DNA from: Klebsormidium nitens | Taxonomy: Eukaryota > Plantae > Klebsormidiophyceae | Assembly: GCA_000708835.1 (NCBI GenBank) | Contig: DF236951.1 | Span: forward strand, 434,101 to 498,100 | Length of the DNA stretch: 64,000 nt | Reading direction: 5' to 3' | In this document: piece by piece, positions 1 through 64,000 of the stretch | Layout of the letters: every line of letters begins with the position of its first letter | Position numbering within the stretch: position 1 is the stretch's first letter | The notes under the pieces: generated by a model | Databases searched by the model: none | Told to the model about the DNA's origin: nothing | What the model saw: the letters and a program-made list of their open reading frames with translations, nothing else | Program-made: the position numbers and the translations under genes

Positions 1-1158
1 GTATTTTCAGGGCCAAGTTCATCTGTCGACCAGATGCTCACGTTGTCAAAGAGGGGGCCGAAGTCGGCCAGAGTCGAACAGGTAGATGTTGAACCATACA
101 AGGATGATGTGGGGAAGGGCTTTGAAGTCAAACGAGGCAAATATTAGTCAGCTTGGGCATGTTTGATATGAGAAGGAAGCCACCTAATAGTTAACAGCAC
201 GCTTGCAAATATAGACTAGGACCGTTTGAAGAAAGAGATCAGGATTATCAATGTACGGTACTAATATGTAACTCTTTTTGTGATTTGAACTGGAATTTTA
301 GCTATACTGTTGTCCAAGTAACCCACCCTGGGACCAGCGGCAAGTTGCATGTGCTTAGATCGACGCGTTTCTGCAGAGTCTGGCACCCAACTTACGTACT
401 ATATGACTAACATGTTGATTGACTATATGTATAGGTTTGTCGCGATAATAGTCCGCCTCGTCAGGACCACCGTACGTCTGCATCAGGCCGCAATGCTGCA
501 GATTCGAGTAGCATGTACCGGGTCATGCATGATCAAGTTATCAGAAACCGGGTTCACATGAAAAACCATTCTCTTACAAAATATAAGCATGCCAGTGCGC
601 AGATTGCTGCCGGGCCTTGATCAAGAGTGTGATCGAATGAAAATTGCGGCCGCCATGCATCCTGTACTTGGTCGTCCGTATAATACAATCTCACATGTAT
701 CCAAAAGTGTTAATAACCTTCAATCTGCGGGCTGCTGTCTGGATTATGGTCATCGTGTATATACACTCACCCGCTTCGCTGCTCAAAAAGAGTTCCTCGT
801 GACGATGCATGCATGATCAGCACTGATTTCACAATCCGCTGGTTGTATCTTTTCCATTTACAACGAACATCGGATAATAGGATAGATAAATTAATCAGCT
901 TAAGTTTCCGCCAGTTCAAACATTCTGAACCTTGAAAGGCGGTCTTCTGGGTACTAAAGCTTGATCTAGTACAAAGAGCCAATACCTAGACCTTCCAAGC
1001 GTGCAAAACTTTACTTTCAGCTTATGACCATCCAATCTCTGCTTTCAAGTGCTTGCTCTACAAAGAATATGTTGGAAGAACTAGGGATACATAATCCCGT
1101 CTGTCTCACTAATCTGACGAGCTTGACTGACCTCGGGCCTAGATCCGTTTCCTTCCCC

Positions 1159-3558
1159 TCAGCTTGAGACGCCGCCGCTCTCTGTCTCCCTGAACTTCTT
1201 TTGAAGCACCACTTTGTACTCTAGGAAAGACCAGAAGCCGAGGCTTAGAATAGTGATGTTTGCACGAGGAAACAAGTGCAACGTACATTACAATACCAAA
1301 TGTCCGGTTGTACGTGCTCACCCGTATCCGATTGTCAAAGGTTTTCGGATGTCTGCCACTAACAAAACAGAATGAATGGTGTGCGTCAAGGTCTGATGCA
1401 GATTCCGTTTCAACACATTTTTCCACCACCCGTGAAGGACTTTCGAGTTTGCATGAATGTTTTCAGGCTCTCAGCCCGTAGTGGTCTGTTAGACTCTGAC
1501 AAAGAAAGATAAAAGAAACTTGCAACGTCTTGCACTCAAGTCACAGAAACCAGCAACTAGAAAGTAGGCACGGAGCACGGTTTGAGACGCGACCATGCTC
1601 ACCTTCCTGGTTCGGCCAAAGGGCCGCTGCATAGCCGTTAAGCGGGCTGTCGTTGTTCGGCTCCCCAAGCAAACTTTGGATGGACAGCAAGATTGTCCGA
1701 ACGTTGTAGACTGCGGACCATTTGTCCTGCAAAGGTCAAACAGGTCTGTCAGGCCAGTGTCTTGGAACACAACCTGCTCTAACACGAGTCTAGTCTGTTC
1801 AGTGACTGCTTTGAAGACCCTTCACTCAACACGAATGGATCACTGTTCTGATCTTGCTTCACCAAGCCAAACCCACACTCAAACGACTGGGTGTTCAACT
1901 GTTCGGAACAGCGATCATTCTCCTTTTACTACCATCCTTTTTTACGCCGAGCCGTGAGACCAGCAGATCAGCCACTATATTGCGGAATGCTGGCATCATA
2001 TGGAAAAGCATCGGTGGCTCAAACCATCTTATCACACTCATTGAACACCTCAAATTTGAGGCGACCTGGCACAACCCATGTCCTGCTCTGTATCCACGTC
2101 CCTCTTTTCACAATATTGACTCCCTTTTGCTCTTCAGCCTAGCTTGCAGACCAGTTGACAATTGCAAGCATGTATCTGACCCTACGGGTACTTCCAACTC
2201 AGCGTATGAGTACCCAGCTGAAGTAAGCAAAATTAGAAAGCCAAGAGAATCGATTTCCATACACTTCACGTGCTTAGCACCTCTCCATACCTCTGGTCAG
2301 GTTTGCACGGATGCCTCACTTGGTGTCAAAAACCCTGAAAACCCAACAGAAGCTGCGTCTCACAAAGTCAGGCGTCGCTGACCTTAAGGATGTCTAGGCA
2401 GATGTTGCCGTACTGGTCCACGTTTGGGTGAAAGCAGGGCGTCTCAAACCGCACCATGGGGGCCTTGAACGGGTAGTCGGTGGGGAACTTGAGCGAGAGC
2501 TTGTAGTTGAGGCCCTCGTAGACTGTCCCAACGCTGCCCTTTATTGTGCCCACCCAGTTGAATATGTTGTCTCCCTCAGGGAACGCGGAGATGCCAGCAT
2601 CACCGCTCGTCATGAGGGACATCAGCTCGCTCTGTAACCTGGATGAGGATGTCAGTGGAAGGTTTGAGATTGGATTTTCGGCGGCCTTGTTCTGATTGGA
2701 GGGCTGCTATGCAGGTGACCAGTTGGTTCTGCTTTGTTTGCTAAAAGCCTAGATGTTGCGCAACACGGGTATGATATTTCATGCCAGAAGAATCAGTGAG
2801 GAGGCACACTTTTTGCAGCGCGTTCTTGCACTTCTGCTTGAGAAGTGATTTGAGGCAAATGCCAGTTATTGCCTCCGAAGACAGCGAGCAGAAAGGGTTG
2901 CTCTGCATGCACACAAACCTCAAAGCTGGAATCAAGACGCAGCCAAGGTTCCAATCAAACTTTTCCGTCCTGACTACTGAAAGAGCTTCTTTTCACAGCA
3001 CAAAAGTTTACCGCAAAGAAAGATTTCCACTCCGCAGCATCACTTCTGTCTGAACCTCATCAATTTATTCAATAACACCGATCATTTGCCTTCTGTGCCA
3101 ACTTCTAAAAGTTGCCTCATGGGTATACATCTTGTTAATGCAGAGCATGGCCAGCCAACAAATGTGTGCTGCAGTTCCCAAGTTCTAAAGATACATGCAC
3201 CTTCTATAGCAGTAAGTGACAAGCATGAACGAGCCCAGACGGAGGCACTGTTGTAGAAACTGAAGTTTGGCAAGCATTGCATTCACCCTTCTGTTATGCA
3301 GGCCCCCATGCTAGCATTGGTGTGAGCCTAAGAAAAGGCTTACAGGGCCTTGCAATCTAGCATGCATCAAAGCACCAAGCGTCTGCTGCCCTTCTTGTAC
3401 TTGTGAAAATTGCGGTGAACAGTCTGATGAACCCAGGAATGTATTACTCACCGCCTGGCAACAGAGTGGCTGTCCACGGGCTTTGCTTCCATTCCAACCC
3501 TGGACTTTGCATTTGGAGACCGGGGGATGTCTGTTTGTACGTGATTTGCCTGAGCCAT
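1159..3558 (-). CDS. UBE2C: Ubiquitin-conjugating enzyme E2, UBE2C/UbcH10 (plant UBC19/UBC20) class; 4 coding exons
   Basis: Exons 3558-3452, 2638-2383, 1726-1603 and 1220-1159 join in frame at GT-AG sites. The product reads MAQANH...[41 protein letters not shown]...[68 protein letters not shown]...*. It has the HPN motif, the catalytic Cys in NICLDILK and the N-terminal extension typical of UBE2C. Confidence 0.95.
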
Positions 3559-4529
3559 CCTCCCTTCTGCTTTTGAAGAGCAGTCACTGTCAGTAACTAC
3601 CCAGCCCTCTGCAAAATACCACAAACCCGTTGTCCCACTATTTACACCCTCAGGCGTTCACAGACAAGCCCCCCAGAAGCCTCTCCCTCCCGTCCTACAA
3701 GTCTGCATCCCGCTTGCCAAGTAAGTTATCACAAGCAACGCTGTGTGTATGATAGTGTCCGTCTCCGCCAAAGCAGATTTTGAAGCACCGTGATGTTCCA
3801 CAATACGTTTGCTCCAAAGATCACCGTCTGCGGTCTCTTCTCGGCCACCAAACTAGATTCTTATCAAAGCGACGGAAGAAGGTACCTAGCCTGTGAGAAG
3901 AGCGCAAGCCAGGTCTGCCCTGCAGAAAAAACAACAATAATGGAGCCCTTGCGCCCTCTGCAGACTTCTCCTTTTGACTGCTTTCAGTGCAGCAGTTGAC
4001 TGCTTCGTTGCTGTTGACTGAGCACTCCCGTCAGGTTGACCAAGGCGACCGGAGTGTCAGTGTGTGCGTAAGCGCCGAAGCGAGAGTCGATTGACACCAA
4101 TTTACAGTGCCACAAATTTTTGAAATTTCATGAACCGTTGTTCGAGAGAATTCGAGCCGTCCTCTGTTTGCAAACAGAACTCCCGTAGCCGTCCATACAG
4201 CACGTGGAGCTTGCACGTGGTATGACCATGAGCGCATAAGCTATGTAGTATATCCAGAGCTCATGAGCCCACTGCATGGCACGGCGGGGCCTACACAAAG
4301 TGTTGCCAAGGAGGAGGAAAGCGAGAGGCCAGGAGCAGGAAGAGCACATTTGCGCAGAACAGCAGAAGCTCAGGACACCAGCAATAACAGGAACAGCAGC
4401 AGAAAGCAGGTACCTGTTTCAGCAGCTTTCACTCAAGTGAGACTGCAACAGGCCTATCACCTGAAAGTTTAGGTAGTGAATGAAACGGCACCTGCTTCGT
4501 TACATCATTGCCCCCCATTGCTTTTCAAA

Positions 4530-7500
4530 ATGGTCTCCACCAATGCTGCCTCAAATGGGACAGAGAAGTCCACAGTACAATCAAAGTACCCTGTACTGGA
4601 AACCACAAACTTTGGGACGGCAAGCAGCAAAGGCTCACCAGAAGCACGTAGGAGAGAGTCATCAGGATCAGAAAGGGATTTGCCGTCTGTTGATGACAGC
4701 AAAAAGATTGCTACTGCTGAAGTCATCCCAGCTGTACATGTATCAGGTAGTCACTACGAGATAGGGCATGGAATAGGGGAGCGATTTGCAGGGATGATCA
4801 AGAGCAGGTTTGAGAAAGATGAGAAGCTGAACGAGATCCTGCTACCATATGCAGCCACCGACGCAGGGCGCACGGTGGTTGATGAATTGAGCACAGAAAA
4901 CAAGTGAGAGACCTTTCCATAGGATGCGCTGAGCGTACAACTCTCATCGAGTCCTTCCTTTTTTTCTAACCCCTTAAACTTTGGTAGAATTGTCACCCGG
5001 TTCCACTCAAGAATCAGAATTAGGGTTTGATACATCGTTGTAAGCATCTGCCACTTTTAAACTTTCCTGATTGGAGATCTTGTTTGCCCTTGATATTTAG
5101 TTCTGAAACTACGACCTTTCTGCTCTTGAATCAGAGACCCAAAACCAGGCACTTCTAACTGCTTACGAGAGACACGTCACAATATGCAGAAAATGTTATC
5201 CACGGTACTGGGAGGAACTCCAAGGCCTTGCAGATGGGAGTGGCATAGCATTTCAGCAAGTAAGCACAAGTCGGTCCTGTCATTGCATGGTCAACTGTCT
5301 GCTACGCCATGGCAGTTGGCTGTGTTACTTAGTATCGGTTCGGACTTACGTCGGTTGAGCTATGTTCCCAACCATGGGGGCCGGAATTGCAAGAGCTTGA
5401 GTCCACAGTGATTCAATCAGAGTATTGCCACCTCAAAGTTTGGTACCAATCAATCAGAATCCTCAATCGATTTTGCTCAAGGTACAGTACGTACACCTTT
5501 CAACCTGCAGTCTGTTTGATTTCTGTAAGAGCATCAAGGTAGACTCCCTGCAGTTCTGATCACCTATTTCTTGTTCACTGTTTGGGGCCTGCTAGGTCAA
5601 GGATATGATACAGGCGATGCTTCGTGAAACATTGCAGTACTTGTAGGTGTGCCATGCAGTTAAATGCATACTTTGCTTTGGACCATCAAGTCGAGCTCTG
5701 TCAAACGTCGTGACAACCTGGGATAGTCCTGAGCAAGTCGTTTCTCCCTCTTGCTGCCACCTCCATCGATCCACGGTACCTTCTGTACGTTTCTTTGCCG
5801 AGTCATCCTGCAGAAATTCTTGAAAAAGGTGCAAACGCTTCTTAACCTAGAAGCGAAGACCTAAATATGGGTGCAGATACCCCTGGCAGATAGCAGGAGT
5901 TTGGTCCAAACCCTGCAGGTTTTGTTAATGAACATCTGGAAAGAGCTGTTCCTTCTGCTACCACCCCCGGACGCTCAGGCTGTTGCCGAAGAGCCGGACC
6001 ACTGTTCGGACGTCCTCATATGCAACGAGAATCTCGCAGTCGTGGGACATAACGAAGACGCTGCCGCCTCAGTAAGGGGCCACACGTAAGTACTGCTTCT
6101 TGACTCGTGAATAAGACTGGAGCGGCCAGGAGTGTTTGCAGATTTGACTTGATGCGAAGCACCATCCTTTTGTCTTTCTTCCTTTTCGGTTTTTGACGTG
6201 GTCAATCTTGCTCAGGGGAAAAGATCCCCATAAATCTCTCGTTTGATATACGTTGTGACATCCTGACGGATTGTCAAGGGGAAGTACTGACGTTTTCAAC
6301 TCATCGGATATGTTGGCAGAAAGGGTAGGCACGTAGACTGAGGTAGCATTGCTTGAATACATGCGGTGGATTCGAGGCTGGTCGAGGCTTGGACTTACTA
6401 GTTGGGGTCTTAGTGGACATTTCGCGAAGCCCGCAGTTTTCTGATCGAAGTCATCGAAGGGTCTTTCTTGGCTCGAACTCTGGATTCGAACGTGTTCTGA
6501 AGAACAACGGTGCAGGTCCTCTCGACGCCAACAATCTGACTTTGATGTTTTTTAATCATTCAAAAGGATCGAACTGCAGAAATGATGCCCTGGTCGCTCG
6601 AATCCAGGACCTGCTTCCTTGTTACCTTTCGCTCGCTCCTCTTTTCTTGAGCGGCTCTTGAAGTTCTGTTATTAGAGACTGGAGTGCACGACTTCGATCT
6701 TGCGTGCTGACCTTGTCGACCAGAGACATCAAACGGTTCAAGACTCGTTGAAGCTATTTGAAGGCTTCCAATTCAGAACCAGCTCGAAGTCGTCGCTTTT
6801 CTTGCGGCTCAATCTGTGGCGATTGAAAGGCTTCCAATCTAAACCTAGCTCGAAGTCGTCGCTGTTTCGCCGGCTCAAGCCGTAAGACTCTGCTGTAGTA
6901 TCTGGACCTTATCCAACGACAGAAAGTAACAACTTCACTCCCGTCTCGGTTCAGTTACCTCGTTTATGCCACGCTTCCTGACGGAGCCTCCTATACCGCC
7001 TTTACCTATTCGGGGGAGCTGTGTTGCCCCGCCTTTGGGTTCAACTCGCACGGCATGGTGAGTCTCGGCACCAATTGAAGACTTTTGCAAGAAGACAGAG
7101 CGAGCGGCAGGGTTACTTGGATAACCACCTCGAGACGGGGTAAGGTTAGAGTACAGGTTAAGAATGGATAAGGAGCGGAGCAGGTTGAGTGTGGGCTGGG
7201 CTGCCAAACGTAAGCCGCGAACTTCCTTTTTTGGAGCTTGCTCTCCCCACTTTTACGGGTTAGCACCGCTTGATTGACTTCGTGATGGGCAAAACATCCC
7301 TTGTTGTTCAGTTGCTTAGTACGCGCTGGACGGCAAGCCTCTAACCAGGCTCCGTTTTCAAGCCAAGACCCGGTTCGCTCACGAACAGCGCATCGATGCA
7401 GGCGTTTTCCTTGAACGCAGTGAACCCTACGGGCGTCAAGCCGGGCGGGGTCGCCCGGAACTTCGTCTCGAGGGATCTGCTGGAAGCACGGAGTCTAGAG

Positions 7501-9498
7501 GACGCGGTTCAGGTGAATCTGATCAAACCCAAATTCTGTATGGAAGGCGTCGTGTTACCCATAACGGCTCCGCGACCAGATAGCCCGTATGCCAGATTTC
7601 TGAGTTGCTAAACCGGGTGATCGATTCCTCGACGACTTTAAGGGCAGAGTATGCTGCGAAGGGGCCGCCGGGAATCCGGGTGGTCAGACGCCCTGTCTGT
7701 TACTCCGCCAACCCCAGAAAAGTAGGAATAGGAAGCATGCGTCAGAACCGGCGTACTTTGAAGCGGGTCCAACGAGAAGATGGAGAGGTTTAGAGGTACG
7801 ACCATCCCGGTTGAGGTTCTTGGTGACGAATTTGCCGTTGTCAGACGAGCTTCGGTGCGACCTCAAACGGCTTCGTATATCTCTGTGAGACCTTGATAGG
7901 CCCAAAGTCTGAGACATCCACGTCGTCATGTTGCTTGTGTACTTCTTCCGCGTTGCCTTTGCTGCTTCTGTTTCCTGTTCAGTGCGCGTGGCATCCCTTG
8001 GTTCTGCATATTCTGCACTGGGCATAAAGTGGGCGGCATTTGGCGCGCTTACTTTGCGGAACCCACATCCAAAGTTTAGGCGTGAAGAGGCTGGACCTTC
8101 GAAATTCGCTCTAGTATCTGCAGTTGACGTTCAAGTATTTCGTTTGTTCTCTCTAAGCCCGGCTGCGAGAATGGCGTTGCGGACAGGCAAGACCGTAACG
8201 TCTCCTGAGCTGCCTCCCGTGTTCATCCCTTCCCTTCCCTTTCCATTCCATCCTCACACCTTTGTTCTATTTTTCTCTCCAAGAGAGTGACACGTGTCCC
8301 CATCGCGGTCGGCCACAACTACAACATCATGGACTTCAACCAGCGGCGCATCGTGACCGTCGAGACCGCATCGGACGGCCGCAGCTCCGTCCTGGAGATC
8401 GGGCCGCACCCGTACTTCCACTCGAACCACTACCTCAGGCTGCCCCTACCCCAGGTGACGTCACGCATTGTCAATACCCTCTCGAAGCGCTTCTGACTTG
8501 TTGATGTTCTACTTTTTCCCAACAAATGAACGGGACGAGCATAAGGTACGTACCGCAGGCTTAAGCTCCTGATGCACCGTCGTTAGCAGAGTCGACTGGT
8601 CCTCATAAAAAGCCTGGCTACGGTACATCTCAACACTGCTGCGCGATGCCTTGTGAAAAGGGAACTCTCCCGTAAGATCAGCAGCTAAAGAGCTACCTCG
8701 CCCTCGTTGTTCGACCATGTTCCGGGGTAGTTCAGTTTCAAAAACGCGGACAACAATAGAAGACGACGAGTATGGCAGGTTCAACGTTGTAGAATTTCGC
8801 ATTGGCCCTGACCGCTCGGTCGCAAAGTGCCGTCTTTGTCTGACGCCAGGCTCCTTCGTTCCTGAAGTCACGCGCCCTTTCCTTGCTGACGTCACAATCA
8901 TTGCCTTTCCCCAGCGCACGCCTCCTACGACGGTCCGTCGGCTTGAACGCGCGGCCGTCCTCCGGCCGCCGGCGTCCATTTCGGACGTCCTTAGCATTCT
9001 AGGCGACGCTGCGGACGCTGAGTTTCCAATATACATGACAGGTAGGTCACGCTCTGGTCCAAATTTAGTGTTTAAGAATTGGGTTCTAGGGTTTAGGGTC
9101 AGGGTTTACCGTTGAATTGTCTACAATGTGGGACGCAGGAGGAATTTCTCTGCGAAGTGAACCGTGTCGGGCCGCAGATATACAAAGAAGACCAGTACGT
9201 GCTTCAAAATTTAGCTAAGAGCAACGGCATGGGCATGGATTAAAAACGATGAGGTCCAGCCCTCATCGTTAACAGGCCGTCGTAACAGGTTGAAAGTGGC
9301 GTCTTATCTGGAACGTCTATCGTCTCACAGTCATTTCAAATCATTTCGTTGATACTTGCTTGATCGTCGCCGTGTTATTTTGCAGGGCCTCTTTTGGTTA
9401 CTCTATGCAGCGCCTTGTTCGACCTCGACAGCCGGACTGTGACAATACTTGGCGGAAATCCGACTTTGCAGCACGTGCTTTTGAAAGAACGAATATGA
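4530..9498 (+). CDS. Peptidase C45 family Ntn-hydrolase (acyl-CoA:6-aminopenicillanic acid acyltransferase / tan-like); 8 coding exons
   Basis: Exons 4530-4903, 5190-5259, 5919-6085, 6955-7057, 7402-7512, 8284-8454, 8915-9041 and 9386-9498 join in frame at GT-AG sites. Motifs: HYEIGHGIGERF, YPRYWEELQGLADGSG, DHCSD (nucleophilic Cys), GHNED, YSGELCCPAFGFNSHG, HSNHY, TLCSALFDL. Confidence 0.88.
6760..6878. repeat. Degenerate ~53 bp direct duplication in intron 3 of the C45 gene
   Basis: gaaggcttccaattcagaaccagctcgaagtcgtcgcttttcttgcggctcaa (6760-6812) matches gaaaggcttccaatctaaacctagctcgaagtcgtcgctgtttcgccggctcaa (6825-6878). Confidence 0.8.
9081..9110 (+). repeat. Short degenerate telomere-like (TTTAGGG) run in the last C45 intron
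   Basis: gggttcta-gggttta-gggtca-gggttta: four G3 tracts. Confidence 0.45.
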
Positions 9499-10795
9499 AT
9501 CACGATAGGGTGTCCGAAGGGGAATATTAATCATGGCTCATACAGGTTGGGGTGCCGACATGCGTAAATTTCTGATAGGTGAATTGATAGGCGAATCCAG
9601 GGACCGACGATAGGTGCAAGCTGTTTTCATGCACGCCGGCAAGATTACGGATGCACCGAGCCAAACGAAGTCTGCTAGGATAATGGTAGATTTGACGTTT
9701 AATGAGCATGGGGAAACTGGGTATGTTAAGAATACGGTTGCGGCCCATATTCCGTGAAGACGCGACCGACAACAAAAAACGCAAGCGACTTGTAAGGTTC
9801 GATTTGGATCCAGTCCAATTCAGGTTGAAATAACAGGTTTGATCAGACACAATTCTCGATCTCCGGTCGCATTTGAGAATTTTTGATGATGCATTTGAAA
9901 CTTGTCAGCGCATCGTGTGCACATGATGCTCGAATTAGGTACATAGATCAGCAGAACTCCGCGGAAATCTGCACACCGGCCACAAGATATATGTTGCGTG
10001 CAGCTTAGAATTTCTAGGGCGGGTTCTGTCACGAGCTCCGTATAGCTAGGTCCAATTTGAATCTGCACAGCTGCCTAAGTTAAGGATCGATTTGCCAGCG
10101 CACTGGGTTGAGTAAAGTGCAGAGACAGCGCGCACGTGTTAAATAATCAATTGCTGATTACATAATGAGATATTGCGCAAATGATGATGGCAAATGAGTC
10201 CCCAGCGGAAGGGTATATGACCATGCGTCGGCCCGCGCGATATATGCGAACATTCTAACGGTATGTGCTAGCTAGCTCGAGACAATTTGATTTGTCATGT
10301 ACGTACATAATGGCCCGGCCCTGACGTGTTCTCATTTGCACCCACTTACATGCATCGCTGCCCATGCATGCTGATGTCTCGCGGCCACGCGGCTAAACCT
10401 AGAAATTGTTCAAGAGTGGATCAAGAAGTCTCAAAACCTTCCAAAAGTGTTTAAGCTAACTGGTATGGTATAAACCTCGAAGATTTCCAATAATATTCTA
10501 CCTTGCCGATCGATCAACCCGTAAGACATAGTCCCCAATCTTCCAGATCGAACAAACCGCAACTTGATCCTTTGCTCCTATAGCAATCAAACACGTGCTC
10601 AGGAGCATCTAGAACTAACGCCGCAGGCACGTTTATGCAATGCCCTTCTAGTCTACACTACAATGCTTTTGCAGCATTCCCAAAGCTTTGACAAGCACCT
10701 CGTCACTGAAAGTAACATGGGTCCAACCTGATTGAAGTCAAGGAAATTCACAATAGGCGCAACGCGTAGCTTAGCAACACATCTAACCGGCCCAA

Positions 10796-13700
10796 CTAGC
10801 TGTGTGAGCTCAGCCGAGATCGGCCGCCGGTCACTCTTCGAACCTCTTCGTCATACCGATTCTCGTCTTGAGCGGTGTCGTCTATCTCGCCATCGCTCTC
10901 GATATCGGAGTCTAGGTCCTCTTCAAAGTCCTCATCCACAAACAACGCTTCCTCCTGAGCAGAGCATACGAAAGGTGGACTCAGCACAATGTCTGATAAA
11001 ATAGAAGCGTCAATCATTTCCATCACCAGGAAGATTCGGGCAAGTGGGTAGGAAAAAGAGATCACGTACCGGAGCAGAGAGTTTTTTCACCCTATTTTCC
11101 GCGCAGAGTGGTTCTGCTGCCAGGCAGAAATTTAATTCTAAAGTTTTCCAGTGCCGAAAGGTGTCCCCTGCCATCAACGAAGTCTCTTTTTCAGAAAGTT
11201 CTCCAAACCAGGGCAACGGCAAAACAAGTGAGCGAACACGATAAGCAGCCCACTCAAAGCTTTCCCCTCACCTCCAACTCGTCATCCCCCATGTCAACGT
11301 CGAAGCCCGCTTCGTCCTCCTCCTCAGCGCTGAACCCACTGCTCGCGGCCGCGCCTTCGCTCGAACCCACGCCCGCCGCGTTCGCGGCCGCGGTCGCGTC
11401 ACCATCGAAGGCGCCCTCGAAGGCCGCGTCGCTTCCCACGCGGCTGAGCCCAAACCCGTTCAAATCTTCGGACGGGTCGTACGTGCTGGCGTCCGTTGTG
11501 CTCATGACGTCCTCTTCGGGGTCGCCGTCGTCGCCCAACCGGCCGCTCGCGGCAAAGTCTGCGGTAAGCGGAAGGCAGGCTCGAAGCGTCAGAGGAGTTT
11601 GGAGCTCTGTATGTTCGTCTCAACCGCTAGAACTTACGTGTTTGTTCGTAGGCCTAAAGACTGACAACATCAAACGGCGTTAAGGGTCCTGGAAGAAAGC
11701 CTCGCGATTTTAATATCAGGTACACTGAAAGCCATCTGTGATGGTATCAATTTTTTTTCCAGAATCCAATGGAATCGGCTCCAGAGCGACAGAGTCCTTC
11801 CCCCTCTGCCGCATCATCAACTTCAAAGTTGACAATCTTAGCTTAATTCTATTTTATTCTCAATGCGCTTTCAAAAGTACATGACATACCCCATCCAAGG
11901 AACGCTTTTTCAGGCGTGAGTTTCGTAGGCTTGACTGGGCACTTTGTCTCTGGTTTTCGCGGTCAATTCAAATCGAGTATCCACTAGTATTTTCCAACCC
12001 ACTCTTCCTTCAGATCCCGTCTGCATTCCAGATCCCATCTCAATCCTCAGCCCACAGACACCGAGCCTATTCCCACCTGTGTCAATCGCCTTGCAATTGT
12101 GCACCGCGTACAGCAGCTTGGCCCGCAGCACCGCCTCGCTCGAGTAGTTGGGCAGATCCAGTGTGAAAAAGCACGTGTGGGACTGGGGCAGGTGTGAATC
12201 GGCCCGGTTAGCGTCCAGCTGGAGCGTGAACTCGAGGCTGCTGCTGTGGGGCGGCAGCCGGCCGCGGCCCCACGCGAAGGAGAGGAACTTGACGCGGTCC
12301 TCGTTGGTCAGGCTCTCCATCACGTTCCAGAACCAGATCGCCACCTGTCAAGACGGGTTACGGGCTTTAGGCTCCCGCAATAGTAGCGTTGAATTTGAGG
12401 TTAAGATACTGCTTTTCGGGTCTACCGTGAAGACAAGGAACTTGACGCGGTCCTCGTTGGTCAGGCTCTCCATCACATTCCAGAACCAAACCGCCACCTG
12501 TGCAATGCTCTTGAGGTTTTAGAAGGTTGAGAGAAATAATGAGTTAGCTAAAACATGGCTCGAAGCTAACTTGTGCAGGCTTTTTGTTTTCAGAATTTAG
12601 CCCTGGGATCGATGGAAGAGCTGGTGAATGTTTCAGCTTACACGTCTCTTTATGCGGAGCTTCGTGCATACGATTCACAGCACCGCACAGCGTTGAAAAT
12701 AAGAAAGAAAAGAAGAAGAGGAGAAAGAAGGAAGTACTGAGCAGATGTAAGCCCGACGTTCCAATAGAAGGTAGAAAGCGCAAGGACAGCTTTAGACTGG
12801 GGCAAAGAGATGCTCCCCTGTTCATCCGATCTTTCTTGCCAATAAACCGCCACGGTACCCACCTTGTTCTTCTCCCCCCCCGGCATGTTGTACCGCGTCT
12901 TCTTCTTGAGCAGCTTGACGTCGATCTCGGGCCGTCCGCAGATCCGACGCTCCAGCTCGCGCCACGTCAGGATCGGCAGCAGCAGGCCCGGTCCGGACCG
13001 GCAGAACCCCTCGCGCATCGCGGCGATCTGGAGCGTCACCTCGTGCAGCCTATAGTTGAGTGCCAGCTGGCAGTAGCGCTCGCGGTCCTCGAACGCGACG
13101 GCGGTCGCGCGGCCGTTCGGGATGAGCTGCACGGGGTTTGAAATTGAGGGTTTGAGGAACGGGTTTAGCATAACCTTTCATAACCCTGACGAAATGGTGG
13201 TGAGAGTAAGCGGAGGAATGTTGTAATCTGTTTCAGAAAGGTGAAATGGAGCAACCAAGGAGACCGAGGCTCTCAAGAAGATGCCTGTAACCCCCTGTCC
13301 CAATGTTGGCAAAATACAAAAGGAGAATAGTGTTGCCAGCAAGCCTTTCCAGAGTGCTATACCAATATCAAGAATAGTGGCTGGTCTCCTGTTTTCCCCC
13401 ACATATGCAACTTTAAAACTGCGAAAATAAATCCAATCACAAAGAGCAACCAAAGCGCCCCTCAAAACGTTTTGTCGACCACATTCTTCCCACCTCAACC
13501 GTCTTGCTGTCCGACGTGGCGACCATGTACTTGACGCCCCCCTCCGTCTGTCGGACCTGCGCCCAGGCTTTGGCGTCCGCATGCGTCCGGTAAAACTCCA
13601 GGATTCGGACGAACCGCTCGTCCACGCCCGCGAGATCGCGCACGGTCGGGTGTTCCCCGATCAGCTGCTTCCACACAAACGCCGAGAAGTCGAGCTCCAT

Positions 13701-16700
13701 GCTGCTGCCCGTGCGCATCGAAGCGCCCATCAGCGTGCCGATGAAACGGTACCTGGGGGAGCAGCGGGAGCGTTACAGCGGGATATCGCGGGCCCGATCA
13801 CATGCCAATGACACAGCACTCGGGGGGAAACCGTGAGGGCTTCCCTGGTTACGGTCATGTGTGACATGCTACTTTTACAGCTTGTGCGTTCTAAGTTGCC
13901 GGCGACAACGAACCACAGAGAGTACCAAAAGCGTCGGAAAATTCAACACTGCTGAAAAGAATCTGTACGGTCTATCCACGAGCGCCCATAAACAGTCTTG
14001 CGAAAGACAGTAAGAGCATCCCAAAGTTTGGAAACGCTGGATGTGCTAGCTGCTCTGCAGATTGATCAGGTAATCCTCCAAACTCAAAGCACACCAACAA
14101 TCAAACCACAGAGAGGAGGAATTTGCAACATCTTTGATTATTCGAACGCCCGCACCTCCTCATGTGCTCCCAGCTGGTGCAGGCTGGGTTAGGGACCCAG
14201 GTGTCGCGATTGAAGCCGACGTTGTTCCGTCCGTTGGGGCACTGGATGAAGAGCGGAAGCGCATCGCTCTGCAGCTCCGCGCACGCATCGTGCAGCGACT
14301 CGCGGAACAGTCCGCCGTGGTCGGTTCCGCCCTCTCCTTCGAAGCTGCAACCGAGCGGAACGGATCAGAGACTGAGCGGAAGATGAAAACAAGCGGGAAA
14401 CAGAGACTGAAGACTTTGGCACACTCTTTTGGTGATTAAGGGTGCGCGTTTTGTCACCTGATTGTAATTAAAACTTTACGGAAGATTATGACTGGCCCAA
14501 TGGTCGTCAAAGTCAAAAGGGGAGGCTTATCCAACAATTTTCTGCAAAAGCCCTGAAACGGTCTCCTTCCATGCGGGCAAACGCGTTTCCAGCCAGGACA
14601 GAGAGCTAGGAAGAAACTGACATTCGCACAGATAAAATCGCAGGGAATTGATCAGCAGATTGCGTCAGCACTTCGTCAGTCTTACCTGACCAGCCACGAC
14701 ACCAGCCCCGTCCCTTTCGCCTGCGTCCTCCTCAGCGAGTGCCGCTCCAGCCCCGCAAACAGCTGCCCAAAGACCGAGTTGTTCCCGTCCTTTGGCCCCG
14801 GTTTGCTGTTCGCCGCCGTAGCGTGCGCCCGGTTTACGACAACCGACGGCACGTCCCCGTCTTCGTGCATGAGCGCGACGCCCCGGTCGATCATCTGCGC
14901 CTTCGTCTCGGGGAAAAGCGGACCCTTGGAAGTCGCCAAGCGGTGGGCGGTGCTTGCGGGATCCCCCACCAGTCGCAGATCGATCAGCGGCAGAACCGGC
15001 TTCGCCATGCGGTTCAGCATCTTGAGCACGACGAACCGGTCCCGGAGCGCGGTGCGCGAGCGGCGACTCAGCAGCATCAGCTGCGACTCCGCGCTGACCT
15101 GCCTGGTCGCCGCGGCCGTCGTCGCCGGCCCGGGCTGCACCTCCTTGTCCGCGATTTCCGGCGCGCCGGACGGGGCACGTGCCAGGACGGATTCGGACAG
15201 GTCCTCCTCTCCCTCACTCCCAAACAAGTCGTCCGGCTTCAGAAGCATTGGGGTTACCCCCCGAAGGGCCGCCCGTTCACACACGTACAGAACCAGCTGG
15301 GCGTCCATTGCGAGCGACCAGTGTTCATTCTCCCACCCACTGCCCGGTGTAACTAGACTGCGGCGAGACTCGCCGGACCCCCCGCGCTGCCGTTCGTGGG
15401 TGTGAATGTCCTCCGCGACTTTCGAGAGCCGCGCCGCGGCCGCTCGAAGCGTGCTCGCGGCCGCGGCCGCGGACGGAGGCAGCGCGAGCGGGGACAGCAG
15501 GTTGGAGTTGCTGGACGAGCTGCCCTCTCCCGCTTTGGGGGGCCGGCCGTCGCGCGAAACGCCCCCCCCGGCGGAGTAGCGCGCGCTCGGGACCCGGCTG
15601 TTGGCGCGCCCCTCGGCCTCGCGCGCGCGCTCCTCCTCGACCACGTGCGGGTTGTTCACGAGCCACGACGCGGCCGCGCTGACGTCATTCCCGGCAATGG
15701 CCAGCGCCTTCTCCGCTGCCGCGAGGGGGTACCCTAGAGCTGCCAGCTGGCGCGCTGCGTGCTCGATCCCCGGGTCCATTCCCCGCCTCCTGTGCCGGCG
15801 CAAACCCCCGCTGCTCCCGGGCTCGGAGTTCGCTTCCGACTGCCCGGCTGTTTGTCCCCCGGGCGCGATGTGGGCGAAGGTATGGCTGGCAGACGCGATT
15901 CGGACGGCGCCAAGAACAGACCCCCCGGCCGCGAAAACGACCCCCGACGGAATGTCGTGGAAGACCTTCGCCATAATTTCGTCGTTCTTGGAGAAGCGCA
16001 GCGTCCCGTCGTCGGAGTCGAAGTGAACCCCGATCCTGTCCCCAGTTGTGAACGGCTTCAGCGAGGGGTGCTTCTGCCACTCGCCCTTGACCTTCATCCG
16101 CCCCGTCTGCGCGAACAGGCCCCAGGCCTCCCCGTGGTCGCCCAAATAAGTATTCACATCGACCCCGTAAGCGGCGACCCCGACCAGGCACTGATCATTC
16201 CCGACCACCTCAAACTCGATGCTGTACAGTCCAGTCCCGTGCCGCATCTCGCTACTGCACAGAACCGTCGTCTGCCCCCCAAACAACACTCCTTTGAAAC
16301 CCCCGTTGATATAGTCGGTCAGCTCACAGCCCCGTCCAGCCTGCGTCGGATCAAAGAACACTTCCACCGATTGCGTGGTCAGCGCCTGGGTTCCGGCCCG
16401 CCCCTCGAGGATCGCGACGAACCAGTCCGGTAACGGTTCCATCTTCCACATGGATTCCAGGAGCTCCACCAACCGGTTGTAGCTCTGCAGCCAGTCGGGG
16501 CGCGGGAGGGAGGCCAGCGTGATACCCAGTTGGCCGTCGGCGGTCTTCGGGTCCAGCGGAGTGTTGCGGTGCTCCAGAATGGAGCACAGCTCAACCAAGG
16601 CCTGTCATCCGAATCTTGGTTAGCTTACGTTTGTCACTGGAGCCAGCTCATTGTGAGTGGCCATTCCGTGGGAGTAAGGGTCTTTTTAACGAGCGTCAGT

Positions 16701-19700
16701 TGACGGCAAAATTTACAAAGGATCTGACCATCTGGCATCGACATTATGTAGTTTGAAGGCGTCATTATGGCTGCGAGGAAGAGGCTGGCTACTTTGGATC
16801 ACGGAAAGGCTCCGTCGAAACAGCCAGAGGGTAAAGAAATAAATGATGATGTGCACCCTCTAAAAGCGCGAATAGTTTTGCAAAGCGATTGCTTTCAAGC
16901 TTGGGGAGTAGGAAACCAAAATTGAACATGAGTCACGGCTTTCTGACCTCACAACTCACAACCAGATTACAGCAACGTTTGATCAGAACTCAAGCACCTT
17001 TCAGCAGCACAGCTACGCAGCCCCCAACGAGATGACCAGAAAAGCAGCGGTACTTGCCATAGTCACATCAAGCACACCTCAACAGAACCGACGTCATCAT
17101 CTTTTTCGAGGTGCGGTTTCCAAGCAGCCCGCGTTCGCCCCTGGCCTCACCTGGAGGTACGGCGAGAAGAGCACGCGGCTCTTGCCCACGTTCTTGCGCT
17201 CCATCTCGTGCTGCTTCAGCATCGCCCGGTACATCAGCCGCACGGCCCTCTGCGTCCCCTCGGACGGCGCCAGCGTGTCGCCCTTCTCCGCCCAGTTGAC
17301 CCCCTCGGACAGAGTGCGCGCGAGCGCGCGCAAGAGTCGCGTGCGGCACGGGATCGGGAGGCTCGGTAGCGCGCAAACCACGGCCTCGAGCAGCGATGAA
17401 GTGCCCGGGGGGACCCCCCGGGCCGAGATGACGCCCAGGACTGACGTCACCAGCCACTCGACATAGCCCACGTGGACCGCGCCCGCGGCCGCGGCGTCGG
17501 CCTCGCTCAAACCCGCCAAACCCTTGCCGCTCTCGTCGGCCGTCGGGCGCACCACGAACTTGTACCCGTACGCGGTCTCGCTGTCGTCGCTGACGAACTC
17601 CAAGTGGAACGTGTTTTTCGGGATTTGTAACTCCTGCTCCCAGCACGGACCGTTCATCCAGTCGGAGAAGATCTGGCCGTTGATCCGCAGCTCGTCGGAG
17701 TTCCGCTCCACGGAGCACTTTCCGTCGAAGTGAACGGACAGCCCGGTCGCGCCATTCAACGTCACGTTCTCCAACCCCCGCTCGTTGTCCGTATACTCGT
17801 GCAGCGACTCAAAGGTCACCATCTTGATCGGCTGCGCGGCCGCGGCCGCGGTCGGCGCCCCGATCGCCTCCACGGTAAACGCGTAGCCCCACTTTTTGGG
17901 TCCCCGGGAATCCGTTTTGATCTTGTAGTAGAACGAGCTCCCGTTGATGATGAGCGGTTCCGACCACATAGGAGCTGCGGGCTCGTTTCCTTCCGCTTTG
18001 CCCGAGTTGTAGTCTTTGAAGCACACGCGCAGCGGCGGGGTCGCCCTCCTGAGGCTGGCGGAGTCCTTGAAAAAGGCGAGCACGTCGGCGCCGGTGTTGC
18101 AACGCGAGTTGAAAGTGACGCGCAGATGCTGGGCGCCCAGAATGCGGACCTGCGGACACAGGCCAGCGGGATCAGTCTTATACTACACACCGAAAATTTG
18201 CGACGGTATTTATTGCTACAGGTTAAACGAGCTTTGTGAAAAGGTCACCGTATCGTCTGGGTCCATTTTGCGGGACAGCCGTCTGAAGTGCGGATTCTCC
18301 AGGGAGACGGGACGCCGGAAGTAACTTCAAATCCAGGCGGCGGAATAGGAGTCAAAAATCAGCCGCGTTTGATCGAAGGTTGAGATAGAAGACCTTGTTG
18401 TACGAGTCCTTCACACTGACGGGCCTCTATGACTTTGAATTGGCTGTCAATCCAGAAATTCAGAATGAGCAGAAGTGCTGAGGAATTATTCCTGGAAAGA
18501 AATCAAACATCCACGTCAGAAGAAATTTCCATTGGTGATTCAAGTGGTCTTGCAACTTCCCTATAAACCTGAAAGTTGCTGCTGGGCCAGATAACCTGGA
18601 AGGAGGCGTAAACTGAACGGCGGTCCTGAGTACCACACTGCTGAACATCTTAATTATCCAACCTGGAGTCTGCGTCTTGCTTCTGAGAATCCTCTGTTCT
18701 GACTCTTCCCAGCTGCACGCTCATCGACTTCCTTCCCAGGAACTTTGGCAAATATTCCTTAGAACCTCCCTTCAATATTGATCAGGATGTTGTGAGTTCA
18801 ACTTGCTTCCAGAAAAGTGAACTTTTCCCTACTGCAACCAACAACTGGAAGCCAAACTCGGCCTTCCCACCTTTCGAATGACCCGCTGGGCCGCCTCGTA
18901 CGGATGCTGCGACTCGATCGTCACAGAGTTCACCGCGGGCGCGTGCGCGACGCCCCCGCTCTCCACAATCTTCTGCAGACTCCGTTCGCACACCCGGCTC
19001 AGCTCCTTGAGAGTCGCGTCCGCTTGACTTGACCCCAGAGTCGGGTCCCCGCTCAGGCTCTGCAAGCTGCCAAACGCCTGGCCCCGCTTCTGGGCCCACG
19101 CGGTAAACAGCCGGTTAAGGGTTCGGGTTAGCTGCTTGGGCGACGCAGCCGCGGCGAGGTCGCGCACGCGCGGCCGCTGCTTCGAGTCCGCCGAGAAGAA
19201 CATGGGGCGCGTCACCGCGAGCAGCTCCGTGACGGTCAGCTTTCCGGCGGATTCCGGCTCCGCCTCGAGGTAGCGGAGCAGGGCGAGGCGCGAGTAGTAG
19301 ACGAAGAGCGCGTCCTCCGCGGCCGCGACTTCGACCGCGGCCTGCAGCGGGTCGCGCACCGCCAGCTGCTTGTTGGCATACGCGGCGTCCACCCAGCTGG
19401 CCTTCTCCGCTTTTGGGTCGCCCTTTGACACCCCCCCGGACTCGGAACCGCTCCCGTTACTGCTGCGGCGCGCGTGCCTCTCTTCCTCGTCGTGAGTGTG
19501 AAGCGCGCCGAGTTTCTCAAACGCGGGGGGATCTTGTAACCACTCCGCGAGTTCCGCGTCCCCGCTTTGGGGGGATGCAACGCTACTACTGGACCGCCTC
19601 CGCCGTCCCCCTATTTTCTGGTCCTCCTCTTTCCGCCCCTGACTCGTCAACCACTGCGCGGCCTCGCCAAGATTCCCGCCAGCTTTGATCACGGCCCGCT

Positions 19701-22700
19701 TGCAGAGGTCTTCCGCAAAGCCGACGTCACACAGGTCGTCAGCCATGCGGTTCACCTCGTCGAGGGCGTTCGGGAGCGGCGACGCGCGCAGACTGAGCGC
19801 GAGCGTTTTGGCCGCCAGCTCATCGACCGTCAGCTCAAGCGGCACGTCGGTCAGCTGCGACGCGGCCGCGACCAGTATGGGGAGGACACGTGGGTCTTTC
19901 AGGAGGCACTCCCGCTCGGTCGACGTGGCGAGCAGCTCGTAGAACGCCTTCATCATGCGCGCGCGCATCACGTGCGCGCCCAAAGGAAGCGCGCCCAAAT
20001 CGAAGCCCTCCGAGTGCAGCGCTGCGGACTTCACCCACGCCTCGAGGAAGATCGACGGCAGGCGTGCCGCCACCTGGCTCCAAGAGACCTCCTTTCCCTG
20101 CTCTCCCGCCAGCGCCTTGGGCCGGACGATCTCCCCGGGGGGCTTGTTCGCCTGGGCCACGCAACCCCCCAGCATGAGGACGGCCGGGAGGGCCACCGCA
20201 GGCGGCTCAGGAACCACTTCCTGCGTGCTTTCCAGGTCGGTGCGGGGCAGTTCTTGCCAGGAAGTGGCCCGGCTCGGATCCCCGATCGTGCCGTATCTAA
20301 CGAAGACCAGCCCCGCTGACGCAGGCAAAGCGCTCAGCAGCACCCCGTGCGGTCGAACCGGAAGAGTGGTCGGTGGAGGAGAACCGGGAGAAGGGCTCGG
20401 GTGGACCATAGCATGGGAAGCATGCGGACCTCGCCGCCCGGGGGCATGAACCGAGGACAGGCTCTCTTTGAGCAGGGCGATGCTCTGCGCGTGCCACTGC
20501 TGCCCGGTCGCAAAGAGCGTCGAAAGCGGGCATGAAACTTCCTCCCCCTCGGAAACCAGGCGCATCAGCCCCTCGGGGTACTCGAACGTTTCCAACGAGT
20601 ACGTCCGGCACTCCCCGGTCGACATGTAACTAGGCTGGGCGTTTTGGTCGGGGGACGTGGGCCGGGAGGCGGTCGGGGTCCCGGTCCCCGACCGCACGCC
20701 GACGACGATCGCGTTCAATAGCGTTTGGAGCTCCTGCTCGGCACGTGCCCCGTACAGAGTGACCAGCCCGCGGTCGGTGTCCGCCGGAAGGCTCTCCTTT
20801 CCGGTGCGCCACCAGAAGGAGACGCAGTCATAAGTGCCCGGTTGGCCGGACCCGTTCGCCCCGGGCAGGGGGGGCAGGAGCTGCTGGATCGACGCCTGGA
20901 GGGCGCGCCCGATGACGGGCGCCCACATCGGACGGTCCAGAAGCTCCCGGAGGAGCGCGAGCAGCCCGGAGCGAACCGCGAGGCTACACGTGTCCACGGA
21001 GACGACGCCCGGGAAGTCGGCGCCGAGATTGATTGGATGCAGTAGCCGCGCCTCAGGAGAGTTCTCCGCGGTGATCTGGAGAATCTCATCCACGATCCGC
21101 TTGAGGTCTTCCTCCCCCAGTCCGTCCCACCGGCCGAGAACCACGGTCAGCAGCCGTAACCCCTCTAACCGCAACCCGTCGCCGCACTGCAACGTCGCGA
21201 CGACGCGCAGGAGCAGCGACAGCCACTTGGGCGCGTAGAGGTGACGTAAGCTGACGCTCTTGGGGTGACAGCTGGCGCAGATTGCGGAGAGGAGCGACTT
21301 GAGCGTTGCGCGGCTGTCGCCGATTGGGCCCGCCGCGGTGACCCCCCAGCAGCGGATTCCGTGCACGCGGGTGTCGATTCCGCGCCCGATCGTGCTCTTG
21401 ATGTTGATCTGGATCACGCGCATCCCCTCCATGGGCTGCGTCACTAGGTCCGCTTGGATGACGCGGCCGCCGGCTTCGAAGCTGCGGAGCGGAGCAGAGA
21501 GGTTTTAGAGAGGTTTTAGACGGGAGAGCTGGGCGGAAAGAGGATGACGGGGCGGCCCGCGTCGAAACTGCGGAATGGAGCTGAGGAGTTTTAGAGAGTC
21601 TTTGCACGAGAGGCCTGAGAGAGCTTTGGAAAGACTATTTGGTAAACGCAGACGAACGTTCACGGAAAAGGGTCTTCGGCCAATTGTGACGGCTTTGTCG
21701 ATTGGATGCCCGCGGATAAGCTCTTTCGTTCTTTCGTGGTCGTTCTATCCAAATTGGGCATATGGTACAAAACTTCCGGTCGTTTTGCGCGTCTACGTTG
21801 TATTTGGCGGTTTGATCTATGATACAGACGTTGAAGCACACTCAGGTCGAAAAGCATCTAAAGACCAAACCCTGAATACTCCGCGCCATCCAGGTCAGAG
21901 GCAATACGAGAAACTACAAGACTGTGAATCAATACAGAACCGCCATGTTAAATCAGCTCCGCCTGAAGAGCACTGCATTCAGCCTTGCAAGCCTTCTTCC
22001 TGCCCTTCTTTACCGAGGAATATTCAAGACCTGTCCAGACGCCACGTGTCTCACCGTCGCTTCGCGAGCCCCGCCAGGCTGACGTCCGCCAGCTGGTGCA
22101 TCGTGGTGCTATCGGACGCTCCTCGTACGATCACGTTGTCCGGACAGTAGCTGACCTCCCGGCAGTCCGCCAGGATCGCGAGCCGCGTCAGCGTGACGCC
22201 CTTTGCCACGTGGAGGCGAATCCAGTGGGTGGCCTCCGGCCCACTGGACTGCCAGTAGTTCTCGGTGCCGGGCTCGAGCAGACTCGCCGCGCTGGAAGGG
22301 TTGGACGACACCTGGGCAGCCGCAATAATCTGGCATGTCAAAGAGGTCTAAGGTAGCGGTACAGGAAGGAGCACGGATTCAAAGAGCAGGTTTGATTTTA
22401 AAATCGTGTGATTGAGCGAAGACTGCCCAAAATTATGTGTTTGGAGCTCAAGGTACCCCTACATTCTGCAGAAAGCATCCATCTCGCTGCTCGAGAAAAA
22501 CCCCAGCATTTCGGCGTGTTGAAATTGTCCACATGCTACCGATCTTCGAGCCGTCAAGCTTTCATTTCCAACCCAGACATCAGTGTGTTTCCTTGACGCC
22601 ACATTCGCGACCTTTCTCGATCTTTTCCGTCCCTTATTTCCAGAATAAACTGCCTACAAATGGATTCCTCTCTGGTTCAGCCCAACGTTTTTTTGCTTCC

Positions 22701-25700
22701 ACTGACGTCCCTCTGACGTCCCTTCTCACCTGCACCTTGTCGATGCACACCCGGTCCTGCAGCTGCCCGTCCCCCCGGCCGTCCGCCCCGGGCGCGGACA
22801 CCACCTGCATGCTCGTCGTCCGCGAGCTCAGGCTGCCCTCCCGGGAGCTCTGCCGCTCCTGAAGCGCGCGCGCGAGCGCCGCGTCGGCCTGCTCGCGCGC
22901 GTAGATGATGCACGCGGGGCAGGGGCAGCCCTCGGAGGGGCCGCACACGCCGTCGCATGCGCCGCACGCGCACCCGCCCGCCTCCGTGTAGCTTTGCCCG
23001 CAGTAGAAGCGACCGGCGCCGGCGCCTGGGGGAAAGAACCGGGGGCGTCAGACTGAAGGCTCTTGCATTTCTGGGCGTCAAGGAACGTACCACTTGAGAG
23101 GAAATATTCCTCAGGGCATCGGTAACTAGCAAGTAAGATGATTTGGAAGCCTCTAGGGACGTCTCTTATAACGGCTTGATCGTAAGAATACGTAAGAGAT
23201 CAATTGAGTTACATGTTCAGCAACTTTCACGTCGAAAGGGTTCGAAAATTTGGTCTCGTGTTTCAATCCCACGAACTTAGCCGACTCATTTGACCCCGCA
23301 AGTTCCTCATCCGTGAAAGGCCTTATTAGCTGACGATCTTGCTTAACGAGCGTATTATTATCTGTCAAGGTTATTGTTGGCGCTGGCAGGCTACTTACCG
23401 GTTCCTGGCAGCACTCTGTCCCCATTCCGGTTGACCAGCGGAACCTCCATCGACGTCGTCCGGGACGGAACCAGCACCTGTGCCGGCGCCGCAGGGGCGG
23501 TTCGCGTCGTCCGAAACCTCGTCGACCGTCGCGCTGTCAGCGCTCGGCTACTGCTTATCCCTATTCCGGTTCCGGTTCCGCCGGCGACCATTCCCCCGCC
23601 ACTGCCACCCATGTTGGTCACCCTCGTGGACGCCCGGTTGCTCGCTCCGGGCCCCAGAAGGTTGACCGTCAACGGAACCGGAACCGGGCTCACGCCGCCC
23701 GGCGGATCCTTCTTCTCGGCGGTCGCAACGCCGCGGATGTTGGTGAGCAGCGCGAGCGCGCCCGCGTGCGCGGTCTCGACGATTTCGGACACGAGGCGCG
23801 GGCTCGCGGACGGTCCGTACAGCCCCAGGTGGAGGATGAGCGCGGCCGCGAGGCGCCAGACCGCCTGCATGGCCTGCTTCGCGGCGGATTCCTCGGACTC
23901 GGCCGCCACCTGCAGGGGGAAATTTGGCCCACCTCTTGTTTCTGTTACAGAATAGACTGTAGACGAGAGGCCTTGAACAAGCTGGTCTAGCATCCAAGGG
24001 AATGACCAGTCAGTTGGTGCAAAACGAACGTCTTTCAAGCCAGCTGTCCTTGTCTGACTGGTTTTGTACCTGAGATTTACCGAGATAGCCAGTCACAGAA
24101 ATGCGTTCTCCTCCAAATGCGTACTCCTTGGGCACAAACATTCATGCCATCCCGAGTTCTACTAACTGTCAATGGTAGAGCGCCGCTTGCAGGCAGGAAA
24201 AATCTCCTCGTCGTCCTTACCTCGTTGAACGCGTTTTCACACGAGAGCGTTGGCGCCAGGCTGCGCTCGGACCAGGCCTGCATGGCCCCAGTGTGAAAAG
24301 CCTCCAGTACGCTGTTCCAGGCGGCGTCCGTAGATGCGTCCGCGGGGGGCGACACGGGGGCGAGCGGCAAGACTAGCTTGTGGAGTGCCTCGCCAAGTTC
24401 GATGGTCGCCAGGAAAGAGAGGTCGGTGGGGTCGTACATAGTGGTCAGGATGTCAATCGCGTGGAGACGCAGGATCGCGGGCGTGTCGGAGGACCTGGCG
24501 AAATGGGAATCGGAACTTCAGGTTTTGGCACTAGGCATGTGCAGAGGAGTGCGATTATCTTCTGTGGTAATCATCCGGGCTGTCGTAGGAGCTCAACCCG
24601 TCGGAAGTTCAAGGGCACGCAGCCTTGCTGTTGTCCTGAAACGGTGAAGACAGCCTTACAATTGCAAAGAAGGGGATTCACGGTGAAGCTGTGGCAATTT
24701 ACTTTGTTCCCACCATCTCGTCTTTGATACCAACTCGCCTTTCGAACCTTCTCAGAAGAAGCCTCTAGAACCACAAGTTGAAGGTTAAGGGCCCCCATGA
24801 CCTCACCGCAAGAAGCCCACCAGTCTTTGCAGGACCTCGTTGTTGATTTGTCTGAGATGGCTAACCGCGCCCGGTTTTCCCCCGCCCACATTTTGCAGGT
24901 AGTGCTGCATCCGCTGCTGGGCGCTGGCCAGTCCGTCCAGGCACCCCGCCCACACCTCCCTGTCGGAGCTGCCCAGCAGCGTCAGCACGGTCTGGAGCCC
25001 GGTCTCCATCTCGCCTGCACCGGGGAAAAGCACTTGAGCGGTTAGGCGAGGCGTCTGAATGCGCGATTATGAGCCTGACGAGGCACGAAGACGGCATGAA
25101 CTCTTTCCTGCTTCTGATCTTGTATGTTGTCAATCACGGTGATGGGCATATATGTAGCGCCAGAAGCGCACTTCTCAGCACTCAAATTGTGCTCGTTGGA
25201 GAAGGGAGCGTTTTGAATGTAGCTCCCGAAATAGACCTTTATATTGACTTCAGAAGATTGCTACTGAACATCGTTGCTTTCTTCTTTGTTGAAGTTTGGT
25301 AGGACTATCGTGCTCGCTCCGAGTCGCCACTTTAAAACTTGGCGAGTCTTCGTGCCCGATCCAGTTCTCAAACCTTGGTACGAAGGTCTTGTTTGGTAAC
25401 CCGCTTCATACCCAGCCACTCTTTGAAGAGCTCTGATTATGTCTGAGATTTGCATTCGTAAACAATCCAAGTTGCTTCGTAGCATTTTTTGCAAAGCAAC
25501 AGCGACGACCAGCAGCGGTGATCTGACTGGCTTACCTATCCTGAGTTCTTGCTTACGGTAGTGGAGCTCAACCTCAGCCACGGGGACCTCGGAGTAGAGA
25601 AAGGCCTTTGCTTCAGCCATCGCTTGCTCGACCGTCGTCATCGACGAGCGGGCCTGCATTGGAAACGTGTCAGCAACTAGAAATCTCCGACTGTAAAAGT

Positions 25701-28700
25701 TTGGGCTGTCGTGACAACTTCTCTACTGTCGGTGTTTCTGGTCTTTCTCAACAGAGTGCGTTGAGAACTCTTTCTTGTGGGTGTTTAAGGGTTTTTGACG
25801 ACGAATTCTGTGATGGAGCAAACGTGGAACCTCATTCGCACACCAGGGGCCAGACTTGCACCGATTGTCAGGTGCTAAGCCTCACCAGGTGCTTCTGGAT
25901 GTAGAGATGTAGTGCCAATCGCTATTTTGGCATACTAGTGAAGGAAGGAAGCCTTATTTCGTTAGCCCGACGGATCCTTCTCTCTTTTGAACAGATTAAA
26001 AAGCGAGCCCTCAGCACCACTGGGTCGACTTTTACGCAGTACAGAGAGACTAGCAACAAGGACGGAGCAGAGCGGATTCCGGCACCTGCTTCTCCATCCG
26101 GAAGTGGACGGAATGGATCTTGATGAGCTGCAGCACGCTGGTCCACTGTGACTTGGCCTCCTGCTTGGTGCTCTTGTTCAGAATCTTCAGCGCGGCCTTT
26201 CGTAGCCGGTCTGACGCTGGCGGAACAAGAACGGAAGCGGCTGTCAGGTTTCTTGTTGGCCGAACAGGCAAGTAGGAACCAATCTTCCTTTTAGTGCTTT
26301 GACTACGGTGTAAGTCTCACCTGACAGAATGGGGAGACATAATCTGGGAACGAGTCCTAAGAGAAGGTCAGTGTCGGTTCAGCATCGTAGGATGTGCGAC
26401 TGCGCTTCTTTATCTTCTTTGACCATTCCTCCAATATTTCGCTCTTGCACTAGAGCTGCGAAGCCCTAGTAGGAAAATCATGAACACCCTCTCTATGTAA
26501 ATCAGAAATTGAAGTGTGCTGCTAACGATGAGGTACGTTTTCCGGTCTGTTTTCATCAAAGAGCCGTGCTTTCCGCAGAAGGAAAAAGGAGTCCAAGCCC
26601 TGAATCAGTAGATCTGAGAGGTCCCTTTGGGCCGCTTTGCCGGCCGTAAAGCGAAGGGCGGGCTCTTCGTGCAGATGCCTATTCGATCGTAGTAGAAAAC
26701 TCAGCTCTGAATTCAGGCGCCAAAGTAGTTTTCCGCGTCGGGGGTGTGTCGGCTAAGGAAGCGGGACAAGACTTCGCCATCTGCTAACCAGTTCAAGCAA
26801 TCTGGAGCCGCGAGAGTTGCCTCTTGTTTCGCGTCGCCAACAAAACCAGGCGGTACAGATATTACTATTGTTGAAAGGAACTTCTGGAGCCAAAGAGTAG
26901 GACGCATTTAGGGGCAAATGATGAATGCACAGACTGACCTCCCGACGTGGAGGGCGAGCGTGGCGTGCCCGGTTCGCAGAGCGGGTCGAAGCGCAGCAGC
27001 ATGCGGCACTTGTCCAGGAACGGCCGGCAGATGCTGTCGTACGTCACGATAACGTCACCCTCCTCCGCCAGCTGCGCCACCTGGCGCCGCCGCACCAGCT
27101 CCATGCGCAGCTCTTGCGACAGGCGGAGGGCGACCCTGGGGGAGAAGAATCAAGCGACATTCGAATCTTGTACACGTACAGAATTCAGCAGATTTTTCGG
27201 GGATGAGGATTCTGGATAATCTGGATTGTAGAATTTGCCGACGTAGTGAGCTGACCGAAAAGAGGTTGAAGCCGCTGCTTTGACCAGTTTTTAAAGATAA
27301 AGGAGCTCCAAGAGGATTAGCGTTCTGTATATGTCCACGGCCACAGGAACTGCAAAAGAATAGAAGCGGCTGTAAGGAGCTCGCTCAGTGAAAAAAAAAG
27401 GAGCCAAGGAAGATTGACACGCAGTAATGTTACTGCTGCACAACTCAGATTCAGTGCTCGCCTCTCCATAGATCCAGGATCTTCATCCGAGCATGTTACC
27501 AATCCAACGGGTGGCCTCACCTCAGCTTTGCGCAAGCTGGTTGTTCTTCGAAACCAGTTGAACGGGGTCCGATTACTTTTCGCGTCTCCAAACCAGCCGT
27601 TTGTCAAAGCTTTCAACCTGTTAAAAAATCGAGTCAGGTTAGTCGGGGCATAGTATGAATCACCGGGGAGCCTCACCTCAGGCTTTGCACGAGCTGGTCG
27701 TTCTTTTCCACCGGGAGGAGGGGGTCCCGGCTCAACGCGGCCACGACGTCCAGCAGCCCGCTGTGGTACAGCAAGCACACCACGGCGGCGCGGTCGCACG
27801 CGTCGAGCAGACCGTTGGGAATGGAGTTCATGGTCTGCGGAAAGGTTTTATATGGGTGAGCGTTGGGGTACAAAATTCCGTAGATTGTTACAAACCAACG
27901 GGGTGCTTCCTTATTTTGCCTCCTAGTTCCAGGACTGAAGGCAACCTCAGAAAAAGAACCAGCTCCGGATCAAAAGTTGATGGGAACTACTGAGAAGCTT
28001 CATAGAAGACTGAGTTTACAATGGAAGGAAGAACAAAGATGAAACACACGTCCCTGGAAGACCTCCCAATGACTCCAACACAGACCCGACGCAACAACAC
28101 GGCGTTTCGTTTAAATTGTACGGACAGGGTCGAGGAAAAACCCAAATATCCAGGTGTTGCTCACCTTATGCGCGAGCAGCAGTCCGATGGCGTCCTTCGG
28201 ACGGTCCGCGGGCGGAGGTTCCACCAGTTTCAGGACGTACGTGCTCGGGGTGGACCGGCTGAGGCCCCTCTTCAGGAGCTCCCCCCGCACCCACGGTTCC
28301 GTTGGGTCGGTCTTGGGGGAGAACGCCGGACCGGCCAGCGCTTTGCCTGCGAGGGAGAGGGGTCCGTTGGTTCGATTGCATAAGTTCGATCTAGTCCTTG
28401 ATTGAAACCAGTCATTTCATAATCCTTCGGCCCTTTGCGAGTAAGGACTTGTTGTTTCAGCTGCGAAACCTCGACCTGGTTCTTCATGTGTCCATCAATG
28501 TCAGATGCTGATGGCCCTTACTCTTACCGAGACGGCCTTCTCTGGTTTAAGATTGACTACAGATTTTAAACCGTCAGATACACAGGAACTTTGGCAATCT
28601 AAACTTTTCAACCTCACAATCAAGAAAATTTTGTGGCACAATACTGTGGCACAAAATAAGCGAGACGTGCAGATGTCGGAATAGCGACCCGGAGACGTGA

Positions 28701-31700
28701 GACTGTGAGATATTGAAGGCCACAGTATCCAAATCTCCGACAGCCGCTTCACAAAGGAGACTGTTCGAAAAGAGCCGCCTTGACCCGACTGAGAGCCTGA
28801 GTTCAACAAGTCTTCACTCACCAGCCAGCATCCCGCAGAGCCCTGTCGCGACGTTCTTGAACTGGAACAGCCAATGGGACGACAACGCAGGAATAACCGC
28901 AACGACCACCACTTTCCAGCCCCACATGGCCTCAGCGCCGCCCGATTTGAAGCGCAGCGTCAGGCTGCTGCCCAGGATCGTGACAGGTGTCACCGGCCAA
29001 TTGCCGCTCTCCCCCGAGTAACGGCCCACCACCTTGTTGCCCTTCAAGAGCTGCAAGGGGGAATAATGACTTGCTAAGTCAGGTTCTTGGCCGCTGTTAA
29101 GATAAGGTTGAAATGGATCTGGCAGCTTGGTGTGCGAGGACGCTGGTGAAGAAGAAACGAGAATAGGCGAACTATGACGCTTCGTTGACGAGACAGGCGG
29201 ATATTGACGCTTCGTTGATCAATACTTCCTTCAAACCTTGCTGCGGGCATTCATTCTTTCTTTCTTTTCATTTCTTTTCTCTCATTCTCTCCAAGCGGAG
29301 CAGTGTGTGCCAAGCAGAACCCGGCCATGTTCTTCGAACAATCAAACCAGCCAATGTTGCTGAATCTCTGATCTGTAACTCTGCTTCACGCCAATGGATC
29401 TGCTGCCAGCGCAATCGACCACCTCTAACAACATTCTCACAAGGTCTCTTCCCAGCTGGCGCCTTTTGCCCAATCCGTACGCTCCTGATAATGTGACCCC
29501 ACCCTTTGGATCATTATGCAGCCCTGAGTTTCAGAAAACATTGACCCGGCTCCCGTTTGCAGGTACCGGACGAAAGTCTTGACCTTCCCCATCCTAGCCG
29601 GGATGAGAAACAGCTCAAGGCTCGGGCTACTTTGTGCGTACCTCCAGGGAGCAGCTTGGGTGGGTCTGGCAGCGCGTGTCGAATGACACAAGCAGGCGGC
29701 AAGCGCTCAGGTTGTGGATCTTGGTCACCGTATCGGAGTATTCGTGGTACGGGTGGCGCGACTCAGCTGACTCAATCTGCGCAGAGACACAGAGAACGCT
29801 TGTGAGTAAGAACGAAAAATTGAGCGAGCGTACAGCAGCTCTTCCACTCGGACTGCTTGTAAAACATAACCGGCTCTTTTGATTGCGGATTTTGTTCGAG
29901 TCATATCGAAGACGAAGAGCTTTGAGAAAGTGAAACTACAACCTTGAGAAGCATCAAAACTGTTCAAGCACGAGAAAGAGGTGACCGCAATTCTCGATCT
30001 TCAGCGCTTGTGAAAGACAGGGTCACACGAAGGAAGAGCAGTGCAAAGGACTGGTCAAGCAAATCTAAAGAAACCAGCAGCATTTAGCGGAGGCTACCAA
30101 CACGACTCTTCTTTGAGAGCTCATCAATAGAAGCTTTATAGTGCCTTTTAGGAGATAAAGCAACCGTACGCACCTGGAACGAGTAACCCGGGGCCCGGTA
30201 CCCGGTCACCACCGCCTTGTACCCCCAGTCGCCCCCATGCACCGCGGCCGCCCCGCCGTCCATTTCTTGTACAAACGTCACAGTGTTCCCAGGAACTAGA
30301 ATGGGCTCGACGCACCACCGGTGCTCCGCGGGGCCCATCAGCGGCCCGGCAATGGTCGCCCCGTCCGCCTGTTGCAGTTTCACAAAGTCGTTTTCCCCCA
30401 TCGCCGACCGGGGGTCGAATTGCACCAGCAAAAAGTCTGCACCGGGCACGAACGCAGACTGGACGTCCTGGATCGGCGAGTCGCCCGGTCGGTACCGGTG
30501 GGGCGATTCCACCAACCGGGTTGCGAGCTTTGTTTGCGTTAGCGGGTCGAACGGGGCCTCGGAGGAGTGGAGGGAGAGAGCTGCGGAGGGGGATCCGCCC
30601 GTCATGTGCCCGGGTGACTGCCCCGACAGCCCTTGGAGCAGCTGCGCCACTTCGGCGAGGGTCGGGAGGAGCGCCCCGGTCTTGCAGAACTGGGAGAGCG
30701 CGAGCAGGAACACGAGGAGGACCGGCAGGCACGCGCGCAGGAGCGAGCGGTCAGCCAGTGACGTCAGCAGCTCGAGGGGACCGCCCTCGAGCCTCGCGAG
30801 CAGCCGCAGCGCGTCCCTGACGTGGTTCAGCACGGAGGCCGCCACGTGGCAGCAGATGGTTTGCGCAGCGGGGGAGTCCTTGAGCTGCGTCAGCAGGAGC
30901 TTCATGGTCTCGACGACGATGCGCGCGCAGCTGGGGATGAGCGGCAGCACCGCGGGGCTTTCCGCCACGATCTGGACCTGCAGGGTTCGCGAGATAAAGG
31001 GGTTCAGCAATCTCTACAGATGGGCGTGGTTAGAGCACCCTCGAAGCCGCTTCATCAAAGGGAATAATAACACCACCACCTTTTATAAAGGACTACTCAA
31101 TTTAAGCTACCCAGCTTTGGAGGATGGTACCTCGGCCCGAGGACTTAGCCTGGGGCATTGGTTATGCGGAGTGGCTCTTGTTGCAGATCACTGTCGTGAC
31201 ACAGTCAAAGCTACATTGCGATTGCTTCTTTCTGGGCTCCTCAGTGACCTTATTCCTTCTATCAGGTCAAAGCTTCAAGATGGACTACTTTTTGCAAGGG
31301 CTTGGAAAAGCCCGAGAACGCAAAAATGCGCAACGAGAAACAATCTTAGGCCCCTCGCACCTAAGATGTTGTTTTTGACCGAGTGTTCGATATTTCCACC
31401 AAAGGCGGTGAGTACAGTGCATTGTCAAAGTCCACTGCGTTCGCACCGAATAGATTGCAGACTGGCCGTTGCAACATCTTGGGTGCGAATCAGGGGCCCA
31501 AGATCCAACTTCCTTACCCGCTTGGTAATGGTGACCTGGTCGTCCACGTGGTCGAAGCTGGCGACCGGGAAGACCTCCCCGGTGATGTTGGTGAAGAACT
31601 TGTCGATCTCGATGCCGTTCTTGCTGAAGCGCAGCGTGCCGCGGTCCATGTCCAGGTGGCACCTGATCGTGTCGCCCGCGTCGAACTCCAGGATTTGCCT

Positions 31701-34700
31701 GCGGGGCATAGGCCGAGCTGACGTCAGCAAGGCTGTTGGGGGGGGAAGTCGTCAGCGAATGCCAGATGCCAGATCCTACTGGATATATTGGACGAGACAG
31801 AAACGACGCGAGCAAGGCACACGATACACACGGGCTGCACGCTTTACGCGCTGCGTTGCGTTGCGCCTTTAGGGTGGGCAATGAATCAGCTTACAGAACG
31901 ATGTCTGTCGCTTATCGTCGGCTGAACAATAGCGTCTCTACAAGAGACGCAACTCTACCAGAGCGTTGGTAATGTGCAAGAACAGAATTGGACGGAACTG
32001 AAGGTCCCCCAACACCCGATCAAAGATAAAAGTTGAACCCATTTCCGGATCAAAGTCCAAGAGCAACCCTCCACACCAGAAGATTTGGACACACAACGGC
32101 ACAAGATGCTGAAGCTTCTGAGTATCTCCCGCGGCTGACCTGTGGTGTATGCCGTGGTGCAGCAGGTGCCCGTTCGCGTGGTACACCCAAGTGTTCCTGT
32201 CGATCGAGCTGTCGTTCAGGTTCTCGTCCAACAGGATGCCGCCACGTGCCACCCCGAGGCGCATGTTGCTCGCGTGCTGGTCGACCCGCACGTCCCAGCT
32301 GTGCTTCCCCGCCGTAAAGCCCCGGCTGCCCATCACCGTGCTGAACTCAGGGCTGTTGCGCGTCTTGCGCGCAGTCAGGCTGATGTTCGTCACCTGGCGT
32401 CAGCAAGGATTGACGTCAGCTAAAAAGATCAGAGCGCAAGAACGAAAAGTATTTGAGAAATGGTGGTGTTTGACCTGTTGCCCATCACCGTGCTGATTCC
32501 GGGGTTGTTGCGCGTCTTGCGCGCAGTCAGGCTGATGTTCGTCACCTGGCGTCAGCAAAGAGTGACGTCAGCAGAAAGCAGATCAGAGCGCAACGAGAAG
32601 AGACGTCAAAAGACCCTGATCGCAAATCTGCTGCTTGCTACCGCTCTCAATGGTGGGCTGTTGCGCGCCGTCAGACTGATGTTCGTCAAGTAGCGTCAGC
32701 TAGAAGTAATGTGAGAAGGAGGCGCAGAAGCTGACGTTCTTGCTGGATGACTCGAGGGGCCTTTATTACTTGGTGCCAACGCTGACATTTCAAGGTGGTC
32801 ATCCACCCTGTTGCCAATGCACTGCCGACTCTCCCATGTTTGGGTCTATTCATACTCTTTAATTGAACTTCCGCGAGTCTAAATGAATCCAAAAATACTT
32901 ACTCTTTTCGCTTGCAAGAAGCTTGAGCATGCTTCAGGATGGTTGAGTTCAGCATTTTCTATATGTGCGGTCAAGTATAGTCCCGCAACATTCGTCTTAC
33001 CTCCACGCTCGCTGTGTGCCAGAGGCCCCAGACCCACGCTTCTTCCTCCTCCTCCACTTCGACGGCGTCGTCAGATGACGAGGCAGCGTCTTCCGCTGCA
33101 GCCTCCAGGGGCTCGTTTCTGGAAACCGCGTCGACGCAGGCTGCCATAAGGAGAACAGCGATTTGAGAATCAGTTATTGCACTCCATCTCTAGAATTATG
33201 TTGGACTGATTGGCTAACTTCGCCTCCGCACAAAGTAGTCGCAACTGTCTTTGGACATAGGAGCAACGTAAAAGAGAACGAGTGCACGAGTGCACGAGCG
33301 TGACGATTTTCCGAACTCGGCAGTTCTTGTTTGCTGAAGAATCTTGATTCGCAGAAACCCTAGGATTGGAACGCTTGAGGTACATCCCGACCAAGTCAGA
33401 CATTCTGGGTTAAGGGGGACGTCTCCGTCAAAAGTAAGCGAAGAGAAGTAGATTCACTCGAGTAACAGAACAGCAGATCGTTGTCCTATCTTCGTAATGA
33501 AGGGCCGGAGTCCGTTAATCGCCAAAGTACCATAGTCCGCCGTCCAGCTTTCGAACACGCGAAGCATTCGACGGCCACTTTTGCCGCTTCCCTTTCCTCA
33601 CCAGACAAGTAACGCAGCGAGTACCCCAGCAGCGAGTCCAACAACGTCAGCAGCGGTTCCTTTCCCAGCGTCCGGTTCTCGTCCGGTTTTAGCCCCAGAA
33701 GCGGGTGCAGCGTCTTCCACAGAACGGACGGTTTGGACGCGTCCGCGAGCATGAACTGGAGGAGGTCCTTTTCGGCGGGCGTTGCGTGCGGCAGCCGTGA
33801 GGCCTGCGCGTTCAGGAGCTGCGCGAGCGCGAGCGCGCGTGCGGTGGCCTGCACGGTTTAAGAAGGGTTTAATAGAAGATGTGGCAATGGCGAGATGCAC
33901 TTAGGATGGGCACCGCAGATCGGAGAAGACATCTCGAGCGCTCTACTACGTCAATGATAATATTGCCAAAGTAAAAGATGGCCTTCGTAATAACAACTCG
34001 AAGTCGTGTGCCATGTAAGAAGCAAAACAGCAAAAAGCAAGGCACTACTAGACGACTAAAGGGACGATAGAAGAGCATAGACAATGAGAAGTTAGCAGAC
34101 AGTGCCGAATCACAGTTGAGAACTTCCAGAAAGACCGGTTTGACAGCTTCGAGCAACTTGACGCCGAGAGCAGACGTCCGAACCCTCATGTGAGACAAGG
34201 ATCGTAAGAAAGAGAATGAAGAGCTGAAAAAAGGGTGCCCTGGCAAATATCAGACACCCGTTCACTGAAAGACCCGTCAGAGCCTCTGGGTAAGTTGGTG
34301 TCTACTACTTGAACGAGTAGTAGTCCCACAACCAAGTTCATCAGAGGAATTCGGTCCCCGCTTGACGTCTGAGGATGACGTAGGAGGCAGAGTCGGGAAA
34401 GAGAAAATACAGGAGAAGAAGAAAGAGCGAAGGAGCGAGGAAAGGCGTCTCACGTCGGGCAGGAAGATGGGCAGCCCGCTCCGCAGCGCGTCTACCGCGA
34501 GCGCCTGCACCTGCAACATACGCTCCCCCCCCGCGCTCTCCGGGCCCGCCTCCACCAGCCCCAGCAGCGTCGCCAACAGACTCTCCGTGGTGGCCGACGG
34601 CGCCAAACTCGTCCGGGGGGGCCCTTTTCCCTGCTTCTCTTCTCCCCCCGCTTTCGCCCCACTTTTCTCCCCCCCTCCTGCTTTCGCCATCCAGTCCAGG

Positions 34701-37700
34701 TTCACTTTCAGCAGCCGCAGCAGCGCGAGCGGCACGTACAGCCGCGCCATGTCGTCCGTCACGGCCTTCATGCGCGCGCGCCCGTCCGCGGGGCTGCCGC
34801 CACGTGTCCCCTTCTGGGGGGTCGCCGTGTACGGGAACTGCTCCAGGATCTTCCGGATGATTCGCAGCGTCTCGGGACCCGGCTCCACGCAGTGCGGCGG
34901 GTGCGTGGCGGCCCCCTTCCGGTCGGTCGCCTGCAACCGGGTGACCAGAAGATCGACATGCGCCAGCACCGCAGCACACGCGCTGCGGGAACTGAGCGCT
35001 TCCCCCCCTGCCGCAGGCGCCTCGCTCGGCGCGCGGCTCAGCTGGGGCGTCTGTGGTGGCTCAGGGGTCGTCGCCCTGGACGTTTGTCCCGCCTCTAGTT
35101 CTAGACTGCTTTCCAACCTCCGGGGGATGGACAGCTCCCGGGCGGAAATCAAACTCCCCGCACGGCTGATGTCGTCATCATGCGACTCGAGCAGACACAG
35201 CATGTCGTCAGCGCAGGGAAGGACGGTTCCGACGGCACGTGCCGTGTCGGGCTGGGAGATGACGGAGCTGTCGAGGGAGTCGAGGGAGGTCAAGAACAGC
35301 GGCCGCGGGCGCTCGGTGATGGTCATGTCCAGGCGCTGCTCGGGGCCGAATTCGACGGTCACGGATGCGTCGGCGCCGTCTAGGGAAGACTGCACCAGGA
35401 ATTGAGAGCAGGAGTTGGAGGAGAATGAGTGCTGAAAGCTAAGCATTGCAGGAAGAGTGAGGAGGCCTTCCAAATTTGGAAGATCGTTGTGGCGCGCATG
35501 CGAGCATGCCAAGTGGCGTATGCGGCAGTCATCAAGCTACTGGCGCCGCTGAGGATACGTCGGAACGCTTCAGGGTTGACGACGAAACTTTCAAAAGCTT
35601 TCAACCAGCAGGTAATCTTACAAAGCTGGAAACGCGAAGATATGGTCGAAGTTAAGGAAGGTTTGTGACGCCACAAAGTGCCGAAGGGGGGCGGCCTGCC
35701 ACTTTTGAGAAATGCACGAAAGAGAAAGAGATTTGTGGAGGATGATATGCGGCCTTGTGTGCGTTCGCAGAGTCGGAGCCAAAGCGAAATGAGCCGACTT
35801 GAACGCACAGAAGGGGTGATCATTGCTTTGTCAAGCAGGGCAGCGACCTCAAAAGATATGACGAGAGCGCCTCGATTGCAGGTCTTTGGAGCATTCCGCG
35901 AGAAACGGGGCAAGCAGCACCTTGATGAAGACCTAGGGATCGAAAGACATTCAAAGAGAAGGTGCATACAAACAGCTCTTTTGCGTCAGAAAGAGTTCGC
36001 TAGTACGTGCGCCTGTGCAGAAACAGACGGGGCAAGTAATCGAAGAAAGAAAACACCTCTATCAAAGAAGCAGTCATCGAGGGCCACTGCAACCCCACGA
36101 CCATAAGGTGTTTCTAGACGTTGAGAGTAACAATGCATGAACCAATCTCCCTGGATCCATCCAACACACGCTCCGTCCCCCTCTGTAGTATCCCCGCAGT
36201 TTCACGCACCCAACGTCCTTGCAGCGGGAACAGAACGTGAAACACAAAGCATGTAATTTCAAGTGCCTTACACGTATTTTGCAAAAGAAGAGTGACTCAC
36301 CAAGCGCCGCAACGCCTTCAAGTTGGCTGCGTCCATCAGCCCCGGGTGGCTCGAAAACAACAGCGCCAAGTTCAAAGTGAACACCAGCGACCCTCGCGCT
36401 GCTGCCAGCTCAATCAGCAGCCCTGCAGCCATGCGCGCCCCCGGCCCTTGGCTCGCAACGACTTCCATGAGGTAACTGCATACTCGCTCGATCCCCTCTA
36501 GTTGGACGCTTGCGAGTTCCCCAAAGAACGAGAGCGGGGGGAGCGCGGAGAGGATGCCGCACGCGCTCTTGAGCATGCGCGTGCGCAGCTCGCCGCTCTG
36601 TTCCAGCAGGCCGAAGAAGAGCTCCAGCCCGGCCTTGACAGCGATCTGGGAGGACGAGCCAGGGCAAGATTCGTCAGTGATGCTTCTCCTGCTTTCAAAT
36701 CTCGATGTTGTACAGAAGTGTATTATGCTTGGTAAGATGATGCGGATCCCGCCACAGGCCATTTGTAGGATGGACGATAATCCTACATTGAAACAGGACA
36801 GCACAAGTATTCTGGATGTCGTCCCAATCTTGCAACTGCGGTGGATGGGATCTGCGGAACATGAAACTTAATTGTCATCATGAGGATGGAGTAGAAGGTA
36901 TTGAGTGTGGAAGGAGTGACGCAGTATGTACAGCTAGTCAGGCTTCAGATGTGAATGTGAAGCATGTCACGAGAGAATCATGATTGAATGCTCTGAAGTA
37001 CTCAGAGTGCATGCACTTTGTCAGAGCCAGCCAGCAGATTAGTTGAGACTCTCTGAGGGCCTGATCCTGGACACAACTGCAAGATGAGCAAGTTGGAGGT
37101 TTCGCTACAAAAGTCCAAATCAGAATGTAAAGACCTTGATCCAAGCCACTGCCCAGTTTTGACACCCATTACTGTCCAGAAGACGCCGCAACCTACAAAA
37201 ACACTGGCTGCTTATTGTCAACGTACAGCACAGATAGCCGCAGCATCCGAAGAAGTGTCCTCTCAGTCCTAAACACAGTGATGCTTTTCAGGGGATTCTG
37301 AGAAACGGTCAAAGCGTGTTGCGCCATGAAAGGACAGATGTTGCCTTTAGTAAAAGCTGCATTATGACGCTTCAACAAACCTCAGGTTCGCTGAGCACAA
37401 TGGCACTTCAAATGTGCTCTGTTGCATGAAATGCAGCCATACGATCTGGCAGATAACTGTACAATCTTGGGTCACTTCTGGTGTCCTCAAAGAAAGTGTG
37501 TCAACATTCGAGTGCTTTATGACTACTTCTGTCCAGTCAGCTAGATTTCTGAAAAAAATAACATGGGGCTTCACTCAGCGGTCAAAATTGGAACTGGCAG
37601 AAAAGTTCCATTTGTTCATGACTATGTTGAGTTGGGTGAGGGGATCCATACTTCAGATCAAGCATGACCAATTTTCCACCAGAACATTGTGTGAGGAAAG

Positions 37701-38466
37701 GATGTGTGCATAGCAGTGGGGTCATATTTTCTATGCTCCCTTGCTTACTCTGGCTATATTAAGCTGCAAAAAAGTCTGCTGCAGCATCTGAACCGCCTAG
37801 GAACCACGTCGAATGTGTGGTGCTCGGAATCTATTAGTTTTGCTTTGACGGCAGGAATAAGATCAGATTTGCATGCGGCGGCCGACACCACGCTAACAAC
37901 CTTAGCTGCTTGATTGCTTCACAAATGAATGATGTCCAAAGGAGGAGTTCCCGCAAGCTGCCAACTCCAGTCGACATACAGAATGCAAGCCGCCAACTCC
38001 AGATGACAAACAGAAACATCCACCATTGGAGGCGGAACTAGAATGTTCACACCAGAATAGGCTTTCAAACTGAGAGAGGTTTGAAATAAGGTTCCGCCAA
38101 GTCACCTCATTGACACACGCCGCTGCCCTTCCCTGCGCAGGTTCGCTCTTCGGCTCCGCTTCCGACGAGCTCCTGTCTGTTATGGCCTGCCTGGGCTGAC
38201 GCCCTGCGCCTAGTTGCGCTTTTGCCTCCTGTGCAAGGCCAGCTCTGAGCAACAGTGCGGCGTCCTTCTCTGCAGCGGCCAGCGTGTCCGCCAGCCAGCG
38301 CTGCCAGACCGAAACCCTAGCTCGCCGCATGGTGGTGACATCTTGCAAGAGCTTGGAAAGCGCCTTGGCGTTGCCTTTCTGGGACGGCAGGTCCGCCTCC
38401 TTTGGCCGGGCCTTCAGTGCGGCCCTGCTCGGTAGGCCGAGCTCCATCAGGGACGGACTCATGCGC
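10796..38466 (-). CDS. Giant HERC1/HERC2-type HECT E3 ubiquitin ligase, about 30 exons, roughly 4000-5000 aa by rough exon sum. Order from the N-terminus: unassigned region, SPRY, CUB-like, 8-Cys motif, DOC/APC10, UBA, CUB-like, SPRY, UBA, HECT, acidic tail. 5' end unresolved.
   Basis: A collinear series of GC-rich minus-strand exons with GT-AG ends. HECT N-lobe: FEGEGGTDHGGLFRESLHDACAELQSDALPLFIQCPNGRNNVGFNRDTWVPNP (about 14165-14345). C-lobe: [28 protein letters not shown]...LPQSHTCFFTLDLPNYSSEAVLRAKLLYAVHNCKAIDTD, with the catalytic Cys at 12171-12173. The last exons are 11556-11272 and 10954-10796 (TAG). Not every internal exon boundary was verified. Confidence 0.88.
12077..14900 (-). other. 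HECT catalytic domain exons
   Basis: Exons at about 14900-14685, 14345-14165, 13750-13520, 13130-12870 and 12344-12077 carry HERC-type HECT motifs (GEGG..GG.FRE, NRD.W.PNP, FVWKQLIG, TWRELERRICGRPEIDV, SHTCFF.LDLP.Y). Confidence 0.92.
12281..12500 (-). repeat. Tandem duplication of a 3' splice site plus ~65 nt of exon head (HECT C-lobe exon)
   Basis: cag|GTGGCGGTTTGGTTCTGGAATGTGATGGAGAGCCTGACCAACGAGGACCGCGTCAAGTTCCT at 12497 matches cag|GTGGCGATCTGGTTCTGGAACGTGATGGAGAGCCTGACCAACGAGGACCGCGTCAAGTTCCT at 12344. Confidence 0.9.
15650..15790 (-). other. UBA domain (a second UBA lies at about 19640-19760)
   Basis: AARQLAALGYPLAAAEKALAIAGNDVSAAASWLVNNP; second copy VNRMADDLCDVGFAEDLCKRAVIKAGGNLGEAAQWL. 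Confidence 0.8.
15900..16260 (-). other. SPRY/B30.2 domain (second copy)
   Basis: TTVLCSSEMRHGTGLYSIEFEVVGNDQCLVGVA...YLGDHGEAWGLFAQTG...FTTGDRIGVHFDSDDGTLRFSKND. Confidence 0.85.
21330..22320 (-). other. DOC/APC10 domain split over two exons
   Basis: VSSNPSSAASLLEPGTENYWQSSGPEATHWIRLHV...SYCPDNVIVRG plus MRVIQINIKSTIGRGIDTRVHGIRCWG. Confidence 0.85.
31510..32393 (-). other. SPRY domain (first copy), two exons
   Basis: STVMGSRGFTAGKHSWDVRVDQHASNMRLGVA...NTWVYHANGHLLH plus FDAGDTIRCHLDMDRGTLRFSKNG...GEVFPVASF. Confidence 0.85.
32330..32700 (-). repeat. Three copies of the acceptor plus exon head of the first SPRY exon
   Basis: gctgacgccag|GTGACGAACATCAGCCTGACTGCGCGCAAGACGCGCAAC occurs at 32393 (functional) and 32545 (near-identical). 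A decayed third copy at about 32640-32700 lacks the AG. Confidence 0.88.
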
Positions 38467-38838
38467 CTAGGATCATTTGACGCGTAATTGAAATTCAGAT
38501 AGTGGCATCCCCTCTGTGCATGAAATGTCAACTTGTCAAAGTGAACAACTGGAAAACAAGCAAGAGTGCTGTGAAGTGCTGACGTTCAATCCACACTTCA
38601 GGTGCAGAGCGCGAGACTTCCTGCTGCTAAAAATGGTGGTTCGCTCAGCTCAGAAGCAGATCAGAATAGTGCTCCCTGCAGGCTGCAAGAGCTCCCAAAG
38701 TGCCATGATTCTAGGCGCTAGAGCCCACATTATGCCCGAGCAGACGCGAGCAGAGAAGTCTTCCGCTCATCAGCCAAACCCCAAACACTTTCTCCAAAAG
38801 CGTCTTATCCACTTTTTGGCAGGAAGCTCAGAAGCCAC

Positions 38839-39178
38839 CGCTTGCAGTGGCGCTTCGTTTGCTGCACAGTTTCTGTACAATATGGTATCGAAGCGCAAGG
38901 ATGTACCACTTGGGATTAAACTTAAAGCTAAGGTACTGGTATGAGGAGAAATTCAATCAGCTGATGTCAATATTACTGGCCAGCGGACGACTTGGAGGAT
39001 TCCATGCCGTGCCAATCTGTGCGCGCGGTTAGTGCATCGACCGTTCAGAATGCACATACGTTCCAATCGTACGGTCTCAAGCTAGGACCCAACTGTATTC
39101 CACATCGAACGTCGAAGCTGCCGTTTCCAACTCCCGTGCAAGCGTGAGCACCAGGCCGAGGCAACTGAACATGTAGCC
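38839..39178 (-). other. Two candidate upstream exons of the HECT gene (39178-39060 and 38935-38839)
   Basis: Both have plausible acceptors (actaac...ccccag, ctcctcataccag), GT donors and open frames (LHVQLPRPG...PYDWN; YLSFKFNPKWYILALRYH...). I could not link them in phase to the 38466 exon. Confidence 0.35.
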
Positions 39179-39943
39179 CTGGGGCAAAGCGTTAGTGCGG
39201 TACTGTACTTCGAAGATGGAGGATACCCCATCTATGGATGCCCCAGATGTCCAGTGTCCTTGTAAGTTGTAAGGAGTCAAGGTACTTTTACTTCCGTATA
39301 AGATTGCTGTAACAGGTATGAGCACATTGAGCTGTGATTAGAGCTGCTGATCACGATCTCGAGCTCAGGATTTTCAGGTGGTGCAAGCCTTGCCTTAAGA
39401 GGACGGTGAAGGGCCACATAATCTACAGCTGTCGGTGGAAAGGTCAGTGAGCTTCTCAAAAGCACCAAATAGAATGCTCTATGGGGCATTGAGTATCTGT
39501 GTGCGGCCTTGACATTGGGACAGGGCTGAGGCAAGCAGATCATTGGAGCTCGACAAGCCTTTACAAGAAAGACCAATACTAACGGGCATGAGCCAAGCCT
39601 TGCAGCCAAAACTCGAAGGGAGAACAGCTCCACTGTGAAAGACACTCGACGTTGGCCGATCACATGGGGCATTTGCCCTCCTCAAGCATAGGCTGGATTG
39701 TATCTTCAAACATGAGAAGTGCTGGTCACGAGCACCGGGTGCTAGCTACGTTATAGTCGAGTACTCATTCACGTCCCAGTGCACTCCCAGCCCATGTGGC
39801 AAATCTGCAGTGAGTACACGCAACATTGCCGGTAAAGTTTCTAGGACGAGCTGAGCGGCCCATTACCAGACGCACCTTGCTATCATAGCAATTGGTAGTG
39901 CTACAGACGTAGTGCTTCAGATTGCTGCACCGGGCCAGTCAAA

Positions 39944-42900
39944 ATGAGTGCGTTCTGGAGAAAGTTCCGGACGGCGGTGCGCTTCCTCAACAAGGCCAAG
40001 GGGCCGGCCGAGAAGAGTGCGGACCAAGCGAGCGAGCGAGAGCTGGTGGCCTGCCAAGTGGCGATCCTGCAAAAGTCGCCGGTGAGCACTCTGGTGCATC
40101 AAAGTGAAAACGTATTCCCGCTTCTCAAGCAGGTCTGTCCAGAGTGTGGGATCTGAGTACCTTCTTACACGGAGTCGAAAGTGTCATTACCACCCAAGCA
40201 TCATCACTCCATCATATGGATTGGCTTTCGCTTGCTTGTCATTGGCGCTGCAGAGCTGTGATACAAAGATTGCAGCCCTGAGCAGCCAGACATGAGCGCA
40301 AGCTGCGGCCGAGCAAACTGGCAACATTTCAAATTGATTGCTGGGGTTGGGCCGTTCTTGAGTTGAGTTGAGCTGATGGACCCTTGACGTTTGCCGGATG
40401 TGATTGCACCGTTAGTTACACTTTTGAGAATTTGCTTTGAACTTCAGGGGCTTGAGTCCAAGCAATTCTGGGGCCAGGTTTTGGGGCCAGGTCTAAGAAT
40501 CAAATGGGCAAAAAACTATATAGACATAAAGCCTCCCCCTCTCACTTTCCGCTAGTGCTTGGCCGTCTTTATGTAAGTCTCCCACTATCAACATCCTTCA
40601 CGGCAGCCCCCATGCCCCAACCAGGAGCTGGCTGACGTCATCCTTCGTGCTGACGTCATCACAGGAGGCAAGGACCGACGAAGACCTGGCAGTGATCGAC
40701 GACATACTGAAGTCGGTCAAGTTCACCGCTGAACTGCCGCTCCGAGTGCGACTTGAGATCTGCAAGAACTGCACGTACAAGCAAGGCGCCGCAGGCCAAG
40801 AGCTCTTCAAACAGGTGCTCTTTTGAAGGATTTTTCTTGTCGGTTCGGATACTCTTTGGCCAGGTCCCCGAAACAATCAGTGGTTAATTTGGAGTCTCGT
40901 CTGGCCAAGAGAATCCAGGTGATCGACAAACCCGGTATACTCCACTGGTTCGGATAATGAGTTGACGCTGCTGACAGCTCCTACTTATTGTCATATGCAC
41001 GCCTGACGAGTTCGATGAGGTTGGACTGTGGTTGACAGGACTTTCGACGTGCACAATCAGTTGGTGCAATCAGTGGCTCGATTAGTATTGTGCTGTAAAG
41101 GGGGACGTGTTCAAAGCCCTATCTGTGACCTCCTGTTTTCACAAGCTAAGCCACAGACGGCTCTGGGCCGAGCGAAGTTTCACTTCGCAGCCTTTGGCAC
41201 TTGTGGACAAATGACGGGCCGCTTTGGCCGTTTGAAACGCTGTCCGGACTAGTCGAACGGAACGCCTTTGGGTTATACGATTACTGGTCTCCTTCACATT
41301 CTTACGTACCACCTAGGACGACTGGCCTCGACGTTCAAACACTCGAAATGTGGGCTCATTAGACCCGCAATTGGGGACCGTTGGTCCTATCTTCGACGGA
41401 CCCGTCATTGGGGACTGTTGGTCCTATCTTTGACAAACCAATTGCTTTGATGTTAGAAGAGCATCTAATCGAAGACATTCGTAGCCGCTCGCCCAAGAAA
41501 GAGAAGAGATGATTATACTCGTTTAGTAATATAGTCTTACCGACTACTCCCTTGCAGGGCGACTCCGGCAAAGAGTTCTTCATCATCCTCTCGGGCATCG
41601 TCACGTGTTCGGCGATCAACACCAGCACGGGCCAGGCCTCCGTGGTCGCCCGGTTGACCATCCACCAGTCTTTCGGCGAGCGGGGGCTCCAATCAAAAAA
41701 CGCCACGCGGCAGGAGACGGTGACCCTCGAGAGCCGCTGCGACTTCCTCGTCATTAGCAGGGACAACTTTGACGTCATCAACCAGCATCTGCAGTCGAAC
41801 GAGAGCCGGAAGAAAGTGGACTTCCTGAGGAATGTGGGCGTGTTCGCGCACTTGCCCCAGTCTAGTTTGCAGATGATCGCCACGGCGATGGCGGCCCGCA
41901 CGTGCCCCAAAGTAAGCTCGCGTCTCTAGTTGTCTTCCATCTGCGCTTCTCTCCCTCTCCGATCTCGAATTCACTTGAGGATCCACAAAACCGTTTCACA
42001 TGATTTCGCGCCTCCGCAATCGAGCCTCCCGATCACTTTGCGGCAAGGGTGAAAGGCAAGTAGGCTGACAAAGCCCCTTCGAGCATTCGGGTGCGGAATT
42101 GGTCAATAGACTCAGCGTTGGATACGGCAATGGGCGATTCAAACTGTAGACACGTACGGCTGGCTCCCCAAAGCGCGCAGTCAAACGGGGTTGAGCACGT
42201 CCTGTTTTAGGGGCTTGCACTGCTCGTCTGTTCTGCAACGGCCTCCTTAAAAGCATGCGTTCGATCGGGGCGATAGAGCGGTCACTGTTTCCTTCTTTCT
42301 TTTTCCTTTTCGTCATAAAGGCCACCAAAGAATACACGAGCAGTGCAGCAGTGCATTAACCTTTGACTGGACTTCATTTCTTAAGTGACCCAGGCTCTGA
42401 CAGAACCCCATCCCGTGCCCAGAACTCCGTCATCAAGCGCCAGGGCGGCGACAGCACCGAGATCTATTTCCTTGTCACGGGCACGTGCCGCGTCATCCGT
42501 GACGTCACCTTCTCGTCCCGTGAGTCCATCCAACTCTCCAGCCTGTCCCTCGTCCGCGACGCGATCGACAGCGCGTCGGACGCGGCCGCGGGGCGCCGGC
42601 GGCCGGGCGATGCGGCAGCGCCCGACACGATCTTGGGGCTGCCGCTCGCGCCCACTTCCGCCGCGGGAACTTTCGCTCTACCGGCGTCGCTGGCCGTTCC
42701 GCTGACCAGGACGGAAGGGCAAAGGAGCTCCGCGGAAGCGGCAGGTTCTGAGGACGGGCAAGAGGAGAGCGGAACCCCATCGACCGCACGAGAAGCTGAA
42801 GCGGAAGAAGATGATAAGGAGGGGGCTCTTATTGGCGTGGATAAGCGAGCGGACGATCCCATAAGCGCGGAGACAGTGGAAAGTCGCAAAAGCCGCGTCT

Positions 42901-44427
42901 CGTTTCAACTGCCTTCGAGCACCCCTCCCGAGCGGGGGCGGTCCGGGACCTCCAGCCAGAGCCGGCGGAAATCGTCCGATCCGGTTGGGCGGACCCCGGA
43001 TTCCGCTCCGAGTACTAGCGGCCGCGAGCGGACCGACTTTCCTGCGCGCGCTTATGCGGGGGCGGGGGAGAACGTATCCCCGAAGCGCACGAGCAGCGGT
43101 CCCCCGTCGTTCCGGGCTCCGCCCGAGCCGTTCTTTCCGGCCGGAATCAACCCCAGCCACGGCGAGCGGATCTACCCTTGGGAGCGGTCGCAAAAGTGGC
43201 CCAAAACGACCCCGCGCTCGCGTTCTGCGTCGCCGCCGCACGTGACCGAGAGCCCGCGCGCGCGGCGCGCGCGCGCGAGCGCGGACCCGTACTCGAGCAA
43301 GCGCCTGACGGTGACGCAGATGCTGCGCGCGATGCCGAAGCGGAAGGAGAAGTCGCGGCGGCTGTTTCTAGAACTGGGTCAGTTGAACCCGCCCGCGTAT
43401 TTCGGCGAAGCAGGCTTGCTGCGGAACGAGGCGCGGTGGACGACTATTGTGGCGGCGACAAATGTAGAGGTGCGGGTCGCAGGAACGATATTTTGATTGG
43501 ATTTTTGAAGTTTGGGGACTTGGAAAACGGAAAACTCAGGAAGCGTTCCAAATGCCCTCCGGGTCTGATATTAGCAAGTCAAGATGGTTGTGTTTTCTTC
43601 CTGTGAGTTTCGAAGCTGCTCTCCGCTATTTACAGACGCTCTATATGATTGTCAAGTGTCAAGTGTCGATCGCGCAACCGTATCATAGACAAAGGCCAAG
43701 CCTTTGTTTTGCGACTGGTTGAACTTGAGACCCTGAGGTTTCGAACTCCAAATTTGTCCGCAAGCGTACGGAATCTGCAGATGGCACGGATGTTAATCTT
43801 TGCGTTCTCAAAAGGCGCCTGAAACACGGTTCAACTTTTCTTTCCGCAGCTTTACGTTATGAACAAGCTCGACTTCCAAGTGCGCGTCGGGCGGGATATC
43901 ATCAAGCAGATGGAGCAGCGGATTCCGGAGTATCCGGTGAGAAGCAGCCTCCGTTGAAGCAGATCTCAAACGGAATCGTCACGGGAATACTCGAAGCAAG
44001 ATACATAGACATCATGACCATAGCAACTGAAGGTTGAGGAACTTTTCGGGAGCAAGCAGAGACGAGAAACGACGTGGCTTCATTGCGTCGATTGCTTTAG
44101 CAGGGTCCTCTTTTCAAGCATTCGACATAGAAACTCGATTCTGAGATCTCATTTCCGTTGCCGCAGACCGACGACGCAATCCGGAAGCAGTTTTTGCGGA
44201 ACGTGCTGTGGTCCAACTACAAGGCCGCCCTCGTCTCCGAAGTGACCGCCCACCGGAGCGGAAACGGGAAGCCGACGTCAGCTGTTCCGCTCCCGAGCGC
44301 CAACTTCCGTCAGCCGGACGGTCAGACCGTGCGGTTGCCGCGGCTGCTGGAGCGGAAAACAAATGCGTCCGCGCCAAATGTTAAGCTCCTGAAAGGAGCC
44401 GTTATGCCGATACCCACGTTAGATTGA
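39944..44427 (+). CDS. Cyclic-nucleotide-binding domain protein (two cNMP domains, CNBD2-like); 6 exons
   Basis: Exons 39944-40081, 40665-40814, 41558-41911, 42423-43469, 43850-43936 and 44167-44427 are all phase 0 with GT-AG ends. Motifs: RTDEDLAVIDDIL, LFKQGDSGKEFFIILSG, FGERGL...RQETV, IKRQGGDSTEIYFLVTG, YFGEAGLL...RWTTIVA. Confidence 0.88.
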
Positions 44428-46887
44428 CGTCAGGTCGGGGTCAGATGGTGACTTTGCAAAGAAAGAGCAAGCTCGCGTAGGAACAGGGAGAGGTATGAGT
44501 TGTCCGCACGAGAAGGACGCCTCCGCTAAGCTCGTGTGAGCTGCAAGAAGCCGTCAGCTATTTTCACGTTGCAACAGAGTCCGTCTACTAGTCTCTAGCA
44601 TGTTTTTGGGAATAAACGCACCTAGCTTATACTGAGGTACTTTAACCGGCCGGGCTGCTCTGCCCCCCGAGCTTATACAGCATGTGTAGACACGTAGCTG
44701 AATAAGTCTTTTGGAGGAAGAGTCTGAATAGTCCTGTTCAAATGTAATATGGGCTCCTTGCTCCTTCGATATTGGTGATTCACAGAGAATAGCGTTTTGT
44801 CGTCTCACAATACGATGTGATACGGTGTCATTTGTTACCGTGAAGCGAACGAAGAGGATGTGCGGCACTGACGCGCTTATTGTTTCAAGTGGGCTTGAGT
44901 TGCACGGTGGACTCAGCGCCGGCACAAGTCACTTTCTGGCGGATCCGGTCGACCTGGAGCGTCTTTGAAGGCTAGAACATGGCATTGGTTTATCTGCTGC
45001 GCAGTTGAATTTTGTTAACAGTGTTCAAAACTAAGGGCATGGCCCGGCGTACTAACCTTCGAATCCTGCATGGGCCGCGCTTCGTTTGTTCCTTAGGACC
45101 GGATGCATCAGTTTGTTGCAACCAGACTCACGCACCTACATGAAACGTGGCAGCCGGTTTGAGCATCAATCCGATCTTTCTTTGTACGTACGAGCACATT
45201 AAGTTTGTCGTTGTTCTTGCTATGTTATATGTTTCGTGCCACCATGTGGGATTTACGTGAGGGTGGCACAAACACACGAAAATGTTGGAATCGACGATGC
45301 ATAGCACAAGAGCCTGGCATCCTCGGCGCATGCGCAACTTCCCCATTCCTCTCAAACCACGGAGATTCACGGGACGCGACGGTCATGAACCCAGCCTTTG
45401 CATAGACGTTATATGCATGTTGCTGATTCCAACCACAGGCCGCCTCGCCGATGGCCAGGCGTGGATCGGACCTCTGCATGCAACCTTGGGACCCTTGAAT
45501 AATTATGTTCGCTGCCGCAGTGCATTAAACTTTCCATTCATACGAATCGGGCCAAGTTGTCCATTTGCTTTGTCGGCTGAGATCTGATCACGATCGTTAC
45601 GATGCGGCAACTCCTGTGGTTCAATAAGGCCGCTCTGAACTCAAGCCGTTATCCGATCTGAATTTAGAGCGATTTAGAAACAGAACTCTGTACGGAAGCG
45701 GGTTACTGTGCACGTACGTATGGTTAAGTTGGCCTTAGTCTTGATTCGGGCACGCATGGTTTATGATACAGTCATTCTGATAGTTTTACATTTCCTTAGT
45801 ATAACTCACGTGTCAATTGGGTAAAATACATATATTCAATTGGATTAGTGCGAAACCAACAAAGGGCATCAAATCGTATCTGCTCCTGACTTTCGGGGTC
45901 GGTCAATCAAACAACACCCCCTTAGGTCCTGTTGGAGCCCCGCTTCTGTCGTATAAGAATCCAAGTCACGTACACTCATAAGGCAGTGCTGCCATTCAAA
46001 GCCACTCCAGCCAGTCCCCGCCGAAGCCCCTTTGCTGCGAGGAAAAAATAACGCTTCACTAAATAGCTGCTGGCGGCCAGAATCAGCACAAAGAATCTGC
46101 GCAAAACGATCATCGGCCGATCAAGCCGCATCAGATCAGAGCCGGGCAGACGGATGTACTCCGAAGCGAAGAACGATATGTATGCCAACGTCTGCTGAAA
46201 TTCAGTCGGTCCTAAAAACGACATACTGTTTGCGCTTCGAAGGAGTCAAGAATTTGACGCTGACATACGAGCAGTCAGGGACCTCGGATTACTTTTGCCA
46301 AAAGAGTAGAGAAGCTGACAGACACTATGTGTTCTCGTTTGCTAACTTGAGCGTTTGAATGGTGCTCAACACCGGATCTTGATCAGCTTTTGCGGAAGAA
46401 TGAAGTGAACACTGAAAACAAACCTAAAGCAGCATGAACATTAGTATCCAGCTTCGACGACTTGGTTTTAAAGTGGTCAGGTTGAACCCGCACGAAGGCA
46501 AGGTTTCAAGCCCACTCGAGAAAGTACCCAGAAGGCGCTTCTTATCAGGCAGACTCTTGCAGTCGGGCCGCCCACGTTAAACACGCCCGAAAAGCTTATT
46601 AAGGGATCTGGGCCTGAGATCGTTATGCTGAAACCCGGAACTCCCAAGTCGCCGAGTTGGCTAATCCACCTCAGGCAGGGGGCCTGCCGCCTAACTTCTC
46701 AGCCCCCCACAACTCTCGCGAACTGAGTGCCGTCGCAGCAAAACGGAAAATCGAATGCACACGGGCATTGCTTAGCTTGGCTTCCTTTTGAGCTCAATCC
46801 GGGTGATGAAAAGCCTTCTCTCGAATCCGCATTGAGTTTGACGGTGAACTCTCACCCTGAAAGGAACTCCAAGCGCTCAGGGCAGCG

Positions 46888-47018
46888 CTAGCACGCCGCC
46901 TTGCACGTGCCGCTGCAACACAGCTTCCGGTCGGCCGGGCAGCGGAGTCCGTTGAAGTCGTTGCAGTTGGGGCACACCTGGTTGCCGGTGTGATTGACCG
47001 GCTTGTTCGTGCACTTGC
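46888..47018 (-). CDS. E18: terminal exon with the first 8 Cys of a module, then stop
   Basis: ttgcag|GC-KCTNKPVNHTGNQVCPNCNDFNGLRCPADRKLCCSGTCKAAC*; the TAG immediately follows C8. Confidence 0.88.
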
Positions 47019-50000
47019 CTGCAATGTGCACCGTTGGATTGCGTTCAAAGAAAAGCAGGTTCAAATAGTCCACATTTAAGTGACCGTTCCCACCAGGGGC
47101 GATGACAGTCCCTTGCTGGATCGGCACCGTTTTACTGAGGTCAGCTTACTGTGCATACTATCGAAACCACTTCAAATTTCTCAGCGTCGCGTTTTACCGA
47201 GTGTTGTCACTGTCATGACGCCTCCGCTGCTAGCAGACAGTCGCCAGGAAACTTCGAAAGAGCATCTGCGGAACTCCGACCATTCAGAACGCGAATTTCT
47301 GACATGGGCAAAGAAGTGACTGGGTGATAGGCTGGACGTGTACGGGTACCGCACCCCGCTGGATTTGAAGTTAGCACGTTAGTCCCGTAACCCAGAATTA
47401 CTGAGTGGAGCCACACCTTAGAACAAGGCCAACCACTTACCGATGTTGCCGCTGTTCTCCTCAGTGCAGCAGAAACCGGTGGGGCAGTCACTGGCATACC
47501 GGCAGTTGCAATCACCGGTGTTTGCTGCGCAGTCTCCCAGCGGACAGCGCATGCTCTTGCCAGCGGGGCAGCTCGCGCCGTTGAAGTCGTAGTTACAGTC
47601 CTGACACACTTGTGTCCCGTTTGCCAGGACGGGCGTACTGGTGCAGACGCCTGCATCGACAAGTCTCTCATTTAGGCCGGTGTTGTATCAGACCGCTCCC
47701 CAAGGCTGAAAGCAACTCAAGCACGAAACCCGAACTCAAAATGCTCCGCACCGTGCCCACTATAGAACCCCAAATCAAACGACCCCAACCGTCCCCAAGG
47801 CACTGATCCCACTTAATACAGTCGAAAGTCAACGTAGAATTGATACTACGTTGCCTGCATTTAAGGGCGCAGAACCTATAATGGTGATCCGTACCAACTC
47901 AGCATTTAGCAATCATATCATTGCGGGATCTAAAATTCAAATAATGAGCTTTTATCCTACCTCCCTGAGGAGCTGTTGGGACGAAACATGCTAAATCGCC
48001 GAGAGAAAGCGATAGCAGTTTCCATTATATTGCGGGCCAGTCTCGATGGTCTTGAAGGGCCCTCCTAAGATTCTCGGTTTGTACACTGAGTAAACGATTT
48101 GAAAGTTGCTTATCCCAAAATGGGGCCCCAAAATATCAATTCCAAAACGCAGTTAAACATCGAAGGGAGCGCAAGAGCTGGAGGGCTGGCACCCTACCAA
48201 AGTCGCCGGTTCCCCGGGCCGTGCAACAATAGCCGGGGCGACAGTCTCCATTATACTGACACTTGCAAGCGCCATCACTCGTGGCGCAGTCCCCAAAACC
48301 GTAATCGCAGCACACCGGCTTGGATGCCGGGCAAGCGGCGCCGTTGAAGTCGTAGCAGGCCGGACAGATTTGCGTCCCGTTGGTAAGGACGGGCGTGTTT
48401 GTGCAGACGCCTGCATCAGCGTCTGGGCTCATGAGCCTTTCGAGGTAAGCACACGCCAGTATCGGATGCGTTCCAAAGTGCGCATTCGACCAAGACTCCG
48501 GTTTGATTCTGCAATGGGCCGCCGATCCGACTCGTCTACAAAAGATGTTTTCTTTGGCAATCAAACATCTTGTATCGAGACAGCTTAATTCTACCCAGAT
48601 TCCAATCTGGCAAAATCGACCGTCCCTGCTTGGAGGCTCGATCCCTTTCTCTTGAGGGGCTGATGCAAGACATAAGGGAAACTTCGAGAGAGTCGCTAGA
48701 GTCCCAGTCATTTGATTGCACGCCAGCCTCGTTGGTAGTGAAAGGCGCTTCTAAACCCTTTCAGCCTTTTCTTCAGCAAGCGTCCAGAAAGATCGAAGCC
48801 CAAGATTTCACAACTATGTTCAAACATCTGAGGTCCGGATGGATTGCCTACCGAATTTGTCGCTGTATTCCTCAGTGCAGCAGTAGCCGGAGGGGCAGTC
48901 AGCGGCCCAATAGCACTTGCACGCGCTCTTACTGGCGGCGCACTCCCCGTAACCGGGGCAGCACACCGGCTTGGATGCGGGGCAAGCGGCGCCGTTGAAG
49001 TACTTGCAGGTTGGACAGACTTGCGTTCCATTCGTAAGGACGGGCGTGTTTGTGCAGACGCCTGCATGCATCAGCAGCTAGGATCATGAATCTTTTAAGA
49101 TAACCATCCAACAATGTTCGGAGCGTTTTGAACGCGCGCGTCGACTTAATTGATGTTTGTAACATCCGGAATGGGCTCCGAAAATGACTCGTTCAAGAAA
49201 GAGACTGCTCCCGGGTAATCCAATATAGTCAGCCTGGTCAACTCAGTCAGTCCTTTGTCAGTCAGTTTGGCAAAAGCATCATCCGCCGTGCTCAAGGAGG
49301 CTTGGCTCTGTCCTTTGAGGGGCTGATGCTGGACAGAAGCTGGTTGAAGGAGAGTAGCGAAGAGGTTTCATGTGATTGCACAGTAATTCGTTTGGTCGTG
49401 AAGGGCGCTTCTGAAACCTCTCCGGCTTTGGAAATGATCAGCATGCAACCGAAAGTACACGAACCCACCGTTCCAATATGAAGCGCTAGAGGCCAACTAA
49501 CCTTGCCTTGTTCAAAGGGCTAAACCCAAAAGAAAAGAAGCGCACAAGGATGGACTACCCACCAAAGTTGCCGCTATCTTCCTCCGTGCAGCAGTAGCCG
49601 GAGGGGCAATCACCAGCCGACTGGCACTTGCAAGCGCTCTTACTGGCAGCTTCCCCATAACCGGGACAACAAACCGGTTTGGATGTGGGGCACGCGGCGC
49701 CGTGGAAGTCGTAGCACGTTGGACAAACTTGCGTCCCGTTGGTAAGGACGGGCGTGTTTGTACAGACGCCTGCATCAGCGGTTGGGCTTCGAGGTAAGCA
49801 GACAAAACTGTTTGGTGCGATTCAAATGTGCGCGGGCAACCCGGGTTAAACCTCTGACGTTTGCCAAAGGGCCCCTGAAAACGACTCGTTCGAGTCAAGC
49901 GTTCTCCTAGGTGTTCCAACCTGGCTAACGAACCGTTTTGATCGCTCTATCAATCAAAGTTGGCATAAGCATCCGGGTTGTTGTTTGTCTCCTAAGGCGC

Positions 50001-53000
50001 TGATTTGGACACATCTAAGTGCGCGCCAGCGTCGCCTGGTGTGAAGGGCGCTTACAAACTCAGTGCTACCAGGATACACGAAGTGGCTTTCAAGTACGAG
50101 GCCCTAGAGTCCCACAGCCTTGTTCGAGAAGCTAAGACCGGAATAAAAGAAGCGCAAGAGGATGGGTTGCCTACCAAAGTTGTCGCTATACTCCTCAGTG
50201 CAGCAGAACCCGGAGGGGCAGTCAGTGGGCGACTTGCACTTGCACGCGCTCGTACTGGCAGCGCATTCCCCGAAACCGGAGCTGCAGCACACCGGCTTGG
50301 ATGCGGGGCAAGCGGCGCCATTGAAGTCGCCGCAGGTTGGACAGACCTGCGTCCCATTGCTGAGGACGGGCGTGTTTGTGCAGACGCCTGCATCAGCGGT
50401 TGGCTCATGAAGCTTCTGAAGTATCAGTGAAAGTGTTTGGTATGTTTGAATGTTCGCAGGCAACCTTATTGAGCTGACAAACGTCTGGCAGTGGGCTTTG
50501 AAAACGGCTCGTCCGAAAAGAACAATTCCTACCGTAGGTGTTTCAACCAGGTCAGCATCTAAATTGCGCGCCAGACGGTCAATCAAATGGCCGTGAAAGG
50601 GGCTTGTGAACTCCCACCACTTTTGAATCATCAGATAAGCTAAGACACAGAACTTGACACGGCTATCCAATATGAGCCCCCCGGATCCCACAGCTTTCTT
50701 TGAAAGGCTGAAACGGAAGTAAGGAACGCCGGAGGTCACTTCTTTCTTCAAAGCCCCCGGAAGAAGTTGGCAAACTCCAAACATATTTCTTCACGAACAG
50801 ACTCCTGGACCCCCACAATGACCCACAACGATGAAGATTGCTTTCATGCGAAGGATTCTTGTAACCTTGATCTGATGAGAAGGTAAGTGTGCCAAATGAA
50901 CTGCGGAATTTTGCAAGCGTGGTCTTTTCTGATCCACCCCAAATGTACTCTGAAATTAGTTTCCTTGAGTTTCGATTTCGGTGTCTAGTAATCTCTTGAA
51001 CATTGTCCTGCCGTTCGTAGGTACCTGTTACAACACGCCGATCCTCGCAAACGGCACACAGATCTGCCCGGAATGGAGAAGAGAACGGGACCCGAGAATA
51101 CGAGTTTCGCGCAATTGGGCCGCCGATGATCACAAGTTTTTGGTCTACAAGGTCATCAGCATGTTCGGCAGCATTTTCGGCAGGCCAGCCAGACTCAAAG
51201 CTCTTCGAAGCCAGAAACTTGAAGTACGTTTGGCATTTAACGGGGGTGTAATCTAACTCACCAGGCGTGTTATCGTACTCGTGGCTGCAGCAGTACTTTG
51301 ACGGGCAGTCACCGGCGTAGGAACAGGGGCAGGAGGGTGCCGACTCGACGCACTGCCCCAATGCGCAGCACGCTGGTTTGTTGGCGGGGCAAGTCAGCAC
51401 ATCCCAATAGTTGCAGTCCGGACAGACCTGATTGCCACTGCTGTTGAAGGGGTTGTTTGTGCACTTCCCTGGAAGGACACGCTTCTCTTAGAACTGGCAT
51501 GTCGGACCGAGCCCAAGACAATGCAAGTAAGGAGACTCGTATGAAAGCAGTGTCGATTGTTCGAAGACACCACCTCAAGGGGGAAAACGACAAGTCTGGA
51601 ATCATACACGAAGCCCTTTGAGGCTTGGATCTGGGTGGACTGGTCTGTTGTTGGTGCGTTCATAACGAAAATCTGATAGTGCGCACACAAGACGTTGTCG
51701 TAGCACCCATCCATAGCGTTTTCTTGAGATAGCAGCTTAGGATTGCAGGTCACTGTATGCTTGGAACAAACGGCAACCATGTTTACTCGTAGAGTATACC
51801 AGGATTGGGTTCCATCCTTTCAAGTTTGATTGGCGGCACTGAGTTGCAAGTACGGATCCAAAGTGTACAAAAGGACAACCAGACACCCACTTGCAAACGC
51901 AGCTTGACCGTCGCGTCATCAAGTTGATGGCTCAACACAATCACAACCGACATTCAAATCTTACTTCTGATCGGACTCGCCGGACTTAATCCACATTACA
52001 ACGACCCACCTGTTTTGCCGGAATACTCTTCCGTGCAACAAAAGCCGGAGGGGCATTCGTAAGAAAATCGGCAGGTGCACCCGGCGTTGTTTGCCGCGCA
52101 CAGCCCGCTTGGACAGCACACCTTCTTGCTAGCCGGGCAGCTGAGCCCGTTGAACTGGTTGCAATTTGGGCACTCCGTTGCTGAAGAAGCCCGTGCTCGA
52201 GCAGTATCCTGGACAAGAAAGTCGGATGTTAATTGCGCGCATGACAACCAGATACAAATTGTGAGGAACCCTGGAGTCCCAGTTCGCGCACAGAGGGAGT
52301 GCTAAGGGCTCTTATATCTTGCACGCATTATAGCAATTGAGCAGAGTAGGTTTTCATCTTCTAAGGAGGAAACTTCGAAAGTAGCGATTTCGTTGACCAC
52401 GGGTATGTTACGTTTTTCCGATAAGAACCGAGGACAACGACGCACTTTAGAAACGTCGTGACGGTGCCTTTCTTCAGCTGAAGGAATAGTACGCTCCTCC
52501 TCAAGCAGAGCTGATTACGCATACAAACACAATCAGGATGATGGCCAAGGATACAAGTTCTTGCGGCAAAGGGGCGGCTTTGGCTTAGTACGGACAAACT
52601 GAGCGGACAAGGAGCGTAGAAAGGAGTCCGTCCATTCTAGTATAACGTGGCTACTCGACCTTGCTTGAAATGACACGAACAGACACCTCTACACCTTGAT
52701 AGACATGTCAAGCCTAGGCCGAATTCCCTCCAATATATGCAGATGACTCCCGTAAGAGACGCTCACCGAGTTTGCCACTATTTTGTTCGGTGCAGCAACC
52801 TTTGTTCACGCCGCAGTCCGAGGACGATCTGCACCTCTTCAAAGGAGGTGGAGGTGGGGCCTGGCGCGCGGGGGGGGGATTTGGGGTATGGAGAACCGCG
52901 GGTGGAGGATTCAGCTGGGGGGGTGGTGGGGAGTTTTTGATTGAAACTGGTGGGGGAGGCACGGGGCTCCGAGGTGGTGGGCGCCGAATAGAAGGGGGCG

Positions 53001-56000
53001 GGTTTGCTTTGACGGGTGGAGGTTGTGTGAGCACTGCTTTTGGCGGGGGGAGAACGCTGCGCGGGGGAGGGTTCAGCAGTGGGGGCGGGCTTTTGGTTTG
53101 GGGAGGCGGGTTTGCTTTGACGGGCGGAGGTTGTGTGAGCGCGGCTTTTGGCGGAGGAGGGGCGCCGCGGGGGGGAGGGTTGAGCGGCGGGGTGGGGTTT
53201 ATAATCTTGCTTGGCGGGCTAGCTTGCGGTGGGGGAGGTTGAGAGAGCGCGATTTTGGGAGGAGGGGGACCGCTTAGAGGGGGAGGATTGCGAGGTGGGG
53301 GTGGGTTTTTAGACGGTGTTGGGGGAGAGGAAGAAGGCACGGGGCTCAAAGGGGGGGCCATTGTCGGACTGTTCGTGCACTTCCCTGCGTTCACACCATT
53401 GACATCTCAGTTGAAGCAAGACAAAGTACCAACCGTGAGGACTTATTTTTCCAAGGCGATGCTGACTTTTGATTTAACACCGTTTCAAGTAATCGAATCA
53501 CTTTGCATAGAGTCACGAGCACTCCGTTCCTTGAGTTGCATCTTACTGAGACTTTTCCTATCATAAGCCTTCCCTGATGGCAAAAACGAACAGCGGGAGA
53601 ATCCAGCTTTGATGCAATCTGGAATGCGTTTTTAACGAGGATGGAAAATGTAATTAGGCGGTCAACCGGGACGGTACGGGTATCCGCAACCGTTTGGCTT
53701 TCAAGTCGGCGAGTTCCAGTATTCCAGCAACTCCAGAAATTGCTCGCAGAAGCCACACCTGATGACACGGCCATTCGCTTACCGATGTTGCCGCTGTTCT
53801 CCTCAGTGCAGAAAAAACTGGGCGGGCAGTCACTGGCATAGCGACAGTTGCAGCCGCTGGTGTTTGCCGCGCAGTCTCCCAACGGACAGCACATGCTCTT
53901 GCCAGCGGGGCAGCTCGTGTAGATGCAATCATGACACACTTGTGTCCCGTTTGCCAGGACGGGCGTGTTGGTGCAGACGCCTGCATAAAACAATCTCTCG
54001 ATTAGGCCTGTTTTGAGATAGATTGGTCCCCCGGGCTGAAACAACTCAAGCACAAAACCGGGATTTGAGATGCCCCGCACCGTACCCACTATAGAACCCC
54101 AAGTCAATTAACCCCAACCGTCCCCGAGGCACTAATTCAATTCAATTCAGCCGAGAGCCCCTGAGCTCGTAGAATTGATACAACGTTGCCTGCATGAAAG
54201 GGCGCTAAACCTAATCTGGTTGATCCGCAATCAATCTTATCAGTAGGGGATCTGAACTTTTGAGTAACGAGCTTTCAATCCTTCCTCCCGGAGGCGCTGC
54301 TAGGACGAAACGAAACATGCGGAATAGCTAAAGAAAGCGGCTGCAGTCCCGTCGAATTGCGGGCCAGTCTCAATGGGCTTGAAAGGCCCTCCTAAGATGC
54401 TTCGTTTGTACAATCAGTCAGCGATTGGAAAGAGGCCTACTCACTCTGGAGCCCGAGAATCTTAGCTTTGAGCAACTGAAAATGAAAGGGAGCGCAAGAG
54501 AGTTGGCAGCCTACCAAAGTCGCCGTCCCCAAGGGCCGTGCAACAGTAGCCGGGGGACAGTCTCCGCCATACTGGCACTTGCAAGCGCTGTCACTTGTGG
54601 CGCAGTCCCCGAAACCGTACTTGCAGCACACCGCCTTGGATGAGGGGCAAGCAGCACCATTGAAAGTAGCAGAGTAGCAGGCCGGACAGACTTGCGTGCC
54701 GTTGGTAAGGACGGGCGTGTCTGTGCAGACGCCTGCACCAGTGGCTACGCTCGATCATGAATCTTGTGGATTGAGCACACGACATGCTCGATGCGTTTTG
54801 AACGTGCGCAACCATCCAGACTCGGCCAGCTCCATAAGTTAACTGCCACAACGGCGCAAGTAGCCGACTCGTCTACGAAGGTTTTCTTTTTCGCCTCATC
54901 TCGTATTGGGTTCGCCTATTACTATCAAGAATCCAATTTTGCAAAATTATCCTGCCCTGCTTGGAGGCTCGATTCTTCCCTCTTGAGGCGCGCCCTAATG
55001 CTGGACTGCTTTAACGAAAATTCAGGAAGAGATACTATCTAGAGTCTAAAGCATCTGATTGCGCGCCAGCCTAATTGCTAGTGATTAAGGGCGCCTTCAC
55101 ACCCTCTCAGCCTTCGCACTCCGCATGCGATCAGAAACATCAAAATTCATCTTACAGAAAGAAGACTCCGAATCCCAGAACCATGTTCAAAATTTCAAAA
55201 GTTTGAATAAAAGGAGCGCAAGAGGATTTGTTGCCTACCAAAGTTGCCGCTTTGTTCTTCTGTGCAACAGGAGCCGGAGGGGCAGTCACTGGCCGAATAG
55301 CACTTGAATGCGCTCTTACTGGGCGCAGCACACTCCCCATAAGCGGAGCAGCACACCGGCTTGGATGCGGGGCAAGCGGCACCGTTAAGGTCGGTGCAAA
55401 ACGGACAGATTTGGGCTCCGGTGCCAGGGTCGACGGGCGATTGGGTGCATTTGCCTGTGAAAAGGAACACTCCGTTTCGCAAAACTCTTGACGGTTCCAC
55501 TTTTAGCAAATGGCCTGCGCTGCAGGCGCCTGATGGCTTGCAATGAACCAGTTCATCTGAAACGGCCAGTATAAATGTCCAAACGTGCAATCCAACGTGG
55601 TAGGAGTACTGATCAGTACTGAATCCTATCGCAACATTCAGTATTCGATGGCGCGTCAAAACGGACGGAACAACGCGAACTCCGTTTATTTTCCCCCTTA
55701 AGAACGAGGACGTGCTCAATGATCATCGGCCTAAGTGCGCTAACCGGACGGAGATCGAGATCCGGCGATCCTGTTGGGCAGGAGGCAAAAATGGCGCTAA
55801 ACGTCTGAGATCTTAAGCATTCCTCTTATTTTTCCTTTCGTCAAGCTACTTCGCCGCAGACAGATTCTTACATAAAATGCAGAGGATCATCGGCCTTCAG
55901 TTTGAAGGTCAACTCCATGGTCCAATTCAATCTTTCGAACATGCCCTGATTATGGAAGCTTCAAACGGTATTCACATCTCAACATCTTCTAAACTCCAAT

Positions 56001-59000
56001 AACCAGGTAAAAATGGTGTCACTATAAGATAGAACTCTGTTTACCATCATCCACACATTTGCAACAGACTTTGTGAGCACGCCAAAAACTTACCAAGCTG
56101 GCCACTCCCCTCCTCGGTGCAGCAATACCCAGACGGACAGTCGAATGCGTACTTACACCCACAATCTGTGGGGCTCTTGGCGCAGTCTCCCAACAACGGG
56201 CAGCACGTTGGCTTGGATGTCGGGCACTTGAGACCGTTTAGGTCCTTGCAGTCTGGGCAGATCTGTGTGCCGTTTGCGAGGATCGGCATGTTGTAACAGG
56301 AACCTACGAACGGCCAATAACAAAAATCAAACAAAAATCATTGCCCGGGTCTCGTTGGTTTTTGTTTCCTGTCTGCAGGGTCTTGAAGCATGTAGAAGGC
56401 AGTCTTACCAAGCATGCCCAAACAAAAAGCAGAGGAGAGCGAGCAGTCACTAGCCAAAAAGGTTCGGAACTTGCACTGAGGATGAACAAACGACAGATGG
56501 CGGCTCGAATCCAGACTCAAGTTTGTACATTTGAAGAGAACAGGTAAAGTACGCTCGAATAACGAGTCCCAAGTTTTGACCACAGATACCTCCTGCACGA
56601 TTCTGGGTTGGCCAAGAAAAAATTGCTTAGTGGGATCCTTGAGCTCTTTCTGGCTATCTAGAAACATCTACCTATTGAGTAACAACTTCATCGTGCCAAA
56701 AAGGTTCGACAGTCCGCAAGACAAGCAACCAGGACAAGTGCAGCAGAGTCGGTCCTACAGATGCTACGGATGATATAGACGAAGAAGAGAGAAGTGGACG
56801 CTTGAATCGTTAGTACCGTGAGTACTGCCATTTGGGTTTGAGTCACCTCCGAGTCACCAAATCTACACAACACCTTGTCCGAGCTTAATCGCATCCTTTG
56901 CGGGGCGCCCCTATAGCAGGTCATCAAGACATCAAAGTTGTCCATAGCGAGAAATGTGAAGGACGTTTGGCAATCGAAGGGGGTGTACTTAAGCTCACCC
57001 AGCATGTTATCCGACTCGGAACTGCAGCAATAGTTTGAAGGGCAATCACCGGCGTAAGAACACGGGCAAGAGGGTGCCGACTCAACGCAGTGCCCCGTTG
57101 CGCAGCACGCTGGTTTGTTGGCGGGGCAACTTAGCACATCCCAATAGTTGCAGTTTGGACACACCTGCTTGCCGCTGCTGTCGAAGGGGGCGTTCGTGCA
57201 CTTTCCTGCAAGGATGGTTTTGCGTTTTTAAAAAACCACGTTGAGATTATGGAAACGTATTCCAGAAAGGAAAGCCAAATGAGGATGTTGTTGATGGACG
57301 GATTAGACACCAATCCAAGGGGGTTGACAACAGTCAGGGACTCCTGAGTGACGACCTTCGAGGAAGCATAATGAATGGGAAAGCTTGAATTTGGGGTTCT
57401 AATATATCGGTGCGTCTCAAGCGGATTGCTGATAATGCTCAAGCGCAACTACGTTGTCGTAGCACCCATCCGCAGAGTTTTCTTGAAGCCAACAGCTTTT
57501 GTATGCAAATCGTGTGAGCTTCCAAAGCATCGACAGGGATTCTCGGCAACCCATTCTACCCCGTGAAGTGCATCAAGATCGTGTCTCGTCCCTTGATCGG
57601 ACTACAGGAAAGGTCCAAAGTGTATAAGGGACATTCAGACACCCAGCCCGACCATCACGTCATCAAGTCGATGGCTCTACCAGTCAGAAGCGGACCTTCA
57701 TTCTCACTTCTGATCGAACTCGGACTCAACCCGACGATACAACGACCCACCTATTTTGCCGGAATACTCTTCCGTGCAGCACAAGCCGTATGGGCATTCG
57801 CCAGAATATTGACAGGTGCAGCCCGCGTTGTTTGCCGCGCAGAGCCCGCTTGGACAGCACACTTTCTTGCTGGCCGGGCAGCTGAGCCCGTTGAAGGCAT
57901 TGCAGTTCGGGCACTCCTGGGTGCCGTTGCTGAAGAAGCCCGTGCTCGAGCAGTATCCTGTAGAAGGTAGAAGAAGAGTCGAATAGCAATAGCGCACAGG
58001 GTGATGAGATACAGCAGGGTAATCAGTTCCAGCTGATAAGCAGGCCTAGGGAGTTCCGATTCCCACGCAAAGCTAGCGCTGAGCAAGAACTTGCAAAAGC
58101 ATAACAAATGAAGGAGTTGCTTTTGAACCCTTTCAAGCAGACCTTGAAAATTCTGATGCGAGGAAGTTACATCGGATCTCGACGAGACGCAGGAAACACG
58201 GACGCCCTTTGAAAGTTTGTACCGAATGCCTGGTGGCGTGTCTGACATGTCTACATCAAATCAAAACGTTCTGAATTTGAGGCTTGGAGAATAGCAAGCT
58301 TCACTCCAGGCACAGCTTTACTTTATTGCACATGCAAGTGGATTACTATATGGCTGAAGTGATAACTCCTCATCGCCACAAAAGGGGCGACCGATATCGG
58401 CTGTCTAGAATGATGTAAACAATACAGTCGGATTGAGTTGACAAAGGTGGAAAGAAGATCGTCCGTCTCTGTACAACGTGGCTATTCGGCTTCGATTCAC
58501 ATGACAACTCGAAGGCAGATATACTTCTTGATACATATGTGCAACTTCAGAAATGGTCCTTTGGAGAATATCCAAATGACCCTTGAAAGACACGCTTACC
58601 GACTTTGTCGCTACCTTGTTCGGTGCAGCAACCTTTACCCACGGGGCAATCAGCGGTGGATCTACACCGCTTAACAGGGGGTGGAGGTGGGGCCGGGAGC
58701 GATAGGAGAGGAGATGGCATAGGGGGAACATTGGGTTGGGGATTTACGGGGGGCCGTATTGGGGAGGTTCCTGCTGAAGCTGGTGAGGGAGGAACGGGGC
58801 TCTGAGATGGTGGGCGCATGATCGGAGGAGGCGGGATTGCCTGAGGGGGCGGAGATTGTGCAAGCACGGCTCTTGGAGGGGAAGGGGCGCTGCGGGGGGG
58901 AGGGTTAAGTAATGGGGGCGGGCTTTTGAACTGAGGTGGCGGGGAAGATGCAGCGACGGAACTTTGAGGCGGGGAAGCCTTCGGCGGGCTCGCTTGAATT

Positions 59001-60498
59001 GGGGGGAGGTTGAGAGAGCGCTACCGTGAGAAAAGAGGGATCGCTCACAGGGGGAGGAGACTATGGTGGGGGCAACTTCTTCGACGGAGTTGGGGAAGCC
59101 GAAGAAGGCACTGGGCTTTGAAAGGGGGGAGGATTGGGCGGGGGGGTTTGAGGGACGAAAGGAGGAGGGTTAGCTTGAAGGGGGAGAGACTGAGACAGAA
59201 CAGATATTGGAGGAGGGGATCCACTTCCGAGGAAAGAGTTGACCTTCGGAGGCGGGTTCGTGGGCAAACTTGGGGGCGAAAGGGAAGGCGCGGGACTGTT
59301 GGAGGGCGGGGGAGACTGGGGAAGGGGTGGCGGGTTGGCTTGAATTGAAGAAGGTTGAGAAAGCGGTAGCATGTTGAGTGTCGGAGCGGAAGAGGGCGAA
59401 GCGGATTGAGTTGGGGGGGTGGAGCTTATTTTAGGCGGCAGGTTGGTGTTAGGGGTGGGAGATGAGGCAAGTCCAAAAGTCGAAGGAGGGGAGCTATTTG
59501 AGGGAAGAGAAGTTGAGGGGGGGCTGTTGAGTTGAGTAGGGGGGGTGGGCAACATGGTAGGTGATGTAGTAGGGGGGGTGGGCAATGTGGTAGGTGACGA
59601 TAAGGGCACAGCCTCAGGCGGCGGGTTACCATTCAAAGGGGGAGAGCCGCTGGTGCTAGTAGGAAGGGGAGTGGGAGTAGTGCTCGCAGAAGGAGAGAGT
59701 CTCGTCGAAGGACTTGAGGGTACGGAAGATTGGAGCACTGGAGTTGGGGAGTTGGCTTGCAAAGGAGTTTGGGCTTGTCCGCTTTGGGGGGGTGGGGAGC
59801 CGCTTGAAGCTGTACTTGAGGGGGGGGTGTAGGAGGCTGGGGTGTTGTAGGCGCGGTTGTAAGGGGGGGAGGCGAAGGGGAGAGAAGGCTGGTCCCCGGG
59901 GGAGGGGAAATAGCGGGAGGGGTAGTCACCGGAGGGCCTTGCAGAGGTGGGGGGCTTCCTGTAAAAGCAGATTCACAAAATGCTTTGATGCACTGGCAAC
60001 CAGAAGGTTTTCTTTGGGGTCACATGTAAGTTCTCTTCAGAGCGCAGATCTGCTTTCCAATAGATGAGTCCTTACAATCCAGTCTTTTCACAAGAGTAAC
60101 ATGCATGACTGACACAACTCGAGTTAAGCTTGGGACTGCTTGTTGAGTTAGATCAACAGTTCTAAGTCGACATAGAAAAAGTGTCAATAGTCAAGGTCTG
60201 AAAAAGTGCTTGCAGCAAGTTGCAGCAAGTTCTCATAACCGCACTCATTAGTTGGCTTATCTATGACTTAGTAGCTACATAGGGACCCCAGCACTAAAGT
60301 CATTGAACGCTTCACCTGGGCCATGATCAAACGTAGAAAATTCAAATTAGATTACTTGAACAGCCCCAGGCACTTCCAAGACAGGTGTCAACTTGCACGC
60401 TCACCTGTTGGTGGAACTTGAGCTGAGGCCAGGTTGAGCGAAGCGGCCAGGACGTATGCTCCCAGCAGCAGCCATACCCACATGGAAAGGGGCGCCAT
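46888..60498 (-). CDS. Secreted modular glycoprotein locus: signal peptide, Pro-rich (extensin-like) segments and a tandem array of 12-Cys knottin/hevein-like modules, one per exon. Several exons are disrupted (skipping or partial pseudogene).
   Basis: E1 encodes a signal peptide and ends in phase 1. All 15 internal exons on the minus strand start and end in phase 1 with AG/GT, and E18 ends in TAG. Joining only the intact exons (E1,3,4,5,6,8,9,11,13-18) gives 3141 nt, an open frame of 1046 aa. Confidence 0.8.
47441..47650 (-). CDS. E17: Cys module (paralog of E8; C5 changed to Arg)
   Basis: GVCTSTPVLANGTQVCQDCNYDFNGASCPAGKSMRCPLGDCAANTGDCNCRYASDCPTGFCCTEENSGNI; 210 nt. Confidence 0.87.
48198..48410 (-). 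CDS. E16: 12-Cys module (paralog of E7)
   Basis: GVCTNTPVLTNGTQICPACYDFNGAACPASKPVCCDYGFGDCATSDGACKCQYNGDCRPGYCCTARGTGDF; 213 nt. Confidence 0.88.
48852..49061 (-). CDS. E15: 12-Cys module
   Basis: GVCTNTPVLTNGTQVCPTCKYFNGAACPASKPVCCPGYGECAASKSACKCYWAADCPSGYCCTEEYSDKF; 210 nt. Confidence 0.88.
49563..49769 (-). CDS. E14: Cys module (C7 codon deleted in frame)
   Basis: GVCTNTPVLTNGTQVCPTCYDFHGAACPTSKPVCCPGYGE-AASKSACKCQSAGDCPSGYCCTEEDSGNF; 207 nt. Confidence 0.85.
50175..50387 (-). CDS. E13: 12-Cys module
   Basis: GVCTNTPVLSNGTQVCPTCGDFNGAACPASKPVCCSSGFGECAASTSACKCKSPTDCPSGFCCTEEYSDNF; 213 nt. Confidence 0.88.
51010..51069 (+). pseudogene. E12: inverted, truncated copy of the E5 acceptor and exon head
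   Basis: gccgttcgtag|GTACCTGTTACAACACGCCGATCCTCGCAAACGGCACACAGATCTGCCC on the plus strand is 58/60 identical to the reverse complement of 56255-56314. Confidence 0.9.
51262..51468 (-). CDS. E11: 12-Cys module (paralog of E4)
   Basis: GKCTNNPFNSSGNQVCPDCNYWDVLTCPANKPACCALGQCVESAPSCPCSYAGDCPSKYCCSHEYDNTP; 207 nt. Confidence 0.88.
52010..52208 (-). pseudogene. E10: paralog of E3 with an 8-nt frameshifting deletion
   Basis: 199 nt. CAACGG[CACCCAGG]AGTGCCC in E3 is CAACGGAGTGCCC here. Confidence 0.85.
52767..53384 (-). CDS. E9: chimeric exon - module head (GKCTNSP), ~170 aa Pro-rich linker and a 4-Cys half-module
   Basis: 618 nt open frame: GKCTNSPTMAPPLSPVPSSSPPTPSKNPPPP...LKRCRSSSDCGVNKGCCTEQNSGKL(G)|gtgag. 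Confidence 0.88.
53783..53980 (-). CDS. E8: Cys module (4-codon in-frame deletion; C11 changed to Phe)
   Basis: GVCTNTPVLANGTQVCHDCIYTSCPAGKSMCCPLGDCAANTSGCNCRYASDCPPSFFCTEENSGNI; 198 nt. Confidence 0.85.
54515..54732 (-). pseudogene. E7: Cys module with a 1-nt frameshift
   Basis: 218 nt. TGT-CCCCC-GGC-TAC at 54552-54556 is one base short of the CPPGYCC frame seen in its paralog E16. Confidence 0.8.
55239..55454 (-). CDS. E6: Cys module (C8 changed to Phe)
   Basis: GKCTQSPVDPGTGAQICPFCTDLNGAACPASKPVCCSAYGECAAPSKSAFKCYSASDCPSGSCCTEEQSGNF; 216 nt. Confidence 0.85.
56094..56303 (-). CDS. E5: 12-Cys module
   Basis: GSCYNMPILANGTQICPDCKDLNGLKCPTSKPTCCPLLGDCAKSPTDCGCKYAFDCPSGYCCTEEGSGQL; 210 nt. 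Confidence 0.88.
56999..57205 (-). CDS. E4: 12-Cys module
   Basis: GKCTNAPFDSSGKQVCPNCNYWDVLSCPANKPACCATGHCVESAPSCPCSYAGDCPSNYCCSSESDNML; 207 nt. Confidence 0.88.
57751..57957 (-). CDS. E3: 12-Cys module
   Basis: GYCSSTGFFSNGTQECPNCNAFNGLSCPASKKVCCPSGLCAANNAGCTCQYSGECPYGLCCTEEYSGKI; 207 nt, phase 1-1. Confidence 0.88.
   Translation of the reverse strand, partial: DTARARASSATAPRSARTAMPSTGSAARPARKCAVQAGSARQTTRAAPVNILANAHTACAARKSIPAK
58600..59958 (-). pseudogene. E2: long Pro/Ser/Thr-rich exon ending in a 4-Cys half-module; disrupted as assembled
   Basis: ttttacag|GA-SPPPLQGPP... There is a -1 shift at the G8 run (59820-59827), an in-frame TAG at 59061-59063 and a +1 shift at the G6 run (59001-59006). 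It ends VKRCRSTADCPVGKGCCTEQGSDKV(G)|gtaag. Confidence 0.75.
60405..60498 (-). CDS. E1: signal-peptide exon
   Basis: MAPLSMWVWLLLGAYVLAASLNLASA-QVPPT(G)|gtgagc has a hydrophobic core and an A-S-A cleavage site. It is too short to appear in the ORF track. Confidence 0.85.
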
Positions 60499-63400
60499 TA
60501 CGGGGGAGCCTATGTACAAGGAGCAACCAGCTTGTCAGAATCATCTTCGAAAGTCTCCAAGGACTGAATTTTTCAATGTGGGCCGGTCAGCGACGATTTA
60601 AAGACGATCAGCTTTATTCATATAATGCACGCCTCCGTTCTACTTCCACTCAAGCGCTGAGACAAAAGTGGATTTGCCTTCATAAGTGGAGGAACCTCCA
60701 AGACCAGCAGATGAAGTCATGGATTGAGAGCGCCTTCGATTGAGACAATGCAGTTTTATTGCAGTAGACTTTCGAAACCTGAAAGGCAAGACTTCTACGG
60801 AAAGCGTTCCTCAGTGTAAGAATGAATTACCAAACCACCAAATCAAAGCAGACCAAATCAGGTGCTGATGTCAAAAACACTGTCGTCGCTATAAACATAA
60901 GTCTTGGACTGCAAAAGTGTTTGGCTCTAATTTGTGCGGTCAGTCCGCTGCCAGAAGGAAAGCTCGGTTCAGCAACTGTCATGTGCAACAGGTATGAAGA
61001 ACATGCCGTGAATAGAACCCACAATAATTGCTTTCATTGGGAGCAGTCCACAAGCTAGTAGGACTTACAGACTAAGCGGCAAGCAAAGCGATCTGATCTT
61101 TTGCAGTGTTCTTTATGAGCCCAAAGCTGTAAACCTCCGCTTGCAGTGAAAGTACTTTCTGCAGGACAGCGGCAGGTGTCATCAATGCAGCTCACCAATT
61201 GGGATTGAAAGGTGTGGATTAACAGGCCTTCGCCAGGTTGATTGTGGCCTTGACAGGGAACCTTGGGGGATAACCGACACCAAGTACACACGCGCTTAGA
61301 TTGTTGGAACCTGCAAAAATGTGGGGCAGAACAGACTTTTGACTCGAGCACTCAGTAACATGGAGCTAAGATGCCTTAACACACAACTTGGGGCAATCAA
61401 TGCTGAAGAGCCTTGGAACTTTCAAGGCAGCTCATAACTACCCAATCCTACACAACTGGACAGCGTTGCGGCAATGATCTAATCCGATCCTGCCACCGGC
61501 CAAGACAGTTGAACCCGTTTTTTGGCTGAATCTGTAACGCTGCGTACAATGCTGTACTATGAGCGAGCCACTATAAGGGCCAAGAGGAAGAATCAGACGA
61601 TGAGATAGACATGTTGGCGCCAGATGCAATGGGACCATAACTCGCTGAATGATGATGTTAATGGGCATTGATCAGCAATTCCGTTTTCTCTTTTTCAAAC
61701 GCAAATGGTAAAGAAAAGAATATCAGAATGAAGACAATCTAAGTGACGCGGATCAGAGATTGAACCAGGCAATATGACACTTCAGTAGCATCGCGTGCGA
61801 CATCCAAGAATCCTGAGGCATGCAAAGAGCAGGCCACATTGGAAGAACATACCTGACAATGCTCAGTGGAAGGTCCTCCAAACTTTTCCTCCCAGGACAA
61901 AGATAGCCACGAAGTTCAGAGCTGAATTGAACTGCCTTCAAGGTTGTCAACTTGTTGCCCAGGCTCGGCATTCAATGGGTGCCCGCTCTTCTCCAAGCTT
62001 CCTTCATCAGATACTGACTCTCTGAGGTTGATGTGTTCTACAACCACCAGCCCAATCACAACTGGCACCTAATTCAGCAAAGTTTTGGAATCGAGACACC
62101 CGCCCGGCGTCTCCGATGGCTGCAATCAATTACACTAGTGTAACCGTGGCTTCAGCAAGCATTGGGTTTCAGCACGCACGCAGTTGGATACCGTCCAAAC
62201 CTTTGAAGATCACCAGAGAGGTAGTGTTTCTCTTCTCCACAAGAAAAACTTGTGACGCTGGTGCTGGGTGCCCTTGAAAAGCAAGGCATGGCTGATCAGA
62301 TCGACGCGAGGCCGAGCAGGCCACAGCGACGCCCTTATCAGAGTGGCATTGGCAACCCGACATATAGAACCACAGTCCCGAGCCACACGGTCACTTTACA
62401 AACAAACAACTGGATGGTGGCAATCCCGCATTTGGTCTGAGATTGTGATTCGGTCGAAGGAGAAGAAACCTTTCCAGAGCCGGCGGTGTACGGTCGCTTC
62501 GCTTCGTCGTTTGATGCCTTTGCCTGACAAGCGCGCTTCTGGCCCAGTGGACAAATTTGGAGGCTGGAAGGCGGATCTGGATTCTACAGCTAGACACCCC
62601 TTGTGATCAGTGTGACGACGCTGATCGAATTCTTAATGCACAAACAAAGGCGCCAAGTGGCAAACGCGCGACACACCGGACCCACAGCCCCTGTCAGATC
62701 TGAGCTTTATGCCAGTACTGATGACGTAGTAGGTACTACGGCTGGAATGTGCTCAAATCCCGGCCATACTCCCCTCAAGCCACGATATCGTGACCGTACA
62801 GGGGGTATGGATCAGCCAGTACTGGAACTGGAGTAGTACGCTTTACTAATTAGTGCATACGGCAACGTTCGTACCTCTGACAAGACAATTTCAGGCTGTG
62901 CTACTCTACTCTGCAGGGCTTTGAAGTTTGCGGCCGTCAAAGTTGGCCGTCCGGCGCCGAGAAGGGCCGCGGAAGTCGGCATCGCAACCGTACCCCCGTC
63001 CTTTAATGCGGCAGCTTCAAGTTATAACTTATGCGACGACTTTTCCCGCTTTTTACGGGCTGTTTGTGTCAACGACATCCACGTGGCAAGCGCTAAAGGG
63101 TCGGACCGAATCCGGATTACGAAGTCGATATCGATGATGCGTGCCCGGCCTCAACCCCGGTTCCCAGAGATACGGAGGAGTTCGGAACTTCGGACTAGCT
63201 GACGACATTTGGTATGTTGTCAGTCTGGCAAGAGGGTGTACTGGCACTTAACTGGCACGGACGCTAAGCACTGGGTTCCGAGCCTTGGTTAAGCACTGGT
63301 TGACCATCTTAGGTACTGTCAACCAGGTGAAAGCTGGGTAAGAGCCCAAACCAAGATAGTTTGCAGGCGATAGTTGGTGTCCTATCCCTTACTGCTCTCA

Positions 63401-64000
63401 GGAGCCCCTGACCTTGGTTGACGTCAATCAAGAACGATTGATCGTCAACTGGAGCAGCTTTGGCTGTCATAATCCTCAAGTAGAGCACTTTGACCACCAA
63501 TCAAGGTAAATTATGCGGTCATTGCGCTTAACTGTGGAGAGGCTAGCGCCTGCCTGCTAGAGCAGACGTACACGTCTTATGTAATAGTGGGCGTGTCACC
63601 TCAAAAGTACACGCTAAGACAAGCTTGCTTGTTTCCCAGAAGACAAAGCAATTAGCTTCCAGGAAGTCTCAATAACCTCAGCACGAAGCTTTGCAAGCAC
63701 GCCAGATCATTCGATTCCACCACCTGAGCAACACGAGGAACTTTCACGCGGGAATTCACAAAGAAAGGAATACCTTGCCAGTCAGGGCATTGACCCTGCT
63801 TCGACTGGCTGACGTACTGCAGCAGCCAGAGCCCAATGCTGTCATGCCCGATGACATCGAGTGTGTTTTGCATCGAGTGCGCTGCGCCCCCGCGCGCGCG
63901 ACCTGAATCTTCCGGCCCAAGCGCGGTTCAAGCCGCCGCGGCCCTTGTCCATCATGCGCGCTCTGAAGCGCCCTTAGCATGTACCGTGCATCTCTAATAA

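Follow-up and report, generated by a model that had tools for sequence, protein, structure and literature searches.

Several described systems resemble, each in part, the gene of Klebsormidium nitens analyzed here. The chimeric HRGPs of green algae include the pherophorins of Volvox and Chlamydomonas, GP1-type wall proteins and the sexual agglutinins. Progranulin and the RD21-type plant proteases carry granulin domains, which are tandem 12-Cys modules of about 60 aa in a secreted precursor. In hevein-type lectin arrays such as wheat germ agglutinin (WGA) and pokeweed lectin-C, small disulfide-rich modules likewise stand in tandem. With respect to gene structure, the exons for the extracellular EGF, Ig, and FN3 modules of animals are symmetric with phase 1-1 (Patthy's exon-shuffling rule), exon arrays of the titin/nebulin type being a related case, and skipping of exons in such genes is frame-neutral and occurs in some of them. 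The Dscam1 and protocadherin clusters consist of tandem homologous exons that arose by duplication within one transcription unit, and the original prediction had drawn on them as the model for this locus.

The gene is the nuclear gene KFL_000020760 (GAQ77715.1), whose product is known in public databases as a hypothetical protein. All coding segments of the public model are identical, residue for residue, to the window, i.e., the whole 64-kb stretch of DNA that was analyzed. This identity rules out a brown-algal source, which GC content and intron size had initially suggested. The exon layout proposed earlier was confirmed to the base: on the minus strand, the gene extends from the signal-peptide exon (60498-60405) to the stop at 46888, with one signal-peptide exon followed by 15 module or Pro-rich exons of phase 1-1 and one terminal exon (Table 1). 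Every module boundary has a ..ag/G acceptor and a G/gt donor in phase 1, the introns measure 398-874 nt, and the splice sites, described previously as intact throughout, are canonical in 32 of 32 cases. The internal exons had been reported to be in phase 1 and, if intact, to be multiples of 3, and this is correct for the 12 intact ones among the 14 internal module or rod exons of E3-E17, all boundaries being in phase 1. An HMM of the module built from the window gave 14 minus-strand matches (46879-57961, E 1e-16 to 1e-40) and two further C-terminal part-matches at the ends of Pro-rich exons, and no significant match elsewhere in the 64 kb. Scans of the window for tRNAs and Rfam families were both empty.

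Table 1. Exons and exon relic of KFL_000020760 (positions in the window).
Feature	Position	Length	Strand	Description
E1	60405-60498	94 nt	-	Start codon and signal peptide MAPLSMWVWLLLGAYVLAASLNLASA/QVPPT, read directly; donor G/gtgagc; ends in phase 1
E2	58600-59958	1359 nt	-	Pro-rich rod 1 with C-terminal part-module CRSTADCPVGKGCCTEQGSDKVG at its end; internally out of frame; paralogous to E9
E3	57751-57957	207 nt	-	Module type A, intact, phase 1-1
E4	56999-57205	207 nt	-	Module type B, intact
E5	56094-56303	210 nt	-	Module type C, intact
E6	55239-55454	216 nt	-	Module type D, open; scaffold Cys8 to Phe
E7	54515-54732	218 nt	-	Module type D, frameshifted; splice sites intact
E8	53783-53980	198 nt	-	Module type E, open; Cys11 to Phe
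E9	52767-53384	618 nt	-	Pro-rich rod 2, intact
E10	52010-52208	199 nt	-	Module type A; 8-nt deletion compared to E3
E11	51262-51468	207 nt	-	Module type B, intact
'E12'	51010-51075	66 nt	+	Inverted relic of an E5-type exon (acceptor and 5' end), inside the E11-E13 intron
E13	50175-50387	213 nt	-	Module type D, intact
E14	49563-49769	207 nt	-	Module type D, open; Cys7 codon deleted
E15	48852-49061	210 nt	-	Module type D, intact
E16	48198-48410	213 nt	-	Module type D, intact
E17	47441-47650	210 nt	-	Module type E, open; Cys5 to Arg
E18	46888-47018		-	Terminal exon, truncated module (8 Cys), TAG stop

The public Augustus model departs from this structure at several positions. It starts at ATG 60475 in a frame other than that of the signal peptide, drops 59243-59021 of E2 as an intron, omits E7, cuts the open exons E4, E6, and E16 short at phase-1 donors within them (after 57129, 55318, and 48259, respectively), and enters E10 at a cryptic in-frame acceptor (cttcttcag/CA, exon start at 52180). 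Two public gene models are corrected by our analysis, both of which miss the conserved signal peptide.

The module comprises 68-70 aa with 12 Cys in the spacing C-x12-C-x2-C-x7-C-x6-CC-x5-C-x6-C-x-C-x5-C-x4-CC. This scaffold is not fixed, as had been assumed, since 4 of the 11 intact module exons (E6, E8, E14, E17) each lack one scaffold Cys. Searching for the module profile in other algae, as suggested by the original prediction, yielded only 31 representatives among 1.84 billion proteins, all from green algae or environmental contigs. As far as these 1.84 billion representative proteins show, the module is restricted to green algae of the streptophyte and chlorophycean lineages, apart from a few environmental contigs, with none in land plants. 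That it belongs to no described family was also borne out by Pfam, the PDB, and Foldseek. A Pfam search with the modules and rods of the window, 10 full-length relatives, and 89 modules found nothing except Peptidase_C1 in the Mesotaenium protein P0004; a match to ATX_III (E 1.2) was rejected as noise, and there was no sign of a toxin. In PDB sequence searches with one module and with a two-module profile, the sole match was LDLa-like and not significant (E 0.24). The AlphaFold model of two modules was confident (pLDDT 88), and Foldseek comparison of the one- and two-module models with the PDB returned nothing below E 3. With its confidently predicted fold and no structural relative, this undescribed extracellular 12-Cys module may interest curators as a candidate for a new domain family, and it is relevant to the evolution of algal walls near the origin of land plants.

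With the chimeric HRGPs, the gene shares a signal peptide, X-PPP/SPPP rods alternating with globular Cys domains, the green-algal distribution, and probably also a role in the extracellular matrix or wall. The signal peptide and the Pro-rich blocks with SPPP/X-PPP motifs, a feature of chimeric HRGPs, are found in E1, E2, and E9, and the E9 rod carries 108-nt (36-aa) tandem repeats at 52997-53267 and is flanked by the first Cys of a module on one side and its last four Cys on the other. No Tyr occurs in the E9 rod translation and thus none of the Tyr cross-link motifs (YXY, VYK) of classical extensins. In contrast to the chimeric HRGPs, the globular unit is the 12-Cys module, present in strings of 6-8 with one per exon, and Pherophorin (PF12499) gave no Pfam match with the window exons or the 10 full-length relatives. 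Secreted tandem 12-Cys modules are also the point of likeness to granulin, as is Mesotaenium P0004, in which a Pro linker connects a signal peptide and seven modules to a papain-type protease (Pfam Peptidase_C1) and which thereby unites RD21-type partners. However, the Cys spacing is different and the modules of P0004 are located N-terminal to the protease, whereas RD21-type granulin is C-terminal; Granulin (PF00396) was not matched in Pfam, where E cutoffs of 10 for the modules of the window and 1 for the 89 modules were used, nor was its stacked beta-hairpin fold matched in Foldseek. The architecture of P0004 suggests that the module serves as an extracellular building block. Hevein-type lectins, which share the tandem arrangement of small disulfide-rich modules and a local CP-x3-CC-[ST] motif, were the top Foldseek matches, yet at noise level (E 3.4-9.9, probability ≤ 0.03), and neither pokeweed lectin-C (E 3.4) nor WGA (E 5.6) was significant. 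Hevein packs 8 Cys into about 43 aa compared to 12 Cys in about 69 aa here, and Hevein/CBM18 (PF00187, Chitin_bind_1) had no Pfam match. In summary, the proposal of a secreted cell-surface or wall protein stands insofar as the product is modular, has a signal peptide in exon 1 for secretion, and is probably a wall or matrix protein, whereas its 'variable-length' part is unsupported. We infer a secreted protein with a wall or matrix role, in which Hyp-glycosylated rods would alternate with disulfide-knotted beads and whose exons would be spliced constitutively.

Relatives of the gene contain 5-20 modules in series, for example 20 in Edaphochlamys, 7-8 in Mesotaenium, and 15 in a K. nitens paralogue, and in Logan contig L003 five modules are located within one uninterrupted ORF. 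K. nitens contains a paralogous cluster (scaffold DF237312, KFL_003630080 and KFL_003630020). The layout of one module per phase-1 exon recurs in a K. nitens paralogue, and a phase-1 intron at the module boundary is common to the paralogue and Edaphochlamys. The paralogue also has the signal peptide, at about 11503-11598 of L001 (MAPLSVWPWLLGVYVLAATLNLASAQGPPTG/gt), so that the peptide encoded by E1 and its reading frame are conserved between paralogues.

Within the gene, self-BLAST paired E2 with E9, E3 with E10, E4 with E11, and E6-E8 with E15-E17, in each case including introns. The region 47334-49029 aligns with 53669-55419 across introns over 1.8 kb with 72% identity, and in the duplicated copies the exons are 84-87% identical compared to 58-71% for the introns. 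The homology extending into the flanking introns indicates that exon and intron were duplicated together at the DNA level. In a module tree, types A and B are common to this gene and the paralogous genes. The uniform phase 1 is thus explained by inheritance from one ancestral exon via block and tandem duplication. Like the symmetric-exon genes of animals, this gene has one module per phase 1-1 exon and grew by tandem and block duplication; it differs from them in that it occurs in a streptophyte alga, encodes an undescribed module, and has several visibly damaged copies. Outside animals, the locus is a clean case of how exons arise and are lost in a symmetric array. Pairwise dN/dS between exons was 0.12-0.47. 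When scaffold positions were delimited on modules from outside Klebsormidium and compared with the loop codons, dN/dS was 0.04 for the scaffold and 0.32 for the loops. The loops are indeed more variable, as the original prediction held, but these values, which do not exceed 1, indicate purifying and no diversifying selection.

The three exons that had been described as unreadable, E2, E7, and E10, are all out of frame. In E2, which has apparent indels near 59.79 kb and 59.0 kb, the signal-peptide frame meets a stop at 59635-59633. Only a different frame is open through the middle (59762-59061), where it closes with a TAG (59063-59061), and the end is back in the first frame. A tiny intron (gtgagc...cggtag, about 28 nt) that would remove the TAG was considered and rejected, because it is far below the intron sizes of this gene. 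E7 is 1 nt short in a C run near 54554, and E10 lacks 8 nt after 52177 relative to E3. As the leader frame closes in E2 and E7 and E10 shift the frame despite intact splice sites, a strictly constitutive transcript of the sequence as it stands would not code for the full protein. 'E12', previously regarded as an inverted exon, is only an inverted fragment and not a usable exon; it consists of 11 nt of intron joined to the initial 55 nt of an exon of the E5 type and is 94% identical to 56314-56249. Newbler was used to assemble the K. nitens genome from reads of the Roche 454 and Illumina GAIIx platforms, and Augustus to annotate it (PMC4052687). Exon decay together with 454/Newbler assembly errors is a simpler explanation for the damaged exons than exon choice.

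In our best reading, the sequence contains no pointer to a programmed exon-choice system and represents an ordinary, partly damaged repeat gene. With a probability of roughly 0.7, KFL_000020760 is a constitutive gene for a secreted repeat glycoprotein of the wall/matrix type with decay at the exon level and possibly some 454 errors. A signal peptide and rod E2 are followed by six 12-Cys modules (E3-E8) and rod E9, after which come eight modules plus a terminal module that is truncated (E10-E18). Since the entire array goes back to a single exon of phase 1-1, each module forms one exon of this phase. Duplication affected a block of about 6 kb (rod plus module types A-B-C-D-D-E), with further duplications of the D-type exon afterwards. 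By default, splicing would join the exons one after another, as for any ordinary repeat protein. Some copies would have decayed later, by the deletion in E10, the loss of an E5-type copy that was kept as the inverted relic, and the loss of four scaffold Cys, while the C-run frameshifts in E2 and E7 may instead be misreads of the 454 assembly. We consider the contribution of this locus modest, its three uses being the module, the correction of gene models, and the case of exon birth and death.

An unlikely, though serious, alternative is that the gene is a decaying non-functional copy, a pseudogene, and that the paralogues on DF237312 carry the function. The many lesions, spread over some 4 kb of coding DNA, fit this explanation, with one or more frameshifts and a TAG within the frame in E2, the 1-nt deficit of E7, the 8-nt deletion of E10, and one module copy reduced to an inverted relic, and so does the loss of scaffold Cys in 4 of 11 open modules compared to 0 of 11 modules in the paralogue. 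However, dN/dS is 0.2-0.26 even in the pairs with a damaged exon (E3/E10, E7/E16) and the exons are far better conserved than the introns, which means that any loss of function would be recent. The fully canonical splice sites and the possible 454 origin of the C-run frameshifts also argue against a pseudogene. Moreover, the paralogue contains damaged module copies too, with an acceptor changed from AG to AC and a 13-nt insertion, so that damaged copies alone do not mark a dead gene.

At the other extreme, all frame defects might be assembly errors and the real gene an intact, ordinary constitutive gene of 16 exons for a repeat protein. The sequencing and assembly methods, the C-run position of the defect in E7 and of one or more defects in E2, and an assembly gap inside the Pro-rich exon of the paralogue are in line with this. 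We regard it as distinctly improbable because homopolymer miscalls do not account for the inverted relic, the TAG in E2, or the 8 nt missing from E10, nor for the two lesions of the paralogue.

A regulated cassette-exon repertoire, as advanced in the original prediction, in which one leader is joined to varying subsets of modules to give many secreted isoforms and damaged exons are never chosen, is very unlikely. It is true that the intact exons all have phase 1-1, so that any subset of them stays in frame, and leaving out E2, E7, and E10 would not disturb the frame. The E7 skip and the internal donors in E4, E6, and E16 of the public model might reflect cDNA hints, and base pairing of the 66-nt inverted repeat could link the E5 acceptor to the intron between E11 and E13 in the pre-mRNA. 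Combinatorial splicing is thus permitted by the layout, but it is unsupported. The inherited phase symmetry is not independent evidence of design, and loop dN/dS remains at 0.32. In Dscam1, mutually exclusive exons are selected by docking/selector RNA pairing, and no such pairing was found at this locus. A conserved intron motif, CTCTTGCGCTCC, is located 15-32 nt past the donors of E6, E7, E13, and E16, but it was the only one conserved and its complement had no copy in 46.8-60.6 kb; a general scan for inverted repeats found one strong pair only, the 66-nt E5 relic. A Dscam-type cluster contributes one exon per mature product, whereas the relatives of this gene have their many modules in series, both in predicted proteins and in a contiguous ORF. 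Clustered protocadherins have variable exons with their own promoter and leader that are spliced to constant exons; here, no per-exon promoter or leader was found, there is a single ATG/signal-peptide exon, and every module exon starts at an acceptor site in phase 1. With introns of this size there is no steric exclusion between exons, and since E7 and E10 have normal splice sites, nothing visible would exclude them from splicing. In a search of the protein collections for transcript-derived fragments of the gene, the queries E13-E18 and E3-E6 matched only Mesotaenium and K. nitens genomic models and no transcript-derived protein of K. nitens, and the gene identifiers were mentioned neither in the searchable papers nor in supplements to one RNA-seq study of K. 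nitens. If true, Dscam-like diversity in an alga would be notable; this locus does not currently provide such a system.

The least likely reading, very improbable in our view, is that the array acts as a splice-level buffer or diversifier, in which transcripts would skip E2, E7, and E10 and join varying subsets of the approximately 12 readable modules into proteins of varying length, the relic at 51010-51075 would pair with E5 in the pre-mRNA and loop out E5-E11, which contains both damaged module exons and rod 2, and the odd internal phase-1 donors of the public model would be traces of real isoforms. The RNA duplex of the relic with 56314-56249 has a predicted energy of -129.5 kcal/mol.

The locus KFL_000020760 belongs to an uncharacterised green-algal family of Cys-module genes with a conventional exon-duplication architecture, and its public models are mis-annotated. 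An HMM of the 12-Cys module, built on eight clear copies and scanned over the whole 64 kb, gave 14 matches on the minus strand (46879-57961, E-values 1e-16 to 1e-40), two part-matches, each at the 3′ end of a Pro-rich exon, and a single short match on the plus strand; no further significant match was present elsewhere in the 64 kb. These matches, the exon table and the leader read from E1 confirmed the coordinates and exon count of the original prediction. Module copies are bordered by ag/G and G/gt, with one codon base upstream and two downstream, i.e., phase 1 on both sides, so that skipping of such symmetric exons leaves the frame unharmed, as had been proposed. All introns (398-874 nt) are of the GT-AG type. 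The Pro-rich rods of E2 and E9 are rich in X-PPP/SPPP; the E9 rod contains 36-aa repeats without Tyr (108-nt tandem repeat, window 52997-53267), and E2 carries a 33-nt repeat (59535-59597). The plus strand shows a strong G skew at 52-54 kb and 58-60 kb because of the CCN codons on the minus strand.

Exons of the window gene, and selected features of its paralogue (L001, DNA of a K. nitens paralogue)
Feature	Position	Strand	Length (nt)	Remark
E1	60498-60405	-	94	MAPLSMWVWLLLGAYVLAASLNLASA/QVPPT, standard leader
E2			1359	Pro-rich rod
E3			207	module type A
E4			207	type B
E5			210	type C
E6			216	type D
E7			218	type D
E8			198	type E
E9			618	Pro-rich rod
E10			199	type A
E11			207	type B
E13			213	type D
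E14			207	type D
E15			210	type D
E16			213	type D
E17			210	type E
E18			131	terminal, TAG included
Paralogue exon 1	L001 about 11503-11598	+
Paralogue Pro-rich exon, run of N	L001 about 12330-12500
Paralogue damaged module	L001 18292-18504
Paralogue damaged module	L001 20469-20677
Paralogue damaged module	L001 23630-23827
Paralogue damaged module	L001 26750-26966

The module follows the pattern C-x12-C-x2-C-x7-C-x6-CC-x5-C-x6-C-x-C-x5-C-x4-CC, with a conserved G-x-Q ahead of Cys2 that in K. nitens is mostly NGTQ, an N-glycosylation sequon. The 12-Cys scaffold is less fixed than predicted, as four open exons (E6, E8, E14, and E17) have each lost one scaffold Cys. The view that the module represents no described family held: none of 89 modules matched a Pfam family, sequence searches of the PDB with the module gave no significant match, and Foldseek found no PDB structure below E 3, its top matches (hevein lectin arrays, knottins, MUC2) being at noise level. 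AlphaFold models were confident for one module (pLDDT 84) and for two (pLDDT 88, pTM 0.71).

Among 1.84 billion representative proteins, a profile of the 11 open modules matched only 31, none of them from land plants. K. nitens itself has two more such genes on scaffold DF237312, P0002 (1527 aa, 15 modules) and P0006; other relatives were found in Mesotaenium endlicherianum (at least eight proteins), Edaphochlamys debaryana (P0003, 20 modules) and Raphidocelis subcapitata (three proteins), with a few matches in metagenome or Logan contigs. In the 19.6 kb P0002 gene one module equals one exon with phase-1 borders. The inter-module intron of Edaphochlamys is likewise in phase 1, and many modules there have one additional internal intron; a Logan contig (L003) holds five modules in a single unbroken ORF. 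In Mesotaenium P0004 (ME000168S01796), a signal peptide precedes seven modules, which a Pro-rich linker joins to a papain-type protease (Peptidase_C1). Granulin has the same partners in RD21-type plant proteases, but the Cys modules of P0004 are N-terminal.

Self-comparison paired E2 with E9, E3 with E10, E4 with E11 and the start of E5 with an inverted relic, and aligned E6-E8 with E15-E17 over 1.8 kb including introns. Therefore, the array arose by duplication of a block consisting of a rod and module types A-B-C-D-D-E, followed by expansion of type D (E13-E16), and the uniform phase 1 was inherited through this history. In the module tree, types A and B grouped with modules of paralogous genes with strong support, and the module types thus predate the gene duplication.

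The top match of the profile search, GAQ77715.1 (hypothetical protein KFL_000020760 of Klebsormidium nitens), is the Augustus model of this locus, its 17 coding segments all matching the window exactly, which identifies the window as part of a K. nitens scaffold. The model begins with the ATG at 60475, whose frame lacks the leader; it treats 59243-59021 of E2 as intron, leaves out E7, takes a cryptic acceptor in E10 and cuts the open exons E4, E6, and E16 short at internal phase-1 donors (57129, 55318, and 48259, minus strand; A/GTTGC, A/GTAAGA, and T/GTCAGT). This shortening may derive from cDNA hints or be noise of the predictor. Both GAQ77715.1 and GAQ87590.1 miss the signal peptide through the frame of exon 1. 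The first exon of P0002 keeps the leader in the predicted frame (MAPLSVWPWLLGVYVLAATLNLASAQGPPTG/gt). This validates E1 and means that the leader is missing from both public models.

As predicted, E2, E7, and E10 are unreadable as assembled. E2 opens in the leader frame (GSPPPLQGPPVTTPP...) and meets a stop at 59635-59633; through its middle only another frame is open (59762-59061), terminated by TAG, and the first frame resumes for the last ~400 nt, closing with a C-terminal part-module. In E7 a C run near 54554 lacks one base, and a 6-nt insertion further upstream keeps the frame. E10 lacks 8 nt present in E3 (GGCACCCA) after 52177; the cryptic acceptor 28 nt inside the exon restores the frame at the cost of the first Cys. 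"E12" is indeed inverted, but it is a 66-nt fragment rather than an exon (11 intronic nt and 55 nt from an exon of the E5 type; 94% identity to E5), lies in the E11-E13 intron and does not align beyond its ends. The two arms of the repeat (51010-51075, plus strand/56249-56314) are closer in identity than the block duplication around them (about 85%); their pairing in the pre-mRNA could give a duplex of predicted -129.5 kcal/mol over the E5 acceptor, looping out E5-E11. Damage also recurs at every fourth module of the paralogue, each time as another lesion within the 5′ half (acceptor AG changed to AC, 1-nt deletion, 13-nt insertion, 1-nt insertion); of these modules the public model retains only the last 111 nt, via a conserved internal acceptor (cgcag/AATGC). 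The assembly gap in the paralogue's Pro-rich exon indicates that such rods are hard to assemble. The genome was assembled with Newbler from Roche 454 and Illumina GAIIx reads, with Augustus models after SPALN cDNA mapping (PMC4052687); 454 errors may lie behind some of the frameshifts.

The most economical account is a gene for a secreted serial-array glycoprotein with decayed copies. Its product would be a chimera of two rod-and-bead-string units, from an exon array enlarged by duplication and spliced in series, in which individual copies would have decayed afterwards. The main alternative for its present state is a recent pseudogene. The assembled allele would yield an open product from the leader only if E2, E7, and E10 are bypassed or the cryptic acceptor of E10 is used. 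The proposed cassette-exon repertoire is allowed by the exon phases, but specific features of programmed choice are missing: the gene contains no selector/docking pairing, the array no per-exon leaders, the introns are too long for steric exclusion of neighbouring exons, the loops show no sign of diversifying selection, and relatives carry serial arrays. Programmed exon choice is therefore unsupported, and exon skipping in this gene is possible but likewise unsupported. With a scaffold of 19 of 68 columns, set from non-Klebsormidium modules, dN/dS was 0.04 for scaffold and 0.32 for loop codons, instead of near 1 everywhere as the original prediction expected of a dead gene. A long-dead pseudogene is ruled out by these values, by pairwise dN/dS of 0.12-0.47 between paralogous exons (E3/E10 0.21, E7/E16 0.26) and by the higher identity of exons (84-87%) than introns (58-71%) in the duplicated blocks.

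The motif CTCTTGCGCTCC is conserved at 48166-48177, 50149-50160, 54489-54500, and 55213-55224 (minus strand), 15-32 nt 3′ of the donors of E16, E13 (one mismatch), E7, and E6. No complement was found across the gene, and the motif may be a duplication leftover or an intronic splicing element. Neighbouring genes lie at 14682-21444 (minus strand) and 42363-43496 (plus strand). SPRY and UBA domains occur in long ORFs, in a stretch whose GC content (60-63%) is above that of the rest of the window; farther along is an ORF with a cyclic-nucleotide-binding domain.

Follow-up and report, generated by a model that had tools for sequence, protein, structure and literature searches.

A Klebsormidium nitens gene probably encodes a secreted chain of six-cysteine modules, alternate members of which are split between exons

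The gene KFL_000020760 of Klebsormidium nitens probably encodes a secreted chimeric glycoprotein in which six-Cys modules split between exons (A) alternate with modules intact within an exon (B), the array having most likely grown by exon duplication. Behind a signal peptide, the product would have two Pro-rich stretches of extensin-like type and two arrays of small knottin-like six-Cys modules, in which A and B alternate with linkers of 1-2 residues. With the cysteines of a repeat exon numbered C1 to C12, the evidence largely supports a structural repeat that runs from C9 to C8 rather than from C1 to C12.

The window (the whole 64,000-nucleotide stretch of contig DF236951.1 that was analyzed) contains this multi-exon gene at 46888-60498 on the minus strand. 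We counted 17 exons, one encoding the signal peptide, two Pro-rich and 14 repeat exons of ~70 codons each, whereas the numbering of the initial annotation had reached E18. All introns have canonical AG/GT borders and are in phase 1, the split codon being a Gly located one residue ahead of C1, and all repeat exons are symmetric (phase 1-1). The exons are as follows.

60405..60498, minus strand: E1, signal-peptide exon (MAPLSMWVWLLLGAYVLAASLNLASAQVPPT, then the split Gly) with a phase-1 donor, read directly; the same exon and frame are found in the paralog KFL_003630080
58600..59958, minus strand: E2, Pro-rich (extensin-like), its tail being the N-half of unit A only (KRC-RSTAD-C-PVGK-CC)
57751..57957, minus strand: E3, 12 Cys, GYCSSTG type
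56999..57205, minus strand: E4, 12 Cys, GKCTNAP type
56094..56303, minus strand: E5, 12 Cys, GSCYNMP type
55239..55454, minus strand: E6, 11 Cys, C8 replaced by Phe (codon within 55300-55311)
54515..54732, minus strand: E7, repeat exon of 218 nt in which a C run (54550-54558) has lost 1 nt, so that the frame breaks between C10 and C11
53783..53980, minus strand: E8, 11 Cys, C11 replaced by Phe (within 53805-53816), leaving only C9, C10 and C12 of unit A
52767..53384, minus strand: E9, second Pro-rich exon, its head having C1 without C2 (GKCTNSPTMAPP...) and its tail C9-C12 only
52010..52208, minus strand: E10, repeat exon of the GYCSSTG type, 199 nt, 8-nt deletion near 52168-52180, frame broken between C1 and C2
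51262..51468, minus strand: E11, 12 Cys, exon 1 of the two-exon AlphaFold2 target
50175..50387, minus strand: E12, 12 Cys, exon 2 of the two-exon AlphaFold2 target
49563..49769, minus strand: E13, 11 Cys, C7 codon deleted (within 49645-49656)
48852..49061, minus strand: E14, 12 Cys
48198..48410, minus strand: E15, 12 Cys
47441..47650, minus strand: E16, 11 Cys, C5 replaced by Arg (within 47542-47552)
46888..47018, minus strand: E17, last exon, with C1-C2, all of unit B and a stop codon immediately past C8

The hydrophobic N-terminal exon is conserved in the paralog, and runs of SPPP, PPPP and PPPPP were read in both E2 and E9. The length of E2 (1359 nt) is divisible by 3 and its middle (about 59061-59762) is open only in another frame than its two ends. 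In the public model GAQ77715.1 translation begins at an internal ATG whose frame differs from that of our E1 reading, and the public gene model of KFL_000020760 is in need of correction.

The spacing C1-x12-C2-x2-C3-x7-C4-x6-C5C6-x4..6-C7-x6-C8-x1-C9-x5-C10-x4-C11C12 holds for nine of the 11 repeat exons that are in frame and of full length (198-216 nt). E6 (C1-x13-C2) and E8 (C3-x4-C4) deviate. Four exons have 11 Cys and two are frameshifted, features that the initial annotation did not mention. Three of the 11-Cys exons (E6, E13 and E16) are uncompensated, whereas the loss in E8 is matched by the C2-less E9. C12 is followed by nine residues to the exon end and C1 is preceded by two, both counts including the split Gly; as that Gly is shared, ten residues separate C12 from C1 of the next exon. 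Module A is C-x5-C-x4-CC-x10-C-x12-C and module B is C-x7-C-x6-CC-x4..6-C-x6-C. The linkers between modules are C8-x-C9 and C2-x-x-C3, in agreement with the 1-2 residues given previously. Note that the KFL_000020760 copy has two frameshifted exons (E7 and E10) and three exons (E6, E13 and E16) that leave an unpaired Cys.

The initial annotation had placed unit B inside an exon and had assembled unit A from C9-C12 of one exon and C1-C2 of the exon that follows. Three independent lines bear out this parse: array ends, paired cysteine losses and AlphaFold2 modeling. Within KFL_000020760 the Pro-rich exons finish with C9-x5-C10-x4-CC only, and the last exon gives C1-C8 and then stops, as had been described. 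When 1.84 billion proteins were searched with a profile, only 30 relatives were found, from Klebsormidium, Mesotaenium, Edaphochlamys and Raphidocelis. No Pfam model covers the repeat family, and every named member looked up is called hypothetical or uncharacterized or carries a bare locus code. These proteins define a previously undescribed cysteine-rich repeat family of green algae. Among the full-length relatives, the arrays of P0004, P0008, P0012 and P0014 open at C9 right behind the signal peptide, and arrays close directly after C8 in KFL_000020760, P0008, P0009, P0010, P0007, P0011, P0018 and P0028. The C9-C12 start and C8 end are seen in more than ten proteins, the exceptions being P0004, which closes after C12, and P0007, which opens at C2. 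The paralog KFL_003630080 has an exon register identical to that of KFL_000020760 and contains short exons in which C9-C12 are joined to a B-type C-half with no full B between. In Edaphochlamys and Raphidocelis the introns lie at other places and the protein repeat is unchanged.

Cysteines were lost in pairs. C11 of one repeat and C2 of the next were both present at 83 junctions, both absent at three and singly present at none. The three co-loss junctions are from Raphidocelis and may trace to one event; further paired losses of C11 and C2 are those of E8 plus E9 of KFL_000020760 and of the C-terminus of P0013. C4 and C7 were lost jointly twice in P0007 and also in P0017. In units that have lost such a pair, the Cys count stays even within A (C9, C10, C12 and C1) or within B (C3, C5, C6 and C8). 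The C11-C2' co-loss fits a III-VI pairing in unit A and the C4-C7 co-loss fits a II-V pairing in unit B, and these joint losses support C11-C2' and C4-C7 as partners. The remaining pairings would be C9-C12, C10-C1', C3-C6 and C5-C8, and the topology may be knotted. These natural partner losses provide a testable disulfide map for the green-algal repeat family.

The initial annotation had proposed AlphaFold modeling of two-exon fusions. When this was done with E11+E12, the predicted structure (pLDDT 87.7, pTM 0.67) agreed with the split-module parse. The AlphaFold2 model places a hairpin across the splice junction: one strand, at residues 60-61, is C11C12 of exon 1 and another, at residues 70-73, is G-V-C1-T of exon 2. 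At the end of exon 2, where the tail lacks a partner, there are no strands and pLDDT falls to 77 and 68. The pLDDT of the partnerless C1-C2 head of exon 1 is still about 90, and thus confidence alone cannot tell the two registers apart. Unit A alone, as 40 residues across the junction, also folds in AlphaFold2 (pLDDT 88.3).

Searches were run one exon at a time, and the multi-exon folds are ranges of the public protein GAQ77715.1. Neither model had a significant structural neighbor in Foldseek versus the PDB, in VIA-align (wide) or in the ESM Atlas shape search. The best Foldseek rows (2roo, 1h9h, 1w7z, 2it8 and 1qdp; E 4.6-9.5) were non-significant and VIA-align gave no Z of 2 or more. Very small domains seldom score well in structure matching. 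A word-index protein search with one exon returned zero candidates, and searches of PDB sequences with an exon profile and a unit-A profile gave only non-significant rows; one of these, a branched-chain dehydrogenase, was taken as chance. Pfam searches of nine exon peptides gave only sub-threshold toxin rows (Toxin_29, E 0.019; ATX_III, E 1.5). Comparison of unit A with unit B by hhalign gave a probability of 7%, and we therefore refrain from calling A and B duplicates of one another.

An alternative is that A and B are halves of one 12-Cys domain in the C9-to-C8 register that pack together or share disulfides. Such a domain would fit the low hhalign value, the constant co-occurrence and order of A and B and the shortness of their linkers, and the pTM obtained for two repeats suggests a fixed mutual orientation. 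However, the even Cys number of reduced units is kept inside A or inside B, isolated unit A is predicted to fold, and the short exons of KFL_003630080 couple C9-C12 to a B-type C-half with full B missing. We consider the single domain unlikely, although it is the strongest of the alternatives. Less likely still is that unit A is a disulfide finger of the Dickkopf/colipase/prokineticin type, with its third Cys paired differently and no cystine knot. The C-x5-C-x4-CC opening is common to both, the C-terminal domains of Dkk1 and Dkk2 were the best unit-A neighbors in profile searches (E 0.3-0.5), a Dkk fold match ranked first in Foldseek (33% identity, TM 0.46 by query) and Dickkopf_N clusters were among the weak ESM Atlas rows. 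However, all Dkk-type matches were non-significant, unit A has six Cys versus ten, and the co-loss indicates III-VI, whereas in colipase-fold proteins III is bonded to a later Cys. Finally, it is hardly credible that the C1-to-C12 stretch of every exon forms an autonomous 12-Cys domain whose boundaries coincide with those of the exon, as in classical exon shuffling: the symmetric 1-1 exons do resemble mobile extracellular modules and the head of exon 1 scores well with no preceding tail, but this reading is opposed by the arrays that start with C9-C12 and end at C8, by the exclusively joint disappearance of C11 and the next C2, and by the different intron positions in Edaphochlamys and Raphidocelis.

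In the preferred reading, that of a split A and an intact B, a phase-1 intron would interrupt the loop between CC and the next Cys in every A module, nine residues past CC. Given that position, each exon begins with the fifth and sixth Cys of one A, continues through an entire B and closes with Cys one to four of the following A. As the exons are symmetric, unequal crossing-over in the introns would duplicate or delete exons with the frame intact, and after each gain or loss the new junction would again hold a chimeric A module. Growth of the array most likely took this route, through duplication of a ~6 kb block plus single-exon duplications. The duplicated exons are under purifying selection, with dN/dS values between them of 0.12-0.38. 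With exons out of register, duplication, loss or skipping re-forms hybrid modules rather than removing whole modules. Recombinant constructs and domain annotations should thus be cut at C8/C9 or C2/C3, not at exon boundaries.

The earlier prediction that skipping of a symmetric phase-1 exon gives a hybrid unit A is logically sound, and such hybrids are seen at the DNA level in KFL_000020760. In four RNA runs compared with 46850-52800 no spliced RNA or skipping of KFL_000020760 was found. In those runs the RNA pieces were short and better matched the paralog, and one low-depth 233-nt contig (47539-47771) was unspliced through the E16 acceptor. It seems very improbable that the phase-1 exons are used combinatorially, with regulated skipping (including that of the frameshifted exons) producing many secreted isoforms with new hybrid A modules. 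If true, splicing would be a means of diversifying a protein of the wall or of adhesion.

Progranulin already provides a precedent for exons and modules that are out of register, and for the hybrid modules that result when an exon is removed. There an exon encodes the C-half of one module plus the N-half of the next ('CN exons') and modules are built across splice junctions (PMC4527844). For a rat splice variant that lacks one exon, the predicted product is a hybrid granulin composed of the N-half of C and the C-half of D (cited in PMC1310530). The exons of KFL_000020760 and its paralog likewise span a C-half and the next N-half, although the sequences are unrelated and the 12 Cys of granulin, with four CC pairs among them, belong to a stacked-hairpin fold. 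No Pfam match to granulin (PF00396) was obtained with nine exon peptides, which have two CC pairs per 12 Cys, not four. Moreover, in KFL_000020760 the split affects alternate six-Cys modules only, the others being whole within an exon. KFL_000020760 would thus be a second, independent case of the progranulin layout.

The modules share with knottins (EETI-II, MCoTI-II, Magi4 and robustoxin) six Cys in the order C-C-CC-C-C. Knottins are bonded I-IV, II-V and III-VI, with III-VI threaded through the ring made by the other two bonds; the partner losses would fit III-VI and II-V, the models have short antiparallel strands near CC and the fifth Cys, and the top, non-significant Foldseek rows (E 4.6-9.5) are knottin peptides. 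In contrast to knottins, which are free peptides, the KFL_000020760 modules would be chained head to tail in a large glycoprotein. Chimeric lectins with hevein (CBM18) domains also combine a Pro-rich extensin-like region with small C-C-CC-C-C modules, and unit B has a similar spacing. However, hevein has eight Cys, with a fourth disulfide, rather than six, and the family consensus CC-x-D-G-x-C differs from the chitin-binding motif that follows CC in hevein, S-x-aromatic-G-x-C-G. No Pfam match to Chitin_bind_1 (PF00187) was seen with nine exon peptides (E <=10) or with eight relatives (E <=0.01). The Dickkopf, colipase and prokineticin proteins open with C-x5-C-x4-CC as does unit A, but theirs are ten-Cys domains and not tandem arrays. 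Profile matches to Dickkopf/colipase were not significant (E 0.3-4) and covered only the 17-residue C-x5-C-x4-CC motif.

No MST1 row was present in the Foldseek results, which covered solved structures to April 2026, a set that may not include MST1. MST1 of Chlamydomonas mastigonemes is a green-algal extracellular glycoprotein in which a long rod-like Cys-rich domain is combined with a PPII helix rich in hydroxyproline (PMC11015965). If its Cys-rich arrays form a stiff rod next to the Pro-rich stretches, the product of KFL_000020760 would resemble MST1 by functional analogy, and it may have a rod-like role in the extracellular matrix or wall.

KFL_000020760 is a eukaryotic gene on the minus strand, running from 60498 to 46888, and its product, GAQ77715.1 of Klebsormidium nitens, was retrieved as P0001 by a large profile search. 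Seventeen exons were read from the sequence and are numbered here in transcript order.

60405-60498, minus strand: E1, signal-peptide exon
58600-59958, minus strand: E2, Pro-rich exon
between E2 and E9, minus strand: E3-E8, six repeat exons
52767-53384, minus strand: E9, second Pro-rich exon
between E9 and E17, minus strand: E10-E16, seven repeat exons
46888-47018, minus strand: E17, terminal exon

All introns have AG/GT ends and are in phase 1. They split a Gly codon (donor ...TTT G/gtaggc, acceptor cag/GC GTC TGC), the first G closing the upstream exon and the remaining two bases opening the downstream exon. Repeat exons are 198-216 nt long and a multiple of three, except for two that carry deletions. 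The 12-Cys exon pattern described in the initial annotation was correct: of the 11 repeat exons that are full-length and in frame, nine are spaced C1-12-C2-2-C3-7-C4-6-C5C6-4..6-C7-6-C8-1-C9-5-C10-4-C11C12, the deviants being E8 (C3-x4-C4) and E6 (C1-x13-C2), and the linkers of one to two residues were read as C8-x-C9 and C2-x-x-C3. Unit B comprises C3-C8 of one exon, and unit A comprises C9-C12 of one exon plus C1-C2 of the next. The exon continues for nine residues after C12 and opens with two before C1 (the split Gly is counted in both); ten residues separate C12 from C1 of the next exon. These counts place the intron of unit A in the loop that joins its fourth Cys to its fifth.

The structural repeat starts at C9 and closes at C8, offset by one third from the exon. 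This is supported by three lines of evidence, array ends, losses of partner cysteines and AlphaFold2 models, which agree with the initial proposal that unit A is assembled across the splice junction and unit B within an exon. In the relatives P0004, P0008, P0012 and P0014 the first Cys after the signal peptide belongs to C9-x5-C10-x4-CC. As had been claimed, both Pro-rich exons, E2 and E9, close with C-x5-C-x4-CC alone, and the last exon, E17, supplies C1-C2 plus a full unit B with the stop codon next. A stop codon ends the array directly behind C8 in KFL_000020760, P0008, P0009 and P0010, and the array gives way after C8 to a non-Cys domain in P0007 (twice), P0011, P0017, P0018 and P0028. There are two exceptions: P0004 from Mesotaenium ends after C12 and leads through a Pro linker into a papain-type protease, and P0007 from Raphidocelis starts at C2.

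At 86 scorable junctions, C11 of one repeat and C2 of the following repeat were both present in 83 and both absent in three, with no single loss (Fisher p ~1e-5; the three both-absent cases are related copies in Raphidocelis). Independent co-losses are seen in E8, where C11 is replaced by F and the head of E9 that follows has C1 without C2, and in P0013, which ends ...C-PTGY-G-C-ADGE-C and lacks both C11 and C2. The unit B cysteines C4 and C7 are missing together in P0007 (twice) and P0017. The I-IV, II-V, III-VI pairing expected by the initial annotation is matched by these co-losses for III-VI in unit A and II-V in unit B. Because each reduced unit keeps four Cys, the disulfides appear, from sequence, to be internal to each unit.

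AlphaFold2 modeling of a two-exon fusion, E11 plus E12 (P0001:941-1081, 45 two-repeat rows), gave a pLDDT of 87.7. Strands were formed on either side of the junction, at residues 60-61 (C11C12 of E11) and 70-73 (G-V-C1-T of E12), a pair that mirrors the CC / G-x-C hairpin of unit B (33-34 and 40-41). The closing C9-C12 tail has no partner; over these 20 residues the model has no strands and its pLDDT declines to 77 and 68. Unit A alone (P0001:988-1027, 40 residues, 69 rows) gave a pLDDT of 88.3 with the same strands. Model confidence alone does not settle the register, since the partnerless head of E11 still scores ~90. Foldseek found no significant structural neighbor for either model. The best, non-significant rows were the knottins Magi4, EETI-II and MCoTI-II (E 4.6-9.5) for the two-exon model, and the Dkk1 C-terminal domain and robustoxin for unit A. 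A unit-A profile matched Dkk1/Dkk2 at E 0.3-0.5, confined to the C-x5-C-x4-CC motif; neither VIA-align nor the Atlas shape search was informative, and hhalign did not show units A and B to be related. With no significant fold neighbor, "knottin-like" is a fair description of the pattern and partner losses, and not a demonstrated membership.

The exon register is shared by the K. nitens paralog KFL_003630080. In the Edaphochlamys debaryana gene HYH03_019124 there are two introns per repeat, some since lost, one in phase 1 in the Gly two residues after C12 and one in phase 2 between C4 and C5, and both units are intron-split. The loop that holds the phase-1 intron is the one interrupted in Klebsormidium, but the insertion point is ~seven codons upstream. 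In Raphidocelis, intron positions differ between repeats. As the introns fall elsewhere in these two relatives, the protein repeat predates the Klebsormidium exon register and does not depend on it. The paralog locus also contains 37-residue, eight-Cys exons (e.g., its positions 10403-10513, 12573-12683, 15723-15833 and 18862-18972) of pattern E-C-x6-C-x-C-x2-C-x-C-x5-C-x4-CC. Their first two Cys fall at CC-x7-C-x6-C after C9-C12 of the preceding exon, a spacing by which they would put a B-type end on a unit-A-type start and form natural hybrid modules; an additional C-x-x-C pair is also present.

The product is most likely a Pro-rich glycoprotein, probably secreted, in which A and B modules are strung together in alternation. 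Since the repeat exons are symmetric, intron recombination could add or remove a unit of A C-half, B and A N-half in frame, and each new exon junction would rebuild a chimeric A module. A ~6 kb block is present in two copies, E2-E8 and E9-E16, as the matching exon types show. In the second copy the E11 tail meets the E12 head, a junction missing from the first, so new chimeric A junctions by exon loss are seen in this gene at the DNA level. Exon skipping in RNA would likewise re-form chimeric A modules. The E5-type exon persists in the second copy only as an inverted ~75-nt fragment (51011-51082, plus strand), ~95% identical to the intron end and first 62 nt of E5 (56303 downwards). Progranulin has the same exon/module layout: in its "CN exons" the six C-terminal Cys of one module are joined to the six N-terminal Cys of the following one (PMC4527844). 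A rat splice variant missing one exon is predicted, as cited in PMC1310530, to yield a hybrid granulin; the principle is therefore already known. The novelty lies in the protein family itself and its confinement to a few green algae, in the way split modules alternate with unsplit ones and in the natural partner losses. By analogy only, a putative rod of Cys-rich modules with an adjoining Pro-rich stretch is reminiscent of Chlamydomonas MST1 (PMC11015965).

The exons of KFL_000020760 had no match in Pfam, and a word search of proteins found no relatives. When a profile built from 11 exons was searched against 1.84 billion representative proteins, only 30 were retrieved: members of three genes in K. 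nitens, at least eight proteins in Mesotaenium endlicherianum, three in Raphidocelis subcapitata, one in Edaphochlamys debaryana and further ones from metagenomes. A weak Peronospora match may not be related; that aside, the source-named members looked up are all labeled hypothetical or uncharacterized, or named by locus code only. In P0004 (ME000168S01796) a seven-repeat array (residues 28-530) and a Pro-rich linker precede a papain-type Peptidase_C1 domain (583-680, E 5e-29). Plant RD21-type proteases carry a granulin domain at the C-terminus; compared with these, P0004 would have module and protease in the opposite order, and its Cys module is of another kind. A conserved segment, GKDVAKY-x-AFHEMF..., follows the C8 array end in P0007 (~430-480 and ~1360-1404, after both arrays) and P0011 (~325-565) and falls in no Pfam family.

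In this gene copy E7 has a 1-nt deletion in a C run, E10 an 8-nt deletion, and E6, E13 and E16 each lack one unit B Cys without a compensating loss. The public model GAQ77715.1 dodges the frame breaks, leaving exons out or cutting them short. Its start codon is an internal ATG (60475) whose frame encodes no signal peptide; translation from the ATG at 60498 yields a typical signal peptide, in a frame conserved in the paralog. Both ends of E2 are in that frame and its middle (~59061-59762) is open only in another, a pattern suggestive of a pair of compensating shifts, unrecognized small introns or errors in the assembly. Between duplicated exons dN/dS is 0.12-0.38 (dS 0.3-0.75), indicating that these exons have evolved under purifying selection over most of their history as duplicates. 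The defects of this copy may be of recent origin, may reflect an assembly error or may be bypassed through skipping.

In contigs of four runs labeled probable RNA, compared with 46850-52800, no spliced piece of KFL_000020760 was found; these gave paralog pieces and one low-depth unspliced contig at 47539-47771. The paralog KFL_003630080 is suggested to be transcribed and spliced as predicted. In contigs of 336-429 nt (depth 21-179, three studies) only short pieces match the window, at 47461-47574 and 51020-51072, and the loose ends encode the paralog motifs CNLFNGLSC and CNRLNGLSC. Paralog contigs also land on the inverted fragment, and in one contig the spacing of the pieces is compatible with exon-to-exon joining.
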